A stretch of 63,491 bases of DNA, counting the filler, from Dimorphilus gyrociliatus (lineage: Eukaryota > Animalia > Annelida), in NCBI GenBank assembly GCA_904063045.1. It is 4 parts of 4 records of this genome, joined end to end, with 100 filler letters (N's around TTAATTAATTAA, not from the genome) between each part and the next. Parts side by side here need not be neighbours in the genome. Positions count along the whole stretch, not along the records: positions 48,147 to 56,842 come from CAJFCJ010000296.1; 3 more parts are not named here. One strand, given 5' to 3'. A model generated the notes under the pieces. That model was not told the DNA's origin. It worked only from the letters and a program-made list of their open reading frames with translations, and did not search any database. This document shows positions 1 through 63,491 of the stretch, one piece after another. The translations under genes were made by a program, and so were the position numbers. The first letter of the stretch is position 1. Every line of letters begins with the position of its first letter.

Positions 1-2
1 AA

Positions 3-3000
3 AATAAATTAACTCAACTCGGTTTATGCGGATTTAAACTACGGGAAGAAAAACACAACCAGTTTTTGGACTTTATTTATCATACTTTCAACAATTTATT
101 AGTACTAAAACTCAATGATTGTAATCTATGTATGAATGGAATTCAAATGGAAAATCTCTTAAAAAAACATAGATATCTTCAACAGTTTCAAATGCGTGGT
201 AATGTTGTGAATGAAACCAAAAAGTTTGCATTTTTAGTCAGTCTACTGCATTTAAAAAATGTGACAATATTAAACTTGCCACTAATTGAATTTGCTACAA
301 AAAACGAGGAGAATTTAAATATCAAGAAATGCAATTTTGCTTTGGAATGCTTAGATTTCGGAGAGAATTCTTTGGAAAAGAAAGTTTGTCAAAGTGTTTT
401 AAGACTAATTTTATGTTCTTCGCAATCGTTAAAAAAGTTAAACTTGGCTAAAAGTAATATTGAAAATATTGAGCAATATTTTAGCGTTGTTTCCGTTGAA
501 AATAGGAAAGAAAGTTGGGAAAATTCGCCGAAAAATGCTAAATATGTTGAAAGTGGCGAGGAAAGTCAGCGAGCGATGTTTGAGAAATTCAAAGACAAAA
601 AACAATCGCAAGAAAATTTTGGGGCAAATCAGCTGAAAAAGCCCCTGGAGGTTGTAGAAATTAATGACGAATCATTGAATTCTCTTTCTAAAGACTCTTT
701 TGATGAGAGAGTTGGAAATGCAGAAAATGTTGAAGAAAGCCAATTAGAATTGTTTAAAGATGCTACAGAAACTAGTGAAAGTTGTCTTAATCCTGCTTCT
801 AGAGAGCTTTCTGATAAAAATCAATCAAAATATGCCGAATTAACTTTCTTAAATTCTTTGAATATTACATTATTGCTTAGCAGCTCAGCAGTGGAAGATT
901 TATTCAAAATGGTGGAAATGTACACTGAACTAACTGTTTTAAAAATTGTATTCAAGAGTTACGAATCCATATACAATTTAGATTCGAATATTCTACTCAA
1001 TGACAATAACAAGTTGACTAATTTGAATATATCAAATAGTCAATTAAACTGCGATTTTTTAGACATATTTTCCAATAATTTGCAAAATTTAACATCATTA
1101 AAAGATCTAAACATATCTACAAATAATTTTGGAAATTTTACAATAATCAACTTTCTTGAAAAGCTAATAGAAACTAATTTAAAATTATTAAAACTCTATA
1201 TTTATAATCAAAATATGACTGGAGATAGGATATTAGATATTGTTGTATTAATTGCAAAGATTAAATCTTTACAGGTGTTGAATAGCAGGAAAAAAACCAG
1301 TTTTTCAGAAGATAAATATTTTGGTATAAAATTTATTAATCAAAAATTGTTCAATCTTCATTCAGTGGCGATTATCAAAGATACATTTTCAGAAAATATT
1401 GAATACGAAAGTTTACTCTTGAACGAATTCATTTCAGCGAAAAGATTGAATATTTTATGGAATTCATCCTCTTTCGCAATAAAGCATTTAACTATTGGAG
1501 AGGATCTTTACAAGGCTGAAAATGCCAATTTAAAATTTAGAATGTTCAACAAAGCACAAAATTTGATTTCATTTTCAATTGACTCATCCCAAAGTAAAAG
1601 TATCACTTACTTATTACCCTTTCTAACAACGCAGACGGAATTGAAGCGTCTATCGCTATGCTCCATTGATTTCAGCTTGGACGGAAGTACATTGTTTGAG
1701 ACAATTTCGCGAGTAGTCAATAATCTGGAAGAGTTTAATTTCAGTAATAGTAAATTATCCAGTAATATGTCAGGGGTATTTGGAAAGTTTATTGGATATC
1801 AAACAAACTTAACAACGCTCGATCTTTGCGAAAGAGATTTGAGTGGTGATCTTGGAAAAAGTCTATTTGAAAATATTTCACCGCAATTCTGTAATCTTGA
1901 AAATTTAAAATTTAATAATTCAAAACTATCAACAAATATGAGTGGATTATTTGGAAAATTTATTGGATATCAAACTAAATTAACATCTTTAGAATTCAAT
2001 AAAATGAATTTAACTGATGGAATAGGACAAATTTTATTTGAAAATATTCCACCAACTTTCTGTAATTTAGAGAGTTTACAATACGAAAATTGCGATCTAT
2101 CCACCGATGCGAGCGTTCCATTGGCGAAATTTATTGGAAATCAAAAACATTTAACGTTATTGGAATTTTCAAGAACAAATCTAGCTGGAGATGTTGGAGA
2201 GAATCTATTCGAAAATATTACGTCATCGTCACCTGAATTCTGTAACTTGGAAATATTTGAGTACTCTTTTGCCAATTTATCCGATAATATGAGTAATTTT
2301 CTCGGAAAGTTTATTACGAATCAAAGAAAATTGCTGGAATTGAAATTTCGCAGTGTAGACTTAATTGGAGATTTTGGGAAAAATCTGTTTGAAAATATTC
2401 CATCAAGTGTGAATTATCTTGAAAATTTAGAATTTAAAATGTGTAAATTATCAGTTGATATGAGTGGATTATTTGGAGAATTTCTTGGAAATCAGACAAA
2501 ATTAACTATATTAGAACTTGTTAGAATAGACCTATCTGGAGATACTGGGAAATATTTGTTTGAGAATATTACACCTAATTTCTGTAATCTGGAAAAGATT
2601 ATCGTAAAACTTTGTAAATTATCCGCTAATATGAGTGGACAATTTGGTACATTCATCGCCTATCAAACTAAAATAACGTCAATAGAGTTCAATAGAATAG
2701 ATTTAACTGGTGATATAGGACTCAATCTGCTGGAAAATCTTCAAATAACATTTCATCATCTAGATACTTTCATAATGCAAAATTGTAATCTCTGCGATAG
2801 GATGAGTGGTAAATTGGGACATTTTATAGGACGTCAGATAAATCTAAGATTATTGCGTTTCTTCAGCATTGATTTCTGTGGAGAAACTGGAAAAGAATTT
2901 TTTGGAAATATTCCATCTTCATTTGAAAATCTTGAAGATATTGATCTACCGCAATGCAGAATATCTGGGGATATGAGCGATGTGCTTGGAAAATTTATTG

Positions 3001-4646
3001 GACATCAAACAAAATTAACTGACCTAAATCTCACAAGCGTCAGGCTCGTTGGAGATGTTGGAAAGCGTTTGTTTCAAAATATTCCTTTCACATTTAGTAA
3101 ACTAGAAGAATTCCACTTCTCTAGTAATTTATTATCAATGGATATGTCTGGTGAATTTGGAAAATTCATCGGAAATCAAAGAAGCTTAAGAGAATTGGAT
3201 TTTTCAGACGCTTATTTAAATAAGGGTGTTGGGAAGAATATATTTGAAAATATTCCATCAACATTCAACAATTTAGAACGTTTGATCATTAAAAATAGTC
3301 TCTTAGATAGTGATATGTCGGCTGCATTTGGAAAATTTATTGGATTTCAAACAAAATTAAAATCCTTGAATTTTGATGATAAAGATCTATCTGGTGAATT
3401 TGGAAGAAACCTATTTGAAAATATTCCTACTACATTCAATAATCTCCAAAAATTAACATTCAAAAATGCTAAATTATCTGGAGATATGTGTACAGCTTTT
3501 GGTAAATTCATTGGAAATCAAACAAAACTGGTAATGTTGAATTTTACCGAAAGAGATTTTACAGAAGGTATAGGAAAGAATTTATTTATGAATATTCCGC
3601 CATCATTCTGCAATTTAGAAAGTATATTATTTGACAAATGTAAATTATCTAGTGACATGACTGGAGAATTTGGACAATTTATTGGATATCAAACAAAATT
3701 AATGTCTATGAATTTCCAAGGAATAAATCTAAAAGGAGATATTGGAAAAAATTTATTTCATCATATTCCCCCTTCATTTCACAATCTGAAACATTTAACA
3801 TTTAACCATATTCAATTATGTTCCGGTATGAGCAAAACTCTTGGAAAATTCATTGGATATCAACGAAAATTATCATCATTGAACTTTTATGCAATTGACT
3901 TATCTGAAGATAAGGGAAGGAATCTATTTCAAGCTATTTCAGTTGAATGCAGTAGCCTAGAAATACTCCAATTCTATAGTTGCAAATTATCCAGTGAAAT
4001 GAGCGATATTATGGGAAAATTTATAGGAAACCAAAAGAAATTAAACACGTTAACTTTCAAATGTATAGATTTAACGCAATTCATTGGAAAGAATTTATTT
4101 GAAAATATTCCACCATCATTTTGCAATCTAGAAAATTTACAATTGTGCGATACTCGTCTGTCCTGTGAAATGAGCAGCGTATTAGGAACATTTATAGGAC
4201 AACAATCAAATATGACGTCATTAACTCTCTATCAAATAAACTTAGGAGATGATATAGGAAGAAATCTATTTCATCATATTAATAAATCATTCTGTAATCT
4301 ACAGAATTTTTATCTTTTATATAATGACTTATCTATAGATGTAAGTTGTTATATTGGAAGGTTCATTGGATATCAGACAAATTTATCAGTGTTGGAATTT
4401 CAAGAAGTTGATTTATCTGATGAAAAAGGAAAATATTTATTTGAAAATATTCCTACAACAGTATGTAATTTGAAATATTTAAAAATTACTAATTGCAAAT
4501 TCTCTAGTGATATAAATCATGTTTTGGAAAATTTTCTCTTAAATCAAATGGATTTATTATATGTATTTGAGAAAGGAAATTTAATAAATGGAAAAGAAGG
4601 CAACATATTTCAAGATCTAAACAGCATCACAAACTATCTCTTATAA
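3..4646 (+). CDS. Large intronless leucine-rich-repeat protein (RI-like LRR, ~56-aa double repeat); 5' end runs off the window
   Basis: The frame is open from position 3 (NKLTQLGLCGFKL...), so the track start at 66 is not the true start. There are 16 well-conserved GKFIGxQTKLxxLxF...GxxLFENIPxxFCNLExL units plus 2 degenerate ones. No stop occurs in >1540 codons. Confidence 0.85.
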   Translation, partial: NKLTQLGLCGFKLREEKHNQFLDFIYHTFNNLLVLKLNDCNLCMNGIQMENLLKKHRYLQQFQMRGNVVNETKKFAFLVSLLHLKNVTILNLPLIEFATKNEENLNIKKCNFALECLDFGENSLEKKVCQSVLRLILCSSQSLKKLNLAKSNIENIEQYFSVVSVENRKESWENSPKNAKYVESGEESQRAMFEKFKDKKQSQENFGANQLKKPLEVVEINDESLNSLSKDSFDERVGNAENVEESQLELFKDATETSESCLNPASRELSDKNQSKYAELTFLNSLNITLLLSSSAVEDLFKMVEMYTELTVLKIVFKSYESIYNLDSNILLNDNNKLTNLNISNSQLNCDFLDIFSNNLQNLTSLKDLNISTNNFGNFTIINFLEKLIETNLKLLKLYIYNQNMTGDRILDIVVLIAKIKSLQVLNSRKKTSFSEDKYFGIKFINQKLFNLHSVAIIKDTFSENIEYESLLLNEFISAKRLNILWNSSSFAIKHLTIGEDLYKAENANLKFRMFNKAQNLISFSIDSSQSKSITYLLPFLTTQTELKRLSLCSIDFSLDGSTLFETISRVVNNLEEFNFSNSKLSSNMSGVFGKFIGYQTNLTTLDLCERDLSGDLGKSLFENISPQFCNLENLKFNNSKLSTNMSGLFGKFIGYQTKLTSLEFNKMNLTDGIGQILFENIPPTFCNLESLQYENCDLSTDASVPLAKFIGNQKHLTLLEFSRTNLAGDVGENLFENITSSSPEFCNLEIFEYSFANLSDNMSNFLGKFITNQRKLLELKFRSVDLIGDFGKNLFENIPSSVNYLENLEFKMCKLSVDMSGLFGEFLGNQTKLTILELVRIDLSGDTGKYLFENITPNFCNLEKIIVKLCKLSANMSGQFGTFIAYQTKITSIEFNRIDLTGDIGLNLLENLQITFHHLDTFIMQNCNLCDRMSGKLGHFIGRQINLRLLRFFSIDFCGETGKEFFGNIPSSFENLEDIDLPQCRISGDMSDVLGKFIGHQTKLTDLNLTSVRLVGDVGKRLFQNIPFTFSKLEEFHFSSNLLSMDMSGEFGKFIGNQRSLRELDFSDAYLNKGVGKNIFENIPSTFNNLERLIIKNSLLDSDMSAAFGKFIGFQTKLKSLNFDDKDLSGEFGRNLFENIPTTFNNLQKLTFKNAKLSGDMCTAFGKFIGNQTKLVMLNFTERDFTEGIGKNLFMNIPPSFCNLESILFDKCKLSSDMTGEFGQFIGYQTKLMSMNFQGINLKGDIGKNLFHHIPPSFHNLKHLTFNHIQLCSGMSKTLGKFIGYQRKLSSLNFYAIDLSEDKGRNLFQAISVECSSLEILQFYSCKLSSEMSDIMGKFIGNQKKLNTLTFKCIDLTQFIGKNLFENIPPSFCNLENLQLCDTRLSCEMSSVLGTFIGQQSNMTSLTLYQINLGDDIGRNLFHHINKSFCNLQNFYLLYNDLSIDVSCYIGRFIGYQTNLSVLEFQEVDLSDEKGKYLFENIPTTVCNLKYLKITNCKFSSDINHVLENFLLNQMDLLYVFEKGNLINGKEGNIFQDLNSITNYLL

Positions 4647-4779
4647 TCAATCCACATGTATTTTCTTTTAAAGCTAATAAGTTAAACCAACTTTATTGGT
4701 TGTAATACATCTGTTCAATCCATCTATCAGTTGTTCTTCACCTCTCATCTCTACCTCTAACCTGAGAGGATCTTTTCAC

Positions 4780-4930
4780 TTTCTGGTTTGGTAAATTGGC
4801 TATGAGTGCTACAAACTAACTACCATGCTATTCAACTTTCTTATATCTATTTGCTGCAGTACTGTATTTTAAATAAATCATTTAAACTTCAACATTTGTT
4901 GTTTAAGAGTGTCGAGTAGAACCAGCACTT
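4780..4930 (+). mobile_element. Diverged LTR fragment of the contig-C LTR family
   Basis: GTTTGGTAAATTGGC...GAGTAGAACCAGC resembles 52230-52370 (GTTTGGTAATTTGGC...GAGTAGAACCAGT). Confidence 0.5.
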
Positions 4931-6005
4931 GATGATCAGAGTGATAGTTTTGCAGGTGCTAAACTCCTTCTGGAGATATAAAGAGAGATTGATAGTGAAT
5001 AAGGATTAATAAGACAAACATACAATAGGGTTAGGGATTGAACACCCTTTGAATGGGGAATAGATGGTGGTAGTAGGTTGTAAACAAACATTCCCCAACA
5101 GAAGATCACCTCTGGTTCTTTTATATCCTAACCCTAACTATGTAGTCCAAATTGATGAAATGGTGATTTTAACAACAATATCACAAAGATATCCTGTTGA
5201 CATAGCAAAAAGTGACAGAACAAGTGTAAATATCCTAGAAGATCTCTCAGTGTGTTCCTAACTCATGGTAGCAAGTCTGAAATATATATATATATATATC
5301 TAGGGGGTTGGTTTTGTTTGACAGAGGTATACAGACCTTATCCTACATACTATCTAGGCATATATCATTGAGTTGCTACTTGTCCAAAGAAAGTAATGAT
5401 GTGGCAAAAATGTCCATAATCTAGGCCGTTTAGGAGTTTCATTTATGCAGCACACTAGACGTTTCATTCTGGTTGGAGGTGATAGGGTTTGAAAAGAGCT
5501 TTTCAACGATATGCTACACAATCATTTAGCCCTTACAATTGAAGAGTGGCTGAGCTCAAAGAACTAACCCTGAACTTCTGGTGGAAAAATAAAAATATTT
5601 TTTTCTGACCACCCAACATGGGGCAAGTTTGAAATCAATCCTACATTTTTGAAAATTTACCCACACTTGGCCTCTGGACCAATTTTACCAAAAGTCAATA
5701 ATTTTCTAACTTCATTGTCAGGTTAATTACCTGTAAAAACATTTTATCCACCTGGGTACTTGGAGAAATTTTGAAAAAATATTTTGCCCCAAAAAAATTC
5801 CAAGTTCAGCCTGACACATTGTTAGGTGAAGAATGAAATATTTTGAATTTAAAATTGATCAAAAAACAAAAATAAACAGCAGACCATGAAAAGTTGGCCT
5901 TCTCATTGCAGATGCGTATTGAGTACTGTAAACTCCATTTGGAGGATTGTCAGTCAAACAGTAAAGCATTACAGCTTCAGCCTATGGATTGAATTGAATT
6001 CATAT

Positions 6006-6505
6006 TGTACTGTTCTGGTCCTGCCAATTTATTTATTTGCAACTTTTAACGGTACTGGTTCTACTCGAACCTTTAAACAAAGTGTTTCAATTGAAGTGGT
6101 TTATTGAAATAATAATACTTCAGCAAGTTATAATATGAAAGTTGACTGGCAGAATAGATAGTGGGTGACAGTAGGTTGCCAAGTTACCAAACCAGTGTTC
6201 AATGTTGAGGAAGTAGGAAGATCCCAGTGGGTGTTGGTTCCAGTTGATCCTCCCAGTTTGAGGTTAGCTGCTTGGAGTGAAGCAGTGAGGAGTTATATAC
6301 TTGATGAATTTTCTCTAGTGTCCAATCACCACTTTACAACTGCCGAACTGTCTAGTTTACATTTATGTTTAGTAAGAGGATGTTACAAGGTTCAACATTT
6401 AGGAAGGCTAATTCAATTAACACTTGACCTAAACTAATTAAATTGTATCTTGGCCACACCCTAGGCAAGCATAATTCTACTATAACTTGGCCAAAGCTTA
6501 AATGG
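6006..6505 (-). mobile_element. Solo LTR (partial) of the contig-C LTR family
   Basis: The reverse complement aligns by eye to 51980-52416 (TTAGCCTTCCTAAATGTTGAA, GAGTAGAACCAGTA) and ends in CAGTACA like that LTR. The left boundary is exact; the right is approximate. Confidence 0.65.
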
Positions 6506-7309
6506 CACTTAAGGATGAACCTTAAGTATGACTTAATTTTCAATTCTCTGACAGTACTTGTAGATGAATGTCCAACTTTACGCTATTCTCAGGAGGTGAC
6601 ATATCTGTTGAGTAAGAAGTTGGCTATGTAAATATTAAAGCATGAAAATGTGGAAGAATATCTAAAAAAGCCATTTGAAACAACCAGTTTGAAATCTTTA
6701 AAGATGAATGTACTTGAAGACTTTTTGGATATTCTGTAAAACTTACTTATTACTAATTAGGAAATAATTTCTGAATGTTGAAATGAAAGATGTGAAAATG
6801 GCAATTCTGCATTGACATACTGAAAATTTGAATTTATTGCAAAATCCTGGACATTGTCCTTCTTGGGAAATTGGCTGAGGAGAAAAGTGAAATGGGTTAA
6901 GAAGTTGGATTAACTGCTTTTCAATCAAATATTCAACAACAAAGATGAACATGGGTTGGAAAACAAGTGTAAGTTTACTCTTCACAATGATGAAATGTCA
7001 TTCTTTAAGCAATAACTTAAAAAGTGGCTAAATATATCAATGATTATAAAGATTTTATCTACTGGATTGCTAGACCACGTGACCAATTAATCAGCATTCA
7101 CAGAGAAATACATTTAAGAAATATCTTTTAAAAATATATTTGCAAAAATAGAAAACCTTTGAAAATTTGAGTAGAAATTCTTAGGTTTTATTTTTTGAGG
7201 CATAAACACTGAAGATACTGACAAGTCAGAGATGCAAGAGTAATAAATTCCAACTGTAAATAATCACGTGATTATTTTGAGTGTTTGAGTTGGCAGCTTT
7301 TCCTTCTAT

Positions 7310-7835
7310 TTAAATAGTAGCTTCCTCATAAGTAGGTAGCCCGCTATCATCATAATCATCATCACCTTTTTTCATAGAATCATTGTCTGATTTTGGATTA
7401 CTAGTCTCATTTCCTTCACAGATTGTTTCTGCCCTTTCATTTACGACTTCTGTTTCTGCCTCATTTTCATCTGCCAAGTTGGACATAATGATGGGCTTGG
7501 TTTTAAATCTTTGTTTTAATTTTATAATTGTCAAACCAAGTATTGCTAAAAAAATGACCATAAAGTTTACCAGTTTATGAAAGGGGGAAAAGATTTTAGT
7601 TATAGTTGTATTTGTCTACCTGTTAACATCAAACCAGTAAATACACATGGTATAATTATCTGAAATTTTCTAGATGAGCTAGAGCTGGAGGTCTTAAAAA
7701 ATTTTTCACATTTTCTTGGTAGTGAACACGCTGTTTGACGGAAAATAATTTTGAAGTATTGAATGAGACTGAAAATTATTGATAAGTGGTATGACTGCCA
7801 AAAAAATATAATGACTACAATTAAAAATATCTGTT
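7310..7835 (-). CDS. 3' exons of a single-pass membrane protein with an acidic tail ending LPTYEEATI
   Basis: Splicing the GT-AG intron 7546-7619 gives the TM segment QIIIPCVFTGLMLTAILGLTIIKLKQR. The stop is at 7310-7312. The 5' exons were not located. Confidence 0.55.
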
Positions 7836-7960
7836 AAAGAAAAATAACTACATTTCCCGATCAATTTATTAGCAGATTTCTAAATTAATTGCATACTGAG
7901 AGAGAGAGAGAGGAAGGGGAAGGAAAATTAGATGAAAATATTAAATCTTAGAATCAATTT

Positions 7961-10900
7961 TTACTTTTTTAAGTTTCTCTTTTCAACTATGAGCTCTTGA
8001 AAATCACTCAATGAATATATTAGTGGATTTAAAATTGAATTCAAGGGCAAAAATAATCCAATTGTTGCTGAGTATAATGTATTATTTAATTTAAAATCTG
8101 GCAGTATAGATAATAAACCTAAAAAACACAGAGTATGAGGGTAAATCAAAACATGGCCAGAGAATAATGTATAGGACTACATTTTTAACATTTTTTTCAG
8201 GATTAGGAAAATTGAAGTTTTGATACTTTTAAACTGGGCTATGATTGAAACCCAAGGTTTAACTATTTGCTCTAGGTCAAAAATCATTTATAGTATATCC
8301 TGTATTTTCAGTGTCAACCAATGGTAGATTATCTATTTTCAATTTTCCCAAACCTAAATATGAATTATTTTTATAATAGAAAATCATAAAAAAACAAACC
8401 CAATACTGAAATTGGCAACCAGCACATTTGATTTGTGACTACTGTTAACAGAGCTGCTGAAAAAATTTTGTCTTTCTTGTTTGTACTTTTTGATTTTGTT
8501 TTTGATCTTTTCACAATTTTATGAATGTCAATGTAGAGTATAATAATTAAAATGCTAATTACAAATGGAAAAACACTGAATAGAACAAAATCATATATCC
8601 ATCCAGTGGTATTTTGATTTCTCATATAAATATTCAAACAGATTGGTGTCATTTCAAATCTCTTCTACAAATGGAAAATGAAAGCTTTGGGTAAAAGAAG
8701 AATGTCTTTTTTTCACAAAATATGAAATTAACATTACAAAATGCAATTTGTAAAACTGCAAGTCAGAAGTGTTGTCAAAGTGATGATCACACTTTTTGAC
8801 TTGATAATTTTTCGGGATAAAATATACTTTATTGATTGATGCCTTTCCAATGTCACTAACAGGACAGAAATGCATGATTGTATCAGAGATAGAACCATTA
8901 CTGTTTCAAGAATTTGGCATAATGTACTGTGGCGCCACCTATAGTCATTTTCTAGGTATATGCCTCTAAAATATAAATCTACACATGCAATGGCTAGAAA
9001 ATATGCAGATGTGAAAGAGTCACTCAAATTTAACAGTAATCTATAAGATTTTAATGACGATTTCCGTAAAGTTAATAAGAAAGAGATCAAATTTCCCAAT
9101 GGTCCAAAAATACCAAAAATCCAAAATATAGATCTTATTAAATTGATTCCAAGGAGATTTGAACATGTGTAGAATAAAGAAGTTGATGGTTTGCAGACAA
9201 CACCATTTCTTACAAATTTCCAAATATGGCAACAAAGAAAAAATGATTTACTGAAGATTTTCTTTATAGATTTTAAACTTTTAGCAATTTGAAAAAATTA
9301 CTTTGGAGATAGTGTTGTTCCATTTAGATGAAATTCTAGTAATTGTGAAATACTTATAAGAAAACTATGCTGAAAATTAAATATTTCAGTATTAGAAATT
9401 TTCAGTATCTGTAAATGTTTCAAATATTGTTGAGGAATGTCAACATAGTTTAATGGATTGCCAGATATATCTAAATATCTCAGAAAGGGGCATGTAATCT
9501 TTCTTATATACCTTACAACTATAAAATTGTTGTAAGAAAGATCAAGACTTTGGAGTAGTTTTAAAGTTACTGTTTTGTTGTTTGTAAAATTCAAATTTTG
9601 ACCAATGTCTGATAGGCTTAAATAAACAAGATTAGGAAAGATACTCAAATCTTCCAGGTAGTATTCCAAATTTTTACTTAACTTTAAATATGTTATCCCA
9701 TTCACAGAATTTATATTTTGTAGAGTTGTATTACCGGAAATGGTCAATTTTTTGATTTGATCAGTTAAATTTTAATGAAGCAGTGATTAATTTCCCACTT
9801 TCTCCAATTTTACAATTCACCTGGTGCAAAAGTACTTTTGTACAGAATTGATGTGAAAATGTATCTCTTACGTAAAAAAGTTCATCGCTACCATGGTAGC
9901 AGTCTATATTCTCATTACAAGCTTTTGTTAATAATATATATTTGGATTGATTTTTACACTTGAAAAATCCCTTTGGAACAAAAGATTCTGTGGATTGCAA
10001 AAGGAAAACTTTTACCAAGACTAGATAAAATGGTTAGTGTCCACAGGAAACAGTTGAATTTTGCTTGAATTTATCAGTGCCAGTGATAGTATTGTTGAAT
10101 GACCATAAATATTTTGTTCACACTAGGCCATTTGTTTGCTTTCCTGTGGACTTTGATTTTTTGTATTTTTAATTTACCACAGTCAATTTCATCTTCATTA
10201 TTCAAACAGTGATTGATTCCATCACAAACCATTTCAATTTGTATACAAAATTTTCGCTGCTGACATAAATATTCTCCATTCTGACAACTTTTTCTCTGAC
10301 AATCCCTTAATTCTCCATGTAGAAGGTTCCTTTCTGTTAATAAATTTCCCATGGAATTGTAACTTTTGTCTTTTGCAAACACTCAAGATAGACGTTGTTG
10401 TTCACATTTTCACACACATTGCCAAATTGGCAGAGTCGTTGCTTTAAGTATACAAGTTTGAGAACAATGATAATGCAAATCTGATCTACAATCTGGGAAG
10501 AAAATATGGCATTTTTTCCCCATTTCAAAACCATTAAGCAACCAGTGGATACTTTACCATTAATAAATGATTGGTCAATTGTATTCTCATTGCCACACAT
10601 TTCATCAGATGAATCAAAACAATTTCTTTCAGAATTGCAAACTTGTCCATTCTGAATGCATTGGCAATTTTTGCATTACCTAGTTTTTTTCTAGTATGTA
10701 TTTGTTAATAAATGTAATATATTTGACCTACTTATTATTTCTTGAACTGCATTCAGTTCTTTCTGTTCAAAAAAAGCCAATTTTGATTTCAGATGAAAAA
10801 ACAAAAACACCAAAACAAACCACAATGAATTTCATCAAATCCATTTGGACAATCTTCAATAAAATCACAAACCAATTTAGAATTTATGGTTAAATTCTTA

Positions 10901-11097
10901 TATGGAAAACAGTAAAAGTAATGATTGTATACATTTCCGCAAATTTCTTGAGCTTCATCTTTGTCAAATGGACAGTCAATTTCTTCATTGCAAGCATTTA
11001 AAATGTTGATGTATATTGCACTTGTTGAACAATAAAATGTGTTTAATGGAGGAATTATATTCAAACCCTCAACATTCGAGAATAGAGTACTTTTCAA
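7961..11097 (-). pseudogene. GRL101-like LDLa-LRR-7TM GPCR pseudogene, 5'-truncated
   Basis: LDLa modules (CDFIEDCPNGFDE, CDGINHCLNNEDE), LRRs, a CC hinge, TM3 LERH and TM7 NPLIY are present. The 3' intron positions match the paralog at 14642-20300. Lesions: in-frame TAA at 9298-9300, a frameshift near 9760, and frameshifts/stops at 10340-10450. Confidence 0.8.
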
Positions 11098-11290
11098 CTT
11101 GGCAGTAAAAATGTTGGGCGCTAGTTGCAGTATTGCAGTGTATAAAGAGAATACTGATGTATACCATACTTACTAGTTATCTTTTGACAAATATGACTCT
11201 TACTAATTATACTTGAGCAATCTCTTTTGAATATTTTCCATCCTGAAAATGAGATTAAAAGGGTTTAAAAAGGGGAAAAATGTCTGAATC

Positions 11291-11556
11291 TGTACATTGT
11301 TGTATTGTAATTGTAGGAATTTCTGCTTCTCCAGAACAGTATTTGTCTTCTTCAATCATTAATCAACTCGCCAAAGTACTCAAACAAATAGAACCTTTTA
11401 AGTTCGTCCACAAATAATCTCAATAAATGTAATTTAGGTGGAAATTAATCAACAAATTGCCAGTTTATCATCCAAAGAATATGTATTGAGTAAATGAGTT
11501 TCTAGTTCTAAACAAGTAAGCTTAAACAACCAGCTAACGGTTAAAGAATTGAACTG
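11291..11556 (-). mobile_element. Solo-LTR 3' fragment of the contig-B Gypsy family
   Basis: The reverse complement matches 30175-30439 (GAACTAGAA..CTCATTT.ACTCAATACATATTCTTTGG ... CCTACAATTACAATACAACAA.GTACA). Confidence 0.8.
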
Positions 11557-12649
11557 CCAGGCTGGGGAAATGCATTTCCTTTTATACATTTACCAAAGCT
11601 TGGGTTCAATTGTTCAAATGATTAAAAAGGGTGAGACGCAACAGTCTCATAATCCACAAGAAACAAAGAGAACAAAGACTATTACACCTAGATCATAATG
11701 ATAAGGCAAACATGACATGGCCAACATTTACCACTGCAGATTAAGTCTGCCTCATCAACATCTGGCATTGCCCAAGATGTCACAATTTTGACATGCATCT
11801 TTTCCATGTTCTTTGTTCCTTTGTTAACTTCATAGTGGCTCCATCTAATATGGGCAAACAATCTATTTCCTACGAAATAAAAGCCTTTCTAAAGTTCCAC
11901 CATTATAATTTCTACGAAATAGAAGTTATTCTAGAATTCCTCTAACCTAAAGTCTAAATGCCAATATGTCAATATATCTAAGTGCACAGAATCATTAATC
12001 TGCTCTACCATAATTTTTTTCTGTATAATGTTGAAAGCGATCCTAAAAATGAAATATGTAAAAATATGCACAAGTCACATGATCAAAATTTTATGACTTT
12101 ACTGATATTGTATACAATCGCCTCTTAAATTGTCAAGTTGTTTTAACTGTACAGGAACATTTCTATAATAAACATTTCTTTTAGTATTAGGTAGACGATT
12201 GTTCTGAGTAGAAAGGAAAAAAGTCTCATCAGTTGAGCTGTATATCAAGTTGATAAGAAAACTAGAATTATATAAAATAAGGTGTCAACAAGTTCATGGA
12301 CAGTCACAGACTGCAATTAGCAGCTGGAGTTTCATGACATTATGCAATACGACAAAGTTGACCAATTTCTATTGAAGAGCTGATAATTGCCAAATAGGCG
12401 CATCTATTTCTTTTGGCTAAACTCTAACCCTAACCCCAACCCTAAACCTGATTATTCTTTTTCTTTTTTAGCATCATAGAGTGTTTTGTAAGTAAAATTC
12501 AAAATGTCTGGGAATCTATTGACATTTCTAACTAATAACTAAAGTTTTCTGTTTACAGAACGAAAGGAATTTTGCAGGTATTTTAAATAGAACGAAAAAG
12601 GCATGTTTGTTGAGGTAACATCTATATAACTTAGCATTGATATATATAT

Positions 12650-12900
12650 TTAACTTACCAAATTGAGAGGAAAAACATATACAGGATATGTAATGGTTAA
12701 TAGTTGACATTCAACTTCTTTATTAATATACTTCCAGAAAAGGCAACAAAGTCTAGGGCTTGGAGCATAGATTGTCTTCATTTGTTTTAAATTTCTTGCA
12801 ATATTCAAATAATATTGTAATGGTATTCTAGTTTTGCTAAGATCTAAAATTTTCAACTGTTTAACATAGAAGAATACCATATTTGAATTTTCTTAATGAA
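12650..12900 (-). pseudogene. Isolated LRR/hinge fragment of another GRL101-like GPCR copy
   Basis: LKILDLSKTRI...IYAPSPRLCCLFWKYINKEVEC parallels the last LRR and CC hinge of both GPCR genes. The flanks are degraded. Confidence 0.6.
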
Positions 12901-13801
12901 ACATTGCTGAATAATTAAAGTTATAAAATTATCAGCCTTAAAATTAGCATAGATAATAGGGTATTTCTTTTTTGTATTAGTTTCTTTAATATAGAGATTG
13001 CCAACAACAAATTCCTATTTTGAATCGAAATTAAGAATAATTCATCCTCCATTTTCTTGATTTTGGCCATAAAGAATAGCTATAATGTTTATCTTTAATA
13101 ACTTTTCTTTTTCAATTACACCAGTTTTATATGAAAAAAATTATCTTTATTTTTATCGTCGTGTTTTTAATTAAATATTCATAAATACAAAGCTAAACAG
13201 TTTACCAATAATATTTTATCCCTAGGGTTAGGGTTAGGGTTAAGAGTATGAGAAATAAAGAGAAAGAAATGGCTACTTTCAGATGAATCCAAGATAAGAT
13301 CATTAAGACAGAGAGAGATCATACTTTAAGAGTTTAATAATGAATGAACGAGATTATGATCTTGCTTATCATAGTTTAAAAAACAATCTTTATTCCAGAA
13401 AATTTAACACCAAAATGTTAAAATTAACTGTTAGCTGGAATAAAATCTAGGTTAGGACAATGAAGTAAGTGGCACTATTTTGTTTTAATAAATGTCAAGG
13501 TCATTTTACAAATCGAAGATTAACTTTTAGCTAATATTTCTATCGAGTATTTCTTTCTCAAAAAACAAAAAGGGAAAAAAGGGATACTGATGGGTTAGGG
13601 TTGCGGGATCATCTGTAGAGTTTGTCGATCGAATAATCTGGATCATGTCCATTTATCTAATTGCAATCTAGGCGAGCAAGAGTGTAGACTGCTTGGAAAC
13701 GTGTTTAAAAGTTGTTGCAGTTTAGAGACATAGAATATTCGATATTTTCCAAGGACTCGTTTTGTCTCTGCCAATACACGAAAAAGCGTATCTATTTGGA
13801 T

Positions 13802-14009
13802 GGATGCGACAGAAAACGGCCCCAAAAGCATGGTTTTACCCTAACCCTAAACCATCCCTAATGTATCCGTAACCCTTTTTCATTTCTCCTAACCCTTAGA
13901 TGGGACCCCCTTAACTACAAATCAATAAATGCTTTTTTCCTCCTAACCATTTCTTAACCCAAAATGCTGCCTTCAAATACCCTTCTTGGGGCCGTTTTCT
14001 GTTGATCCC
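13802..14009. mobile_element. Mutator-like MITE, 208 bp, 24-bp TIRs, 9-bp TSD, internal CCCTAA repeats
   Basis: Perfect 17-bp inverted repeat ACAGAAAACGGCCCCAA at 13809-13825 and 13986-14002. TATTTGGAT is duplicated at 13793-13801 and 14010-14018. Confidence 0.85.
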
Positions 14010-14641
14010 TATTTGGATTACTGTTACCTAAATGAGAAAAGTGTTCAAAGCACGGAAACCTATTCAAGAACTGTTCAAATACAGAGAAACCCTCTAGAAG
14101 GTATTAATTATATGGGAAAGGCTTGGAGAAAATTTGCAATCAACTCATCTATTTGTCGAATAGTTTAGAGGATGTTAACTTTAATAATTGCAAGTTAAAC
14201 TAGGAACAATGTCTAAAGATTGGCAATCTTTTAAAAACTGTTCTAGAATAGAGATATTCAATCTTGAATTAAATGAATCTGGTGACATTGGATTAAAGAT
14301 TAATGGTTGATTGATTGATTGAATTTGTAGATTTATTTAAGACTAGTTTATCAATGAATGATATCATTTAACCTTCTAAAAATAGTATTTTATGAAATTT
14401 GAAATCAAATTAATTGTCGTAATTGGTTGTTTATAAAAATAGAAAATATTAAAGCCGAGTTTCAAGTTATTAATTAAAGAGAAGAGAAGAGAAGAAGGAT
14501 AATTATTTTATGTAAACTGATATAATTTGAAAAATAATTATTTACTATCATTTAAAGATGTTTGTTTAGTATCTAAAAGACAAACTTGTACATAGATATT
14601 GCCAGTTTTCTCTTAACTATACTTTTCTTCTCTTTATCAAC

Positions 14642-17600
14642 ATGTTGCTTAAATATGGCGTTTTTACTTTGATTATCAATTTTCTTCTGTTTCCTTATTT
14701 CGAAATTAAGGCGCTTTTTGTTCTTGAACCAATTAAGGAAAATGAAAATTATATTAAAGGATTTCTATTTGCCGAAACCGATGATAATTCTATTTATTCA
14801 ATAATGATAACAAAATCTATTTTTAAACTATTCCAATCTGTTAAATATCAAATCTGCAGAGAATTAGGATACGATAAAACCTATTCACTGCTTGAGTATC
14901 ATTTATCAAAAGTTGAAAATGATGCTGTTTCATTAAAATCTTGGAAGCCTTGTTGCAAATTGTAAGACATATAATAAGGAATTTATAGCTTTATAGCAAA
15001 ATCTACAACTTTCTATTTTCTAGTAAGTTGGAGGATGAAATGATAAATGAAAGACTATTGTTAACGTGTTATAAACTCAATTCTTCCTGTAGAGAGAAAT
15101 CATACTTACAATCTGTCTATAGATAAACTTAAAAGATACCTTTTTTCAGTTATCTTCTCCAAGAGACAAGCTGACAATGTTTTTCATCTTTACTATAAGA
15201 AAATGGATAAAATATATAAAATACAATCAAATGAAAGTAAAGTTTCCTTATGCCCAAAAAGCGTTTTAACATTAAAAAGAGATCCAATAAATGTTGATCA
15301 AGGAAATTCAGTAAATTTAAATATTAAAACAACTAATAATAATTTAATTGTTAAAGTATTGAATAATGGAAATAATTCGAAATTATATTCATGCACATAT
15401 TTCGAATTAAGAGGTTAATATATTCATAAATTATTGCACTTGTATTAAAGTTTCATGATATTTATACATCTATGAATTAATAAATAAGAATTTAGAATTC
15501 TGAGGCACAAGAAACACTTCAAAGAAAGTTTACAAAGATATTTCAAATTTAAATGGGAAAATCTTTTGTACCAGTTTTTTTTTCTTATTTAAATTTAATA
15601 ACAATATTTTTTCAAAATAGACTGCTGTACTTCTATAATTCGAAATTGTATGGTTTTGGCGTAATGTTATTTGATGGCAGAATTGACGATTTAATAATAA
15701 AATCTTTTGTTTGTCAAATAACATTTGAAACTACTGGCCCATTATCAACTCCAGCTTATAGTCTCAATATTAGCAAAGTTAAAGAGAATTTTGTACATAA
15801 AATCATTTTTAATAGGAAAGAAAGAATAATATTCATTATATCCTCTCTCTCTCTCTTATATTCATAGGGATCTAGATTTTACGCTTTTAGCAATTGTGTG
15901 ACAATCAACCCAAATTCAATTGATAACAGAAATACCAGTTGTATATTTAGACAACATCACTTGAATGAAATTTCCAAACTAAAGGCCGTTAGATATAAAA
16001 ATTGCCACTCTAAAAAAAAATTAGGTCTGGTTCTTAATTCCTAAATGAAAAGCTAATAATTGAAATAAAACCAAACGGAAATAGAACTACAAGCGCTTCT
16101 AAATAAGAAAATTGTATTACGTAATAAGCGGGAAATATTATTTCCGGTTTATGGAAAAGACCAACAAGCAGGAAAGAATGATTTTACAGGAGAATTGCAA
16201 GTGATATGGAAAAATGTTTTCTTGTATATTTCTTTTATGAATCATAGAGAGTTGTTGTTAGTTTGCAGACATTTGGGATTTAATTCCGGCTATTTGTCAT
16301 TAAATTATAGAAGTCTTTACAAAAGAAATTTCTTCTTCTTCATACCTCGAATAGTTTGTAATGAAAATTCAACAGATTTCAACCAGTGTAGCATACCATT
16401 TCATAAGTTCATTATCTCTTTAAAATTCGATTGTTGGTTTATTGTTTTTCTCTTTTTTAACTGTATTTCGTCCTTTTATTTAGATCTTTTATTGATTTTT
16501 CTAAAATTACAACAATAACTTGCTCGAGAGAAGGTGAAATGACCTACTTTTTTGAATATTTTAAAGGAATAACATACCCCTTCTTTCTCTACTTTGTCAG
16601 ATAAAGAATGTAGTGAAAAAGCAACCTTTCAATACGAAGGAGTTTGTTATTATTCATTTAAAAATAAACGAAAGAAGACTGTATTTGAACATGAAAAATT
16701 ATGTAAAAGTAAAAATTTAACGTTAAGCGATTTACCAACTTTGAACCCTAATCACGTGATCAGTTACATTAGTTTTCAATATCAAACGAGCGTTTCAATT
16801 ACATCTTGTACGTTTGTATACTACCACAATCCAGTTTTAAATCCATTATTCATGATTGTTGAAAACTATCCAGATATAAAACTACTGGACAGAGATGACA
16901 GACATTTCTATGTGACAAACACTAACTTTCTATCTGATTTAATGTCTAGACAAGACTATAATGCAATTCAAAAATCGTCTTCACATTGTTTTAGAATGTT
17001 GAGCTATAATTCATTTCCACAAAGATTGCGTGAAGGTACAATACTCTTTGAGAATAAGCGTCTAAGGTAAGTTTTGAGATGCTTAATCCCCTTACTTATC
17101 AGTTTATCAATGATAAAAGGGATTTCTTTGCAAAAGACTGGTAAGAAAATTGAAAAGTTTTTAAAATAACTTCAATGTGAAGCCTTTACAAAGCTAACTC
17201 CTCTTTAGGAGAAAATTGAAATCATTCAATGATATTAATGTGACAGTCATTAAAAATACTGATCCTCATATAAGGAATAGTTTAACACTCTGCCACAGCA
17301 GTATAGGTAAGTTGAAATCTTTTTCTCTCATTCAATTCCAAATCATTCAATCATTCACCCTTAGATTCATTTCAAAATTCAATACCAAAACTACCAATAG
17401 CCTTAAATGGGTCATACTTTATTTGTTACAAGGACGACACCTATATCAATTTTGTATACGTATGCGACGGTTTAAATGATTGTTCATCGAGTGAAGATGA
17501 AGAAAACTGCATCCACGAAAAGAGAATTTTTCAATGTTTCTCCTTAAAGGAAACAATTAATTATTCGCTAGTTTGCGATTTTATAGACGATTGCTCGGAT

Positions 17601-20300
17601 AAATCTGACGAAATGTTTTGCTGTAGGTAATAATTATGAAAGAAACTTGAAATAATGTGGCGAAATAAATGAATTTTTCAGCTTTTCAAACATGTACAAA
17701 CAACAGCAGGTGAAGGATCGCACTGAATATTTAAACATTTTAAAATATGTACCTAAATATCTTTCTATAGTTTCCGGTGTTCAAATGAACAATGTACAAA
17801 CATTGAATGGAAATGCAACAATGAAATTAATTGTTTCGATTCTAGCGACGAAATTTGTTATGGTAAAAAAGAATGAAATTTTACGAAAAATGATTTTAAT
17901 TAAAGTTTAAAAATAATTTTCGTAAAAGAATGCAACAGCAATAGCCAATTTTTTTGCGATGGAAAATGCATTAACAACAACGCTAGATGTAATTTTAAAA
18001 GTCAGTGCTTCGATGGACTAGACGAAAAAGATTGCGATGCCGTTACAGTACAATCCAGCTGTAAAAATATTATCAATGCTAAATGTTTAATTGAAGAAAG
18101 TTCTAAAGGGATTATTCTTAATCCGCCAGGAAATCCTATTAAACAAAAATGCAAATCTTTTATATGTAAACCGGAACAGTATAAATGCGTACTGGAAGGT
18201 TATTGTCTTAAAATAGAATTACTCTGTGATGGTATAAAACACTGTCATCTAGGTGATGACGAACTCAATTGCGGTTGGAGTTGAAATAATTAAATAATAG
18301 CCTATACATCTACTTCTTCTTTCTGTTGTTTATGTTAGAGAACTACTCACCAAAAGGATTTTTCAAGTGTAGAAAGGAGAAGAAGTATCTACAAATTTCA
18401 AATGTTTGCGATGGTATAATCCATTGTCGGTTTGGCAGTGATGAACTACTATGCGGCAGGAAGGATAGAGGGGAAGAAGGAGGAAGAGGTAGCCTACCAC
18501 AAGGCTGTTCTCTTATAATACCCTACTTTATGGAATGTCTAATAAACACGACTTTTAGCAAACATTTGCACTCGATTCCAAATGAAGTTAAAAGACTCCG
18601 TATAATTGGAAATATGACTTGCGCATGCGTAATCGATTCATGGAACATTCGTAGTATTAGTATAAGTAAAAATATGATATTAAGGGAATGGCTATTCAAA
18701 AATATTAAGAATATCATTTTTTTAAGTTTGGTTGACAATAATTTGGAGGATGTGGATTTCATTCAAAATCAGACGTTAAGTCTACTTCAACACTTTAATT
18801 TATCAAAGAACAGAATTAGATCAATCAAATTTCTGCATAGACTAAATTGTCAAAATTTATTATATTTAGATATTTCCAATTCAAATATTCAAACTATAAG
18901 AAAACTCGATACGATTCAATTTAAAACACTTTTAACGCTTTCCATTCGAAATAGTTTTATTAAAGAAATAGAGGAAGGCGTCTTTCAAAGTTTTCGCACC
19001 GTTCAAAAGTTGACAATGGAAAGGACGAAAATTTCATTAAATGATATAGCAAATAATTTAAAACTACTCAAAGGAATTAAAACGATCATCACCGAACAAT
19101 TTCAAATATGTTGCCTCATTGATGAGTATCACGGATCAGAAGTAAATTGTACTGCATTACCGCCAAAATTTATCACTTGCCACAATATAATTCCCAATAG
19201 ATATACTAGAATTCTATTTTGGTGTTTTGGAATTATAGGCCTATTGGCAAATTTCATCCTATTAATATCATTAATTATATCTGAAGTTGTTTCTTCAAGA
19301 GTGTTTAGGTTGAATTTATCATTAGCCGACTTACTAGCGTCAATCTATATCGTTTCAATATGTATTGCCGATATTTATTACGATAAGGAGTCTTTCCTAG
19401 AAAATGAAGAAGAATGGAGAAATAGTACAATATGCCATCTGCTTGGCAGTTTAATGTCATTTTCATTGCTTTCCTCAATGTCTAGTATTCTATTGATTGC
19501 AATGGAAAGATACGAAGTTATTGTAAATCCTTTTAAAGCATCTAAAATTAAACAATTTAAATATACATTTACATTGATAACAATCATATTTTCGCTGGTT
19601 TTATTAACAGTGTTGAATGTGCAGTATACAGTAAGTTGAACAACTGAGAGAAAGAGAGGGATGGATGCCAGAAAGAGAGAATTATCCTAATTCTATCCAT
19701 GCCCATCCTAATCTTATCTTATTGTAGTTTTTCCGAACCAATGTCACTTGGATTGTTTTTCAATTGGAACTCTTTTAAGGAATTCTATTCAAAGACAACA
19801 ATCTGCTTCAATATTTATATAAGAAAGGAAAAGAGCGAAGGATGGATATATTCATTTCTCTTCTTTAATCTTATACCATTCATTCAAAGTTTATTTATTT
19901 GTTCCCTTTACCTTAAGATATTTATGTATGTCAGAAGATACACTTTAAAAGAGCAACTCACCAAAAGCAAAAATATATCTATTACTGTCTATGTTATATC
20001 ATTTTCGAATGTACTAATATGGACACCGTTATCCGTACTAGGTTTGTTGACAAGTGCGAATTACAATAAATGGGTTGCTGTTAGGCGGCCATTTTGTGTG
20101 TTGTTTATCATTCAATGATATATGTATTTTCAGGATTTATATCATTATTTTTTGATGTGAATATACAAAATGATGTTTATGTGCTGATCATGGCATTTTT
20201 CATACCAATTAATCCAGTACTTAATCCGATTATTTATTGCGCTCATGATATAAAAATGTACTGTGATAAGCTGAAATGGCAGAAGCATAGAGCCAAGTGA
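14642..20300 (+). CDS. GRL101-like GPCR: signal peptide, SRCR-like modules, C-type-lectin-like module, 6 LDLa, LRRs, 7TM; multi-exon and apparently intact
   Basis: Signal-peptide-like N-terminus at 14642; SRCR-like GELQVIW..VCRHLGF..IVCNENSTDFNQC; six LDLa motifs at 17420-18455; LRRs, TM3 MERY and TM7 NPIIY. A continuous frame can be built with GT-AG introns mostly of ~55-80 bp. The N-terminal exon chain is partly inferred. Confidence 0.8.
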
Positions 20301-21032
20301 TAGCTTTCTTCATATATAATTAGACAAAACAAATTAGTTTTCATTTCCTTTATAGATTGAGTATGATACAAAAGCTTTTAACAGATTTATCCAACCAATG
20401 TAAGTAATTCTACTGGAGTCAATCTATTTATATTCTGCTTCCCGCTCCCTCTCTATAGATATATCTTTTATGAACGATAATGAATTTTTCATTCAAAAAC
20501 AAACATTTGGTTCTTATGAAAACATTTTACTTGATGATAATTTCTTAAATAATTTTCAGTATCTAATCTGTTTAAAAGATGTTATTAAAGGTTTAAAATT
20601 ATTATTTCATCATCAATTGTCATTTAGATGCACACATTTACAAGATCATATATTCTACGAGGTAAAAGTTAAAACATTAACGAATACAAAGGTTTCTTAT
20701 TTACCATTCTTTTTTTTAGAAAGAGAGAAAGAAATACTTTTTGTGTGTAGACCAATTTGTAAAATTAAATGATAAATGTGGCCATCATACCACTGTTGCC
20801 TTTCCTCCCCTCCATCATCATCATCCTCCTACCGCAACTGGTAGAGTTGCAATTGACGATAGTATTGACAATATGAAAGAGCTTATTTATAATTTTGGGA
20901 TATTTGTTAAGACTATTCTCAGGAGAGGGATTGTTAAAAATGGAAAGATTATAATCTAAACAAACAAAAACATTGGAGCCTGTTCTTTGTAGTTCATCTT
21001 ATTAAATTATGTTTTTTATTCATTAAACACTT

Positions 21033-21299
21033 TTACCTAGTTCTTGACCTTGTATTACTTACATTTTTTATTCTTACTATCATATATAGTCGCCTTAAAA
21101 TACACTTGTTTGTAAAACATTTTCCAAGAGATAATTTAAAAGTTCCTTCAATTTCCCTCATAAACATCGAAGTGGACCATAAAAAGACTGTTACGTAAAA
21201 TACATCTTCATAAGCAGATAAATCGTTGATAAAAGTGAATCTTGGATTAGTCAAAGATTTCAAATATTCCAATTTTTTTGTCTTAATATCCCATTCCAA
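21033..21299 (-). CDS. Paraoxonase/arylesterase-like exon or fragment
   Basis: LEWDIKTKKLEYLKSLTNPRFTFINDLSAYEDVFYVT resembles the PON segment FxFxEEEKSLLHLKTIRHKLLxxxNDIVAVGPEHFYxT. Other exons were not recovered. Confidence 0.4.
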   Translation of the reverse strand: MEWDIKTKKLEYLKSLTNPRFTFINDLSAYEDVFYVTVFLWSTSMFMREIEGTFKLSLGKCFTNKCILRRLYMIVRIKNVSNTRSRTR

Positions 21300-23740
21300 T
21301 GTAGGCTTTCAAGGCAGCAGGAAAAGCTAATTTAGCTCTCTACAAGGCGGTCTCTTAGTCTGGAGAGCTTTTTCACCTAATATTATCTATCATGCTGGTC
21401 ATTTTTCGGTCGATGGAGTCTTGAACAGAAATCCACTTTTATTGGACTTGTATTTACAACACAAATTTATTGATTTTGGCCAAATCCTGTTAGTCTGCTT
21501 TAAAATTACCTCTGACTACAGATGGCACTATACTGGATTGTATATTGATACGTTTTACTAGTTGAAAGAGCAAACCTCTACAATACGCAACGTTTTTAAA
21601 AAAATCATAAAATGATTATTAAATACATAAAATTTTTGTCATAAATTTCTACATTAGCAAAAGCTGTTGGTAAAACTCAATTTAATACTGACTTTACTCT
21701 GAAATTCCAAAGTCACAATACTCAAGATTGTGAAAAATGTTTTATTCAGAATATCCACAATGATTCTTTTGAGTAGATTGGCAAATTGACAGATTTGCAC
21801 TTGAACAATACTTGAACGAATTCTATCCATTCTTATAGATTTTTGATAGGAAAGATAGTGTAAATTCTATATACATAGCTCAAAATTGGAAAGCATGCAC
21901 CAGATTTGAGAAGTATGATGGAAAAAGACTTTCTCCTCAAACTATTATATAAAAACGGGTACTATTTTACTTTACAGTAATTTCTATTTAAAAATTTTTC
22001 ATAAAACTGAGCAGAAAAACGTTTGGTCTTCTTCCTTGATTCTGCCAAATAGTTAGATAAAAGTCAGACCGAAACCTAATTAAAAAATCTATTATCATAG
22101 ATAAAAGATGTGGATAAATTGGAATTCTATTTCGAACTTCTCTATTTTTTTACTATTATTATTATTAAAATACGATTTAATCCTAAACAAAGATTCCGTT
22201 TGAAAAGTTACTGTTGTTAAATAATCTTTCATGAATTATTGATTGTTACAAAGGCCAGTTGTCTTTTTAAAACACTTTAATACGTACTCTCCACTAGGAA
22301 AAGATTTGTGAGGCTTCCGTTCCAAGCTGCAATAACTAATAATAGAAATTATTTAAAGAATAGATTATGGATTGCTAGTTAGAGAGAGATTAATAATCCA
22401 TACAATTCCTGTTCTTAACTTTTAGTCAGCTAATTTCTCTGGGCGTCTAATTATTTTGTTTACTGAGTTTTTTCATTGAGTAGACGTTTACAAAAAATAT
22501 TTCATCATTTCCATCTTCGAAATTATTTATTAATATGATAAATTTCTTAAATCTGGTATAACAGTTTCCGTCACTTTTATCATTGCAGTCTACCGTACCA
22601 TCGCAAACCTGGCCTGAGTAGCCAGCCTTTGTTTACTTTGAATATTTGAATATAGTTGTATTTGTTAATGTTAATTCATAATTAATATTTTCATGTTGTT
22701 GTCGTAGAATTTAAATATTGATAGGGTTAGGCTAACCCTAACCCTAACCTCTTTGTTTTGAGAACATAACTTCAAGCAAATGTGAATTTTGTAAACCTTC
22801 CAACCAATTGGAACCATATTTCAAAGACATATGACTCATCAATTTAACAAATTCGTCTTTAAGCTCAAGAGTTGAAAGATTTTTGTCAGTAATATTTGCA
22901 TGCAGATAACTAAACAATTCTTTCATCTCATTGAGAACTTCATAGAAATAGTCATTCAGAACAATTTTATTTATATTCAATCTAATCTCTCTTTCAATTG
23001 TAAATGACATTTCAAAAGTAGACATTCCAGTATGAAAAAATTCCTCAATTGTTTTTGGTTGAATATTACTTGAGTAAATTCTCAATTTCTGATACCTGAA
23101 TACAGATAACCTGTTTTACAACATAATATTCAAGTGCAAGACATTTTGTTAATTGTAGAATGACTATAACTACAATTTTTTGGTTTCAAATATGGTTTTA
23201 ACAAAATGAATAACTTTTTAGAGGTAGGATTTTGAGCTATTAGAGTTTGGGAAATCATAAATTTAAACACAAAGAGGCCTGCCATTGACAGTATTTTCAA
23301 CCAAATCTCCTTACAAATAGTTTATAAGATTACCAATAATGTTGACTTTCAATTTTCCTTTGTAGGCCTATTTTATCTGTAAATGATATGATTACGTAAA
23401 TCAACAGATTTTTAAAAATGAAAAAACTTCAAATTCAAACAATGTAGCATTTATCTTTAAGCTAAACTCAATAGATTTTGCCCAAGCATGTACTTTGAGG
23501 GGGATAATCAAAAGTGTTTAAAAACGAGTATATGCCTAATTCAGGCCCATTTATCGTAGAGGCCTCTGTTAACTAAAATGTGAATTTTGTTCAAAAACAA
23601 TTCTAATTTTTATTCAAAGCAGATCAGAAGAAACTATTCAATTGTGTGAAATTGAACCATAATTTCATAAATCCTTTCTTTGTTCTGTTTATTTTCTATA
23701 GTTTGTCAGAGATTCAGAACCTTAATAATAACTTTCTGCT

Positions 23741-23789
23741 TAGGGTTAGGGTAAAACCACAAAACTGTGGGCGTTTTCAACAACATCCC
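23741..23789. mobile_element. Terminal fragment of the TTAGGG-bearing MITE family
   Basis: TAGGGTTAGGGT followed by the TIR GGGCGTTTTCAACAACATCCC. Confidence 0.55.
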
Positions 23790-24827
23790 AAAGAAACAAG
23801 TTGCAACGGTAGATGAAATTTGTAAATGATGAAGACTCCTATGACTAGTGTTAGGACTCAATATAAAAATGAAGTAGGGTATGTCTAAATGGGGTTATTA
23901 AATTATTAATATTGCTTGAAAATGACTCATTCCTTGCTATGTTGTAGACAGACCAGCTGTATTATCTACTCAAAGCAAATTTGATAACTAGCAGAACAAT
24001 GGCTCGAATGATAAAAATACAACAGAATCAGAAAAATCATTGACTATACTTTCTCTCTGATTCTTTAACAACTTTAAAAGTTATTTCACATCTGTACTTG
24101 ATTCCTTTTTGGATGAGTTAATAACAACGACTCTACCACAGTCTAAATCGTGAGTTTGATCTGAGTCTTGATATATTTCCGCATTGATGACATGCCCGTG
24201 AATAGAGAAGCTGTTTAACACGAACGCTTTTATCCATTCCTGGTCTCCTATGGATGAATCTTGCAGTCAGTTAGGATAGGATTTAGTAATAGGAACTAAT
24301 ATTGTTTAGACAAAACATGCTAATGGCTACAAAACTGAACTATGTCCTGTTAAAACTCTTCTAAGAGTTGAAAATTGACAGATACAAATATCTATGGATG
24401 CAGGCATATTCAAGATAAGATGGTGTGTACTGTCCCAGCCCCGAAATTAAAGAATTGGATAAATTTGAACAAGTCCTTTATCAAAGGGATTAGATTAAAA
24501 TGAAAAAAAAGTGGGGCTAAAATGTTGACATTCAGATACTAAATTTGATTTAGTAACTAATTCTCCAATCATAAAAGCTCATGAATATTCATAAGGACTA
24601 ACAATAGTTTCCCTGACTTGTACAATAGAATAGACAGATGGTGTTTTAACATTTAAATAAATGTAAAAAATAGATTTGATGAATTATTGGTGAAAAAATT
24701 GACATGAAGAAGATTTATAGACTTTGGAAGATTGTTGATAATGAATTATTAATTAAAACCTCTTGAATAATAGAGACTCTCATTATAGTATAAACAAGTA
24801 AAATAATTCAAAAAATCACCCTTCATC

Positions 24828-25015
24828 CGATGTGGTAGAAAACGTCCATAAATCTATGGATTTATCCTAACCCTAACTCAGCCCTTGTTTATGCCTAACC
24901 CTTAGATCAGATCCACCTAAGTATATATTAACAGTTATCTTATTCCTCCTAACCATTTCCCACTTTAAAATCTAACTTTCAAATATTTCAGTTATGGCCA
25001 TTTTCAACCAGTCCC
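24828..25015. mobile_element. MITE of the same family, 188 bp
   Basis: Imperfect 24-bp TIRs CGATGTGGTAGAAAACGTCCATAA / TTATGGCCATTTTCAACCAGTCCC. The internal CCTAACCCTAAC...CCTAACCCTTAGAT...CCTCCTAACCATTTC is collinear with 13802-14009. Confidence 0.7.
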
Positions 25016-25302
25016 ATTCAGTCCTTGTATCTTCTGTTCTGTCAAGGCCATTCCTCCTGCATGAATTTTTTTGAAATTCAACAATTCAATAATTGTTGAA
25101 ACATTTAATAGAAATATATCAAGTCTATCTAATAAGTTATTAAACTAATGTTTTATTCAGAAAAACATTTCTCTTTTTTTTCTATTGTTGAACTTTTTAA
25201 TAACATTTTATAGGATTTGTAATGTTAATTTTAGCATAGTAAAGTGACTTGTCTTCGCTCCAGTTTATTTCTCTCTCTATTTACAATTTGCAGTGTAGAA
25301 GG

Positions 25303-25403
25303 ATGAGAAAGGCAAGAGCAACTTTTCTACTAATCATCTCAAATTTTATACAGTGCACTTTTTGTGGTTTGTATACAAATCTATTTATCAAAAGTTTAAA
25401 AAC

Positions 25404-25442
<39 letters not shown>

Positions 25443-25798
25443 TCTCTCTACTTCTTTCTTTAATTGATAGAAAACATATGCTTGGATGACGAAGACTGCT
25501 CACCTCTTGAAATTTGTACACTTAACACTTGCACTTGTAATCTAAAAGTGTTTGGAACAACAATTTGTGATGATGGTAAACTTTGACCAACATCATCATC
25601 ATCTATCATTTACATACCTTTCCTTTATTAAAACAACAGCAACAGGAATAAGTTTAAGGAAGCAGAGACCTGCAAATATCATTGGAAAAGGTAGAATGCT
25701 AAATTCTTCTTTGGGACAATGTTATATGGAATGCATCGTTCATGATTCCTTTGAATGTGTTGGTATTTTTATGGAAATTGGATCATCTATATGTGAAT
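25303..25798 (+). CDS. Secreted Cys-rich protein (EB/EGF-like plus PAN/Apple-like), truncated by the contig end
   Basis: Exons 25303-25366, 25471-25575 and 25640-25798 join in frame via GT-AG introns. Motifs: CLDDEDCSPLEICTLNTCTC and QCYMECIVHDSFECVGIFMEIGSSICE. Confidence 0.65.
25407..25449. repeat. (CT)n microsatellite in an intron
   Basis: Visible TCTCTC run. Confidence 0.9.
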
Positions 25799-25898
25799 NN
25801 NNNNNNNNNNNNNNNNNNNNNNNNNNNNNNNNNNNNNNNNNNTTAATTAATTAANNNNNNNNNNNNNNNNNNNNNNNNNNNNNNNNNNNNNNNNNNNN
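25799..25898. other. Artificial contig linker (44 N + TTAATTAATTAA + 44 N)
   Basis: Exactly 100 bp with a six-frame stop core. An identical structure recurs at 48047 and 56843. Confidence 0.97.
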
Positions 25899-26016
25899 CA
25901 CAATACAATTGGCAAATGAACAAAGAACTCTGCAAGGCTGTATGTTGAGGAGAGAATAATTATCTTTATTATATTCTATTTTATTATAGAAAAAAATCTT
26001 TAATATATCTTATATA

Positions 26017-26600
26017 CAGTATAGGCAAAAAGTCCCCAGCCACCTTGCTACCCAGCTATACAGAATAACTACTTTTAATAGATAATAAAAATGATTAATA
26101 TGTATAAACTAATATCCTTTACAACAAAATATCAAAAAATTGTTTTTCTTCTATAAAATCCAGTTTTAGTTATTATACCTCAAAAAAGGGATTACTTAAA
26201 AATGAGTCACCATTTATTTAACTAAATATTTTATTTTTTAAATCTACCTTAGGACACTGTTTTACAATTTCTATACATGAATTATTATCATATTTTATGA
26301 AAATATAGTAATAATACTTTTAAACCTTTTTAATACTTGGTATGACAACCCTTATTGAAAAGACACAGCTGTAGCCTCTTTCTAAAACTATTAAACAATT
26401 TTTCAACATATTCAGTTGGAATATTGTCAAATTCTTGCTGTTGTCCATAGATTTTCTTCATTTGTGCACATATGTTTACCAACCCTTCCTTTTAGGTATG
26501 ACCATAAATTTTCTATAGGATTTAGGTCAGGACTCTGGGCTGACCAGTCTTGCAAGTGCCTTATGTTCTTTTCATCTAGATACCTTAAGGTACTCCTAGA
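26017..26600 (-). mobile_element. Tc1/mariner remnant: transposase C-terminus and one end
   Basis: The minus strand reads DWSAQSPDLNPIENLWSYLK and RLQLCLFNKGCHTKY*, with stops and frameshifts. A TA|CAGT terminus lies at 26015-26020. Confidence 0.8.
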
Positions 26601-26601
26601 T

Positions 26602-26995
26602 GGAGGGGTTGTTGAAAACGCCCACTGTGCTTATTGAAAATGACAGATTTATAAATGATAAATTGCTGAACATTTTTCCAAAAGCTCACCAACACAAATA
26701 TCACCATTTTCAAATTCATCCCAAAATTCATAAATTTTCTTCTTAATAGAATACAGTTATATTATTCTTACGTTTTGGTTCTATATTCATCCTCCCTCAA
26801 TTCTACATCTCTCTTCTGATTCGGTTCTATTTGGACCAGTACTTACCTACAACCTCAGAAGGAAAGTACAATAACTATATTTATAATTAAAGTTCATTAA
26901 TCAAAAACCAGAAATATTAGTTATATACAGTCTTTAAACACCACTGGGTGTTTTAAATAAGCAATAACAAATAAGGGCGTTTTCAACAATATCCC
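26602..26995. mobile_element. MITE-like element with GGGxxxTTGTTGAAAACGCCC TIRs, abutting the Tc1 remnant
   Basis: Perfect 15-bp inverted repeat at 26609-26623 and 26975-26989. No clear TSD. Confidence 0.6.
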
Positions 26996-27380
26996 AATAC
27001 AACTAGTTCTTATCTCAAATCATAATTTGTATGGGAAACAGGGAATGGTTCTAAGAGGAAGGAATTAGCTTTTAGAGTGAAAAATGGCCACAAAATCAAG
27101 CAAACTATGATAATAAAATATCCTGGTATCATTTAAATAATGAATGATTTTAATTGAAGGTAATTTATTAATCTACTGTTATTATTCTTCACTTTTAGTA
27201 AGTTTGTATTTTAAAAATGCAGACACATTCAAGGAAACATTGATAAATTACTGCCAGTGTAATATACCATACTATTCATTTATAGGTATTGTTTAAAATG
27301 TAGTCTTACACAATTTAAGTTATTTTTCACCATCAAATACATAAGAAAAAGTTTAATAGAGATTCTTTTTCTTTTTCCTT

Positions 27381-29440
27381 TTAAGGAGTTACATGACAAA
27401 CTTCAATATACGGATTATAAACTTTTGTTGTTGTTACAGCAAAATATAATTTAGTAATTTCAAAATCATACTCATCACAATTAAATTTATATTTATGATA
27501 GTTGTTTATACTTAATGCCCTATTTTCCAATTTGCAACTTGAAGCTAATTTATCTTTGTTATAGCTATCAAAGAATAATTGAATGAATATGAATTCAGAA
27601 TTTTCTCTGCTGAAATATAGTACTGTTTCCGGTTTTAAATTTCTTGATTTATAGGTTATATTATTCAAATTGGAAACTTCAATTACAGCTGATGTTTCTT
27701 TTATACTTTCACAAGTGGATGTTAAAGAATCCTGTAATTTTTCCCCATAATTAGTCTGACATCTTCCTTTAGAACGCAAAACAACACTTCTGCCAACTGT
27801 TTTGTATTGAAAATAGAATTAATTTAAAAAGAGAAAAATTAATGAATTTACATTTACCTAGATCTGATAATAAAACTTTATGCAATTGGCTATTATTAGT
27901 ATTTTTGAATCTTATTTCAGTTAATTTGTTCACATTTAATTGACCAGTTAATTTAATATCTTTACCATACCTTCTACCTCTGCCAACTGTTACTATACCA
28001 TCTGCTATAGTTACCCAAACATTGGTCCATTTGTTACAAACTAAATGTGATCTTACAGTTGTGTCATAAAATTTAGTTAAATTTTTAGTTTCAATATAAC
28101 TTTGTTGGGTGTTGGATAAAAAAATTTTAAAAGCAAATGAACCGCCATTTTGAAAAGTCACTAGAAAATCACCGCACAAGTTTTTTGAATTTTTTTCAGA
28201 CAATACACTTAAAGTGAATGCTTTGAAACTGTGATGAATGTATGAAGGTAGATAATAAATAGATGTTTTAACTCGTTCAATCAATTTTGGAATTTTAGAA
28301 AGCAAATCTAAAAATCAAAAATATAGTTTTAATTTTTTCACTAAACATCAAATTACAAACCTTTAACAAAAATTTGAATTAATCCAAATCCAACATTATT
28401 TTTTGATGATTCAGCAATTAGAATTGTAATTTCAGATTCTATGAATTCTTTTGTATATTTATAACATTTTTGGTGTTTATTATTTTTTAATTTAATATAT
28501 TTTTTCCTTCCAGAAGACCATTTTGTACGAATTTCTTCAATATGCTTGTTAGAGTATTGCCTAATTTCAGATTGTAAAGAATAGAATCTAAAAAGTATTG
28601 AATATGTCAACAGTTTTTAGGTAATACCTTTGGGTAAGACAATATAATTCTGGCTTTGCAACTATTTCAAAAGAAACCTTAACAAATTGCCCAGGGCAGT
28701 CACCTGCACCACATGAAGCGGTCCATTCCTGATATAACTCTAGGAGTGAACTGGTAAAATCCAATGCCAAAGCGCATTTCCATTTAAATCCTTTTTGACT
28801 GGATACACTACATGTCCACCATTTGAGCTTGAAGCTATATCTGTATAAAATGGTATGGTGCTACTACTATCTTCTGCTGAAGTATCTGTTTTGAAAAACA
28901 GTAAAAAATTTCTTTGTTTATTTGCAATAACAATAAGAAAATACTGACCATTATCATTTGCAAAAATCATTATTGAACCCAAACCAATATTTGTACTTGC
29001 ATCTGTAAGAATTCCTGTAATTCCAATACTTTTCACTGGTGTCCTCATGACTTTTTGTTGTAGGACACACATCATTGATAATTCAATTGGAAATTTAAAC
29101 TGTAATGTTTTGCCAAGAAAATTTACTTCAACTTCCTTTACAGTGTTCAAACCTGTATGAAAACTTTTCCCAAAACACATTTCCTTCATAATATACTCTT
29201 TTTGAAAACTTACTATAAACCTTTCCAAATGACAATTTTGTTTACAAGAACTTATCCAAGAGTTCATACTTTTCCATGGTGGAGAAAGTGATTTTCACAC
29301 TTGAAATTTACTCCTTTTACTAAAGATTTTGTTGTATTACTTGTACAGGCTGAATTCATTGATATATCAGCAATATTGATCAATTCTTCTCTTGGATTAT
29401 GCTTAGTGAATTATTTAGTGCATACAATAAATAATTTTAA
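27381..29440 (-). CDS. Intron-containing host gene with a farnesoic-acid-O-methyltransferase-like (Methyltransf_FA-type) domain; frameshifted
   Basis: CNKWTNVWVTIADGIVTVGRG resembles that domain's C-x2-W-x3-W-x7-VG motif. A GT-AG intron lies near 27800-27860. Apparent 1-nt frameshifts occur near 28770 and 29270. Confidence 0.5.
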
Positions 29441-29504
29441 TCAATTTTTCATTTGAAACATTTCTGAATACATGCTAATTGTTTAAAATTTAACTGTTGT
29501 ATAA

Positions 29505-30439
29505 TGTACACATACATTCGTCAGCTATATTCTACAATAGAGAAGTAGTATTGAACCAGTATTGTACTATGCAGATAGCACTGATAAAGATAAGCAGTAG
29601 TGACCTAGTTTCGCATAGGGCAGTGCATACACATTATGCAGTAATAAAACCTATTGAATTATATAAAGAATATTTGCTATTTGCAACCTAGCATTAATAT
29701 TACAATTTATTAATCCATAAATTTATGATTTCGAACTAAAACTAGTTCAATTAATTATCAATTATGCTTAAATTCTAAGGTTAGATTATATTCACTATTC
29801 AACAGTATTGTATACACAATACTGTTCTTTTTAACATGCATTAATCAGATATACTTCCTCCTTATATGCTGATGCTAAATTTACTAACTCAATCAATTGA
29901 ATATCATTATTAAGGTAGAATATAAAAACGGTCAAATATACAATCTACATGTTTTCTTGATTGTTGGACTTGTCCTACTAAAATTGTTACATCTTATGCA
30001 ACTCTCCAACCTTCGAAATTCAACTATTATTTAGAAGAGGAAAACAATAAAAACATGACCATATTTAGAACTTTTCTTTGTCTTCAAATGTTACTTTTGT
30101 TTTTGTGAACATTGAAATTTGTGAACTATCAACCCTTAAAAGAGTATATAAACCCTACGAAATTAACAGTTGATAGTTCAGTTTTCTAACCGTCAGCTAG
30201 TTGTTTAAACTAGCTTGTTTAGAACTAGAAGCTCATTTTACTCAATACATATTCTTTGGACGAAATACTGGTGTTTTGTTAATCAATTTCTACCGAAATT
30301 GCCTTTGTTAGACTATTTGTGGACGAACTTTAAAGGTTCTATTTGGACCAGTACTTTGGCAAGTTGGTAAATGATTGGAAAGGACGATTACAGTTGTGAC
30401 GAACCAGAAATTCCTACAATTACAATACAACAAAGTACA
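29505..30439 (+). repeat. 5' LTR (TGTAC...GTACA)
   Basis: Direct repeat of 38145-39079 at offset 8640, with 12 substitutions and no indels counted line by line. Confidence 0.95.
30145..30183 (+). promoter_or_regulatory. LTR core promoter (TATA plus initiator)
   Basis: TATATAAA at 30145-30152 and TCAGTT at 30178-30183, about 30-35 nt apart. Confidence 0.6.
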
Positions 30440-32023
30440 AATATGGCGCAGTCGACAGCCCACAATGCTACTTCAATGAATGTTATTTTGGTTTATGAGA
30501 ATGACAAAGCCAGAGCCAAGGAAGTAGATGAGTATCTTTCAAAAATTAATGAATTAATGTTGAGAATTAAAAGTAGTGGAGCCAAAGTTGATGGTAATAG
30601 CTTTTTAAAGTACCATTTGATGACTGGGGCAGCTACAATTCCTGAAGGTATGGTTAATCCTGATCCTACTCAACCAAAATTCAGTTATGATGGCATTCAA
30701 GATAATGCTTTGGAAAAGACAATTGCAAGTCTTCTAATTGATGCTAATGAGAAACCTAATACTACTTTGCTGAGACCCTATTCTGGTAGCAAAGATACTT
30801 GGGCCTTTAAGAGGAACTTTCAAACAGCTTGTGAATTAAACCTTTGGGATACAGAAGAGAAAAGAGTTCGAATGCTGAGAAAATACACTACTGGAAGAGC
30901 CAGAGATGTTATTGAAAGTTTACCCTCCATGGCAAATGAAAATGAAATTTGGGATGCATTGGATGAAGAATTTAATCCAGATCCTATGGCTTACAAAAAA
31001 GAAATTGATAGATTGAGACAGTTCAATGATGAAACTGTCCAAAGTTTTGTTAGAAGAAGTAAAGAACTTGTGGAAAAATTCCTACCATTCAATACTACTG
31101 AAATGGCTTGTGTTACTGAAAGAGTTAGAGAACTTCAACTGTTAACTGTATTCAGGAATGGTCTTAAAGGAAAAATTGTTAATCATGTGGAAAAAGATGG
31201 AAAGATTAACTCAGTTAATCAGTATATTAAATTGGCAAAAAGAGCAGAAATATTTTTTGATAATGCAAGAAAAGAAAGCGAAAATGAATTCAAACAGTAC
31301 AAAAGGAGATTTGACAACAATCAGAGTAACTCAAATCAAAATGAACATACATTTAAACCTTTTTCTCAAAATAGATTTCAACAACAAAGAAATGGAAATG
31401 CAGGAAATAATGAAAAAGGCAGCTTTAACAGACTAATACATGTTGGACCTGATGAACCTAATGAAACTGAAATTTCTAAAGGAAGAATGGCAATATTTAA
31501 TCTCAAAGAAGAGAAAATCGCACATTTTAAGTGTACTTCTTTGGTAAAAGGCAGAAAAGATTTCCAATTTCGAATGAAAAATCATAATGGAAGAGAGATT
31601 ATTGCTTTATGTGATTCAGGAGCACTTTTGTCATTTATTACAGAAAAAGAAATCAGGTTAATGGATTCTAAATTCATCAAGAAAGAAACTACTGGCTTAC
31701 CAATCATCACTTCAGCAGAGGGAAATGCTTTAAAGACAAAAGGAAAAACAAAACTGAATATTCAATTTAATGGAAGAATTATGGAACAAGAATTCTTTAT
31801 TATGGAAAAACTAGATATGGCTATAATACTTGGTTGTGATTTCTTAGAAAATGCTGGAGCTCTTATTGATTTTGCAACAAAACAAGTTTCTCTTCCATTC
31901 TTTATCAGAAAAGGACAACCAGTTAGAAAGTTTTTGCAATATAACGAAAATCACCAAACAAAATTTGGAAAACAAGGCAGTGTAAAAAAAGTAACTGTTT
32001 GGAATGATGGGACAGTATTTTGA
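30371..32023 (+). CDS. Gag plus aspartic protease
   Basis: Retrotransposon-gag-like YSGSKD..F...F...C....W segment and protease IALCDSGALLSFI ... ILGCDFL. Confidence 0.9.
   Translation: MIGKDDYSCDEPEIPTITIQQSTNMAQSTAHNATSMNVILVYENDKARAKEVDEYLSKINELMLRIKSSGAKVDGNSFLKYHLMTGAATIPEGMVNPDPTQPKFSYDGIQDNALEKTIASLLIDANEKPNTTLLRPYSGSKDTWAFKRNFQTACELNLWDTEEKRVRMLRKYTTGRARDVIESLPSMANENEIWDALDEEFNPDPMAYKKEIDRLRQFNDETVQSFVRRSKELVEKFLPFNTTEMACVTERVRELQLLTVFRNGLKGKIVNHVEKDGKINSVNQYIKLAKRAEIFFDNARKESENEFKQYKRRFDNNQSNSNQNEHTFKPFSQNRFQQQRNGNAGNNEKGSFNRLIHVGPDEPNETEISKGRMAIFNLKEEKIAHFKCTSLVKGRKDFQFRMKNHNGREIIALCDSGALLSFITEKEIRLMDSKFIKKETTGLPIITSAEGNALKTKGKTKLNIQFNGRIMEQEFFIMEKLDMAIILGCDFLENAGALIDFATKQVSLPFFIRKGQPVRKFLQYNENHQTKFGKQGSVKKVTVWNDGTVF
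30444..30458 (+). other. Primer-binding site, complementary to a tRNA-Ser-type 3' end
   Basis: TGGCGCAGTCGACAG begins 4 nt after the LTR end. TGGCGCAG-type PBSs are the tRNA-Ser type in Gypsy-group elements. Confidence 0.8.
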
Positions 32024-32720
32024 AGATTCTGACACTCCATCTGAAGTTTTTGATACTCCATCTGAAGTTTCAGATAGTGTGGACTCAGAAATGGAAGTTA
32101 CTGATCCAGATACTGGCTATGATACAAGCAACACTCATGGTTCAAGCATAGTTTATGAGGGATTCAATGGTTTTGATTCAAATAGCAATTATGGCACAGA
32201 TGAAAGTTCCAGTACTTCTGAAAATTATGATACAGAAACAAGTATTGAATCAGATCACAGCCCAGACTCAGATTTGGATATAATCAATGGTACAAGCTCA
32301 TCTGAAGATGAAATTAGTGATTCAACTGATTCTGATCATGGTTCAATGATTGTTATAGACTCATCTGAGGAAGAGCTTGATAACATAACTGAGCCTGATA
32401 ATGATTCAATGATTGTTATAGACTCATCTGAAGAAGAGACCAGTAACACAATTGAGTCTGACAATGATTCCATAATGGTTATAGACTCATCTGATGAAGA
32501 GACTGGAAATATACCTAAGTCTGACAATGACTCAGTTATTCTCATAAATTCCTCTGAAGAAGAAACTGAAGACTTGGCTATGGAAATGGAAATGAAACCA
32601 CAATACATAGAATTAGAAGATGGAATAACTATCAAAGTGCAAAAAGAACAAAAGAAAATCCAGTTACTCCTGAAATAGAAGAATTACAGTTGGAAAGTAT
32701 TGAATTTGAACATTTGTCTA
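32004..32720 (+). CDS. Acidic Ser/Asp/Glu-rich PR-RT linker with a 21-aa tandem repeat
   Basis: 63-bp units start at 32343, 32406, 32469 and 32532. The segment is offset from the gag/pol frame by compensating 1-nt indels near 32020 and 32650. Confidence 0.7.
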
Positions 32721-34461
32721 ATCAAAATGTACACAATATTAATTCAAATACACTAGAAATTGACAATTATTTACATGTGTCCAAAAATAATCTTGACAAG
32801 AACAGAGAAGAATTAAAAGAAATGATAAAGAATTATGAAGATATTATTGCTACAAATCAGAATGACATTGGTTCACCAGATGTTCCACCAATGGCAATTG
32901 AATTATTGGAAGATATAAAGCCTTTCAAACAAAGACCATACAGATTGCCACCAACAAACAGCAGGAATGCAGGGATCAATTAAATGGATTATTGGAAAAT
33001 GGTCTAATTAGAGCAAGCAAAAGCCAATGGGCTTCACCCATTGTTTTTGTGAAAAAGAAAGAAGGAACATTAAGAATGTGTGTGGATTACAGAAAACTTA
33101 ACAAGCAATCAAAAAAGAATTGTTATCCAATCCCACATCAGGAAGATTTATTTGATAAGCTTGGAGGAGGCCACAAATATTTTTCTATATTGGATTTAAC
33201 AAGTGCATTTCATCATATTCCAATTAAAGAAGAAGATAAGGAGAAAACTGCTTTTATTACACCATTTGGTTTATTTGAATTCAACCGCATGCCATTTGGT
33301 TTGGCAAATGCACCTTCACACTTCAGCTATATCATGGCAAATTTTGTTATTAATGGATTGGAAAACTTCTGCATTAATTATATGGATGATATTATAGTTT
33401 TTACCAAAACATTGGAAGAACACTTTGTAGCTCTACAGAAACTTATGGAAAGAATCAAGGAAAAAGACTTCAGAATTAAACTGAGCAAATGTGCATTCTT
33501 ACAAGAATCAGTTCAATTCCTTGGTCATAGAATTACACAGAATGGTATTGAAACTGATCCTGAAAAGATTCAAAAAATAAAAGATGCCAAATTACCTATG
33601 TTTGCAAATACTCTGTTGAGTTTTGTGGCATTTTGTGGTTATTATAGAAGATTTGTTAAAGATTTTGCAAAAATCACAAAACCTTTGAGAGAATTATTAA
33701 AAGTACACCAAAAGACAGAAAAACTGAAATGGACAAAAAAAGCAGAGGAAGCTTATGAAACACTAAGGAATGCAATGACAGAGCCCCCAATCCTTCAACT
33801 GCCAGACTTTACTAAATCATTCTATTTAACAACAGATGCTTCTAATTATGCAGTTGGTGCAGTTCTAGAACAAGAATGGGAAGAAGATGGAAAGAAAATA
33901 AGAAAACCAATTTCTTTTGCTTCCAAGCTCCTAATCAATACACAACTAAGATATGCAGCTTATCAAAAAGAGGCTTTTGCAGTATATTGGGCAGTACAAA
34001 AATTCTCCCATTATCTACAGTATAAGAAATTTTTTCTCTACACTGATCACCAAAATTTGGTACAAACATTTGTACAAAACAAACTGAATACAAGTACTGT
34101 TAAATGGGTGATGGCACTTATGGATATGGATTTTGAAATAATATACATACCAGGAAGAACTAATAGAGCAGACTGGATATCAAGAATTGGTGAAACTGAT
34201 GAAGTAATTGATTTTCGTAATTTACTTAAGGAAAGATTAAATGAAGAAAAACAAAATGGCAATACAGTTCCCCAATTAGCAGAAAGAAAGGATATGCTTA
34301 AATGCTTTTATATTGATACAGAGGACTTAGAAGAATTAGATGATTGTTTAGATGACAATCTAGACAATGATTATGATGAAGACATAACTGAAATCCAAGC
34401 CCAGATTATGAAACTAAAAATCACACCAGTTGAAATAAACTTCTATAGAGAACAAGTTTAG
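32690..34461 (+). CDS. Reverse transcriptase and RNase H (1-nt frameshift near 32958)
   Basis: Motifs QRPYRLP, SQWASPIVFVKKK, RMCVDYRKLN, RMPFGLANAP, YMDD, TDAS and TDH. Confidence 0.95.
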
Positions 34462-35217
34462 ATACTCCACTAATGAAGTTGTAGACAAATTGGAAGGAGA
34501 AAACATTGATAATGGGTCTTTGAATGAATATGGAAACTTTATTGAATCTATGTTTGTAAAAGAAGACCTTGTATGGTATCTAAATGGCTGTCAACCACTA
34601 CTTGTAATTCCACTATCAACTCTAACCAACTTACTTGGACAAATTCATCAACATCAACTATTTGAGCACTATGGTGTAGACATAACAATTCACACTTTGG
34701 AGCAAGCTTTCTGGCACCCAAAGCTAAAGAAAACAATTAAAGATCACATAAAGAGTTGTGAATTTTGTGAGCAATTAAGAGCACCAGGCAACAAACATCT
34801 GTTGGTTGAAACACCTCACCCAACTTTACCAATGCAAAGAATAGCTATGGACATAATGGGACCTCTGACTGGACATGATTCTTACAAGTATATACTTGTC
34901 ATTATAGACCACATGTCCAGATTTACCAACATATTCCCTCTAAAAACTCAAACAGCTGAGGAAATTCTAAACATTGTTTTTCAACTATTTCCCAATATTT
35001 GGTATCCCAGAAGAAATTCTCACAGATCAAGGAAGGAATTTCTTGGGAAATCTTTACAGAAATGGTGACATCAATGGGAATACGAAAAATTAAAACAACA
35101 GCATTCCATAGCCAAAGTAATGGAATGGTAGAAAGAAAGAATTTGGAAATTCGTAGAGCACTACATAAACATGTAGTTATGGAACAATAACAGATTGGGA
35201 CAAGACAGTTACCATTA
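34460..35217 (+). CDS. Integrase (frameshifted; runs into the gap)
   Basis: H-x6-H...C-x2-C zinc finger, AMDIMGPL, ILTDQGRNF (shifted frame) and SNGMVERKN. Confidence 0.9.
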
Positions 35218-36155
35218 NNNNNNNNNNNNNNNNNNNNNNNNNNNNNNNNNNNNNNNNNNNNNNNNNNNNNNNNNNNNNNNNNNNNNNNNNNNNNNNNNNN
35301 NNNNNNNNNNNNNNNNNNNNNNNNNNNNNNNNNNNNNNNNNNNNNNNNNNNNNNNNNNNNNNNNNNNNNNNNNNNNNNNNNNNNNNNNNNNNNNNNNNNN
35401 NNNNNNNNNNNNNNNNNNNNNNNNNNNNNNNNNNNNNNNNNNNNNNNNNNNNNNNNNNNNNNNNNNNNNNNNNNNNNNNNNNNNNNNNNNNNNNNNNNNN
35501 NNNNNNNNNNNNNNNNNNNNNNNNNNNNNNNNNNNNNNNNNNNNNNNNNNNNNNNNNNNNNNNNNNNNNNNNNNNNNNNNNNNNNNNNNNNNNNNNNNNN
35601 NNNNNNNNNNNNNNNNNNNNNNNNNNNNNNNNNNNNNNNNNNNNNNNNNNNNNNNNNNNNNNNNNNNNNNNNNNNNNNNNNNNNNNNNNNNNNNNNNNNN
35701 NNNNNNNNNNNNNNNNNNNNNNNNNNNNNNNNNNNNNNNNNNNNNNNNNNNNNNNNNNNNNNNNNNNNNNNNNNNNNNNNNNNNNNNNNNNNNNNNNNNN
35801 NNNNNNNNNNNNNNNNNNNNNNNNNNNNNNNNNNNNNNNNNNNNNNNNNNNNNNNNNNNNNNNNNNNNNNNNNNNNNNNNNNNNNNNNNNNNNNNNNNNN
35901 NNNNNNNNNNNNNNNNNNNNNNNNNNNNNNNNNNNNNNNNNNNNNNNNNNNNNNNNNNNNNNNNNNNNNNNNNNNNNNNNNNNNNNNNNNNNNNNNNNNN
36001 NNNNNNNNNNNNNNNNNNNNNNNNNNNNNNNNNNNNNNNNNNNNNNNNNNNNNNNNNNNNNNNNNNNNNNNNNNNNNNNNNNNNNNNNNNNNNNNNNNNN
36101 NNNNNNNNNNNNNNNNNNNNNNNNNNNNNNNNNNNNNNNNNNNNNNNNNNNNNNA
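35218..36155. other. Scaffold gap (938 N)
   Basis: Run of N without a linker core. Confidence 0.99.
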
Positions 36156-36157
36156 CC

Positions 36158-38130
36158 AAATTACAAATGGCCAAGAACCACAGTGGTGGAAGAATTTACA
36201 ACAATCCTTCAAATTGGCAAGGCTTATTGGAATCCAAGTCAAGATAAAATAACCACAAATTTGGAATATTTAGAAGACTGTTCTATTAAACAAAAATTTT
36301 GTAGAACTTTGGATTCAATCATTATATTTTAATCCAGAAAAAGGCCAAAGTCTTCTAGGCCATGTTTCACCATGGAAAATAGTTTCCCATAATGTGGAAT
36401 GTCTAAAACTTGGAGGATATTTTTCCTGCCCCAACTATGCAATAATGGATTTACCTTACCAAGACAGATATATCAAAGGATATGGTGGTCCTGGTACCAG
36501 AGTATTGGTACCCCAGAAAGAATATGACTTACTTAGAACTGATCTTACAAATTCTAATTATGCTGACAATAAAATAATAGAGGATACAAAATACAAGATC
36601 ATTTCAATAAAGAAGTTAATAGATTGGAGAAATATATTGGAAAGAAATCATCACTAAGAAAGGCCAATGTCACAGAAATACAAGATATTTTAACATATAA
36701 TATTGGTATAGAGATGGTGACAAAACCTACCATATGCTGATAAAAAATCATGCAACACCATTAGTGAGGACTTGGTTTGTCAAAGAAATTATTTCTCCAG
36801 ACATCTGGGATATTCACAACAAATACATACTAAAAATGCTGAAAACAACAAAGCTAAAACCTGCCAGACTAGTAAGATCACAAGATTTTGAATTGGACAA
36901 AAAACCAGTTACTTTCAACCCACTCCCAAACATGAACATTTGGTATCAAAGCCAAAAGATACACAATTTCAAATTCATACAGAAAATGGCAAATATACAC
37001 TTTTACAAAGAAAACCAATAAATCACAAATGGAAGAGGAAACAATTAGAAAACATAGAGATTCCAGAATCACACCAAATAAATATAAAAGATGCTATAAG
37101 AACAGCTGCACTACTAAACAATATTGACAAAAATTTTCAAAATTTACAAACAGTTTTTAAACAAGTTTCACAACTTTTATGCAAAGAATTTATCATGAGA
37201 AACAAGATGATAGCCCTACTTACACCACTATCACCCTCAACTACCAACAATACTTGGATCTAAACATGGAACCCATAGTACATGGTTAGGAGATCTAACA
37301 ACCCTCAATACATGTACAGAATTAAAAACTGTTCAAGTAGTTTGTGACACAACAATTATAACAAAAAATGGATTATGTTCAAAAGAATTTCTGATCAAAT
37401 ATAAAGATCTCCTATTCTCAATTGATCCAATACTTCATCATGCTTACCACATCACAAAAGAAGACATAAGATATGGTACATGTGACCAAACTCAGCATCT
37501 CTTCAAGATCAAGAAAAATCCTTTGGATGCAGAACAAAATCAATATGCCATACATTCTGGCAAGAAGACATTTATCTATTATACAAGGAAAGGATGCAGG
37601 TTCCAAACAGCAGCAGCACAATCAATCAGAATGAAAATCAACAGTCAAATTGAAGAACCAAAACTAGAAGTTGTCAGACTCACAGAATTATTACAACTAG
37701 TATAAAAGAAGATGTGGGCAAGAAACATTATCAGATACAACAAGTTTTGGAATACATACAGGATACTTTGACTAAGCATAGAGAGCATATTAACTTTGCA
37801 AATGATTTAGGAATTGATGCAGCCTTGTCACCAACACAACATCTATTTTCTTCATGGATAAGAAAACCTTTCAAAATACTAATAGACACACTTCTGCCAA
37901 TTATACTCTTGATTGGAATTGGATTCTTCATCTACTTTATTTGGAAGAAAAAACTGAAAAGAGTTCAATTTACCAGACTGTCTAAACTACTGACAAAAAC
38001 AAAAAGATTACCTTCAGCTCCAACAGCTGAATCAGAAGAAATAGAACTGCAAAATTATCCTATGTTCAGAAAAAGTGGTGATAACATAATTGTCACAAGT
38101 CCTAGACCTTTCGTGGAAGCAAGGTCTTAA
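36158..38130 (+). CDS. Envelope glycoprotein, herpes-gB/chuvirus-like class III type; several frameshifts
   Basis: Fragments NYKWPRTT...LEDCSIKQKFC, VSQLLCKEF...LSPSTT, ILGSKHGTHSTWLGDLTTLNTC and NGLCSKEFLIKY, plus the TM LLPIILLIGIGFFIYFIW. The stop overlaps the PPT. Confidence 0.7.
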
Positions 38131-38140
38131 AGGAGTGGGA
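38129..38140 (+). other. Polypurine tract
   Basis: AAAGGAGTGGGA ends 4 nt before the 3' LTR. Confidence 0.85.
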
Positions 38141-38144
38141 TGTT

Positions 38145-39079
38145 TGTACACATACATTCGTCAGCTATATTCTACAATAGAGAAGTAGTATTGAACCAGC
38201 ATTGTACTATGCAGATAGCACTGATAAAGATAAGCAGTAGTGACCTAGTTTCGCATAGGGCAGTGCATACACATTATGCAGTAATAAAACCTATTGAATT
38301 ATATAAAGAATATTTGCTATTAGCAACCTAGCAATAATATTACAATTTATTAATCCATAAATTTATGATTTCGAACTAAAACTAGTTCAATTAATTATCA
38401 ATTATGCTTAAATTCTAAGTTTAGATTATATTCACTATTCAACAGTATTGTATACACAATACTGTTCTTTTTAACATGCATTAATCAGATATACTTCCTC
38501 CTTATATGCTGATGCTAAATTTACTAACTCAATCAATTGAATATCATTATTAAGGTAGAATATAAAAACGGTCAAATATACAATCTACATGTTTTCTTGA
38601 TTGTTGGACTTGTGCTACTAAAATTGTTACATCTTATGCAACTCTCCAACCTTCAAAATTCAACTATTATTTAGAAGAGGAAAACAATAAAAACATGACC
38701 ATATTTACAACTTTTCTTTGTCTTCAAATGTTACTTTTGTTTTTGTGAACATTGAAATTTGTGAACTATCAACCCTTAAAAGAGTATATAAACCCTATGA
38801 AATTAACAGTTGATAGTTCAGTTTTCTAAATATCAGCTAGTTGTGTAAACTAGCTTGTTTAGAACTAGAAGCTCATTTTACTCAATACATATTCTTTGGA
38901 CGAAATACTGGTGTTTTGTTAATCAATTTCTACCGAAATTGCCTTTGTTAGACTATTTGTGGACGAACTTTAAAGGTTCTATTTGGACCAGTACTTTGGC
39001 AAGTTGGTAAATGATTGGAAAGGACGATTACAGTTGTGACGAACCAGAAATTCCTACAATTACAATACAACAAAGTACA
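38145..39079 (+). repeat. 3' LTR
   Basis: About 98.7% identical to the 5' LTR (12 differences in 935 bp). Confidence 0.95.
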
Positions 39080-39862
39080 CGAATGTCAGCAAGAAAAGTT
39101 ATATATTTGATTCTTGGAAAAAAACAGATGGAATTAAATTTAAATGTTAAATTCATTTAAAAATTCACATAGAATATTTTTTCACTTTCATTTTTCTCTG
39201 GCTCTGAGTGAAAAATTTCATCAGTAGGCAGTCTATTCTAGTCAGTTTGAATAGAGTGTATATAGATGACATTAAACGTTGTTTAATTGTTAAAATGGAA
39301 AAAGTGAGCCAAGAATATTTTTATCATTTTTGTTTTTCTTTGTCTAATCACAGTAATTCAAAAGTTATCTGTTTGAATAGACAGTGGAAAAGCTATCTAT
39401 GAGAAAAACTCATGTAGTCATAGAATATATGACAATTCAAACAGCTATTCTCCAACTGAACTGCATTTTACATATGTTTTTCTCAGAACAACTTTTCAGA
39501 CTGTCTTTTCAAACAATTAACTCCTCAATTCTTTTGATTATATTTTAATATATTTTCTTTAAGAAGTACACAGCATTTAGTTATCTATATGAACAGGAAA
39601 TGCTCACAACAATAAGTTTAAGCAATATTTTTTTAATTAGCTCCATAGCAATTCAAATATATACTACACTGAACAAATCATAATATTGAGATTACAAATT
39701 GCAACATTTGAAAATTTTAACTTTTAAATTACTTTGAACAAAGAAATGCAAAATGTAAAAAGATTCTGTGCTGAATTTTTTGTTTTCAGCAATTGTACAA
39801 CTTATAATTGTCAGAAAATTCATTTTTAACAATTAAAAATTAACTTTTGACAAAGTATAAAA

Positions 39863-42571
39863 GGGGTCGGGTGTGAACGTACCTGGGTGCGAACGTACCC
39901 GGGTGCGAACGTACCCTGGGCGGGTGCGAACGTACCCAGGTACGTTCGCACCCTATTTTTATATTTATTTTATTTTTGAATTTTTGAATAAACATGTACA
40001 TTGACACCCTTTTTTCCTTCTGTTCCTTCATTATATATTTGTTAATATATTGATTTGATAGAATGCAGATATTAAATAGAATACATATCCCATCAATATT
40101 AAATTACTACTTTAAAAGAAAATGTTGTTGAAAGTGAAATAGCAGCCATTTTAATAGTGATAGTTTTATTAAATAAACTTTCACTTGGAATATTTATCCT
40201 TGCAAAAGTAAAGCTATATTTACTGAATAAATTTGGACAAAGTTCTTCTTGGAAGCTTCAACAGAAGTGAGTATTTATATCTAATCATTGAGATTGTTGA
40301 TTCATGATATTTTGATGTAATATACTATCTTCAATTGTGAAAAAGCTGAATATTTTTCATAAATAAAATTTCAGCCATTTTGAATATTTGGAAAGGAAAT
40401 TTATTGATAACTGGAAATATTTTTAGATAACCATCTACATTTGATTGAAGATTAAAAAATGGCTTTCAAATGTCACAATTGTCATTCAACAATTTATGGA
40501 AGGCAAAAATATTTGAAATGCAGCCTTTGTAAGAATCTTATTCATAGGAAATGCACAGGTATGTAACTCTTTAATCAGCTTTCATGTAATTATATTTTTT
40601 AACATATTCTTATAGAAACACATAACATACCAATTTGCAAACCTTGTAACAAAAGAAAATGTACTGTCATGCTCAAGAAGTTAACTAATCTGGAAATTCA
40701 TCAATTCAAAGTAAATTCTGAAGAAAGCTTTATTGATGAAAGAAATAAGATTGCTGCAGTTGAGGAATCAATATTGGAGGATGAAAATCATGTTCTTTCA
40801 GAATGCCAATCAATGGACCTAGACTCTTTGGAGGAAGTTGAAGAGAATGCTGAAGAATATTGTGAATCATCCACAAAAAGTGATTTTGAGATTGTAAAAG
40901 GAGGAAGTAGAAAGGGACATGACATTTTACTGAATGATGGATATTCTTTTGTTGTTAAACATAAAACACCATCAAGTACTATTTGGGTGTGCAGTGTGAG
41001 AAGTAAGAAGAAAAGATGTGTGGCCAGAATAAGACAAAATGGAAATTTATTTCTCAAAGGCAATTTGGAACATAATCACAACAGAAAAAAGAATTTAGAA
41101 GTGGATATTAAAGTGAAAACAGATTTGAAAATTGTTTGCAGAAGTGATAATCAAACATCTGGAAGAAGCATTGCTGAAAAAGTTCTTCTATCCTATGAAC
41201 CCAATGCAACTTGTCTTCCTGATATCAACTATTTGAAGAGAATGGCAAACTCAAATAGACAAAAGTTTAGGCCAGTGGAACCTAAAGTGTACAACTTTAA
41301 TTTAGATGAAACATTTTTGCCTGATGAATTTTTGCAGAAAGATATTTGTGAAAATGGAGAAAGAATTTTAATCTTTGCAACAAACCATCAGCTGAATTTA
41401 TTATCAAAATCCAACTGTTGGTACATTGATGGTACTTTCAAGATTGTAAAAGAACCATTTTATCAACTTGTCACTATTCACTCATTTGTTAAGAAGAGTG
41501 GTGATATGAAGCAAGTTCCTCTTGTTTTTATTTTTCTGACTTCAAAGCATACCAAAGCATACTTACAAGCATTTCAAGTAAATATTTCATATTATCTCTT
41601 CAAAAGTGATGATAAATAAAGTTGCTTTTTTGTAGCATATCAACAATCTTATCAATGATTTTCATCCAAAAAGAATTACAATGGATTTTGAAAAAGGACT
41701 ATGGAAAGCATTATCAAAAGTATATCCCCTCACTGAATTTCAAGTTTGTGTATTTCATTTCACACAAGCAGTATACAGGAAAATACAAGTCAGTTACATT
41801 CAAATATATATAACATTATCTATTAAATAACTTATATTATTGAATAGGCTCTTGGCTATGTAAAGAAATACAAAGAAAAAGGAAATGATTGGAAAGATTT
41901 CAGAAAATTGATGGCTCTGCCATTCTTGCCAGCACATATTATTCAACCAACATTTGACAGCATAAATGCAGAACTTTGTGAAAAAAATAGATTTTTGGAC
42001 CTGCTGCAATACTTCCAAACAAACTGGATCAAAAATAAATTATGGAAACCAAATAACTGGTCAGTTTTTGGTTTGTCTATTAGGACCAATAATGATTGTG
42101 AAGGATGGCATCAAAGAATGAATAGTAAGCTGCCTGCTAAAGGTTCTTTTTACATGCTGGTTGATGAGCTAAAAAAAGAGTCTGAGTTGATTGCAGTTTA
42201 TGAGAAATTACTGTCAGAAAAAAGGATTTACAAACATCAAAAGAAAAAGTATATTGACATCCAAAAGAAAATTTTTGATTTATGGGATGATTTCAAGTTG
42301 AACAAATTGACATCAATTGATCTATTAATGCAGACATCCCATATCTACTCTCCAGCATAAATATCATTTGTCAAGCTTTATTGTTTTTTAGTATAATATT
42401 TAGTCTTTTAAATACATACTTTTAGATTTATAGCTAAATCTTTTATTCAAAAATTCAAAAATAAAATAAATATAAAAATAGGGTGCGAACGTACCCAGGT
42501 ACGTTCGCACCCGCCCAGGGTACGTTCGCACCCGGGTACGTTCACACCCAGGTACGTTCGCACCCCAACTC
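39863..42571 (+). mobile_element. Mutator (MULE) DNA transposon, 2709 bp, ~130-bp TIRs, 9-bp TSD
   Basis: TSD AGTATAAAA at 39854-39862 and 42572-42580. The TIRs are built from GGGTGCGAACGTACC units. Confidence 0.95.
40669..42360 (+). CDS. FLYWCH-MULE transposase with two introns and one frameshift
   Basis: Motifs W-x-C..C..H-x-H, WYIDGTFK, TMDFE, CVFH and RTNNDCEGWH. Introns at 41578-41635 and 41789-41847; frameshift near 41727. Confidence 0.9.
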
Positions 42572-43346
42572 AGTATAAAATAGTTTAATTCTGATATTTG
42601 AGTGTTTGATTGATCACTTCTCAGTCAAGTATGGGGAATAAAGTCTAAAGGCTTATTTTGGTTAATAAAAAACAACAGTTGATGGAGAGAAAAGTAGTCA
42701 AATGAACTAAGAAATATCAAAAATTAAAAAATTTTAACACAATGAATCCCTAAAAATCATAAATTTACAATAGAATAATATTATCATTTTATCTTTTCCT
42801 TGTCCAACTGATGGACTTGTTTTGTCAGTTAACTGTAATACCCAGTGCATTAGCTTATATTGGAAAAAAAACGCATACAATTATCAGTTACTGAGAGTAA
42901 TTAAACAAGCTCTCAAATATCAATATTGTTCATTTAAAGTTCTTTGTTTAATCACAGGAATTCAAAAGTTAACTCTTCCAAAAGATAATCAAAGAGCTAT
43001 GTCAGAGAAAAATGATGGTAAAATCCAGTTCAGTCAAAGAATAACAGATAAATTAACAGCTGTTAAATTTTCTGAAAAATAGCTTTTCCTATGTCTATTC
43101 AAAGAGTCAACTTTTAAATTACTGTGATTAGACAAAGAACAACAAAAATGATAAAAATACCTTGGCTGAGGTTTTCCATTTCAGCAATTGAAGAAGGTTT
43201 TTTTTTATCCATATATATTCCAGCAGTGTATTTGAATATCCAAACTAATTTAAAATTGTAACATTTATTTATAAAGAGCTTTATCTATACGTTATATTAA
43301 AATAGTCATATCCATTTAAAGTTAACACATTCCTTTTGGATAGAAG

Positions 43347-44600
43347 ATGAAAATAAAAGAACGAATCAGCACAGTGCTCAAGCTACTGAAATGCAGTCCA
43401 AATTTTAATGAAAATATAGCACAGGCATACCAAGATTGCAAGAATCTGAAGGATAACTGTAAAATGTTGCTTGGTTTGTGGGAATGTGCTAATAATGAAC
43501 TGAGAATAGAAATATTTGAAAGATTGAAAAAGATAGATTTTAGTTCAAACATAGAAAATGATCTTACATTTCAGATTGTTAAATTGAAAATGAAGGAAAA
43601 AGTAGATAAAAATAGGATTTTGCAGCTTTTAGAAGAAACAAACATAGTATTTAGAAAGAAAATAGAAAAAATACTGGTAAAATATAAAATTCTACAAAAA
43701 AGAGTTAAATATATTGCAATTAAACCTCATATTTTAAATGACAAAGATTTTTACAAAGAAATGTCCTATAAGCTGATAAAAAATTGTATATTGGAAAGTA
43801 AAGAACCTTTAAATGATATAAATGTTAGAAATCATAAAAATAATTGTGATACTTGGATTTTAAAATATCTTTAAGAGATATAGATGTCAGAAATCATGAA
43901 AATACTGAGAATAATTGTGATATTTTGTCTAATTCTGATATAAGTCATAATGTTTCCAATATAAATTACACCATCTCTGGTATAAATTACAATATTTTGA
44001 ATGTCAAACAGACTGGAAATATTTTAAGTCTGATTAATGGTGGAGATTTTCACAGATTGGAGAGATACATGAAAAATGAAATAAATAATGCACAATGTGA
44101 TCTGCATTATAGCAATCTGCACAAAATATACTCTCTAATTCTAAGATTAGCAGATATAGCAGGACCTTCACCACAAATAGTTAATATTTGCAACAAAGAT
44201 TGGCAAAAAAATCTTTTTGACCAACAGTTAGTGTTTAGATCAGCAAAAGAGCCATTTCGTGATTTCAAAAATCTATGATCTTTCTAAAAATAAAACTATA
44301 AAAACAGTATCAATATTGATTTTCTTATAAAAGAACTCAATTTATTCTCCTTAAATCAAGAAATACAATTCTAAGAAAAGTGACAGATAAAAAAGAAACA
44401 AAGAGATGGTGGCTGGATCATTATAAACTCAACACTGAATTAAAAAATATTCTCAATTTCACCAATCAGTTACAATTTTCCAATTCTTTTCTGATATGCC
44501 AAGATGAAGACCTGATAAGTTTCCATTCAAACATACACATTCTCTGGAAAGCAAATATATAATGAGATTGCCATGCACAGAATTCATTATGGACAAAAAA
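43347..44600 (+). pseudogene. Disrupted intronless hypothetical gene, K/N/I-rich
   Basis: Consecutive ORFs (175, 141 and 60 aa) in shifting frames, with an internal duplication LNDINVRNH..NNCD / LRDIDVRNH..NNCD. No family recognised. Confidence 0.35.
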
Positions 44601-45815
44601 GCACTGATATTACAGAAAATATCAAATTTAATATTATAACAGGTGAAAATGTCAATAAAATGGAACAGAAATACAAAACTTCTTAGATATAAGCAAAATA
44701 GAACAAGAAAAGGAAAAAACCAACAATAGCAGCATATTTTGGACAAGGAACAGGCAATTTATTTCTGAAAGACGCTAAAACTAATCATTTTCTACTTTTT
44801 GGCTGTTCATCAGTGAAAATAATTAAAAGAAACAGTTTTCAGAGAATCAGATACACCCATTCGTTGCTTAAAGGCACCACAGAAACATTCTGGGCTGTCT
44901 GTGGGATGTAATGGACCATGATATTGACAATTTTGGGCTCAGTTTATCAAACATTATAATAAGAACAAAACTACCATAAAGCCATCAAGATCGCTAAAGA
45001 CTCTGAGACTGTGATACCTCAACTGTGCAAGCATCATTTGTTATAGCAAATTCCTCTTTTAGTTGTTTTATAAATAAATCACATTCTATCCTAAAAAAGA
45101 TTTTTCTTTCTAAAAATGACATGTCATTCTAATTGATTTATCTTTCACCTTGTGATACTTTCATAAACTTTCTAAAAACAGATCAGAATTTCTACAATAG
45201 AAATGTTGATAAAAAATTTGCTCCTTTTTGTCTCCTTTTATTTTAAAATATAAGAAGAGAAATCGAGATGAATTTAATGTCAAAGAAACAAAGCAACAAA
45301 AAAATTTTAGAATCTTCTCTTTTAATGTTAAAGAAAATCAAAAATGATTTGAATCAAATGAAGAAAGATAAATCTTATAAAATTTGATAATAAAGAGAGA
45401 AATAAGTAGGCTGAATATTACCTGGCAAAGAAAAGTCACTCAGTTGCGTCACAAAACTCGCTATTCTGTCCACCTTTCTATTTTTCATCACAATATTTTG
45501 GTTCTATTGCTACTATAATTGGATTATCCAATTAGTTTATAGGTTTATAATTAATATTATTTAAATTAAACTGTATACTTTTAAAATTATAAAAAATAAA
45601 ATTAGAATTGTTCTTTTATCAATAAAATTTTAAAATTGTTCATTATTCGAATTAAAAATTGTGAATTTGAAATTGTTTTGAATATTTTTAGATTGAACAC
45701 TCTTAATGATTAAAATTAAGAATTACAAATATTTTTCTTATTAATTTTCTTCAATAATTCAATTTTTTTAATTTTCTAATTTTTACAAAAAACCATCGCC
45801 CCTCTTACAATTAAA

Positions 45816-46369
45816 ATGGCAATCATTAGTAAAAGAGAAAAGAACAAACAGCATCTTTTACAAATTAAAGAAGTAGAATCAACCTACTAAAATATTATAA
45901 TTTTTGAAATGGCACCTCTACATACAAAAAACCTTCATAAACTGAGAAAAATTATAAAAAGCAATTCCAAACTGATATTTGGAAAGAAAAATATAATAAA
46001 AAAGGTTATGAAAGACAGAAATATTGAGTTTCTCAATAATCTTAAAAATAACACTTTTTTAGTTTTTACAAATGAGCAAACACCTGCAATAATTGATTCT
46101 TTGGTGGCACTTAATAAAGAAAAAACAGAAAAGATTCTTTTTAAGGGTGTCATAATGAAGCACAATGTTCCTGTCTCTACAAACTTAAAAAAGAATCTTG
46201 GACTGCTGCCAGTGGTGAAGAGGCTGGACAGCTGCTCATTGATCAGGACTTTCCCCTTGACAATATAGAACACAGAAAAATAATCAAATTGTTCCAAATG
46301 GATGATGACCATCTTAAAATCACACCACTTTGTGTTTATGAAGACCAAGAATTTAAAAAACTAAATTAA
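45816..46369 (+). pseudogene. MRT4: Mrt4 (uL10/P0-like ribosome assembly factor) pseudogene, microsporidian-like
   Basis: SKLIFGKKNIIKKVM and NTFLVFTNE, then KIIKLFQM...ITPLCVYEDQEF* in a shifted frame. In-frame TAA at 45888-45890 and a frameshift near 46222. Intronless, with CCCC at 45799-45802 upstream of the ATG. Confidence 0.75.
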
Positions 46370-46698
46370 AGACTAATTTATTTTAAACACTCTTTCTAAA
46401 ATATTTTTACTTTTTTGGAAAATTGCACAATTTACTGCATAAATAAAATAAAAACAAAGAAAAAAATTTTAAAAACTAATTGTATTTTAATTCAAATGCG
46501 ATCATTTTTTAATACTCTCATAAACCATTGTAAAATGTCAACTTTTTTATCTCAAAAATTTGATTGCTTTTTATCAAAAAATAGCATTTTTAATGTTGTG
46601 TAGAATTTTATTCTAAAAAATAAAAAAATGTGCATATTAAAATAAATGTTTAAAATTTTATAAAAAGTAATTGTGTATAAAAGAAATTTACATTCTTT

Positions 46699-47044
46699 TT
46701 ATTTATCATTTACAATCTTAGGATTCATTTCTCGGAGTCTCTTGAGTGCTTCTTTTCTATAATTGAATTGACAGTTGTGCTGGTTGTGAAAACAGTGATT
46801 TGCACAGAAAATGTGGCTGCATCTACAAGAGATATCAGAAAGAATTTTTAGTCTCTTTTCACAGAAATGGCATTGCTTTCTATTTTTTATTGGGACTGTT
46901 TCTTCCTTTCTCTTTTCTATCTTTTCAACTGTATTTTTTTTATTCTCTTTATTTCTTTTATTTCCACATCTTCAACAATCTTTCTCTTCAATTGCTGGTT
47001 GCTGTGAATCTCTCATCACTGTGATTCTCAACTGACTGTCTCAT
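46699..47044 (-). pseudogene. AN1-type zinc-finger gene, disrupted, microsporidian-like (not in the ORF track)
   Basis: CHFCEKRLKILSDISCRCSHIFCANHCFHNQHNCQFNYRKEALKRLREMNPKIVNDK*. The ATG is directly preceded by CCCCC. The length of 346 nt implies a frameshift, and there is an in-frame TGA near 46973. Confidence 0.8.
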
Positions 47045-48046
47045 GGGGGCTTTTTGGTTTTTTTTTTTTAAAAAGTTTACCCTTCAATTCTCTATTTAAA
47101 TTATTGTTTTAAAGAATATTTAAAATTATTTTTGAAAATTACATTCAAACTGTGTTTAAGATAGTTATTTTATTTTTTATTCCAAATTATATCAAGATTA
47201 TTGACATATGATTGAGATAAAATTACATCACTAAGTTTGACAGATTATATAAAGTTATCTTTTTTAGTTTATTATGAATTATAGCAAGTAGTGCTCTTAG
47301 ATCTAAATGATTCTTTTATTATAGGATAATATAGAAAGTTATTCTATTTAGTTTTTAATAAATTATGTTTAATTGAAATATGCTTTTAGATCTTAATGAT
47401 TTTTTTATTATAAGATTTTGATCAACTATTAATGATTTGGTTTTTTTGATTTAGTTTGACATATTTTTAAAACTAGATATTTAAAAAAATATCTTAATCA
47501 TTATAATGTATTGTGATTTCAAATGATTTTTAAAGTTTCATTTGAATTGTAAATTTTTTTGTTCTAAGCTTTGAGATGATTTTTTGAACAAAATGTCTAA
47601 TACATGGTTCTATTAAAACATTTAAGTTGTATATTTTACTTTAAAATTTTCAAAACATTTCAGATGTTGTTTTTAATCATGTATTCAATTAAAATATATT
47701 TGATTTGTATAGTTAAATAAACTCTAAGTATATTTTGTTATCTCTTATCAAAGAGTAACAATTTTATGAAGAAATAGTTCTTTGAATTCAAATTATTGTT
47801 TTCAATATAATAATTTTCAACTACAATTAAGAAATTCAGAAAGCTTTAATGATTAACTATTCAACATTAAAGTTTGAAATGCTTTTCATTGTTCCTGTTT
47901 TTTTTATCTCTGTGTTTTGATTGTTAAATTTCGGATCTTTAGCATTCATTGGTGCTGGTTTTTCTTGAAATATCAACTCTAGCACCTTTCCATTTGTTTT
48001 TCTTATTTTGTTTTCTGACTTTGTTATTTATTATTAGACTAAATAA

Positions 48047-48146
48047 NNNNNNNNNNNNNNNNNNNNNNNNNNNNNNNNNNNNNNNNNNNNTTAATTAATT
48101 AANNNNNNNNNNNNNNNNNNNNNNNNNNNNNNNNNNNNNNNNNNNN
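48047..48146. other. Artificial contig linker
   Basis: 44 N + TTAATTAATTAA + 44 N. Confidence 0.97.
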
Positions 48147-48925
48147 CCTTTTCTGTTGATCCCGACATAAAAGGTACAATTATGAAAATGAATTCTTTTT
48201 TATGATTTTCTTATTTGTTACTGATTTAGGTCATAATTGTCTTCTTTATTTTGTCATTACTAACTAAACAAAAACAAATCACGTATCTGGATTAAGAGAG
48301 ATCATAGTCTTCCCCTGAAGATTGTTCATCTTTATCTTCCTCATCTAGTGGTATATTATAATGTTTGATTCTCAGGCGACAAATTAATGATTTCTTCTTG
48401 AATCTTAATAAGAAATGAGGACAGTCAAACAATAGAAGAAGAGGTTGTCTTCTTAACATATGGAGAGTGAAAAGTTGCAAAGTTTGTTGACATATAACAA
48501 CACTTGTTGCATTAATAGTCTTCCTTTTCAAAGAATTTTTTTGTTCACTATGATTTTTCTTTTAGGTGATTTCAATAACATCTTACTTTCTTTGCTTTCT
48601 TCCTCTTCCTCCTCTTGCTCTTCCTCTCCAGATGATATATCAGCTGATTTAATATGACGATTAATAAATCTTGGACTTATGACATTAGACTTCGAATTGT
48701 GACAGACACTAATTTCAAAGCTGGCATCATAGCATCGTTTGGGACTCTTGAAGTGAGAATTCTGTTTCTCTTTTTTGATTTAGTCAAAGTAAACCAAGGG
48801 GTGGCACTACTTTGCTCCATGAGCTCCCCGCGCTCCGGGAATGTTAAATGAACCACAGATATCAGTTGATATCATCTTCACAACCTTATCAGCTGAAAAC
48901 AAATAAATTATATGGATAATGTGTT

Positions 48926-49132
48926 TCATTGTCTTTCATTCAGTATTTGGTAATTACAAACAAGTCTTTTCTTCAAATTTTTCTTCTTTATTAAATAGGC
49001 TGGTAAGGAATGAGGCGATTTTGATTCTTGAATGATTCCAAGTTGTTGCAACTCGTCCAAATGTTTTGTAACTAGTGCTTTTTGTGCTGATGGGACCTGA
49101 TATTCTTTAGAGTAACTCATTTGAGTTGTCAT
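48926..49132 (-). pseudogene. Ty3/Gypsy RT N-terminal fragment, distinct from the contig-B element
   Basis: YQVPSAQKALVTKHLDELQQLGIIQESKSPHSLPAYLIKKK..KRLVCNYQILN. Confidence 0.8.
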
Positions 49133-49258
49133 TAGAAGTGAAAAGGTCTTTTTTGTAAGAAGTTGGATCCCTTTTGTTATTTGTTGTGAATTGCTTCAGT
49201 TTCGCCTTCTCATTATTTTGTTTTTAAGCGTAAAGGTAAACAGTTCACAGGAAAGAGG

Positions 49259-49480
49259 TTGAAGTCCATTTTAGAATTCTACATAATTAAGCAACATTTG
49301 TGTGTCCCATATGGCCCACGAGGAAATTCATTTCTTGAAAGAGCACATCTTAACAGTCTGAATGGTTTACTAGTACTTAAAGCGACTCCCATCAAAGATG
49401 CACTCTCATTCCTGAACAGTGCTCATAATGCAACATTTCAAGTGCTTTCTATTCAAGCCCGACCCAGGTCGTACTAAGAA
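49259..49480 (+). pseudogene. Retrotransposon integrase core fragment
   Basis: IKQHLCVPYGPRGNSFLERAH..LNGLL...NSAHN matches the P-x-P-x-x-N-x-x-x-E-R region of integrase. Confidence 0.65.
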
Positions 49481-50541
49481 GACTCAAGTTCCCTCCTTCA
49501 TCTGTACAAAACATTAAACAACTTCTTCTCGAAGCCAGGCGACTGGAAGAGAAATCAGCCAAGGATTATCAGTTTCGCCTTTAAAAAAATCACAGAGTTA
49601 GATTTTTTACCTAAAAATTTATTCACTAATAGCAAAACAACAATAAATTGCAACAACCTCATGCTGGGCCATTCTTGGTCATATAAGACTTTCCTGCTTA
49701 TAACTACCTGATAGCCCAGAAAGGTTTTGCCTTCTTTTAGAAGAACATGTACATAAAAATAGTGAAAAACGACCTGCCAGAAAAATATCATTCAAGAACA
49801 AAACTATGTTTGAAATAGATTTACCAGAACGTATAATCACAGGAGAAATTGCACTTATTCAAAGTTTTCAATAACTTTGACATGATGTGTTGCCCTGCTC
49901 ATGTTGAAGAGATATTCCTAGAGCCTGGTGAATGAAAACAGCTTCTAGATAAGGAACTTTTATTATTTCATTGGTTGATCCCGGAGTCTTTCCTCTGCTC
50001 CGATCCTGTATCTCTTGTGCTTTTGGATAGTTTTTCGTGATTGTCATCCTTTTCTAAGAGAGGTGAAAAACTTTGCAATTTAAAGATGAAGACAATTTGA
50101 ATAAGAGACACGTCAGGATCATGGATCGGTGCATGGCACGTGTAAACAGCTCTTTCATAATGGCAGTTACCGCCTTGTGGAAATTAAAAAGCTCCACCGA
50201 GCATTCGAACCCCTTTACATCAAAATGGACTGTGATAAAACAGAATCTGCTGATTAATCTGATTGAAAAATACAAACATCTGAATAATTCAACAATTCAA
50301 TAATTTTATATTATATTTTCTTGTTTTCTTGTTTATAATTTATTGTTTTCTTTCTCATATTCCAATAAATCCTAATCCATCAATTTAACTGATTCATTAA
50401 TTGTCATTCCTTCTTTTATTCTTTCTTTATATCTTAACATTCTTCTTATAAGAAATAGATTATTCATTTCTAGAAATGTATAAACTTAATTGTGATTTAA
50501 GAAATCTATTTTGTCTAAGATTAACATCTTGTTTTGTAATA

Positions 50542-51221
50542 TGTACTCTGTTATATTGTAATTGTTGGAATTTCTGGTTTGTCACAACTGTAATTGTCCT
50601 TTCCAATCATTTACCAATTTGCCAAAGTATTGGTTCTAATAGAACCTTTAAAGTTCGTCTACAAATAGTCTAACAAATGTAATTTCGGTAGAAATGAATC
50701 AACAAAACACCAGTATTTCGTCCAAAGAGTATGTATTGAGTAAAATGAGCACCTAGTTCTAAAGGGGCTGACAGAAAACGTCCCCAAGTGAGATTTTTGA
50801 AAGCAACATTTCGGATTGAAAATTGGTTAGGGCGAGTGAAGTAGTCATTGATTTGTAGTTAGGGGGTCAGGGGTAATCAAAAAGGTTAGGGAGTGAAAAG
50901 GGCTAGGTTAGGGTTAGGGTTAAATCATGCATTTGGGGACATTTTCTGTCGTAACCATATACTTTTTTAAGGTTGATAGTTGACAAATTTCAATGTTGAC
51001 AAAAACAAAAGTAACATTTGAAGACAAAGAAAAGTTCTAAATATGCTCATGTTTCCATTGTTTTCCTTCTCCAAATAATAGTTGAATTTCAAAGGTTTGA
51101 GAATTGCATAAAATGTAACATTTTTAATAGGACAAGCCCAACAATGAAGAAAACATGTAGATTGTATATTTGACCATTTTTATAGTCTACTTTAATAATG
51201 ATATTCAATTGATTGAGTTAG
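50542..51221 (-). mobile_element. Partial LTR of the contig-B Gypsy family, interrupted by a MITE
   Basis: 50542-50763 matches LTR ~30220-30439 and 50957-51221 matches LTR ~29885-30150 (reverse complement). Confidence 0.85.
50764..50956. mobile_element. TTAGGG-bearing MITE, 193 bp, in the opposite orientation to 13802-14009
   Basis: TIRs GGGGCTGACAGAAAACGTCCCCAA / TTGGGGACATTTTCTGTCGTAACC. Confidence 0.8.
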
Positions 51222-51675
51222 CAGAACATTTGTTAGATTTATTACAAACTGAGCAAATCCATGTTGTAGTAGCTTTTCTTTTGATTTTAACATTAAAAGT
51301 ATAGTCATTAAAGATTAAAATGTCTTTTACTCTCTGACTTGCTTTTGGTAAAATTTTAAAATGACATTTGTCTTTGTCATTTTTAGTTTGATCAATATCA
51401 CTTACAAAAGACTCTTTCTGCACATCAGAGATTTCCCCAGCAGTGACTGTAATCAGTGTATTTATTGCAATTTCATTACTGAACAAAATATCCTCCTCAT
51501 TCTCAACACTTTGAACTCCTATTGAACAATCAGTAAGGCTTTCTATGCTAGCAAAAGAAAATGATAATCTCAATGCCTCTCTGGATGCATTTTTGCTTTG
51601 TTCTTTTTCTTCATCTACTGTATTCTTTTTAAAATTACAACACAATTTCTTTTTGAGATTTGACAACTGAAACAT
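51222..51675 (-). pseudogene. N-terminal FLYWCH fragment of a MULE transposase, cut by the LTR
   Basis: DILIFNDYTFNVKIKRKATTTWICSVCNKSNKC parallels DILLNDGYSFVVKHKTPSSTIWVCSV at ~40920-41000. Confidence 0.7.
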
Positions 51676-51880
51676 AATGGTGAATTTGTTGCTGGATCTG
51701 GATTGCTTGAATGATTGATATATTCTTTTTCAAACCTTAGTAAATAATAATTTGTGAAAAAGTGAAATTGATAAGATAAGTCAGAATGATTGGATGATAT
51801 ATATTTAAAAGTTGATAATAATGTACAACTTTTGTTATATTTAACATGCTTGAACTCTATTATTTTATGCAACTTATACA

Positions 51881-52416
51881 TGTACATCTTACAACCTATG
51901 CAAGAAAATGCTATAACATTGGCCAAACAGAGGTTTGATTAGTCAGCTTGAAGGCTCATTTTTAATTACCAATAAAGGTTTGGCCAAGTTATAATTTAAT
52001 TAGCCTTCCTAAATGTTGAAGCTTGTAACATTTGTTACCAAAGATAAATATGAACTACACATTTCCGCAACTGTAAAGTGATGATTGGATGTCAGAGGCA
52101 AACCTCAAAGTATATAAATCCACACTATTTTCATTCTAAGCATTCCTATCTGGACTCAACAACCTGGGAAGATAACCTGGAAACAACCTCCAGTGGAACC
52201 ATCCATCTACTCCTCAACATTGGAAGGCAGTTTGGTAATTTGGCAACCTGCTATTATGAACTATCTACTCTGCTATTGAACTCTCATATTGTTACTTGCT
52301 TAAGTATTATAGTTTTGAATAAACCATTTTATTTTAAACATTTGTTTAAAGTTTTGAGTAGAACCAGTATTGTTATAACTTGCAAATGCATAAATTTCCC
52401 AAGCAAGAGCAGTACA
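51881..52416 (+). mobile_element. LTR of a sister Gypsy family (TGTAC...GTACA, 536 bp)
   Basis: It ends AGTACA, followed by a 4-nt spacer and the PBS TGGCACAGTGGACAGGAT (52421-52438). TATATAAA lies at 52111. The left boundary is inferred. Confidence 0.7.
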
Positions 52417-52477
52417 AATTTGGCACAGTGGACAGGATCATTATTTTGGTTTATTCAAAAGTTTGGAGAAAGTAAAT

Positions 52478-53304
52478 ATGGCAGAAGGAGGAAATGGAAA
52501 TGCCATTGGGGCAGTGACAGACTCTAACCCTTCAACTCCAGCAACTCCAACAATTACAATTCAACCAGCAGAAATGTCAGAAAGGCAACAAAGATAAATT
52601 GAAGACTATGATAGATTGGTGAGTGAAATGAAAAGAAATCAAATCATAATTCCACCAGATCATGGAAATGGAACACATCACCCAGCACAGAACCCAAATG
52701 TTGATATCACAACAGTAATTCAAACATTAAGGGCTGCTTGGGACCGCCCTCAAAGAACTATTCTCAAGTTGTATGATGGAAGCAAGGAGTGTTCAAAATT
52801 CAAGGAAGACTTTAATCAGACATGCCATGCTTATGGTTGGGTTGGTGAAGATGTTGTGAAAGCAAATCTTTCAGATTATTTAACTGGTTCTACAAAGGAT
52901 TTGGTGTTGGCTCTGGATGGAGAGCCTACTGTAGAGGAAATGTGGAAAGCCCTCCATGACGAATTTGATCTGGATCTTATGGCTGATCAAGAGAAACTGT
53001 TTAGTCTAAAGCAAATGCATGCGAAAGTGTGGTTCAGTTTGTTAACAGAGCAAAGAAATTGATAAAGAGGCTTTCTCTACCTAGACCAGTGGAACCTCAA
53101 GTGCTTGCAACTATGAAAGAAATGAGACTAATGGAAGTTTTACAAAGAGGATTACAAGAGGAAATTCTACATTTAGTGTACACCTTACATCCTAAATGTC
53201 AAACATTCGCAGAACTATATGATGCTGCTAAGCAAGCAGAAACCTCATTAAAACTAACTCAGAGAAAACCAATCACAATGGTGTCCAAATTGGAAACTCA
53301 ATAA
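52478..53304 (+). pseudogene. Degenerate gag of the sister family
   Basis: LKLYDGSKE..KFKEDFNQTCHAYGW...YLTG...MWKALHDEF is collinear with the contig-B Gag. It has an in-frame stop and a frameshift. Confidence 0.8.
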
Positions 53305-53317
53305 GATTACCACAAGT

Positions 53318-53755
53318 GGATGCGACAGAAGACATTCACAAATCAGTGCTTTTACTCTAACCCTAACCCAGCCTTGGCTGTAGCTAACTTTTTGCATTAC
53401 CCCTAACCCTTAGAGGAGACCCTACTAAGTACAAATCAGTTGCTGTTTTCTTCTGCCTAACCATTTCTCAATTTTTTGGTTAGGATGTTGTAAAATTTTA
53501 ATATTATTTTGTGTAGATATTTTTCAATTAATAAAAGCTGTTCTCTCCTCTGTCTGCCTGTGGGCATTTTCTGTCAACTTGTGGATGTTTTCTGTAAGCT
53601 TGGGGACGTTTTCTGTTCTTTAGTTTATTTTATATAATTCTTTTTTTTTAGTGAAATCATGAGATATATCAAAAAAGAGTCTATTTTTCTATATCATCAT
53701 TGTAAAAAAGGTATAATTTTTTCAATTTTTTTGGGGACGTTTTCTGTCTGAACCC
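53318..53755. mobile_element. Longer MITE (~440 bp) of the same family
   Basis: Left end GGATGCGACAGAAGACATTCACAA and right end TTGGGGACGTTTTCTGTCTGAACCC. Internal CCCTAA repeats, plus extra TIR-core copies at 53561-53618. Confidence 0.65.
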
Positions 53756-53989
53756 AGATTTAGATATCTCAAGTTTCTACAATTTCATTCCACTTGGTGA
53801 TCAGATTTTTGGTGAAAGCACACTTCCTATGAACACTTTCTATTAAAATAAAAAAATATTTGAAAATGTCTAATTTTATCTCAAAAACATTGAAATATCC
53901 CAAGAATTTTTTGATTTGGTCCCTGGTGGAAGTATTAGAAAACATGAAAAACAACCAGAAGATATTGAAATTGTGCACCAAGTTTTTTT

Positions 53990-54590
53990 GTCAGGGTTTT
54001 GTTTTTCGATTGGCTGTCTGGGCTCTTTAATCTCTTTGGGCGCATCAGGTGTTTGACTCCTGGATCGAAAATATCATAATCTTTATTGAGAATTTCACAA
54101 GATTTCATAATCTTCCGGATTAAATTCTTTATTGATATAGTCTACTATATTCATTCCATTGTATATTTCGGGAATAATATCATCTTTATCTTTTCTAAGG
54201 TAATTATTGAGCTCATCAAATATGTAATTTGCATCTCAATATCGTTCATTTTTGCAAGATCTGTGTTCAAAAGATCAGGGCTGTCAATGATTTGCCAGTC
54301 TAATTCATGGAAACCAAAATGATCTAAAAATAGAGATCTGGTCGTAAATGGATTATGTGATATGGCTGAACATCTATATCAGCAGATGAGAGAATATTCA
54401 TGAAAGAAGATTTTCCTGTGTTGGGCAGTTTTAAATTTCGATTTATCATAAAGCACATTTATAAGATCATTATAAAATGGATGGATATCATCTACATGTG
54501 GAAAAGACCTGATAATAACTGTCAACTGTCTAATGTATTCATTAGAAGAAGCTTCTTCCCATTTTTCAAACTTGACATTGTCTATTAAAT
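53990..54590 (-). pseudogene. NOG1: NOG1 nucleolar GTPase pseudogene with internal deletions
   Basis: Four conserved blocks in shifting frames: [50 protein letters not shown]...WQIIDSPDLL..MNDIEMQ and DIIPEIYNGMNIVDYI. Intronless. Confidence 0.85.
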
Positions 54591-54611
54591 AGTGTATTTC
54601 AGAATCTAAAA

Positions 54612-55177
54612 TCTCCTAAAACAAAAGGTTTGTCACCAGGAAAGTGCTTATAATTCCTTGAATTGTTTTTGCCCATCATAAGTGCCCATGATTGTTCAAT
54701 ACAATTAGCAAATAAAATCTCGAATCCTGAGTTTTTAAGCACTTTTTTGTCTTTTGAAGGTTTAAGAGGCACCAAAAATTCCATTAAAATTTTTCTTGTA
54801 CCTTGATGGAGCAATTGAAAAAGAGAATTTGGAGTGTTTGTTCCTACACCTTCCCAAATCAATAAACATGTTTGACCAGTTGTAATTCTGTTGAGAGTGG
54901 CACATTTGGCCATTAATTTCCATTTCTACTGGCTGTAAATGAAGATAAAAGTTTTTCAAATACTGATCAGATGCCACGATACACTTATTATCATAATTCC
55001 AGCACAACTCTTGCTAGTTTTTTCCTCAATTATTTTCAAAGCGACTTGTGCATTCAACATTGTTTCCAGTGTTGTAAAGGTTTTGCTCATGATTATAAAA
55101 AGTGTCTCTTCAGGATCGATTTTATCGAATGTCATGTACATTTTGACTGGATCAATGTTAGACACGAAATGAACATT
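54612..55177 (-). pseudogene. PGI: Glucose-6-phosphate isomerase pseudogene, microsporidian-like, internally deleted
   Basis: [74 protein letters not shown] and HFPGDKP. The GGRYS region is missing and there are frameshifts. Confidence 0.88.
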
Positions 55178-55195
55178 TGCATCTTCTCAGATGCA

Positions 55196-56133
55196 GAAAG
55201 TAGAGCAAAGAGCAGAGGAACTTGTTTTAGTTCACCATTCTTCTTTAGGAAGCTATGAATTGAAAATAATTGCTTAAATGGAGGATTGACAACCTTAAAG
55301 GTGCTATCCATATACCATATTTTAGACAATGCCAGTAATTCCATTTGTTTAGTAGTTGCAAATATTAAAATTTGCTCATTGTTTACTGATAGATCATTTT
55401 TAAGAAAACCATCTGGTAAGAAAGTGTGATGTAAAGGAAAAAACAATGTTTTTGGTTCCTCTGGTTGATTTTTTTGTCTGTGATAATTCACCACTTGTTT
55501 ACAACTACTCATACTGGGAAAATTAGAAATGTTTTGTTTTTGGATAAATGTATCTTCAACAATTCTCTTGGCACTTGTTTGAGTGTCCATTTCTGATCTT
55601 TGTTTTATGATAACTTTCATATCAATAATTTCTTTTAAATTTAATTTGGGAGAATGATTGTGTGATTTTGAACCCAAAGTAAAATTACCATCATTCTCAT
55701 TGACACTACCAGGACATCAATCTTGTTTGATATTAATGTCACTACATCTCCAAATTCTTGATTTATTTCTTTGGTTTTTGATAGTATATGAGAATCCATC
55801 ATGAACAAGTAATGGCTTTCCTTTTTGACTCCCATTTTGGAAAGTTTTAAATGATCCATCACTCCTTAGAACAACATCATCTACATCTTCAAATGAGCTG
55901 TCTTCATGTTGGTTTGTGTTGTGATCAAAAGGAAAATAATCCTCTTTTGTATTCAAATGCTCCATTGTAACATCTTCAGCAAAAACTTCTCTTTGTGGTA
56001 TTTGTGTATTTTTAATGACTACATTATCTATTGGTCCTTCTATTTGCTTAATACTTTCACCATCATTGGCAGATTTGTCTTTTTCATTATTTGCAATCAA
56101 AAGATCATTAATGTCATCAGCAGTGGCTTCCAC
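55196..56133 (-). pseudogene. FLYWCH-MULE transposase pseudogene, truncated after KQVPLLFALL
   Basis: KGKPLLVHDGFSY..IWRCS..HNH and IWYMDSTFKVV..FKQLFSIH. In-frame TGA at 55717. Confidence 0.85.
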
Positions 56134-56685
56134 TTGATTATTTCTAAAAATTTTTTCATCATCAATTCTCTTTTTTGCTGTTAAAGTATTCTCATCACAT
56201 CTTCTTAAAACAATTTGTAATGAATAGTTGTTGATTTTCAGGCAAATTTGACAAAAGCCATCTATATATTAAGAAAAATGGTGTCAAATTGAAAAATATG
56301 AACATTTAACTTACCATTTGAACAAACCTAATGAGTTGTATGCTTACATAGAGAGCATACACCTCTTTTTTGTTTATTAATTTTCTTCTTACAAGCATAA
56401 CAGAGAGATGCCATATTGAAATTATGTTCTGAAGAAAATGATTTGCTTCACAGGTTAGAGAGTATATCTGGCAAAAAGGATGTACAATAAATACATTGCA
56501 TTTATGTTGAAGTCTTTACTCTCTTCAAATCATACATATAACATATAATAAAAATAATTCAAACTTTTTACATATATGTGACCACACTTGTTGCTATAGT
56601 ACAGTGTAAAACATTCTATTTAAATAGAAAAAACTGGTAGAAACATTATGAAATCTATTTCAAATTCAGCATATTTGGTAAGCTT

Positions 56686-56766
56686 GAAGCCTTTTTTAAT
56701 CAGCTTGCAGCCTTTTTCAATCAACCTGCAGCCTTTATCAATTGCAGCCTTTCTTAACCTGATCCC
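56686..56766 (-). repeat. Probable MULE terminal repeat with GCAGCCTTT subrepeats
   Basis: Four (G/A)AGCCTTT-type units ending GATCCC, like the other MULE/MITE ends, upstream of the minus-strand transposase. Confidence 0.5.
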
Positions 56767-56842
56767 AAAAAACTGATGGTGTCAAGAATTTATTGATGAG
56801 ATCAGCAAGTGAACTCCAACAGAAAAAACACCAGATCATATA

Positions 56843-56942
56843 NNNNNNNNNNNNNNNNNNNNNNNNNNNNNNNNNNNNNNNNNNNNTTAATTAATTAANN
56901 NNNNNNNNNNNNNNNNNNNNNNNNNNNNNNNNNNNNNNNNNN
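56843..56942. other. Artificial contig linker
   Basis: 44 N + TTAATTAATTAA + 44 N. Confidence 0.97.
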
Positions 56943-56943
56943 A

Positions 56944-58833
56944 GATGCGTTCGAGGTTGAATTCCAAAAGAGCTATGATAATTTAAAAACGTGGGTGAAG
57001 AAAAATAAGGATTCCTGTGCTCATAGTTTTATTAATTTTGATCCAGAAGTTTTTGAGGGAAAGCTTGAAGATGAACTTTCAGACCAGGAAAACGAAGAAG
57101 AAAGAGATTCTGAAAGGAGAGAAAGAATAAAAAGGGGGAACGAAGCCTTTCTTGCACAAGAAAATAAAAGAATTGGGTATTTCGAAAACTTTTTAAAAGC
57201 AAAAAATTTCATACTAAAAAGTTGTCAAATAAAAAAGAGGAAGCAGCTTTGGCAATAAAAAAAATACAGGAAGAAAGAGATAGATTGAATAAATCAGAAG
57301 AAGATGAAATGGAAGCGATAGAATTGATCAACTTACCAGAAGAAATAAACTTAGAGGGAAAAGAAAAAGAACAGAAGTTTTTCTCGCTTAAAGACTTTTT
57401 CAACCCTAAACTTAGAAACGAATTAGGAATTGGAGGAATCCCAACACATTCTAAATCTGGATTTGTAACATTCAAGCATATAAAAACAGCTTCTATAGTA
57501 AACCAATCACTAGTATCCTCTAAGTTCTTATTCTGTGAAACACAGCAAGCACCAACACCTAATGATATCAATTGGAATACGATAAATGATAACGTTGTTT
57601 TAGCATACATTAAGAAATTTTTAGTTAACGTGATTTTTGTTATAGTTTTGATGTTTTTCTTTGTTGTTATTTTAAGTATAAATTATGTACTAAATATACA
57701 AAACCTAGAAGGCTTTCCAGCTCTTAAGAACATATTCACTACTTTTCCATATGTTAAAACGCTCGTAGAAGGTATTCTATCGCCTTGTATATATCAATTT
57801 ACTCTTATTTCGGTCTCTTTATTCCTAAACTATCTAATTAAGTTTGAAGGACGTATTTCATATTCAGAGCAGCAGAGAAGACAGATGAAACTTATTTCAA
57901 AGTTTTTGCTATACTGCGGTTTCCTAGGTTTCTTGTTAATTTCTTCTATAAACAATCTTATCTTTAACTTCTCCTTTGAAAACTTAGTAAGTTTACTTAA
58001 TGAAATGATTACTGAAGTATCGAGTAGGTTGACAGATTCTTGTGTTTTTTTCTGAATGGAATAATTCAACAGATAACTTTTGGTGCAGCTATGATTCTTT
58101 TAAAGTTAACTTCTTTATTTGGGCTAATTATCTCATCAAAAAAACATTACGAAGATGGTATAACTCTAGAAAATCTCCTAATTTTGAATTTGGTACGATA
58201 TATCCAGCTGTTTTATTAGGTTATCCAATGACGATGTCATATCTAATAATATGTCCTTTGTTTTGTATAGCAGGTTGTATTTATTATTACATGGCGGCAT
58301 TGTTGTACAAAAATGATTTTTTGTATTCTGTTAGGAACAAATTTGAAAGCGGGGGTCTTCATTGGGAGTTTTCATGTGATTGGATTAAAATGTCTTTATT
58401 GATATCACAGATATGTACAATCTGTCAATTTCTAGTAAGAGAAGAGAAAGAAGTAACTATAGCAGCTCTTCCCGTAATACCAATAACTATTTTTGTATTC
58501 GAAAAGATAAAAAAATACTACAAGAAAAGCTCTTCTCATTACGCACTAAATCAACAAGAAGAAGTCGTTATGAATGAATTTACTAAAAAATTTATGAAGA
58601 ACAGATTTAAAGTGATTGAGGAATGGACCGATTACTACGAAAAGATAGAAGAAAACACAATTGACTTTAAAGCTCTAGGTTGGACAGATACAGACAAAAG
58701 TGATATAAAATCATATTATGATGACCCTAGTGTTGTAAAGGCACATACAAGGTTATACCTTCCAAAGAACTTTTTCAAAGTGATGAAATATGTGGAAGAA
58801 AATGACAAAGATAATTTATTAGAAACAAAATAA
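56944..58833 (+). CDS. OSCA/CSC1/TMEM63 (DUF221) channel, 5'-partial, with homopolymer frameshifts
   Basis: GFVTF...Q.......APTPNDINW, FEG..SYSEQQ, PNFEFGTIYP and FESGGLHW. The frame breaks fall in A/T runs near 57230, 58050 and 58140. Confidence 0.85.
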
Positions 58834-59312
58834 TTAAATTAAAAGTATATTTTAAATTTTTGAGGTGTCTGACAAACATTTTTAGAAAAAAATGAGCTCT
58901 TATCACCTCTTTTTTATATGAAACCGGAATCCGATCAATTATTATAATATATCGACTGTTTTGGTTTCTGAAGGGTTAATATTATTTTTTTTTAAATTTA
59001 CAGAAGATAAAAAATCAGAATCTATATTAAATTCTTATACTAAATTTTAAATTTATAAAAAATTAGAATTTATACTAAATTTATAAAAAATCAAATTTAT
59101 ACTAAATTCAATACTAAAATAAAAAAAAAAATAAAAAAATCAAATTTTTGATAAAAAATTTTTTAAAAAATTCTAGAACATTTAAGAATATAAAAAAAAA
59201 TTTTTTTAGAACCCCAGCACATGATGAAACTACACGACGGTCTACTGAAACTACTGATGATTGTTTTCTGATGCTTATTTTTATTTAAAATTTTAATTTT
59301 TTAAACCTTAAT

Positions 59313-59849
59313 ATGAAATTTAGATGTAATAATTTAAAATGTAGAGAAATAGTAAACAAAGATGTACTAATAACAAACTGTTATCACATATTTTGTTCTT
59401 ATTGTGCTCAACATATTGTAAGAACATTAGTTTGTATATGTTGTAAAAATAATCTACAAAAAGAAGATTTAATACTTAAAAGACTAGAAAAGCTCTGTTT
59501 ATTAGGTTATTCTCCTTTAGAATTATATTCTTCTTTCTTTAAATCTATGAATTTTTATTCTTTACAACTAAAATTTGAAAATCAATTTAATAAAGTAGAA
59601 AAACATCGTTTAACTAATTTAAATATAAATTTAATAAATGAAATAAAGAAATTAAGAGATGTTTATAACATTGATGTTAAAAATTTCTCTTCCCAAGTAA
59701 AAATACTAAACAATGATCTTAATAGGGAAAAAGAAACAGTTTATGATTTGAAGTTAATGATAGAAGATAAAGATAAAGAATACAATGATGTTTTAATGGA
59801 GAACGAAAAATTAAAAACAAAATGTAATTTTAGGCTGGATAGTAGTTAG
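59313..59849 (+). CDS. HEI10/CCNB1IP1-like RING plus coiled-coil meiotic crossover factor
   Basis: N-terminal RCN..C...TNCYHIFC..C....C..C followed by GYSPLE and a coiled coil. A Zip3/RNF212-type assignment is not excluded. Confidence 0.65.
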   Translation: MKFRCNNLKCREIVNKDVLITNCYHIFCSYCAQHIVRTLVCICCKNNLQKEDLILKRLEKLCLLGYSPLELYSSFFKSMNFYSLQLKFENQFNKVEKHRLTNLNINLINEIKKLRDVYNIDVKNFSSQVKILNNDLNREKETVYDLKLMIEDKDKEYNDVLMENEKLKTKCNFRLDSS

Positions 59850-59889
59850 GTAAATAAATATAATATTACAATTTTTTTTGGAAACTATT

Positions 59890-60288
59890 ATTTCTTTAAT
59901 TGTATAAAATTAATAATCTATTATAGTATAAAATATACTGTTTCTAGTATATTGTAATTTCTTTAATTGTATAAAATTAGTAATCTATTATAGTATAAAC
60001 ATATACTGTTTTTAGTATATTGTAATTTCTTTAATTGTATAAAATTAATAATCTATTATAGTATAAACATATACTGTTTCTAGTATATTGTAATTTCTTT
60101 AATTGTATAAAATTAGTAATCTATTATAGTATAAACATATACTGTTTTTAGTATATTGTAATTTCTTTAATTGTATAAAATTAATAATCTATTATAGTAT
60201 AAACATATACTGTTTCTAGTATATTGTAATTTCTTTAATTGTATAAAATTAATAATCTATTATAGTATAAACATATACTGTTTCTAGT
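59890..60288. repeat. 68-bp minisatellite, 6 copies
   Basis: ATTTCTTTAATTG recurs at 59890, 59957, 60025, 60093, 60161 and 60229. Confidence 0.95.
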
Positions 60289-60493
60289 TATAAATAAATT
60301 AATTAATTATTAATTTGGTATAGTAATTTCTATATTATTGTATAATATATTGAATTAAGTCCTAATCATAGTCAAACAAGTACAGATATTCTATCAAATA
60401 GACTTGTAGTGTTAATAATGGATATAATTGGTATACTAAGTAACCAATTATTTTAATATAACTTATATTTATACTTTTTTAAAACTATCCCTT

Positions 60494-61881
60494 ATGTCTC
60501 GAATAGTCGTAATTGGAGCTGGTAGTGGGGGATTGGCACTTGCAAGAGAATCTTCAAAACATGGATTAAATGTTACTTTAATAGAAAAGGGAAGAGTTGG
60601 TGGAACATGTGTTAACCTCGGTTGTGTTCCTAAAAAAGTAACTTTTTATTTATCATCGATGCTAAAATCTATTAAGTTTGCTAAATCTTATGGTATAGGA
60701 ATTGACTATAAATTAAAGTGGCTAGAATTTAAAAGGAAAAGAGATTCTTATATTGAAAGATTAAATAAAATTTACGAAAATGCACTAAAAAATGAAGGGA
60801 TTAATTTAATAAGAGGGGAAGCTTTTATTACTGATAATAGAAGTGTAAAAATAGGAGATAATACAATAGAAGCAGATAATATTGTAATAGCTACAGGTTC
60901 TAAACCAAAGGAATTGGAAATAGAAGGTAAAGAGTTCCTGAAGAGTAGTGATGACTTTTTTTATTTAGAATCTATTCCAAAAAGAGTTGTAATTATAGGA
61001 AGTGGCTATATATCAGTTGAACTTGCATCTATACTTTATAATTTAGGTGTAGAAGTACATATTTTAATAAGAGATGGCCTGTTTTTATCACACTTTGATA
61101 GTATGTTTAGTGATGCAGTTTTTGATACTTTTAATGGAAAAATAGAAACTCATCAATTTGCTAATATAAAAAAATTACTTCAATAGGTTCTAAAAAAACT
61201 GTTATATTTGAGCAAAAAAGTAATAAAAATGAAAAAATTATTACTCAAGAAAAAATAGAAAATGTAGATTTTATATTATCTGCAATTGGTCGTGATATAG
61301 ATCTAAAATTCTGTAAACCTAAATTGGAAACTATTAACGGCTACGTCAAGACTAATGATTTATTTGAAACATCAGAGAAAAACATATATGCAATTGGTGA
61401 TATAATAGGAGAACACATGTTAACTCCTGTAGCAATTCATTCTGGAAGACATTTAGCAAAATATTTAGCAAATAAAACATTGTTTTCAAAAACAAGTATT
61501 TTTCAGTTTATTCCTACAGTTATATTTTTAGATCCACCACTTGCATCAGTTGGTTATTCAGAAAAGGATGCAAAGAAATTAATTCTTGAAGAAAAAGAAA
61601 ATTCATTTGATGGTAATCAGTACAAAATAAAAGTGTTAAAATCGGAATTTAAAAATCTATTTTATGGCTTAATAGAGGCAGAAGAAAAGGAGAAAAGTGT
61701 CGTAAAGATTATACTTTTTAATGACCAAGTCGTTGGAATTCATTTATTTGGTAAAGGTTGTGATGAAGCGATACAGGGATTTGCAGTTGCTATAAGAAAA
61801 GGACTTAGTATTAATGAACTAAGAAGCACAATTGGTGTTCATCCTTCTTTTGCTGAAGAGATTGTTACAATTAAAGGTTAA
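60494..61881 (+). CDS. Glutathione reductase (class I pyridine nucleotide-disulphide oxidoreductase), one A-run frameshift near 61170
   Basis: GAGSGG, GGTCVNLGCVPKK, GSGYISVE, IYAIGD, LTPVAI, PTVIF and IGVHPSFAEE. CCC lies just upstream of the ATG. Confidence 0.9.
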
Positions 61882-61967
61882 TTACCTAAATTACTGATTA
61901 ATTTAATAAATCCTTTTAGGTAAACTACTTCAAAAAAACATAAGTTAGTTGACAATATTTAAAGTTG

Positions 61968-62235
61968 AAACATATAGTGGTAATTGTTAAATTTCCTGAT
62001 TTAATTAAAATAATACAGTTATTTATTCTAATTTAACCTTTTAGGTAATTTTTATAGATAAAACATATATAGTGGTAATTGTTAAATTTCCTGATTTAAT
62101 TAAAATAATACAGTTATTTATTCTAATTTAACCTTTTAGGTAATTTTTATAGATAAAACATATATAGTGGTAATTGTTAAATTTCCTGATTTAATTAAAA
62201 TAATACAGCTGATTATTTCTAATTTATATTTTTAG
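61968..62235. repeat. 95-bp tandem repeat, ~2.8 copies
   Basis: TAGTGGTAATTG at 61975, 62070 and 62165. Confidence 0.9.
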
Positions 62236-62489
62236 CTAATTTTTACTTAAATGGGAAAAGGTAGTGTTTTTAAGATTTAGTTTTAATTAACAATTGAACC
62301 TCAATTGAAATATATTAAAGATTTTTTGAGGTTAATTAAATAATAAAAATATTTTATTAAAATAACACCACTTAAACTGTTTTAAATACTATTCGGATGA
62401 GAATTTGACAATAATTAATATTTTATTTATCAAAAAAATCACCTAATTTATCATTTTAAGTATATTTAAACCATTTACGAAAAAAGGGC

Positions 62490-63464
62490 ATGTCATTTCT
62501 TTTATCATTACTTATGAGTTTAATAAATACTTCTGACTTCTCAACCACAACAGAAGCCGATCAAAGTTTTTCCTCAATGAGCTCAATGAGCTCTATGGCT
62601 ATGAGTGAAAACAGCTCATGGAGTGACTTTGACACTTCATCAATGAATGAACAGAACGGACTATTGACCAGACTAAAACTAAATAACCACGCATCATCAA
62701 ATAGAAGAAAGGCAGGAATAGCATTGTATAATAAAATTGTACGTGAAATTTCTCATATTGATGGTACAGATTATGAGAATTTGCTATGGGAAATGGGAAG
62801 TATAAAACAATACTTCGATAAAGATGTAGACAATTACGTAAAGGCTTTAGAAAACCGTGAATACAAGAATGCTTTTAAAATTTTAATGAACGAATTTAAT
62901 ACAAACTCAGATGCTTATAAATTACCTTATGCACTTAATGAGGTAAAGTCATTCTTAACAAAAGATTTAAAGTCCTACAATATTGAAATAATTAACAGAA
63001 ACAAAGATAAGAGAAAGTACTTTCAGTTCTTGGGAAATAAAAGAATTTATACTTACAAAATACCACTAAAGCTTAGACTTTCATTAAAAGTACCAGCAGT
63101 TGTTATTCCAGACTGCTTTTTAGACCCTATTCAAATTCTAACAACAAGTTATCCAACTGATATGACAATTCTTACAGCTATTGAAAAAATTATGAAAGAA
63201 GGTGAAATAAGTAATGAAGAATATAAAACTAGAATTGTAAATTACCTGAATAAAGCATTAGCATCAGACAAAAGATTTGAATTGATAAAAGGAAAACTCT
63301 TTATGTTGTCAATTGTTTGGGATATAATATTTGGACGTGATATCGATAAGATAGTTTCAAAGCATGCAAGTATTGTAAAATCTCATAGTAATAGTGGATC
63401 CTACACTATATTCTCGTTGCCTATACGTTATATATTTGGTGATTCTTATAGTGTGAAGGAATAA
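62490..63464 (+). CDS. Hypothetical secreted protein with a Ser/Met-rich N-terminus
   Basis: Intact 324-aa ORF with a hydrophobic start MSFLLSLLMSLINTS and GGG just upstream of the ATG. Confidence 0.7.
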   Translation: MSFLLSLLMSLINTSDFSTTTEADQSFSSMSSMSSMAMSENSSWSDFDTSSMNEQNGLLTRLKLNNHASSNRRKAGIALYNKIVREISHIDGTDYENLLWEMGSIKQYFDKDVDNYVKALENREYKNAFKILMNEFNTNSDAYKLPYALNEVKSFLTKDLKSYNIEIINRNKDKRKYFQFLGNKRIYTYKIPLKLRLSLKVPAVVIPDCFLDPIQILTTSYPTDMTILTAIEKIMKEGEISNEEYKTRIVNYLNKALASDKRFELIKGKLFMLSIVWDIIFGRDIDKIVSKHASIVKSHSNSGSYTIFSLPIRYIFGDSYSVKE

Positions 63465-63491
63465 GTGAAATATTAAATTCTTGTTTTCAAA

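Follow-up and report, generated by a model that had tools for sequence, protein, structure and literature searches.

The question raised by this locus is whether a group of microsporidian-like genes, at the end of a contig in the genome assembly of the annelid Dimorphilus gyrociliatus, represents parasite DNA that was inserted into the animal nucleus and is now decaying. The original prediction named two such genes, encoding an Mrt4-like protein and an AN1 zinc-finger protein. We refer to the whole stretch of DNA analysed (63,491 nucleotides, filler included) as the window, and all positions count along it.

Gene content and synteny of the block

The block is real and comprises four genes rather than two, since a separase gene and a homolog of an 85-aa protein precede the predicted pair. 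These genes occupy about 3.7 kb (43347-47044), with the following features:

43347-45062, plus strand: separase (peptidase C50) pseudogene, found by tblastn with Pseudoloma separase
45268-45525, plus strand: homolog of an 85-aa predicted membrane protein of Pseudoloma (tblastn)
45799-45802, plus strand: CCCC run, a microsporidian-type promoter-proximal motif, 14-17 nt upstream of the Mrt4 ATG
45816-46369, plus strand: Mrt4-like (uL10/P0 family) pseudogene, found by Pfam Ribosomal_L10, HMMER and tblastn
46699-47044, minus strand: AN1-type zinc-finger gene, convergent with Mrt4, found by its ZFAND5 match and tblastn
47045-47049, minus strand: CCCCC run, immediately before the start codon of AN1
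47050-48046, no strand: gene-free tail of 20% GC that runs to the contig end; the right junction lies outside the window

All four genes (4/4) match Pseudoloma neurophilia with E values from 1e-12 to 1e-64 (tblastn), and the block is colinear with its contig LGUB01000002 (GCA_001432165.1) at 37-53% amino-acid identity. The same order and orientation, that is separase (+), small protein (+), Mrt4 (+) and AN1 (-), was also detected in a metagenomic microsporidian contig (L002). For separase, the window as assembled aligns with residues 21-170 of the Pseudoloma protein (44% identity, E 2e-27, tblastn). The small-protein gene corresponds to positions 2674-2931 of the Pseudoloma locus L001 (43.6% identity, E 1.7e-12) and also matches L002 at 3245-3610.

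The Mrt4 piece, an interrupted ORF, was assigned to Pfam Ribosomal_L10 (PF00466; E 1.4e-10, 41.6 bits against a cut-off of 22.8). An exhaustive HMMER search of 1.84 billion representatives with this piece delivered only three matches. The best of them, and the only named one, is KRH95267 of Pseudoloma neurophilia (filed as P0; 42% identity), and in the same search animal and fungal Mrt4 fell below the E 0.001 threshold. By tblastn the Pseudoloma gene is matched at E 2e-39 in two frames. The best solved relative of this ortholog is yeast Mrt4 (E 3.2e-5), narrowly before P0. A word-indexed protein search with the Mrt4 piece gave no match, and neither did scans of the JGI metagenomes in which nearer relatives were sought for Mrt4 and for the N-terminus of separase.

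The AN1 gene matches ZFAND5 (E 1.8e-12) and retains the complete ligand pattern C-x2-C-x10-C-x-C-x4-C-x2-H-x5-H-x-C with 8/8 ligands, while its score for Pfam AN1 (PF01428), 18.8 bits, is under the cut-off of 27.9. Its identity with Pseudoloma AN1 amounts to 53% (E 8e-22, tblastn); at the N-terminus 10 of 11 residues are identical, including the first nine.

The predicted architecture of the locus was found as described. Mrt4 and AN1 are convergent with 329 nt between their stop codons (about 330 bp had been noted), the block is AT-rich (26.6% GC) and intronless with its four genes packed into 3.7 kb, and the contig contains no N within 36155-48046. C-runs are present before both predicted start codons and have equivalents in Pseudoloma, where Mrt4 is preceded by CCCCC at equal distance and AN1 by CCCCC 5 nt upstream of the ATG; seven of the eight Pseudoloma genes of the locus carry such a run. 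The starts of separase and of the small gene in the window are without one, and runs of at least three C or G number 11 in the whole 4.8 kb. With a Pseudoloma protein as best homolog of Mrt4 and the order and orientation of all four genes kept, these sequence comparisons strongly support the proposed microsporidian chromosomal origin of the block.

Lesions and assembly errors

The genes were predicted to be decayed by nonsense and frameshift mutations. We compared the window with contigs of an independent run (X1, 122 Mb in total) and with X3, another sample from this organism, in which 191 nt of the block are present (44185-44374). Between window and X1 there are about 37 indels of one base each and 5 substitutions. 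With the edits of X1, separase loses six frameshifts and the small gene loses one, so that a large share of the frameshifts of the block are errors of the present assembly and not mutations. Decay therefore rests on fewer lesions than originally counted. In separase, the indels at 44344-44714 are specific for the window and are assembly errors. With the edits applied, one frame extends over 316 codons and gives a single alignment of 316 aa with Pseudoloma separase (E 1e-64). In the small gene, X1 has a deletion at 45379 and does not show the frame shift of the window there.

Five nonsense lesions, one frameshift and the loss of a catalytic histidine stand, as X1 shows them too. Separase is interrupted by TAA at 44285 and 44291 and by TGA at 45012, and a frameshift at 43850-43871 lies beside a diverged 62-nt tandem repeat; all of these are common to window and X1. 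The codon at 44276 is TGA in the window and in X3, and CGA in X1, and thus represents a stop/sense polymorphism. The catalytic His-Cys dyad is incomplete: Gln (44744-44746) takes the His position in both window and X1, so that the motif reads YFGQGTG instead of the YFGHGNG of two microsporidians (Pseudoloma and L002 both have GHGNG), while the Cys motif GCSS is retained at 44801-44812. The small gene has an in-frame TAG (45407-45409) and Mrt4 an in-frame TAA (45888-45890), both common to X1; at the aligned site of the latter the relatives have Lys or Ala. In addition, Mrt4 changes frame once in the window, at about 46205-46216. AN1 spans three frames in the window, and its start-codon frame differs from the zinc-finger frame, with two shifts between 47005 and 46935.

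A reading in which the genes are intact copies of a live parasite, and all lesions are sequencing errors, could draw on the many indels mended by X1. It is hardly credible, since X1, at k-mer depths of 116-303, likewise has five of the stops, one of the frameshifts and Gln for the catalytic His. Because X1 carries the same stops, frameshift and Gln-for-His, the block appears to be non-functional, and loss of function is shown for three of its genes at least, those of separase, the small protein and Mrt4.

A ciliate-type code, with TAA and TAG read as Gln, was also considered for the in-frame stops and was rejected, as the ORFs of 519-550 aa in the neighbouring gypsy element are open in the standard code. 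Any such change of code is also ruled out by the occurrence of all three stop types in frame.

Transposons, junction and depth

To the left of the block the scaffold consists of repeats:

29505-39079, plus strand: gypsy-type LTR retrotransposon (protease, RT, RNase H, integrase), interrupted by a gap
39869-42565, plus strand: MULE transposon with a FLYWCH and transposase gene, terminal inverted repeats and two GT-AG introns
43216-43346, no strand: interval of the left junction, bounded by the end of a repeated element with inverted repeats and by the start codon of separase

The LTRs of the gypsy element (29505-30439 and 38145-39079) are 935 nt long and 98.7% identical, and the scaffold gap (35218-36154) falls inside it. 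A search with its RT found a best match of 76%, which is partial, and others of about 40% from many taxa. The terminal inverted repeats of the MULE measure 124 nt, are 96.8% identical and contain 16-nt GGGTGCGAACGTACCC repeats. The transposase frame of the MULE is open, and the introns of 58 and 59 nt that had been predicted are present with GT-AG borders at 41578-41635 and 41789-41847. By blastn an inverted repeat was detected at 39259-39540 / 42949-43215. An ORF of the left flank had no match in sequence search or Pfam. The far side of the scaffold contains a fragment of Tc1, together with an ORF that is similar to the animal Methyltransf_FA domain; this animal-type ORF is separated from the block by the N gap and lies within a repeated element. 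A tRNA scan found none, and an exact look-up of the ORFs of the window in public assemblies found none on record.

The predicted insertion into the animal nucleus is plausible in view of these animal-type neighbours. The block forms the last 4.9 kb of the contig, which ends at 48046, so that only the left junction lies in the window, and there all of the flank is repeats. The X1 contigs break at 43047, 43129-43147 and 44671-44688, and no single read-derived contig bridges transposon and block. Such breaks at each repeat boundary also speak for a chimeric assembly, in which a parasite fragment was misjoined to host transposons via a repeat that is shared or of low complexity, perhaps when gaps were filled with long reads. 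The N gap of the scaffold likewise sits in a repeat, and the indel-rich part from 44344 on has the look of long-read sequence without correction; in 43199-44343 and in the two LTRs, by contrast, there are no indels. On the other hand, overlapping X1 contigs tile 43029-43147-44688 across the junction region and follow the same path as the window. Moreover, the broken genes are not working copies of a living parasite, and the lesions together with the polymorphic stop codon point to neutral evolution. We consider a chimera quite improbable.

Another reading takes the scaffold as part of a large microsporidian genome, rich in transposons and assembled along with that of the host, in which the block would be a decaying segmental duplicate with functional copies elsewhere. 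Animal-like transposons can occur in microsporidia, which counts against integration. The block adjoins repeats at a contig end, and its 5′ part (43129-44688), at 2.6-fold the k-mer depth of the remainder, is probably duplicated. Relative to one another, the depths across the region in X1 are uneven (237, 303, 116 and 210). In favour of integration, no second, intact version of the block at 90% identity or more was found in X1; paralogs more than 10% diverged would escape this threshold. Microsporidian genomes that are large and AT-biased and contain repeats as well as long segmental duplications have been described (PMC6944219).

Several observations argue against such a parasite genome. The MULE, with its open frame and GT-AG introns, is present in X1 at high copy number, with a depth of 3257-4469 compared with 116 for the block (about 38 times), which suggests multiplication where such introns are spliced, and its nearest Atlas protein clusters are animal (Arthropoda and Rotifera). 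By tblastn of the Pseudoloma neighbours nothing was detected outside 43347-47044, so that the remaining 17 kb of the scaffold are without microsporidian homology. Neither Ssl1 nor the proteasome subunit has a homolog left of the junction, and the two, like the 367-aa protein and the tRNA synthetase, are without a match in the whole piece. A functional ortholog of the donor lineage was not found among 15 billion public proteins. The X1 contigs, moreover, total far more than any microsporidian genome. On balance we regard this reading as unlikely.

Proposed origin and comparison with known systems

As a set of broken microsporidian genes beside animal-type transposons, the block is most likely parasite DNA that came into the host genome. 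We favour, as somewhat more probable than its opposite, that a microsporidian piece of about 3.7 kb was copied into the host nuclear genome and now decays neutrally. Separase, the small membrane protein, Mrt4 and AN1 would have moved together with their intergenic regions and promoter motifs. The kept intergenic DNA and the genes on both strands suggest transfer as DNA and not as retro-copies. Integration would have taken place in the germline, for example by end-joining of DNA freed from the intracellular parasite, into a transposon-rich region of the nuclear genome of the animal, followed by neutral decay. The 5′ part (43129-44688) may have been duplicated after arrival, as its depth suggests. 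The donor was presumably an unsampled lineage, at a distance to Pseudoloma similar to that among living microsporidia. In our judgement the chances are evenly balanced for a more far-reaching reading: the block would be the first sequence-level case of a multi-gene, synteny-preserving microsporidian transfer to an animal germline, a fossil of an unsampled lineage that is polymorphic among samples and was partly duplicated later, with AN1 possibly still intact.

If this holds true, NUMT-like fossils of a eukaryotic parasite that lives inside cells occur in the genomes of hosts, and these may serve as markers of past infection by lineages that were never sequenced. It would also be a warning to genome projects that microsporidian-like matches are not always contamination; conversely, apparent pseudogenes may be assembly errors. 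The known direction of transfer is that microsporidia receive host genes and transposons. A term count in the text of a compendium that covers 9,495 horizontally transferred genes of metazoans found no mention of microsporidia. The literature searched contained no account devoted to microsporidian insertions into host genomes and only one passing mention, in which sequences of microsporidian type in host genomes of the Darwin Tree of Life were reported as horizontal DNA transfers (PMC12558613). These cases share with our block the proposed direction, in which microsporidian DNA enters the genome of a host that has no live infection. They are given in one sentence without anatomy, whereas gene content, synteny, lesions and flanks are described here.

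The closest counterpart is the Pseudoloma contig LGUB01000002, in which these four genes occur in identical order and orientation, with convergent Mrt4 and AN1 and C-runs before starts. The Pseudoloma genes are intact, whereas those in the window are broken. The spacer between the 85-aa gene and Mrt4 is 3 kb with two small ORFs in Pseudoloma compared with 0.3 kb in the window, and the window lacks counterparts of two further Pseudoloma genes, Ssl1 on the upstream side and the 367-aa gene on the downstream side. Foreign genes of bdelloid rotifers (PMC4632278) resemble the block as non-metazoan, AT-rich DNA beside transposons with short introns; this parallel is a lead only, and rotifer clusters are among the nearest of the MULE. 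NUMTs and the Wolbachia inserts of insects and nematodes (PMC3998919) are likewise colinear multi-gene pieces of an intracellular resident, non-functional and among transposons in apparent host nuclear DNA. The block differs from them in that only one junction is seen and integration is no more than likely, and in that its donor would be a eukaryotic parasite with a nucleus of its own.

Gene content and source of the block

The part drawn from CAJFCJ010000259.1 (25899-48046) has 21-33% GC throughout and a single N gap (35218-36154). Near its right-hand end, tblastn matched all four genes of a locus on the Pseudoloma neurophilia contig LGUB01000002, where separase and an 85-aa protein precede Mrt4 (+), followed by a convergent zf-AN1 (-). 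Order and orientation are identical, as listed below.

Genes and open reading frames of the block (identities are to Pseudoloma, by tblastn)
43356-45056, +, separase, 37-44% identity
45280-45513, +, homolog of the 85-aa protein, 44% identity
45819-46363, +, Mrt4, 44-47% identity
45891-46265, +, ORF with a Ribosomal_L10 domain (E 1.4e-10)
47044-46702, -, AN1, 53% identity, residues 1-9 identical
46971-46708, -, AN1 zinc finger ORF, 8 of 8 ligands, match to human ZFAND5 (E 1.8e-12)

A word-indexed protein search gave no match, and an exhaustive HMMER search of 1.84 billion representatives gave only three relatives of Mrt4: KRH95267 of P. neurophilia (42% identity), one entry of a marine eukaryote catalogue and one of an ENA metagenome. 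KRH95267 (186 aa, positions 6001-6561 of the Pseudoloma locus) is recorded as 60S acidic ribosomal protein P0, a name that is probably wrong since yeast Mrt4 is its closest relative of solved structure. The window's arrangement is shared by the metagenomic contig ERZ17100903 NODE_646750, which stems from an undescribed microsporidian and carries separase, the small protein, Mrt4, AN1, a homolog of a 367-aa protein and DHHC in synteny. On that contig the gene finder missed AN1 (4572-4874, -). The gene context is decisive for a microsporidian source.

The original prediction had placed Mrt4 and AN1 in convergent orientation about 330 bp apart, with CCC runs upstream of their ATGs. Both observations hold: 329 nt separate the stop codons, and the runs lie at the same positions as in the Pseudoloma orthologs. 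Such a C-run is present at seven of the eight Pseudoloma genes of the locus, and runs of three or more C or G occur just 11 times in 4.8 kb of the window. Because intergenic regions and genes of both strands are retained, the unit is a 3.7-kb, four-gene microsporidian segment that was copied as DNA. Elsewhere in the 25899-48046 part nothing resembles Pseudoloma's neighbouring genes; to the right of the block follows 1 kb of DNA with 20% GC and without genes, up to the contig end.

Assembly errors and retained lesions

An independent public sequencing run (X1), whose contigs span the entire stretch, holds 79% of its sampled words. Compared with the window, X1 shows 7 indels and 1 substitution across 43129-44688; over 44671-47779 the counts are 30 and 4. 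This excess of indels points to consensus error rather than mutation. Indels are absent in 43199-44343 and between the two 935-nt LTRs. In 44344-47990 single-base indels come at a rate of about 1 per 100 nt, almost without substitutions, which suggests uncorrected long-read or gap-fill sequence and makes reading frames there unreliable. When the X1 edits that were listed were applied by script, three frames merged into one 316-residue alignment to Pseudoloma separase (E 1e-64), and the frame of the small gene was restored by X1's deletion at 45379. Artefact thus accounts for many frameshifts in the window. The following lesions are kept in X1.

Lesions of the block kept in X1
43850-43871, +, separase frame change, flanked by two diverged peptide-repeat copies
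44285, +, stop TAA
44291, +, stop TAA
45012, +, stop TGA
45407, +, stop TAG
45888-45890, +, in-frame stop TAA of Mrt4

In addition, the catalytic His of separase is replaced by Gln (44744-44746) in X1 as well (YFGQGTG vs YFGHGNG in two microsporidian separases), and the catalytic Cys motif GCSS is retained. At 44276 the window and X3, a second sample of the same organism, have TGA but X1 has CGA, a stop/sense polymorphism as expected of unconstrained sequence. Broken frames in Mrt4 and AN1, as originally noted, are present in the window: besides the Mrt4 stop, Mrt4 changes frame near 46205-46216, and the AN1 start codon (47044) is out of frame with the zinc finger. The Mrt4 frame change and the two AN1 frameshifts may be real or may be assembly errors, and AN1 may be intact in the true sequence. 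The predicted decay is supported by the stops, one frameshift and the Gln, but by fewer lesions than originally counted.

A changed genetic code behind the stops was excluded, as all three stop types, TAA, TAG and TGA, interrupt frames and the gypsy ORFs of the flank are written in the standard code. The peptide repeat (L-N/R-D-I-N/D-V-R-N-H) is encoded at 43810-43925 by two diverged tandem copies, spaced 62 nt apart and 71-76% identical. They are read in different frames and enclose the real separase frameshift.

The block is dead DNA, because the essential separase and Mrt4 of a living parasite cannot be so broken and because a search of X1 at 90% identity or more gave no second version. The window's genes are as distant from Pseudoloma as those of the metagenomic contig (Mrt4 of the latter two: 39% identity), so there has been little drift after loss of function.

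Transposons of the left flank

Outward from the block follow an inverted-repeat element, a MULE nested in it and a gypsy element.

Elements of the left flank
39259-39540 and 42949-43215, old inverted-repeat element bracketing the MULE, 73% identity, X1 depth 600-1500
39869-42565, MULE with 124-nt terminal repeats, FLYWCH domain and transposase gene
26430-26630, -, C-terminal fragment of a Tc1/mariner transposase (...SPDLNPIENLW...), across the N gap

The inverted repeat ends 131 nt from the separase start and is either a second decayed element hosting the MULE insertion or a pair of long sub-terminal MULE repeats. The 58-59 bp introns ascribed to the MULE were recovered in its transposase gene (GT-AG, 58 and 59 nt). 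Its terminal repeats (39869-39992 and 42442-42565) are composed of direct and inverted copies of the 16-nt GGGTGCGAACGTACCC. The GC content of these copies far exceeds that of the DNA around them, and they are probably transposase binding sites. The gypsy LTRs are 98.7% identical, and its gag-pol region holds three to four tandem 63-nt units (32253-32504) forming an in-frame peptide repeat. Three ORFs of 145-184 aa lie in 27384-29294 (-), likewise across the N gap; the overlap of two may stem from a frameshift or an intron. No sequence homologs of them were found; language-model (Atlas) features of one match the animal Methyltransf_FA domain with very high confidence, unconfirmed by Pfam, and one has a weak DUF1647 match.

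Location of the block and known systems

The simplest reading would place the block in the animal's nuclear genome, within a nest of transposons, and we consider this moderately probable. Of the proposed nuclear insertion, dead microsporidian genes beside transposons are borne out; the one visible junction (left) lies in repeats, and the block ends the contig. X1 contigs break at each repeat and none bridges transposon and block, and a chimeric join is a quite improbable alternative. The MULE has about 38 times the X1 k-mer depth of the block, and the protein clusters closest to it are those of arthropods and rotifers. The main rival, in which a large, repeat-rich microsporidian genome was co-assembled with the host and contains the block as a decaying duplicate, appears unlikely. 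X1 k-mer depth is uneven, with 303 for 43129-44688, 116 for 44671-47779 and a contig break at 44671-44688. This implies partial duplication; two to three copies of the separase remnant's 5′ two-thirds seem to exist, with different right-hand contexts. X3 shares only 191 nt of the block.

As our literature search gave no paper describing such a microsporidian insert, the block would be the best-described case so far, provided that integration is confirmed. It is comparable to NUMTs and Wolbachia inserts but differs from them in its eukaryotic donor.

Follow-up and report, generated by a model that had tools for sequence, protein, structure and literature searches.

Decayed remnants of a microsporidian-type PGI gene and a NOG1 gene joined between dead transposons in the Dimorphilus gyrociliatus assembly

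The window analysed here is a stretch of 63,491 nucleotides, filler included, from the assembly GCA_904063045.1 of the annelid Dimorphilus gyrociliatus. The locus lies in the part taken from CAJFCJ010000296.1 (positions 48,147 to 56,842, hereafter the piece) and comprises a single-copy insert of ~1.2 kb, in which broken and internally deleted pieces of PGI and NOG1 are enclosed by dead transposons. On the minus strand, the PGI remnant (55188–54627) is followed by the NOG1 remnant (54615 to ~54000). The original prediction placed fragments of the two genes in direct succession, and this was confirmed: the NOG1_N match started at 54615, and PGI homology at the DNA level extended to 54627. Neither Rfam nor tRNA scanning gave a match in the piece.

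Profile search with Pfam PGI (PF00342) detected three minus-strand pieces, 54959–55186 (E 9e-17), 54602–54925 (E 5e-13), and 54765–55013 (E 5e-4, below the Pfam cut-off); the first two are significant, and the PDB matches of the PGI pieces were all glucose-6-phosphate isomerases. The PGI locus of Pseudoloma neurophilia (L009) served as the reference for DNA alignment. Fragment A (54996–55188, minus strand) corresponded to Pseudoloma residues 320–384, the SKTFTT region, and aligned without gaps to L009 2738–2930 with 74.6% DNA identity. Fragment B/C (54627–54997, minus strand) corresponded to residues 476–599 and aligned to L009 3206–3575 with 77.6% identity and one gap. Since 55188–54996 matches L009 2738–2930 and 54997–54627 matches L009 3206–3575, a single clean deletion of 275 bp (~92 codons) accounts for the joint at ~54997. 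Residues ~385–475 are gone, including GGRFS, the Pseudoloma counterpart of GGRYS, in agreement with the predicted loss of roughly 90–100 amino acids with this motif. Altogether, residues 320–384 and 476–599 of 683 were retained, with 319 residues absent at the N-terminus and ~82 at the C-terminus. The active-site block, also predicted to be altered, reads LQPVEMEING in the window vs. LQQLEMESNGK in Pseudoloma, and directly after it a 1-nt insertion at ~54908 shifts the frame. No complete one-frame PGI domain with GGR[YF]S and an intact EMESNGK was found.

The composite PGI fragment was 77.5% identical over 182 amino acids to the PGI of Pseudoloma neurophilia (P0160, contig LGUB01000246.1) and ~77% identical at the DNA level. 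In the library search with a 108-amino-acid piece, the named best matches were all microsporidia (Trachipleistophora, Gurleya, Tubulinosema, Cucumispora), the top match having 65% identity. Scores were 99–128 bits to microsporidia, with 128 bits to a Pseudoloma-like protein, vs. ~41 bits to mammalian PGI from PDB. In the maximum-likelihood tree, the fragment was sister to Pseudoloma neurophilia (support 100/97) within Microsporidia (100/100); the outgroups of this tree included bacterial sequences, and animals were compared through PDB scores alone. The microsporidian wording of PGI stated in the original prediction was thus upheld by matches, scores, and tree position.

The terminal branch of the window PGI was 3.7-fold longer than that of Pseudoloma (0.26 vs. 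0.071). Lineage-specific changes at codon positions 1/2/3 numbered 17/13/42 in the window copy vs. 10/2/21 in Pseudoloma, with an excess at the first and second positions. The PGI part is of microsporidian descent, nearest to Pseudoloma neurophilia, and during part of its history its evolution was free of constraint at the protein level. The relaxed codon-position pattern, the frameshifts, and the deletions also bear out the expected age and decay of the insert.

The NOG1 remnant consists of minus-strand pieces of the NOG1_N, GTPase, and NOGCT regions, which are collinear and in the right order. The N-terminal helical domain (54382–54615) was recognized by Pfam NOG1_N (E 4.5e-9) and by PDB alignments covering human residues ~52–95. 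The P-loop (G1) piece with NTGKSS (54327–54458) lies in another frame, corresponds to human residues 176–199, and gave a weak match to Pfam MMR_HSR1. It is followed by the G2–G3 piece (54154–54378, human residues 199–245) and by a piece of the NOGCT domain (54098–54235, Pfam NOGCT E 2.8e-7, human residues ~400–450). A probable C-terminal tail (53938–54097, minus strand) was read from the translation and had no Pfam match; its motif DIFDPGVKHLMRPKR resembles the conserved C-terminal block of NOG1, RH.FD.KPKHL.SGKR. Two gaps interrupt the gene, one of ~60 residues before the P-loop, where a loss had been predicted, and one of ~145 residues between the G3 piece (after switch II) and NOGCT, the latter including the G4 region. 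Alignment to the solved NOG1 proteins, all of which have DTPG, also verified the predicted DSPD in its place. An intact one-frame set of G motifs (G1 GxxxxGKS, G3 DTPG, G4 NKxD) was not found: the pieces occupy four frames, G3 is DSPD, and G4 is deleted. The two genes had been described as shattered; breakage and deletions are real, but NOG1 is better termed a collinear gene with internal deletions.

The comparison of NOG1 covered the human, fission-yeast, and other solved proteins. By hand count from the alignments, the NOG1 block was 43–49% identical to the human and fission-yeast proteins, which are themselves ~89% alike there. This divergence would suit a very fast-evolving donor rather than an animal gene. 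Metagenome scans with the NOG1 pieces found no relative, and an Atlas search with a NOG1 piece returned only generic GTPase clusters. Such data bear on the idea that PGI and NOG1 of the host itself gave rise to both fragments as processed pseudogenes, in favour of which there is the lack of introns and nothing else. For PGI, this origin is refuted by its fully supported position inside Microsporidia and by an approximately threefold higher score against microsporidian than against mammalian PGI; for NOG1, it is very unlikely, as the remnant is far further from animals and fungi than these are from each other. Taken for both genes, the probability of such an origin is negligible. The PGI/NOG1 stretch encodes no usable product, and a function of its own is not plausible.

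The PGI|NOG1 joint falls within 54555–54627, between the end of PGI homology at 54627 and the start of NOG1 homology at human residue ~52, and is spanned by an exact 1342-bp contig of the public run X1. The last ~82 codons of PGI and the first ~35–50 codons of NOG1 are gone at this point. In Pseudoloma, the gene order is LRR-PGI-BIR, and in another relative it is acetyltransferase-PGI-BIR-x-PCNA, with no NOG1 within 10 kb; NOG1 was not found in the fetched parasite loci within the flanks available. Since PGI is followed by BIR, with no NOG1 in the flanks of two relatives, the joint is a rearrangement, as the original prediction had it. Adjacency of PGI and NOG1 in the donor was rejected as its cause for the two closest genomes whose flanks were usable, the true donor being unsampled.

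On the PGI side, the insert abuts the remnant of a dead FLYWCH-MULE transposase (55135–56447, minus strand; Pfam FLYWCH, PF04500, at 55720–56268, E 3.9e-8). It retains the first exon, a 53-nt GT-AG intron (56262–56314, read from the sequence against P0157), the FLYWCH finger, and ~60 residues from the start of the MULE domain; the remaining ~250 transposase residues are absent from the piece. Homologues were P0155 (60% identity), P0157 from Dimorphilus gyrociliatus, and P0159 (PF10551). Two premature stops were present, TAG at 56328–56330 and TGA at 55717–55719, the latter replacing Arg of the relatives. At the MULE/PGI joint (55183–55195), the end points of tblastn and blastn meet or overlap within a few bases, and an exact 290-bp X1 contig (54935–55224) crosses it.

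On the NOG1 side, an AT-rich spacer (53749–53937) with no Pfam match and no match to the parasite loci leads to the right arm of an inverted-arm element of ~3 kb (53317–53748; repeats D1, D2, I1, I5, I6), whose partner arm lies at 50769–50957. Direct repeats of GGGGACGTTTTCTGT occur within this arm, as does a TTAGGG-like motif. Of the predicted flanks, the MULE was correctly recognized, and the supposed MITE is more exactly this right arm. A gag-like ORF in the piece was assigned to retrotransposon gag by an Atlas search.

The sequence was continuous at all joints. Exact X1 short-read contigs cover 53620–54961 (depth 24.7) and 54935–55224 (depth 38.4), and thus all joints, including 55177–55200; X1 is possibly the source sample of the window, and its contigs therefore do not amount to independent reads. 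An X1 joint from 53651 to 55540 was disregarded, as its shorter side was 22 AT-rich bases. The unique part 51344–51755 had a depth of 28.7, the flanks ranged from 500 to 250,000, and the summed depth reached ~55,000 at 53340–53534 vs. ~25 for unique sequence. The insert is single-copy and physically joined to high-copy transposon debris at both ends. Misjoining of a contaminant parasite contig to host repeats might be suspected from the short contig, the fragmented assembly, and the position of both joints against high-copy repeats, which are error-prone for assemblers. We regard such an artefact as highly improbable: a separate assembly of the public run reproduces every joint with exact contigs extending at least 38 bases beyond each, other unique parts of the piece show the same depth, and deletions and frameshifts in both PGI and NOG1 are unexpected in a live contaminant.

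The same depths bear on capture by a transposon in the manner of Pack-MULEs or Helitrons, with the PGI-NOG1 chimera as cargo of a mobile element. Unrelated gene fragments on one strand, placed directly against a MULE transposase remnant, are what such capture would leave, and microsporidia and animals are known to have exchanged transposons (PMC4202319). Nevertheless, a depth of 24.7 vs. at least 500 for every flanking repeat marks the stretch as single-copy, and the repeat search revealed no terminal inverted repeats enclosing the MULE and its cargo, which departs from Pack-MULEs on both counts. Moreover, the MULE is cut within the transposase domain instead of being replaced between intact ends, and its reading frame, in which ~380 codons contain two stops but no frameshift, has suffered far less than the insert, so that the transposon seems younger than the cargo it would have carried. 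Capture is improbable on these grounds.

Base composition and repeats were used to determine whose genome carries the insert. The observed/expected CpG ratio was 0.29 in the left flank, 0.00 in the right flank, 0.42 in the insert, and 0.78 in the Pseudoloma locus. Not a single CpG occurred in 1656 bp of flank vs. ratios of 0.6–1.4 in six microsporidian loci. Half of the CpG sites of Pseudoloma (7/14) are TG or CA in the window; however, four of the six window CpGs are TG in Pseudoloma, and the signal of CpG decay inside the insert is thus weak. An annelid carries a relative of the MULE, and further ones sit on contigs 3.0 and 4.5 Mb long. Host DNA is suggested indirectly for the flanks by their loss of CpG, by the very high copy numbers, and by these MULE relatives from an annelid and from megabase-scale contigs; no unique host gene occurs in the piece.

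The contig could instead belong to the repeat-rich genome of a Pseudoloma relative, with PGI and NOG1 as decayed duplicates in a transposon graveyard and no transfer at all. A pseudogene paralogue would likewise appear as a long-branch sister of Pseudoloma, and the GC content is alike, 30–35%, in the insert, the flanks, and Pseudoloma DNA. The Pseudoloma genome is reportedly rich in transposons, unusually so for its size, which we count in favour of this explanation. X1 contigs comprise only 122 Mb, the longest being 252 kb; the 25x component could thus stem from a host with a small genome or from a parasite sequenced along with low-coverage host DNA. Hypermethylation of microsporidian repeats has been reported (PMC12449221), and CpG depletion alone is therefore no proof of an animal genome. 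Against it, repeat families of up to ~10,000 copies, as implied by depth, are far above what a genome of the Pseudoloma type would hold, a flank devoid of CpG departs from all six microsporidian loci, and the nearest MULE relatives reside in an annelid and on contigs of 3–4.5 Mb. In addition, X1 lacks a second contig, as expected of a functional paralogue, at least 85% identical to PGI/NOG1, although a more diverged copy would escape this search. On balance, we consider an origin in the parasite's own genome unlikely.

The PGI/NOG1 stretch is probably a relic without function, derived from the nuclear DNA of a Pseudoloma-lineage microsporidian and residing in a CpG-methylating, repeat-rich genome that is most likely that of the animal host. 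With less assurance, we lean towards a heritable, germline-fixed 'endogenous microsporidian element' derived from a Pseudoloma-lineage parasite, its integration being old enough for several percent of neutral change.

A possible history of the relic is as follows. Parasite DNA may have reached germline nuclei from a lineage able to sit inside oocytes; Pseudoloma neurophilia itself is transmitted inside eggs (PMC3781086). End-joining into a chromosome break would then have incorporated either several fragments or a larger block that was later cut down by deletions, and one or the other of these would have placed PGI beside NOG1. Decay of the segment presumably involved frameshifts, point changes, and deletions, one of 275 bp in PGI and at least two in NOG1. 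Transposons would have inserted beside it, and the 3' part of the MULE and the 5' part of PGI were probably lost in one later deletion.

Transfer of DNA from eukaryotic parasites to the animal germline is far less documented than transfer from bacteria or organelles; for microsporidia, we found a one-sentence mention (PMC12558613). The present locus, for which a donor lineage can be named, breakpoints mapped, and decay measured, would serve as a worked example that such insertions exist and of the route by which they decay. If the reading as an endogenous element is true, it is a record of a past host–parasite association and a molecular fossil for dating the association of this host with microsporidia. 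If, in addition, another such insertion in the same genome is real, at least two events took place, and parasite-to-animal transfer was recurrent in this host. Integrated relics can also mislead contaminant filters and housekeeping-gene screens for parasites.

Compared with the PGI of Pseudoloma neurophilia, the window copy shares the lineage-specific wording and the degree of identity given above over the retained parts, but it is partial, frameshifted, and altered in active-site residues, and it lies next to NOG1, whereas that of Pseudoloma lies next to a BIR-domain gene. Pack-MULE and Helitron captures similarly bring chimeric pieces of unrelated cellular genes beside transposon sequence; here, the chimera is single-copy, without enclosing element ends, part of the transposase persists in truncated form, and the genes are probably foreign to the carrier genome. 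The closer likeness in kind is to Wolbachia-to-host insertions and to NUMTs/NUPTs, in which DNA of an intracellular resident lies in host chromosomes, often mosaic, rearranged, pseudogenised, shrunk by deletions, and set among repeats; the donor here is a eukaryotic microsporidian rather than a bacterium or an organelle, and ~1.2 kb survives. The microsporidian-to-host insertions mentioned in 2025, without their anatomy and found in the absence of current infection (PMC12558613), share the donor phylum with our locus and probably also the direction in which DNA was transferred, and here, too, no close copy from a live parasite was present in run X1; beyond that, the present case is resolved as to donor lineage (the Pseudoloma clade), breakpoints, deletions, and extent of decay.

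The stretch formed by remnants of glucose-6-phosphate isomerase (PGI) and the nucleolar GTPase NOG1 (GTPBP4), hereafter the insert, is a real, well-delimited, dead relic. The analysis was confined to 48147-56842. The minus strand of 53700-55300 was translated in three frames, and the resulting series of open stretches was assigned to families with Pfam. Three minus-strand pieces belonged to PGI (PF00342): 54959-55186 (E 9e-17), 54765-55013 (E 5e-4), and 54602-54925 (E 5e-13). The closest named full-length relative was the PGI of Pseudoloma neurophilia (P0160, locus L009). At the DNA level, 55188-54996 aligned gap-free with L009 2738-2930 (74.6% identity) and 54997-54627 with L009 3206-3575 (77.6% identity, one gap). 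These two blocks point to a single 275-bp deletion, which removed PGI residues ~385-475, including the VGGRFS motif, and changed the frame, since 275 is not divisible by three. A second frame shift, one surplus nucleotide at ~54908, lies directly past the altered active-site block (LQPVEMEING in the window vs. LQQLEMESNGK in Pseudoloma). Only residues 320-384 and 476-599 of 683 were kept. The original prediction, a PGI that has lost some 90-100 amino acids including the GGRYS motif (GGRFS in Pseudoloma) and has an active site altered to QPVEMEING, was right on every point of PGI that could be tested.

With a 108-aa PGI piece as query, 1.84 billion representatives were searched exhaustively by profile, and the best match was P0001, a PGI on a run-derived contig (locus L001; 128 bits, 65% identity). 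The next-best matches, where named, were all microsporidian (Trachipleistophora hominis, Gurleya vavrai, Tubulinosema ratisbonensis, and Cucumispora dikerogammari). For this query, mammalian PGIs reached ~41 bits. The three homologous pieces were joined, gapped where broken, into a composite that shares 77.5% identity with the P. neurophilia PGI (182 residues), 67.6% with P0001, and 39-42% with PGIs of bacteria. According to the maximum-likelihood tree of 44 sequences, the composite is sister to P. neurophilia with support of 100/97, in a clade which also includes P0001 and Trachipleistophora and is nested in the fully supported Microsporidia. The tree held no named animal PGI, and the contrast with animals is a comparison of scores; clustering with animal sequences was not seen, and the predicted microsporidian wording of the PGI was upheld.

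Further observations were made on these PGIs. Those of P. neurophilia (L009 1780-3831) and P0001 (L001 944-3001) carry a Lys/Glu-rich N-terminal extension of ~150 residues and are 683-685 aa long vs. ~510-530 in other microsporidia. KAJ8909533.1 (P0153), annotated as a protein of the beetle Exocentrus adspersus, shares a 90%-identity cluster with the Tubulinosema ratisbonensis PGI and represents either microsporidian contamination of that assembly or transfer into it. A PGI marked 'UNVERIFIED_CONTAM' on a 1.95 Mb contig of the louse Menopon gallinae assembly (P0169) clustered with Tubulinosema-like microsporidia in the tree; it probably belongs to the chromosome of a cobiont but may be an insertion.

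The NOG1 remnant follows the PGI remnant head to tail on the same, minus strand. Pfam detected a NOG1_N piece (54382-54615, E 4.5e-9) and a NOGCT piece (54098-54235, E 2.8e-7); alignment to solved structures added a P-loop piece (54327-54458, human NOG1 residues 176-199) and a switch piece (54154-54378, residues 199-245). The latter reads DSPD vs. DTPG in human, two yeasts, and Chaetomium, as predicted. The remnant lacks ~60 residues ahead of the P-loop, a loss also foreseen, ~145 residues past switch II, including the would-be G4 part, and the acidic tail, perhaps a true loss only in part. The gene had been called shattered; it is broken, with pieces spread over four different frames, but they are collinear with human NOG1 (about residues 52-95, 176-199, 199-245, and 400-450), a C-terminal motif is probably also present, and the gene is more aptly seen as hollowed out by internal deletions than as shuffled.

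Searches with the NOG1 fragment, which among eukaryotic proteins reached those of a length similar to the query, found no relatives. Indirect evidence on its origin comes from residues 199-245, where the fragment shares 43-49% identity with the NOG1 of human and of Schizosaccharomyces pombe; those two are ~89% identical to each other there (hand count from printed sequences). Judged by these identities, an animal host's own NOG1, even decayed by a few percent as in PGI, would sit far closer to human. Extreme divergence is typical of microsporidian orthologues, and the fragment is contiguous with microsporidian PGI within one single-copy contig. Processed pseudogenes of the host, for which both fragments would resemble animal sequences, fit this picture poorly.

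In P. neurophilia, a BIR-domain gene comes after PGI, and the contig stops 83 bp beyond it. A related genome (L010) has, in this order, acetyltransferase, PGI, BIR, an unknown gene, PCNA and further genes, without NOG1 within 10 kb on either side of PGI; the PGI-BIR linkage is therefore conserved in the clade. No NOG1 adjoined PGI in Gurleya vavrai or in L004, a microsporidian locus from run-derived contigs, and none lay upstream of PGI on the Trachipleistophora contig, which stops ~1.2 kb past PGI. The PGI|NOG1 joint is thus a rearrangement, as predicted. Several fragments may have been linked when the DNA integrated; alternatively, one larger insertion may have collapsed later by deletion.

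The predicted age and decay of the fragment were borne out by the frameshifts, the deletion, and a long end branch in the PGI tree (0.26 vs. 0.071 for Pseudoloma). With P0001 as the third sequence, nucleotide changes specific to the insert's PGI numbered 17/13/42 at codon positions 1/2/3, and those specific to Pseudoloma 10/2/21. The surplus at positions 1 and 2 indicates relaxed constraint, and the third-position bias still left indicates that part of the divergence arose while the gene was functional, so the donor was related to the sequenced Pseudoloma and not the same. When a uniform neutral component was fitted, each codon position received ~10-12 changes over the 182 codons, roughly 6% neutral change.

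The expected MITE on the left is, more precisely, the right arm (53317-53748) of a composite ~3 kb inverted-arm element (50769-53748; left arm 50769-50957). Inverted matches of 18 nt (perfect) and 57 nt (imperfect) link the two arms, as do arrays of the GGGGACGTTTTCTGT repeat; the arms carry a telomere-like GGTTAGGGTTAGGG motif and 15-21 nt direct repeat arrays. Other sequences are nested in the element: a second FLYWCH relic (51208-51729), an LTR-like very-high-copy segment (51780-52560; summed depth ~200,000-250,000), and a retrotransposon gag ORF (52598-53301).

The expected MULE was found on the right, upstream of PGI and on its strand, as a FLYWCH zinc finger (Pfam, 55720-56268, minus) and the start of the transposase domain. 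Homology to four MULE proteins stops at 55183-55195, and PGI homology starts at 55183-55188; the remaining ~250 residues of transposase (as in P0159, a homologue with PF10551) were not found anywhere in 48147-56842. When a canonical 53-nt GT-AG intron (56262-56314, minus; GTAAGT...ATATAG) is spliced out, the length matches an annotated Dimorphilus gyrociliatus homologue (P0157) residue for residue. With two premature stops, TAG at 56328-56330 (Trp in a relative) and TGA at 55717-55719 (Arg in relatives), and no frameshift over ~380 codons, the MULE gene appears younger than the insert. It may have arrived after the insert, a subsequent deletion taking its 3' part along with the 5' part of PGI. 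Capture of the gene fragments by the transposon as a Pack-MULE has the shared strand and direct joint to draw on and fits the apparent ages poorly.

Two exact contigs of the public run X1, possibly the source sample, cover 53620-54961 (1342 bp, depth 24.7) and 54935-55224 (290 bp, depth 38.4). Between them, the repeat arm, the joints inside NOG1, the PGI|NOG1 and MULE|PGI joints, and the 275-bp deletion are all crossed, with at least 38 bases past each. For the proposed long-read check of the deletion junctions and of 55177-55200, the evidence thus consists of contigs that span them. The insert is not a mis-join at the k-mer level, and an assembly chimera, suggested by joints that abut high-copy repeats, fits poorly. 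Another unique part, 51344-51755, had a depth of 28.7 and the flanking repeats summed depths of 500 to 250,000, which indicates a single-copy insert. No other X1 contig matched the insert at ≥85% identity, so the run gave no sign of a close live donor. The flanking repeat families also occurred, at far lower depth, in run X2 (which bears another organism label) and in run X3; that both lack the unique stretch carries no weight. The longest X1 contig was 252 kb against a run average of <600 bp, so the sample includes at least one compact, well-covered genome (microbe or parasite) beside a repeat-rich one.

The genome carrying the insert is probably that of the animal host. CpG observed/expected was 0.29 in the left flank, 0.00 in the right flank, and intermediate (0.42) in the insert vs. 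0.59-1.36 in the fetched microsporidian loci (0.78 for Pseudoloma). The MULE copy is extremely depleted, with zero CpG in 1656 bp (55187-56842) at 30% G+C, where ~37 are expected; the contig of its closest relative (L007) gave 0.12. The TGA stop at the Arg site would be the expected product of CGA-to-TGA if the codon was CGA. Repeat families reaching thousands of copies by X1 depth, and MULE relatives in an annelid and on 3.0 and 4.5 Mb contigs, also favor an animal genome. Certainty is reduced by the X1 contig total of only 122 Mb, by the lack of a unique host gene in 48147-56842, and by reports of hypermethylated repeats in microsporidia (PMC12449221); that the contig belongs to the parasite's own genome is nevertheless unlikely.

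For an insertion into the host, germline access is plausible in the Pseudoloma lineage, since P. neurophilia is found inside eggs (PMC3781086). For the same donor phylum, we found only a single-sentence mention, by Khalaf et al. (2025, PMC12558613). The nearest parallels are insertions of Wolbachia DNA into hosts and of organelle DNA into the nucleus.
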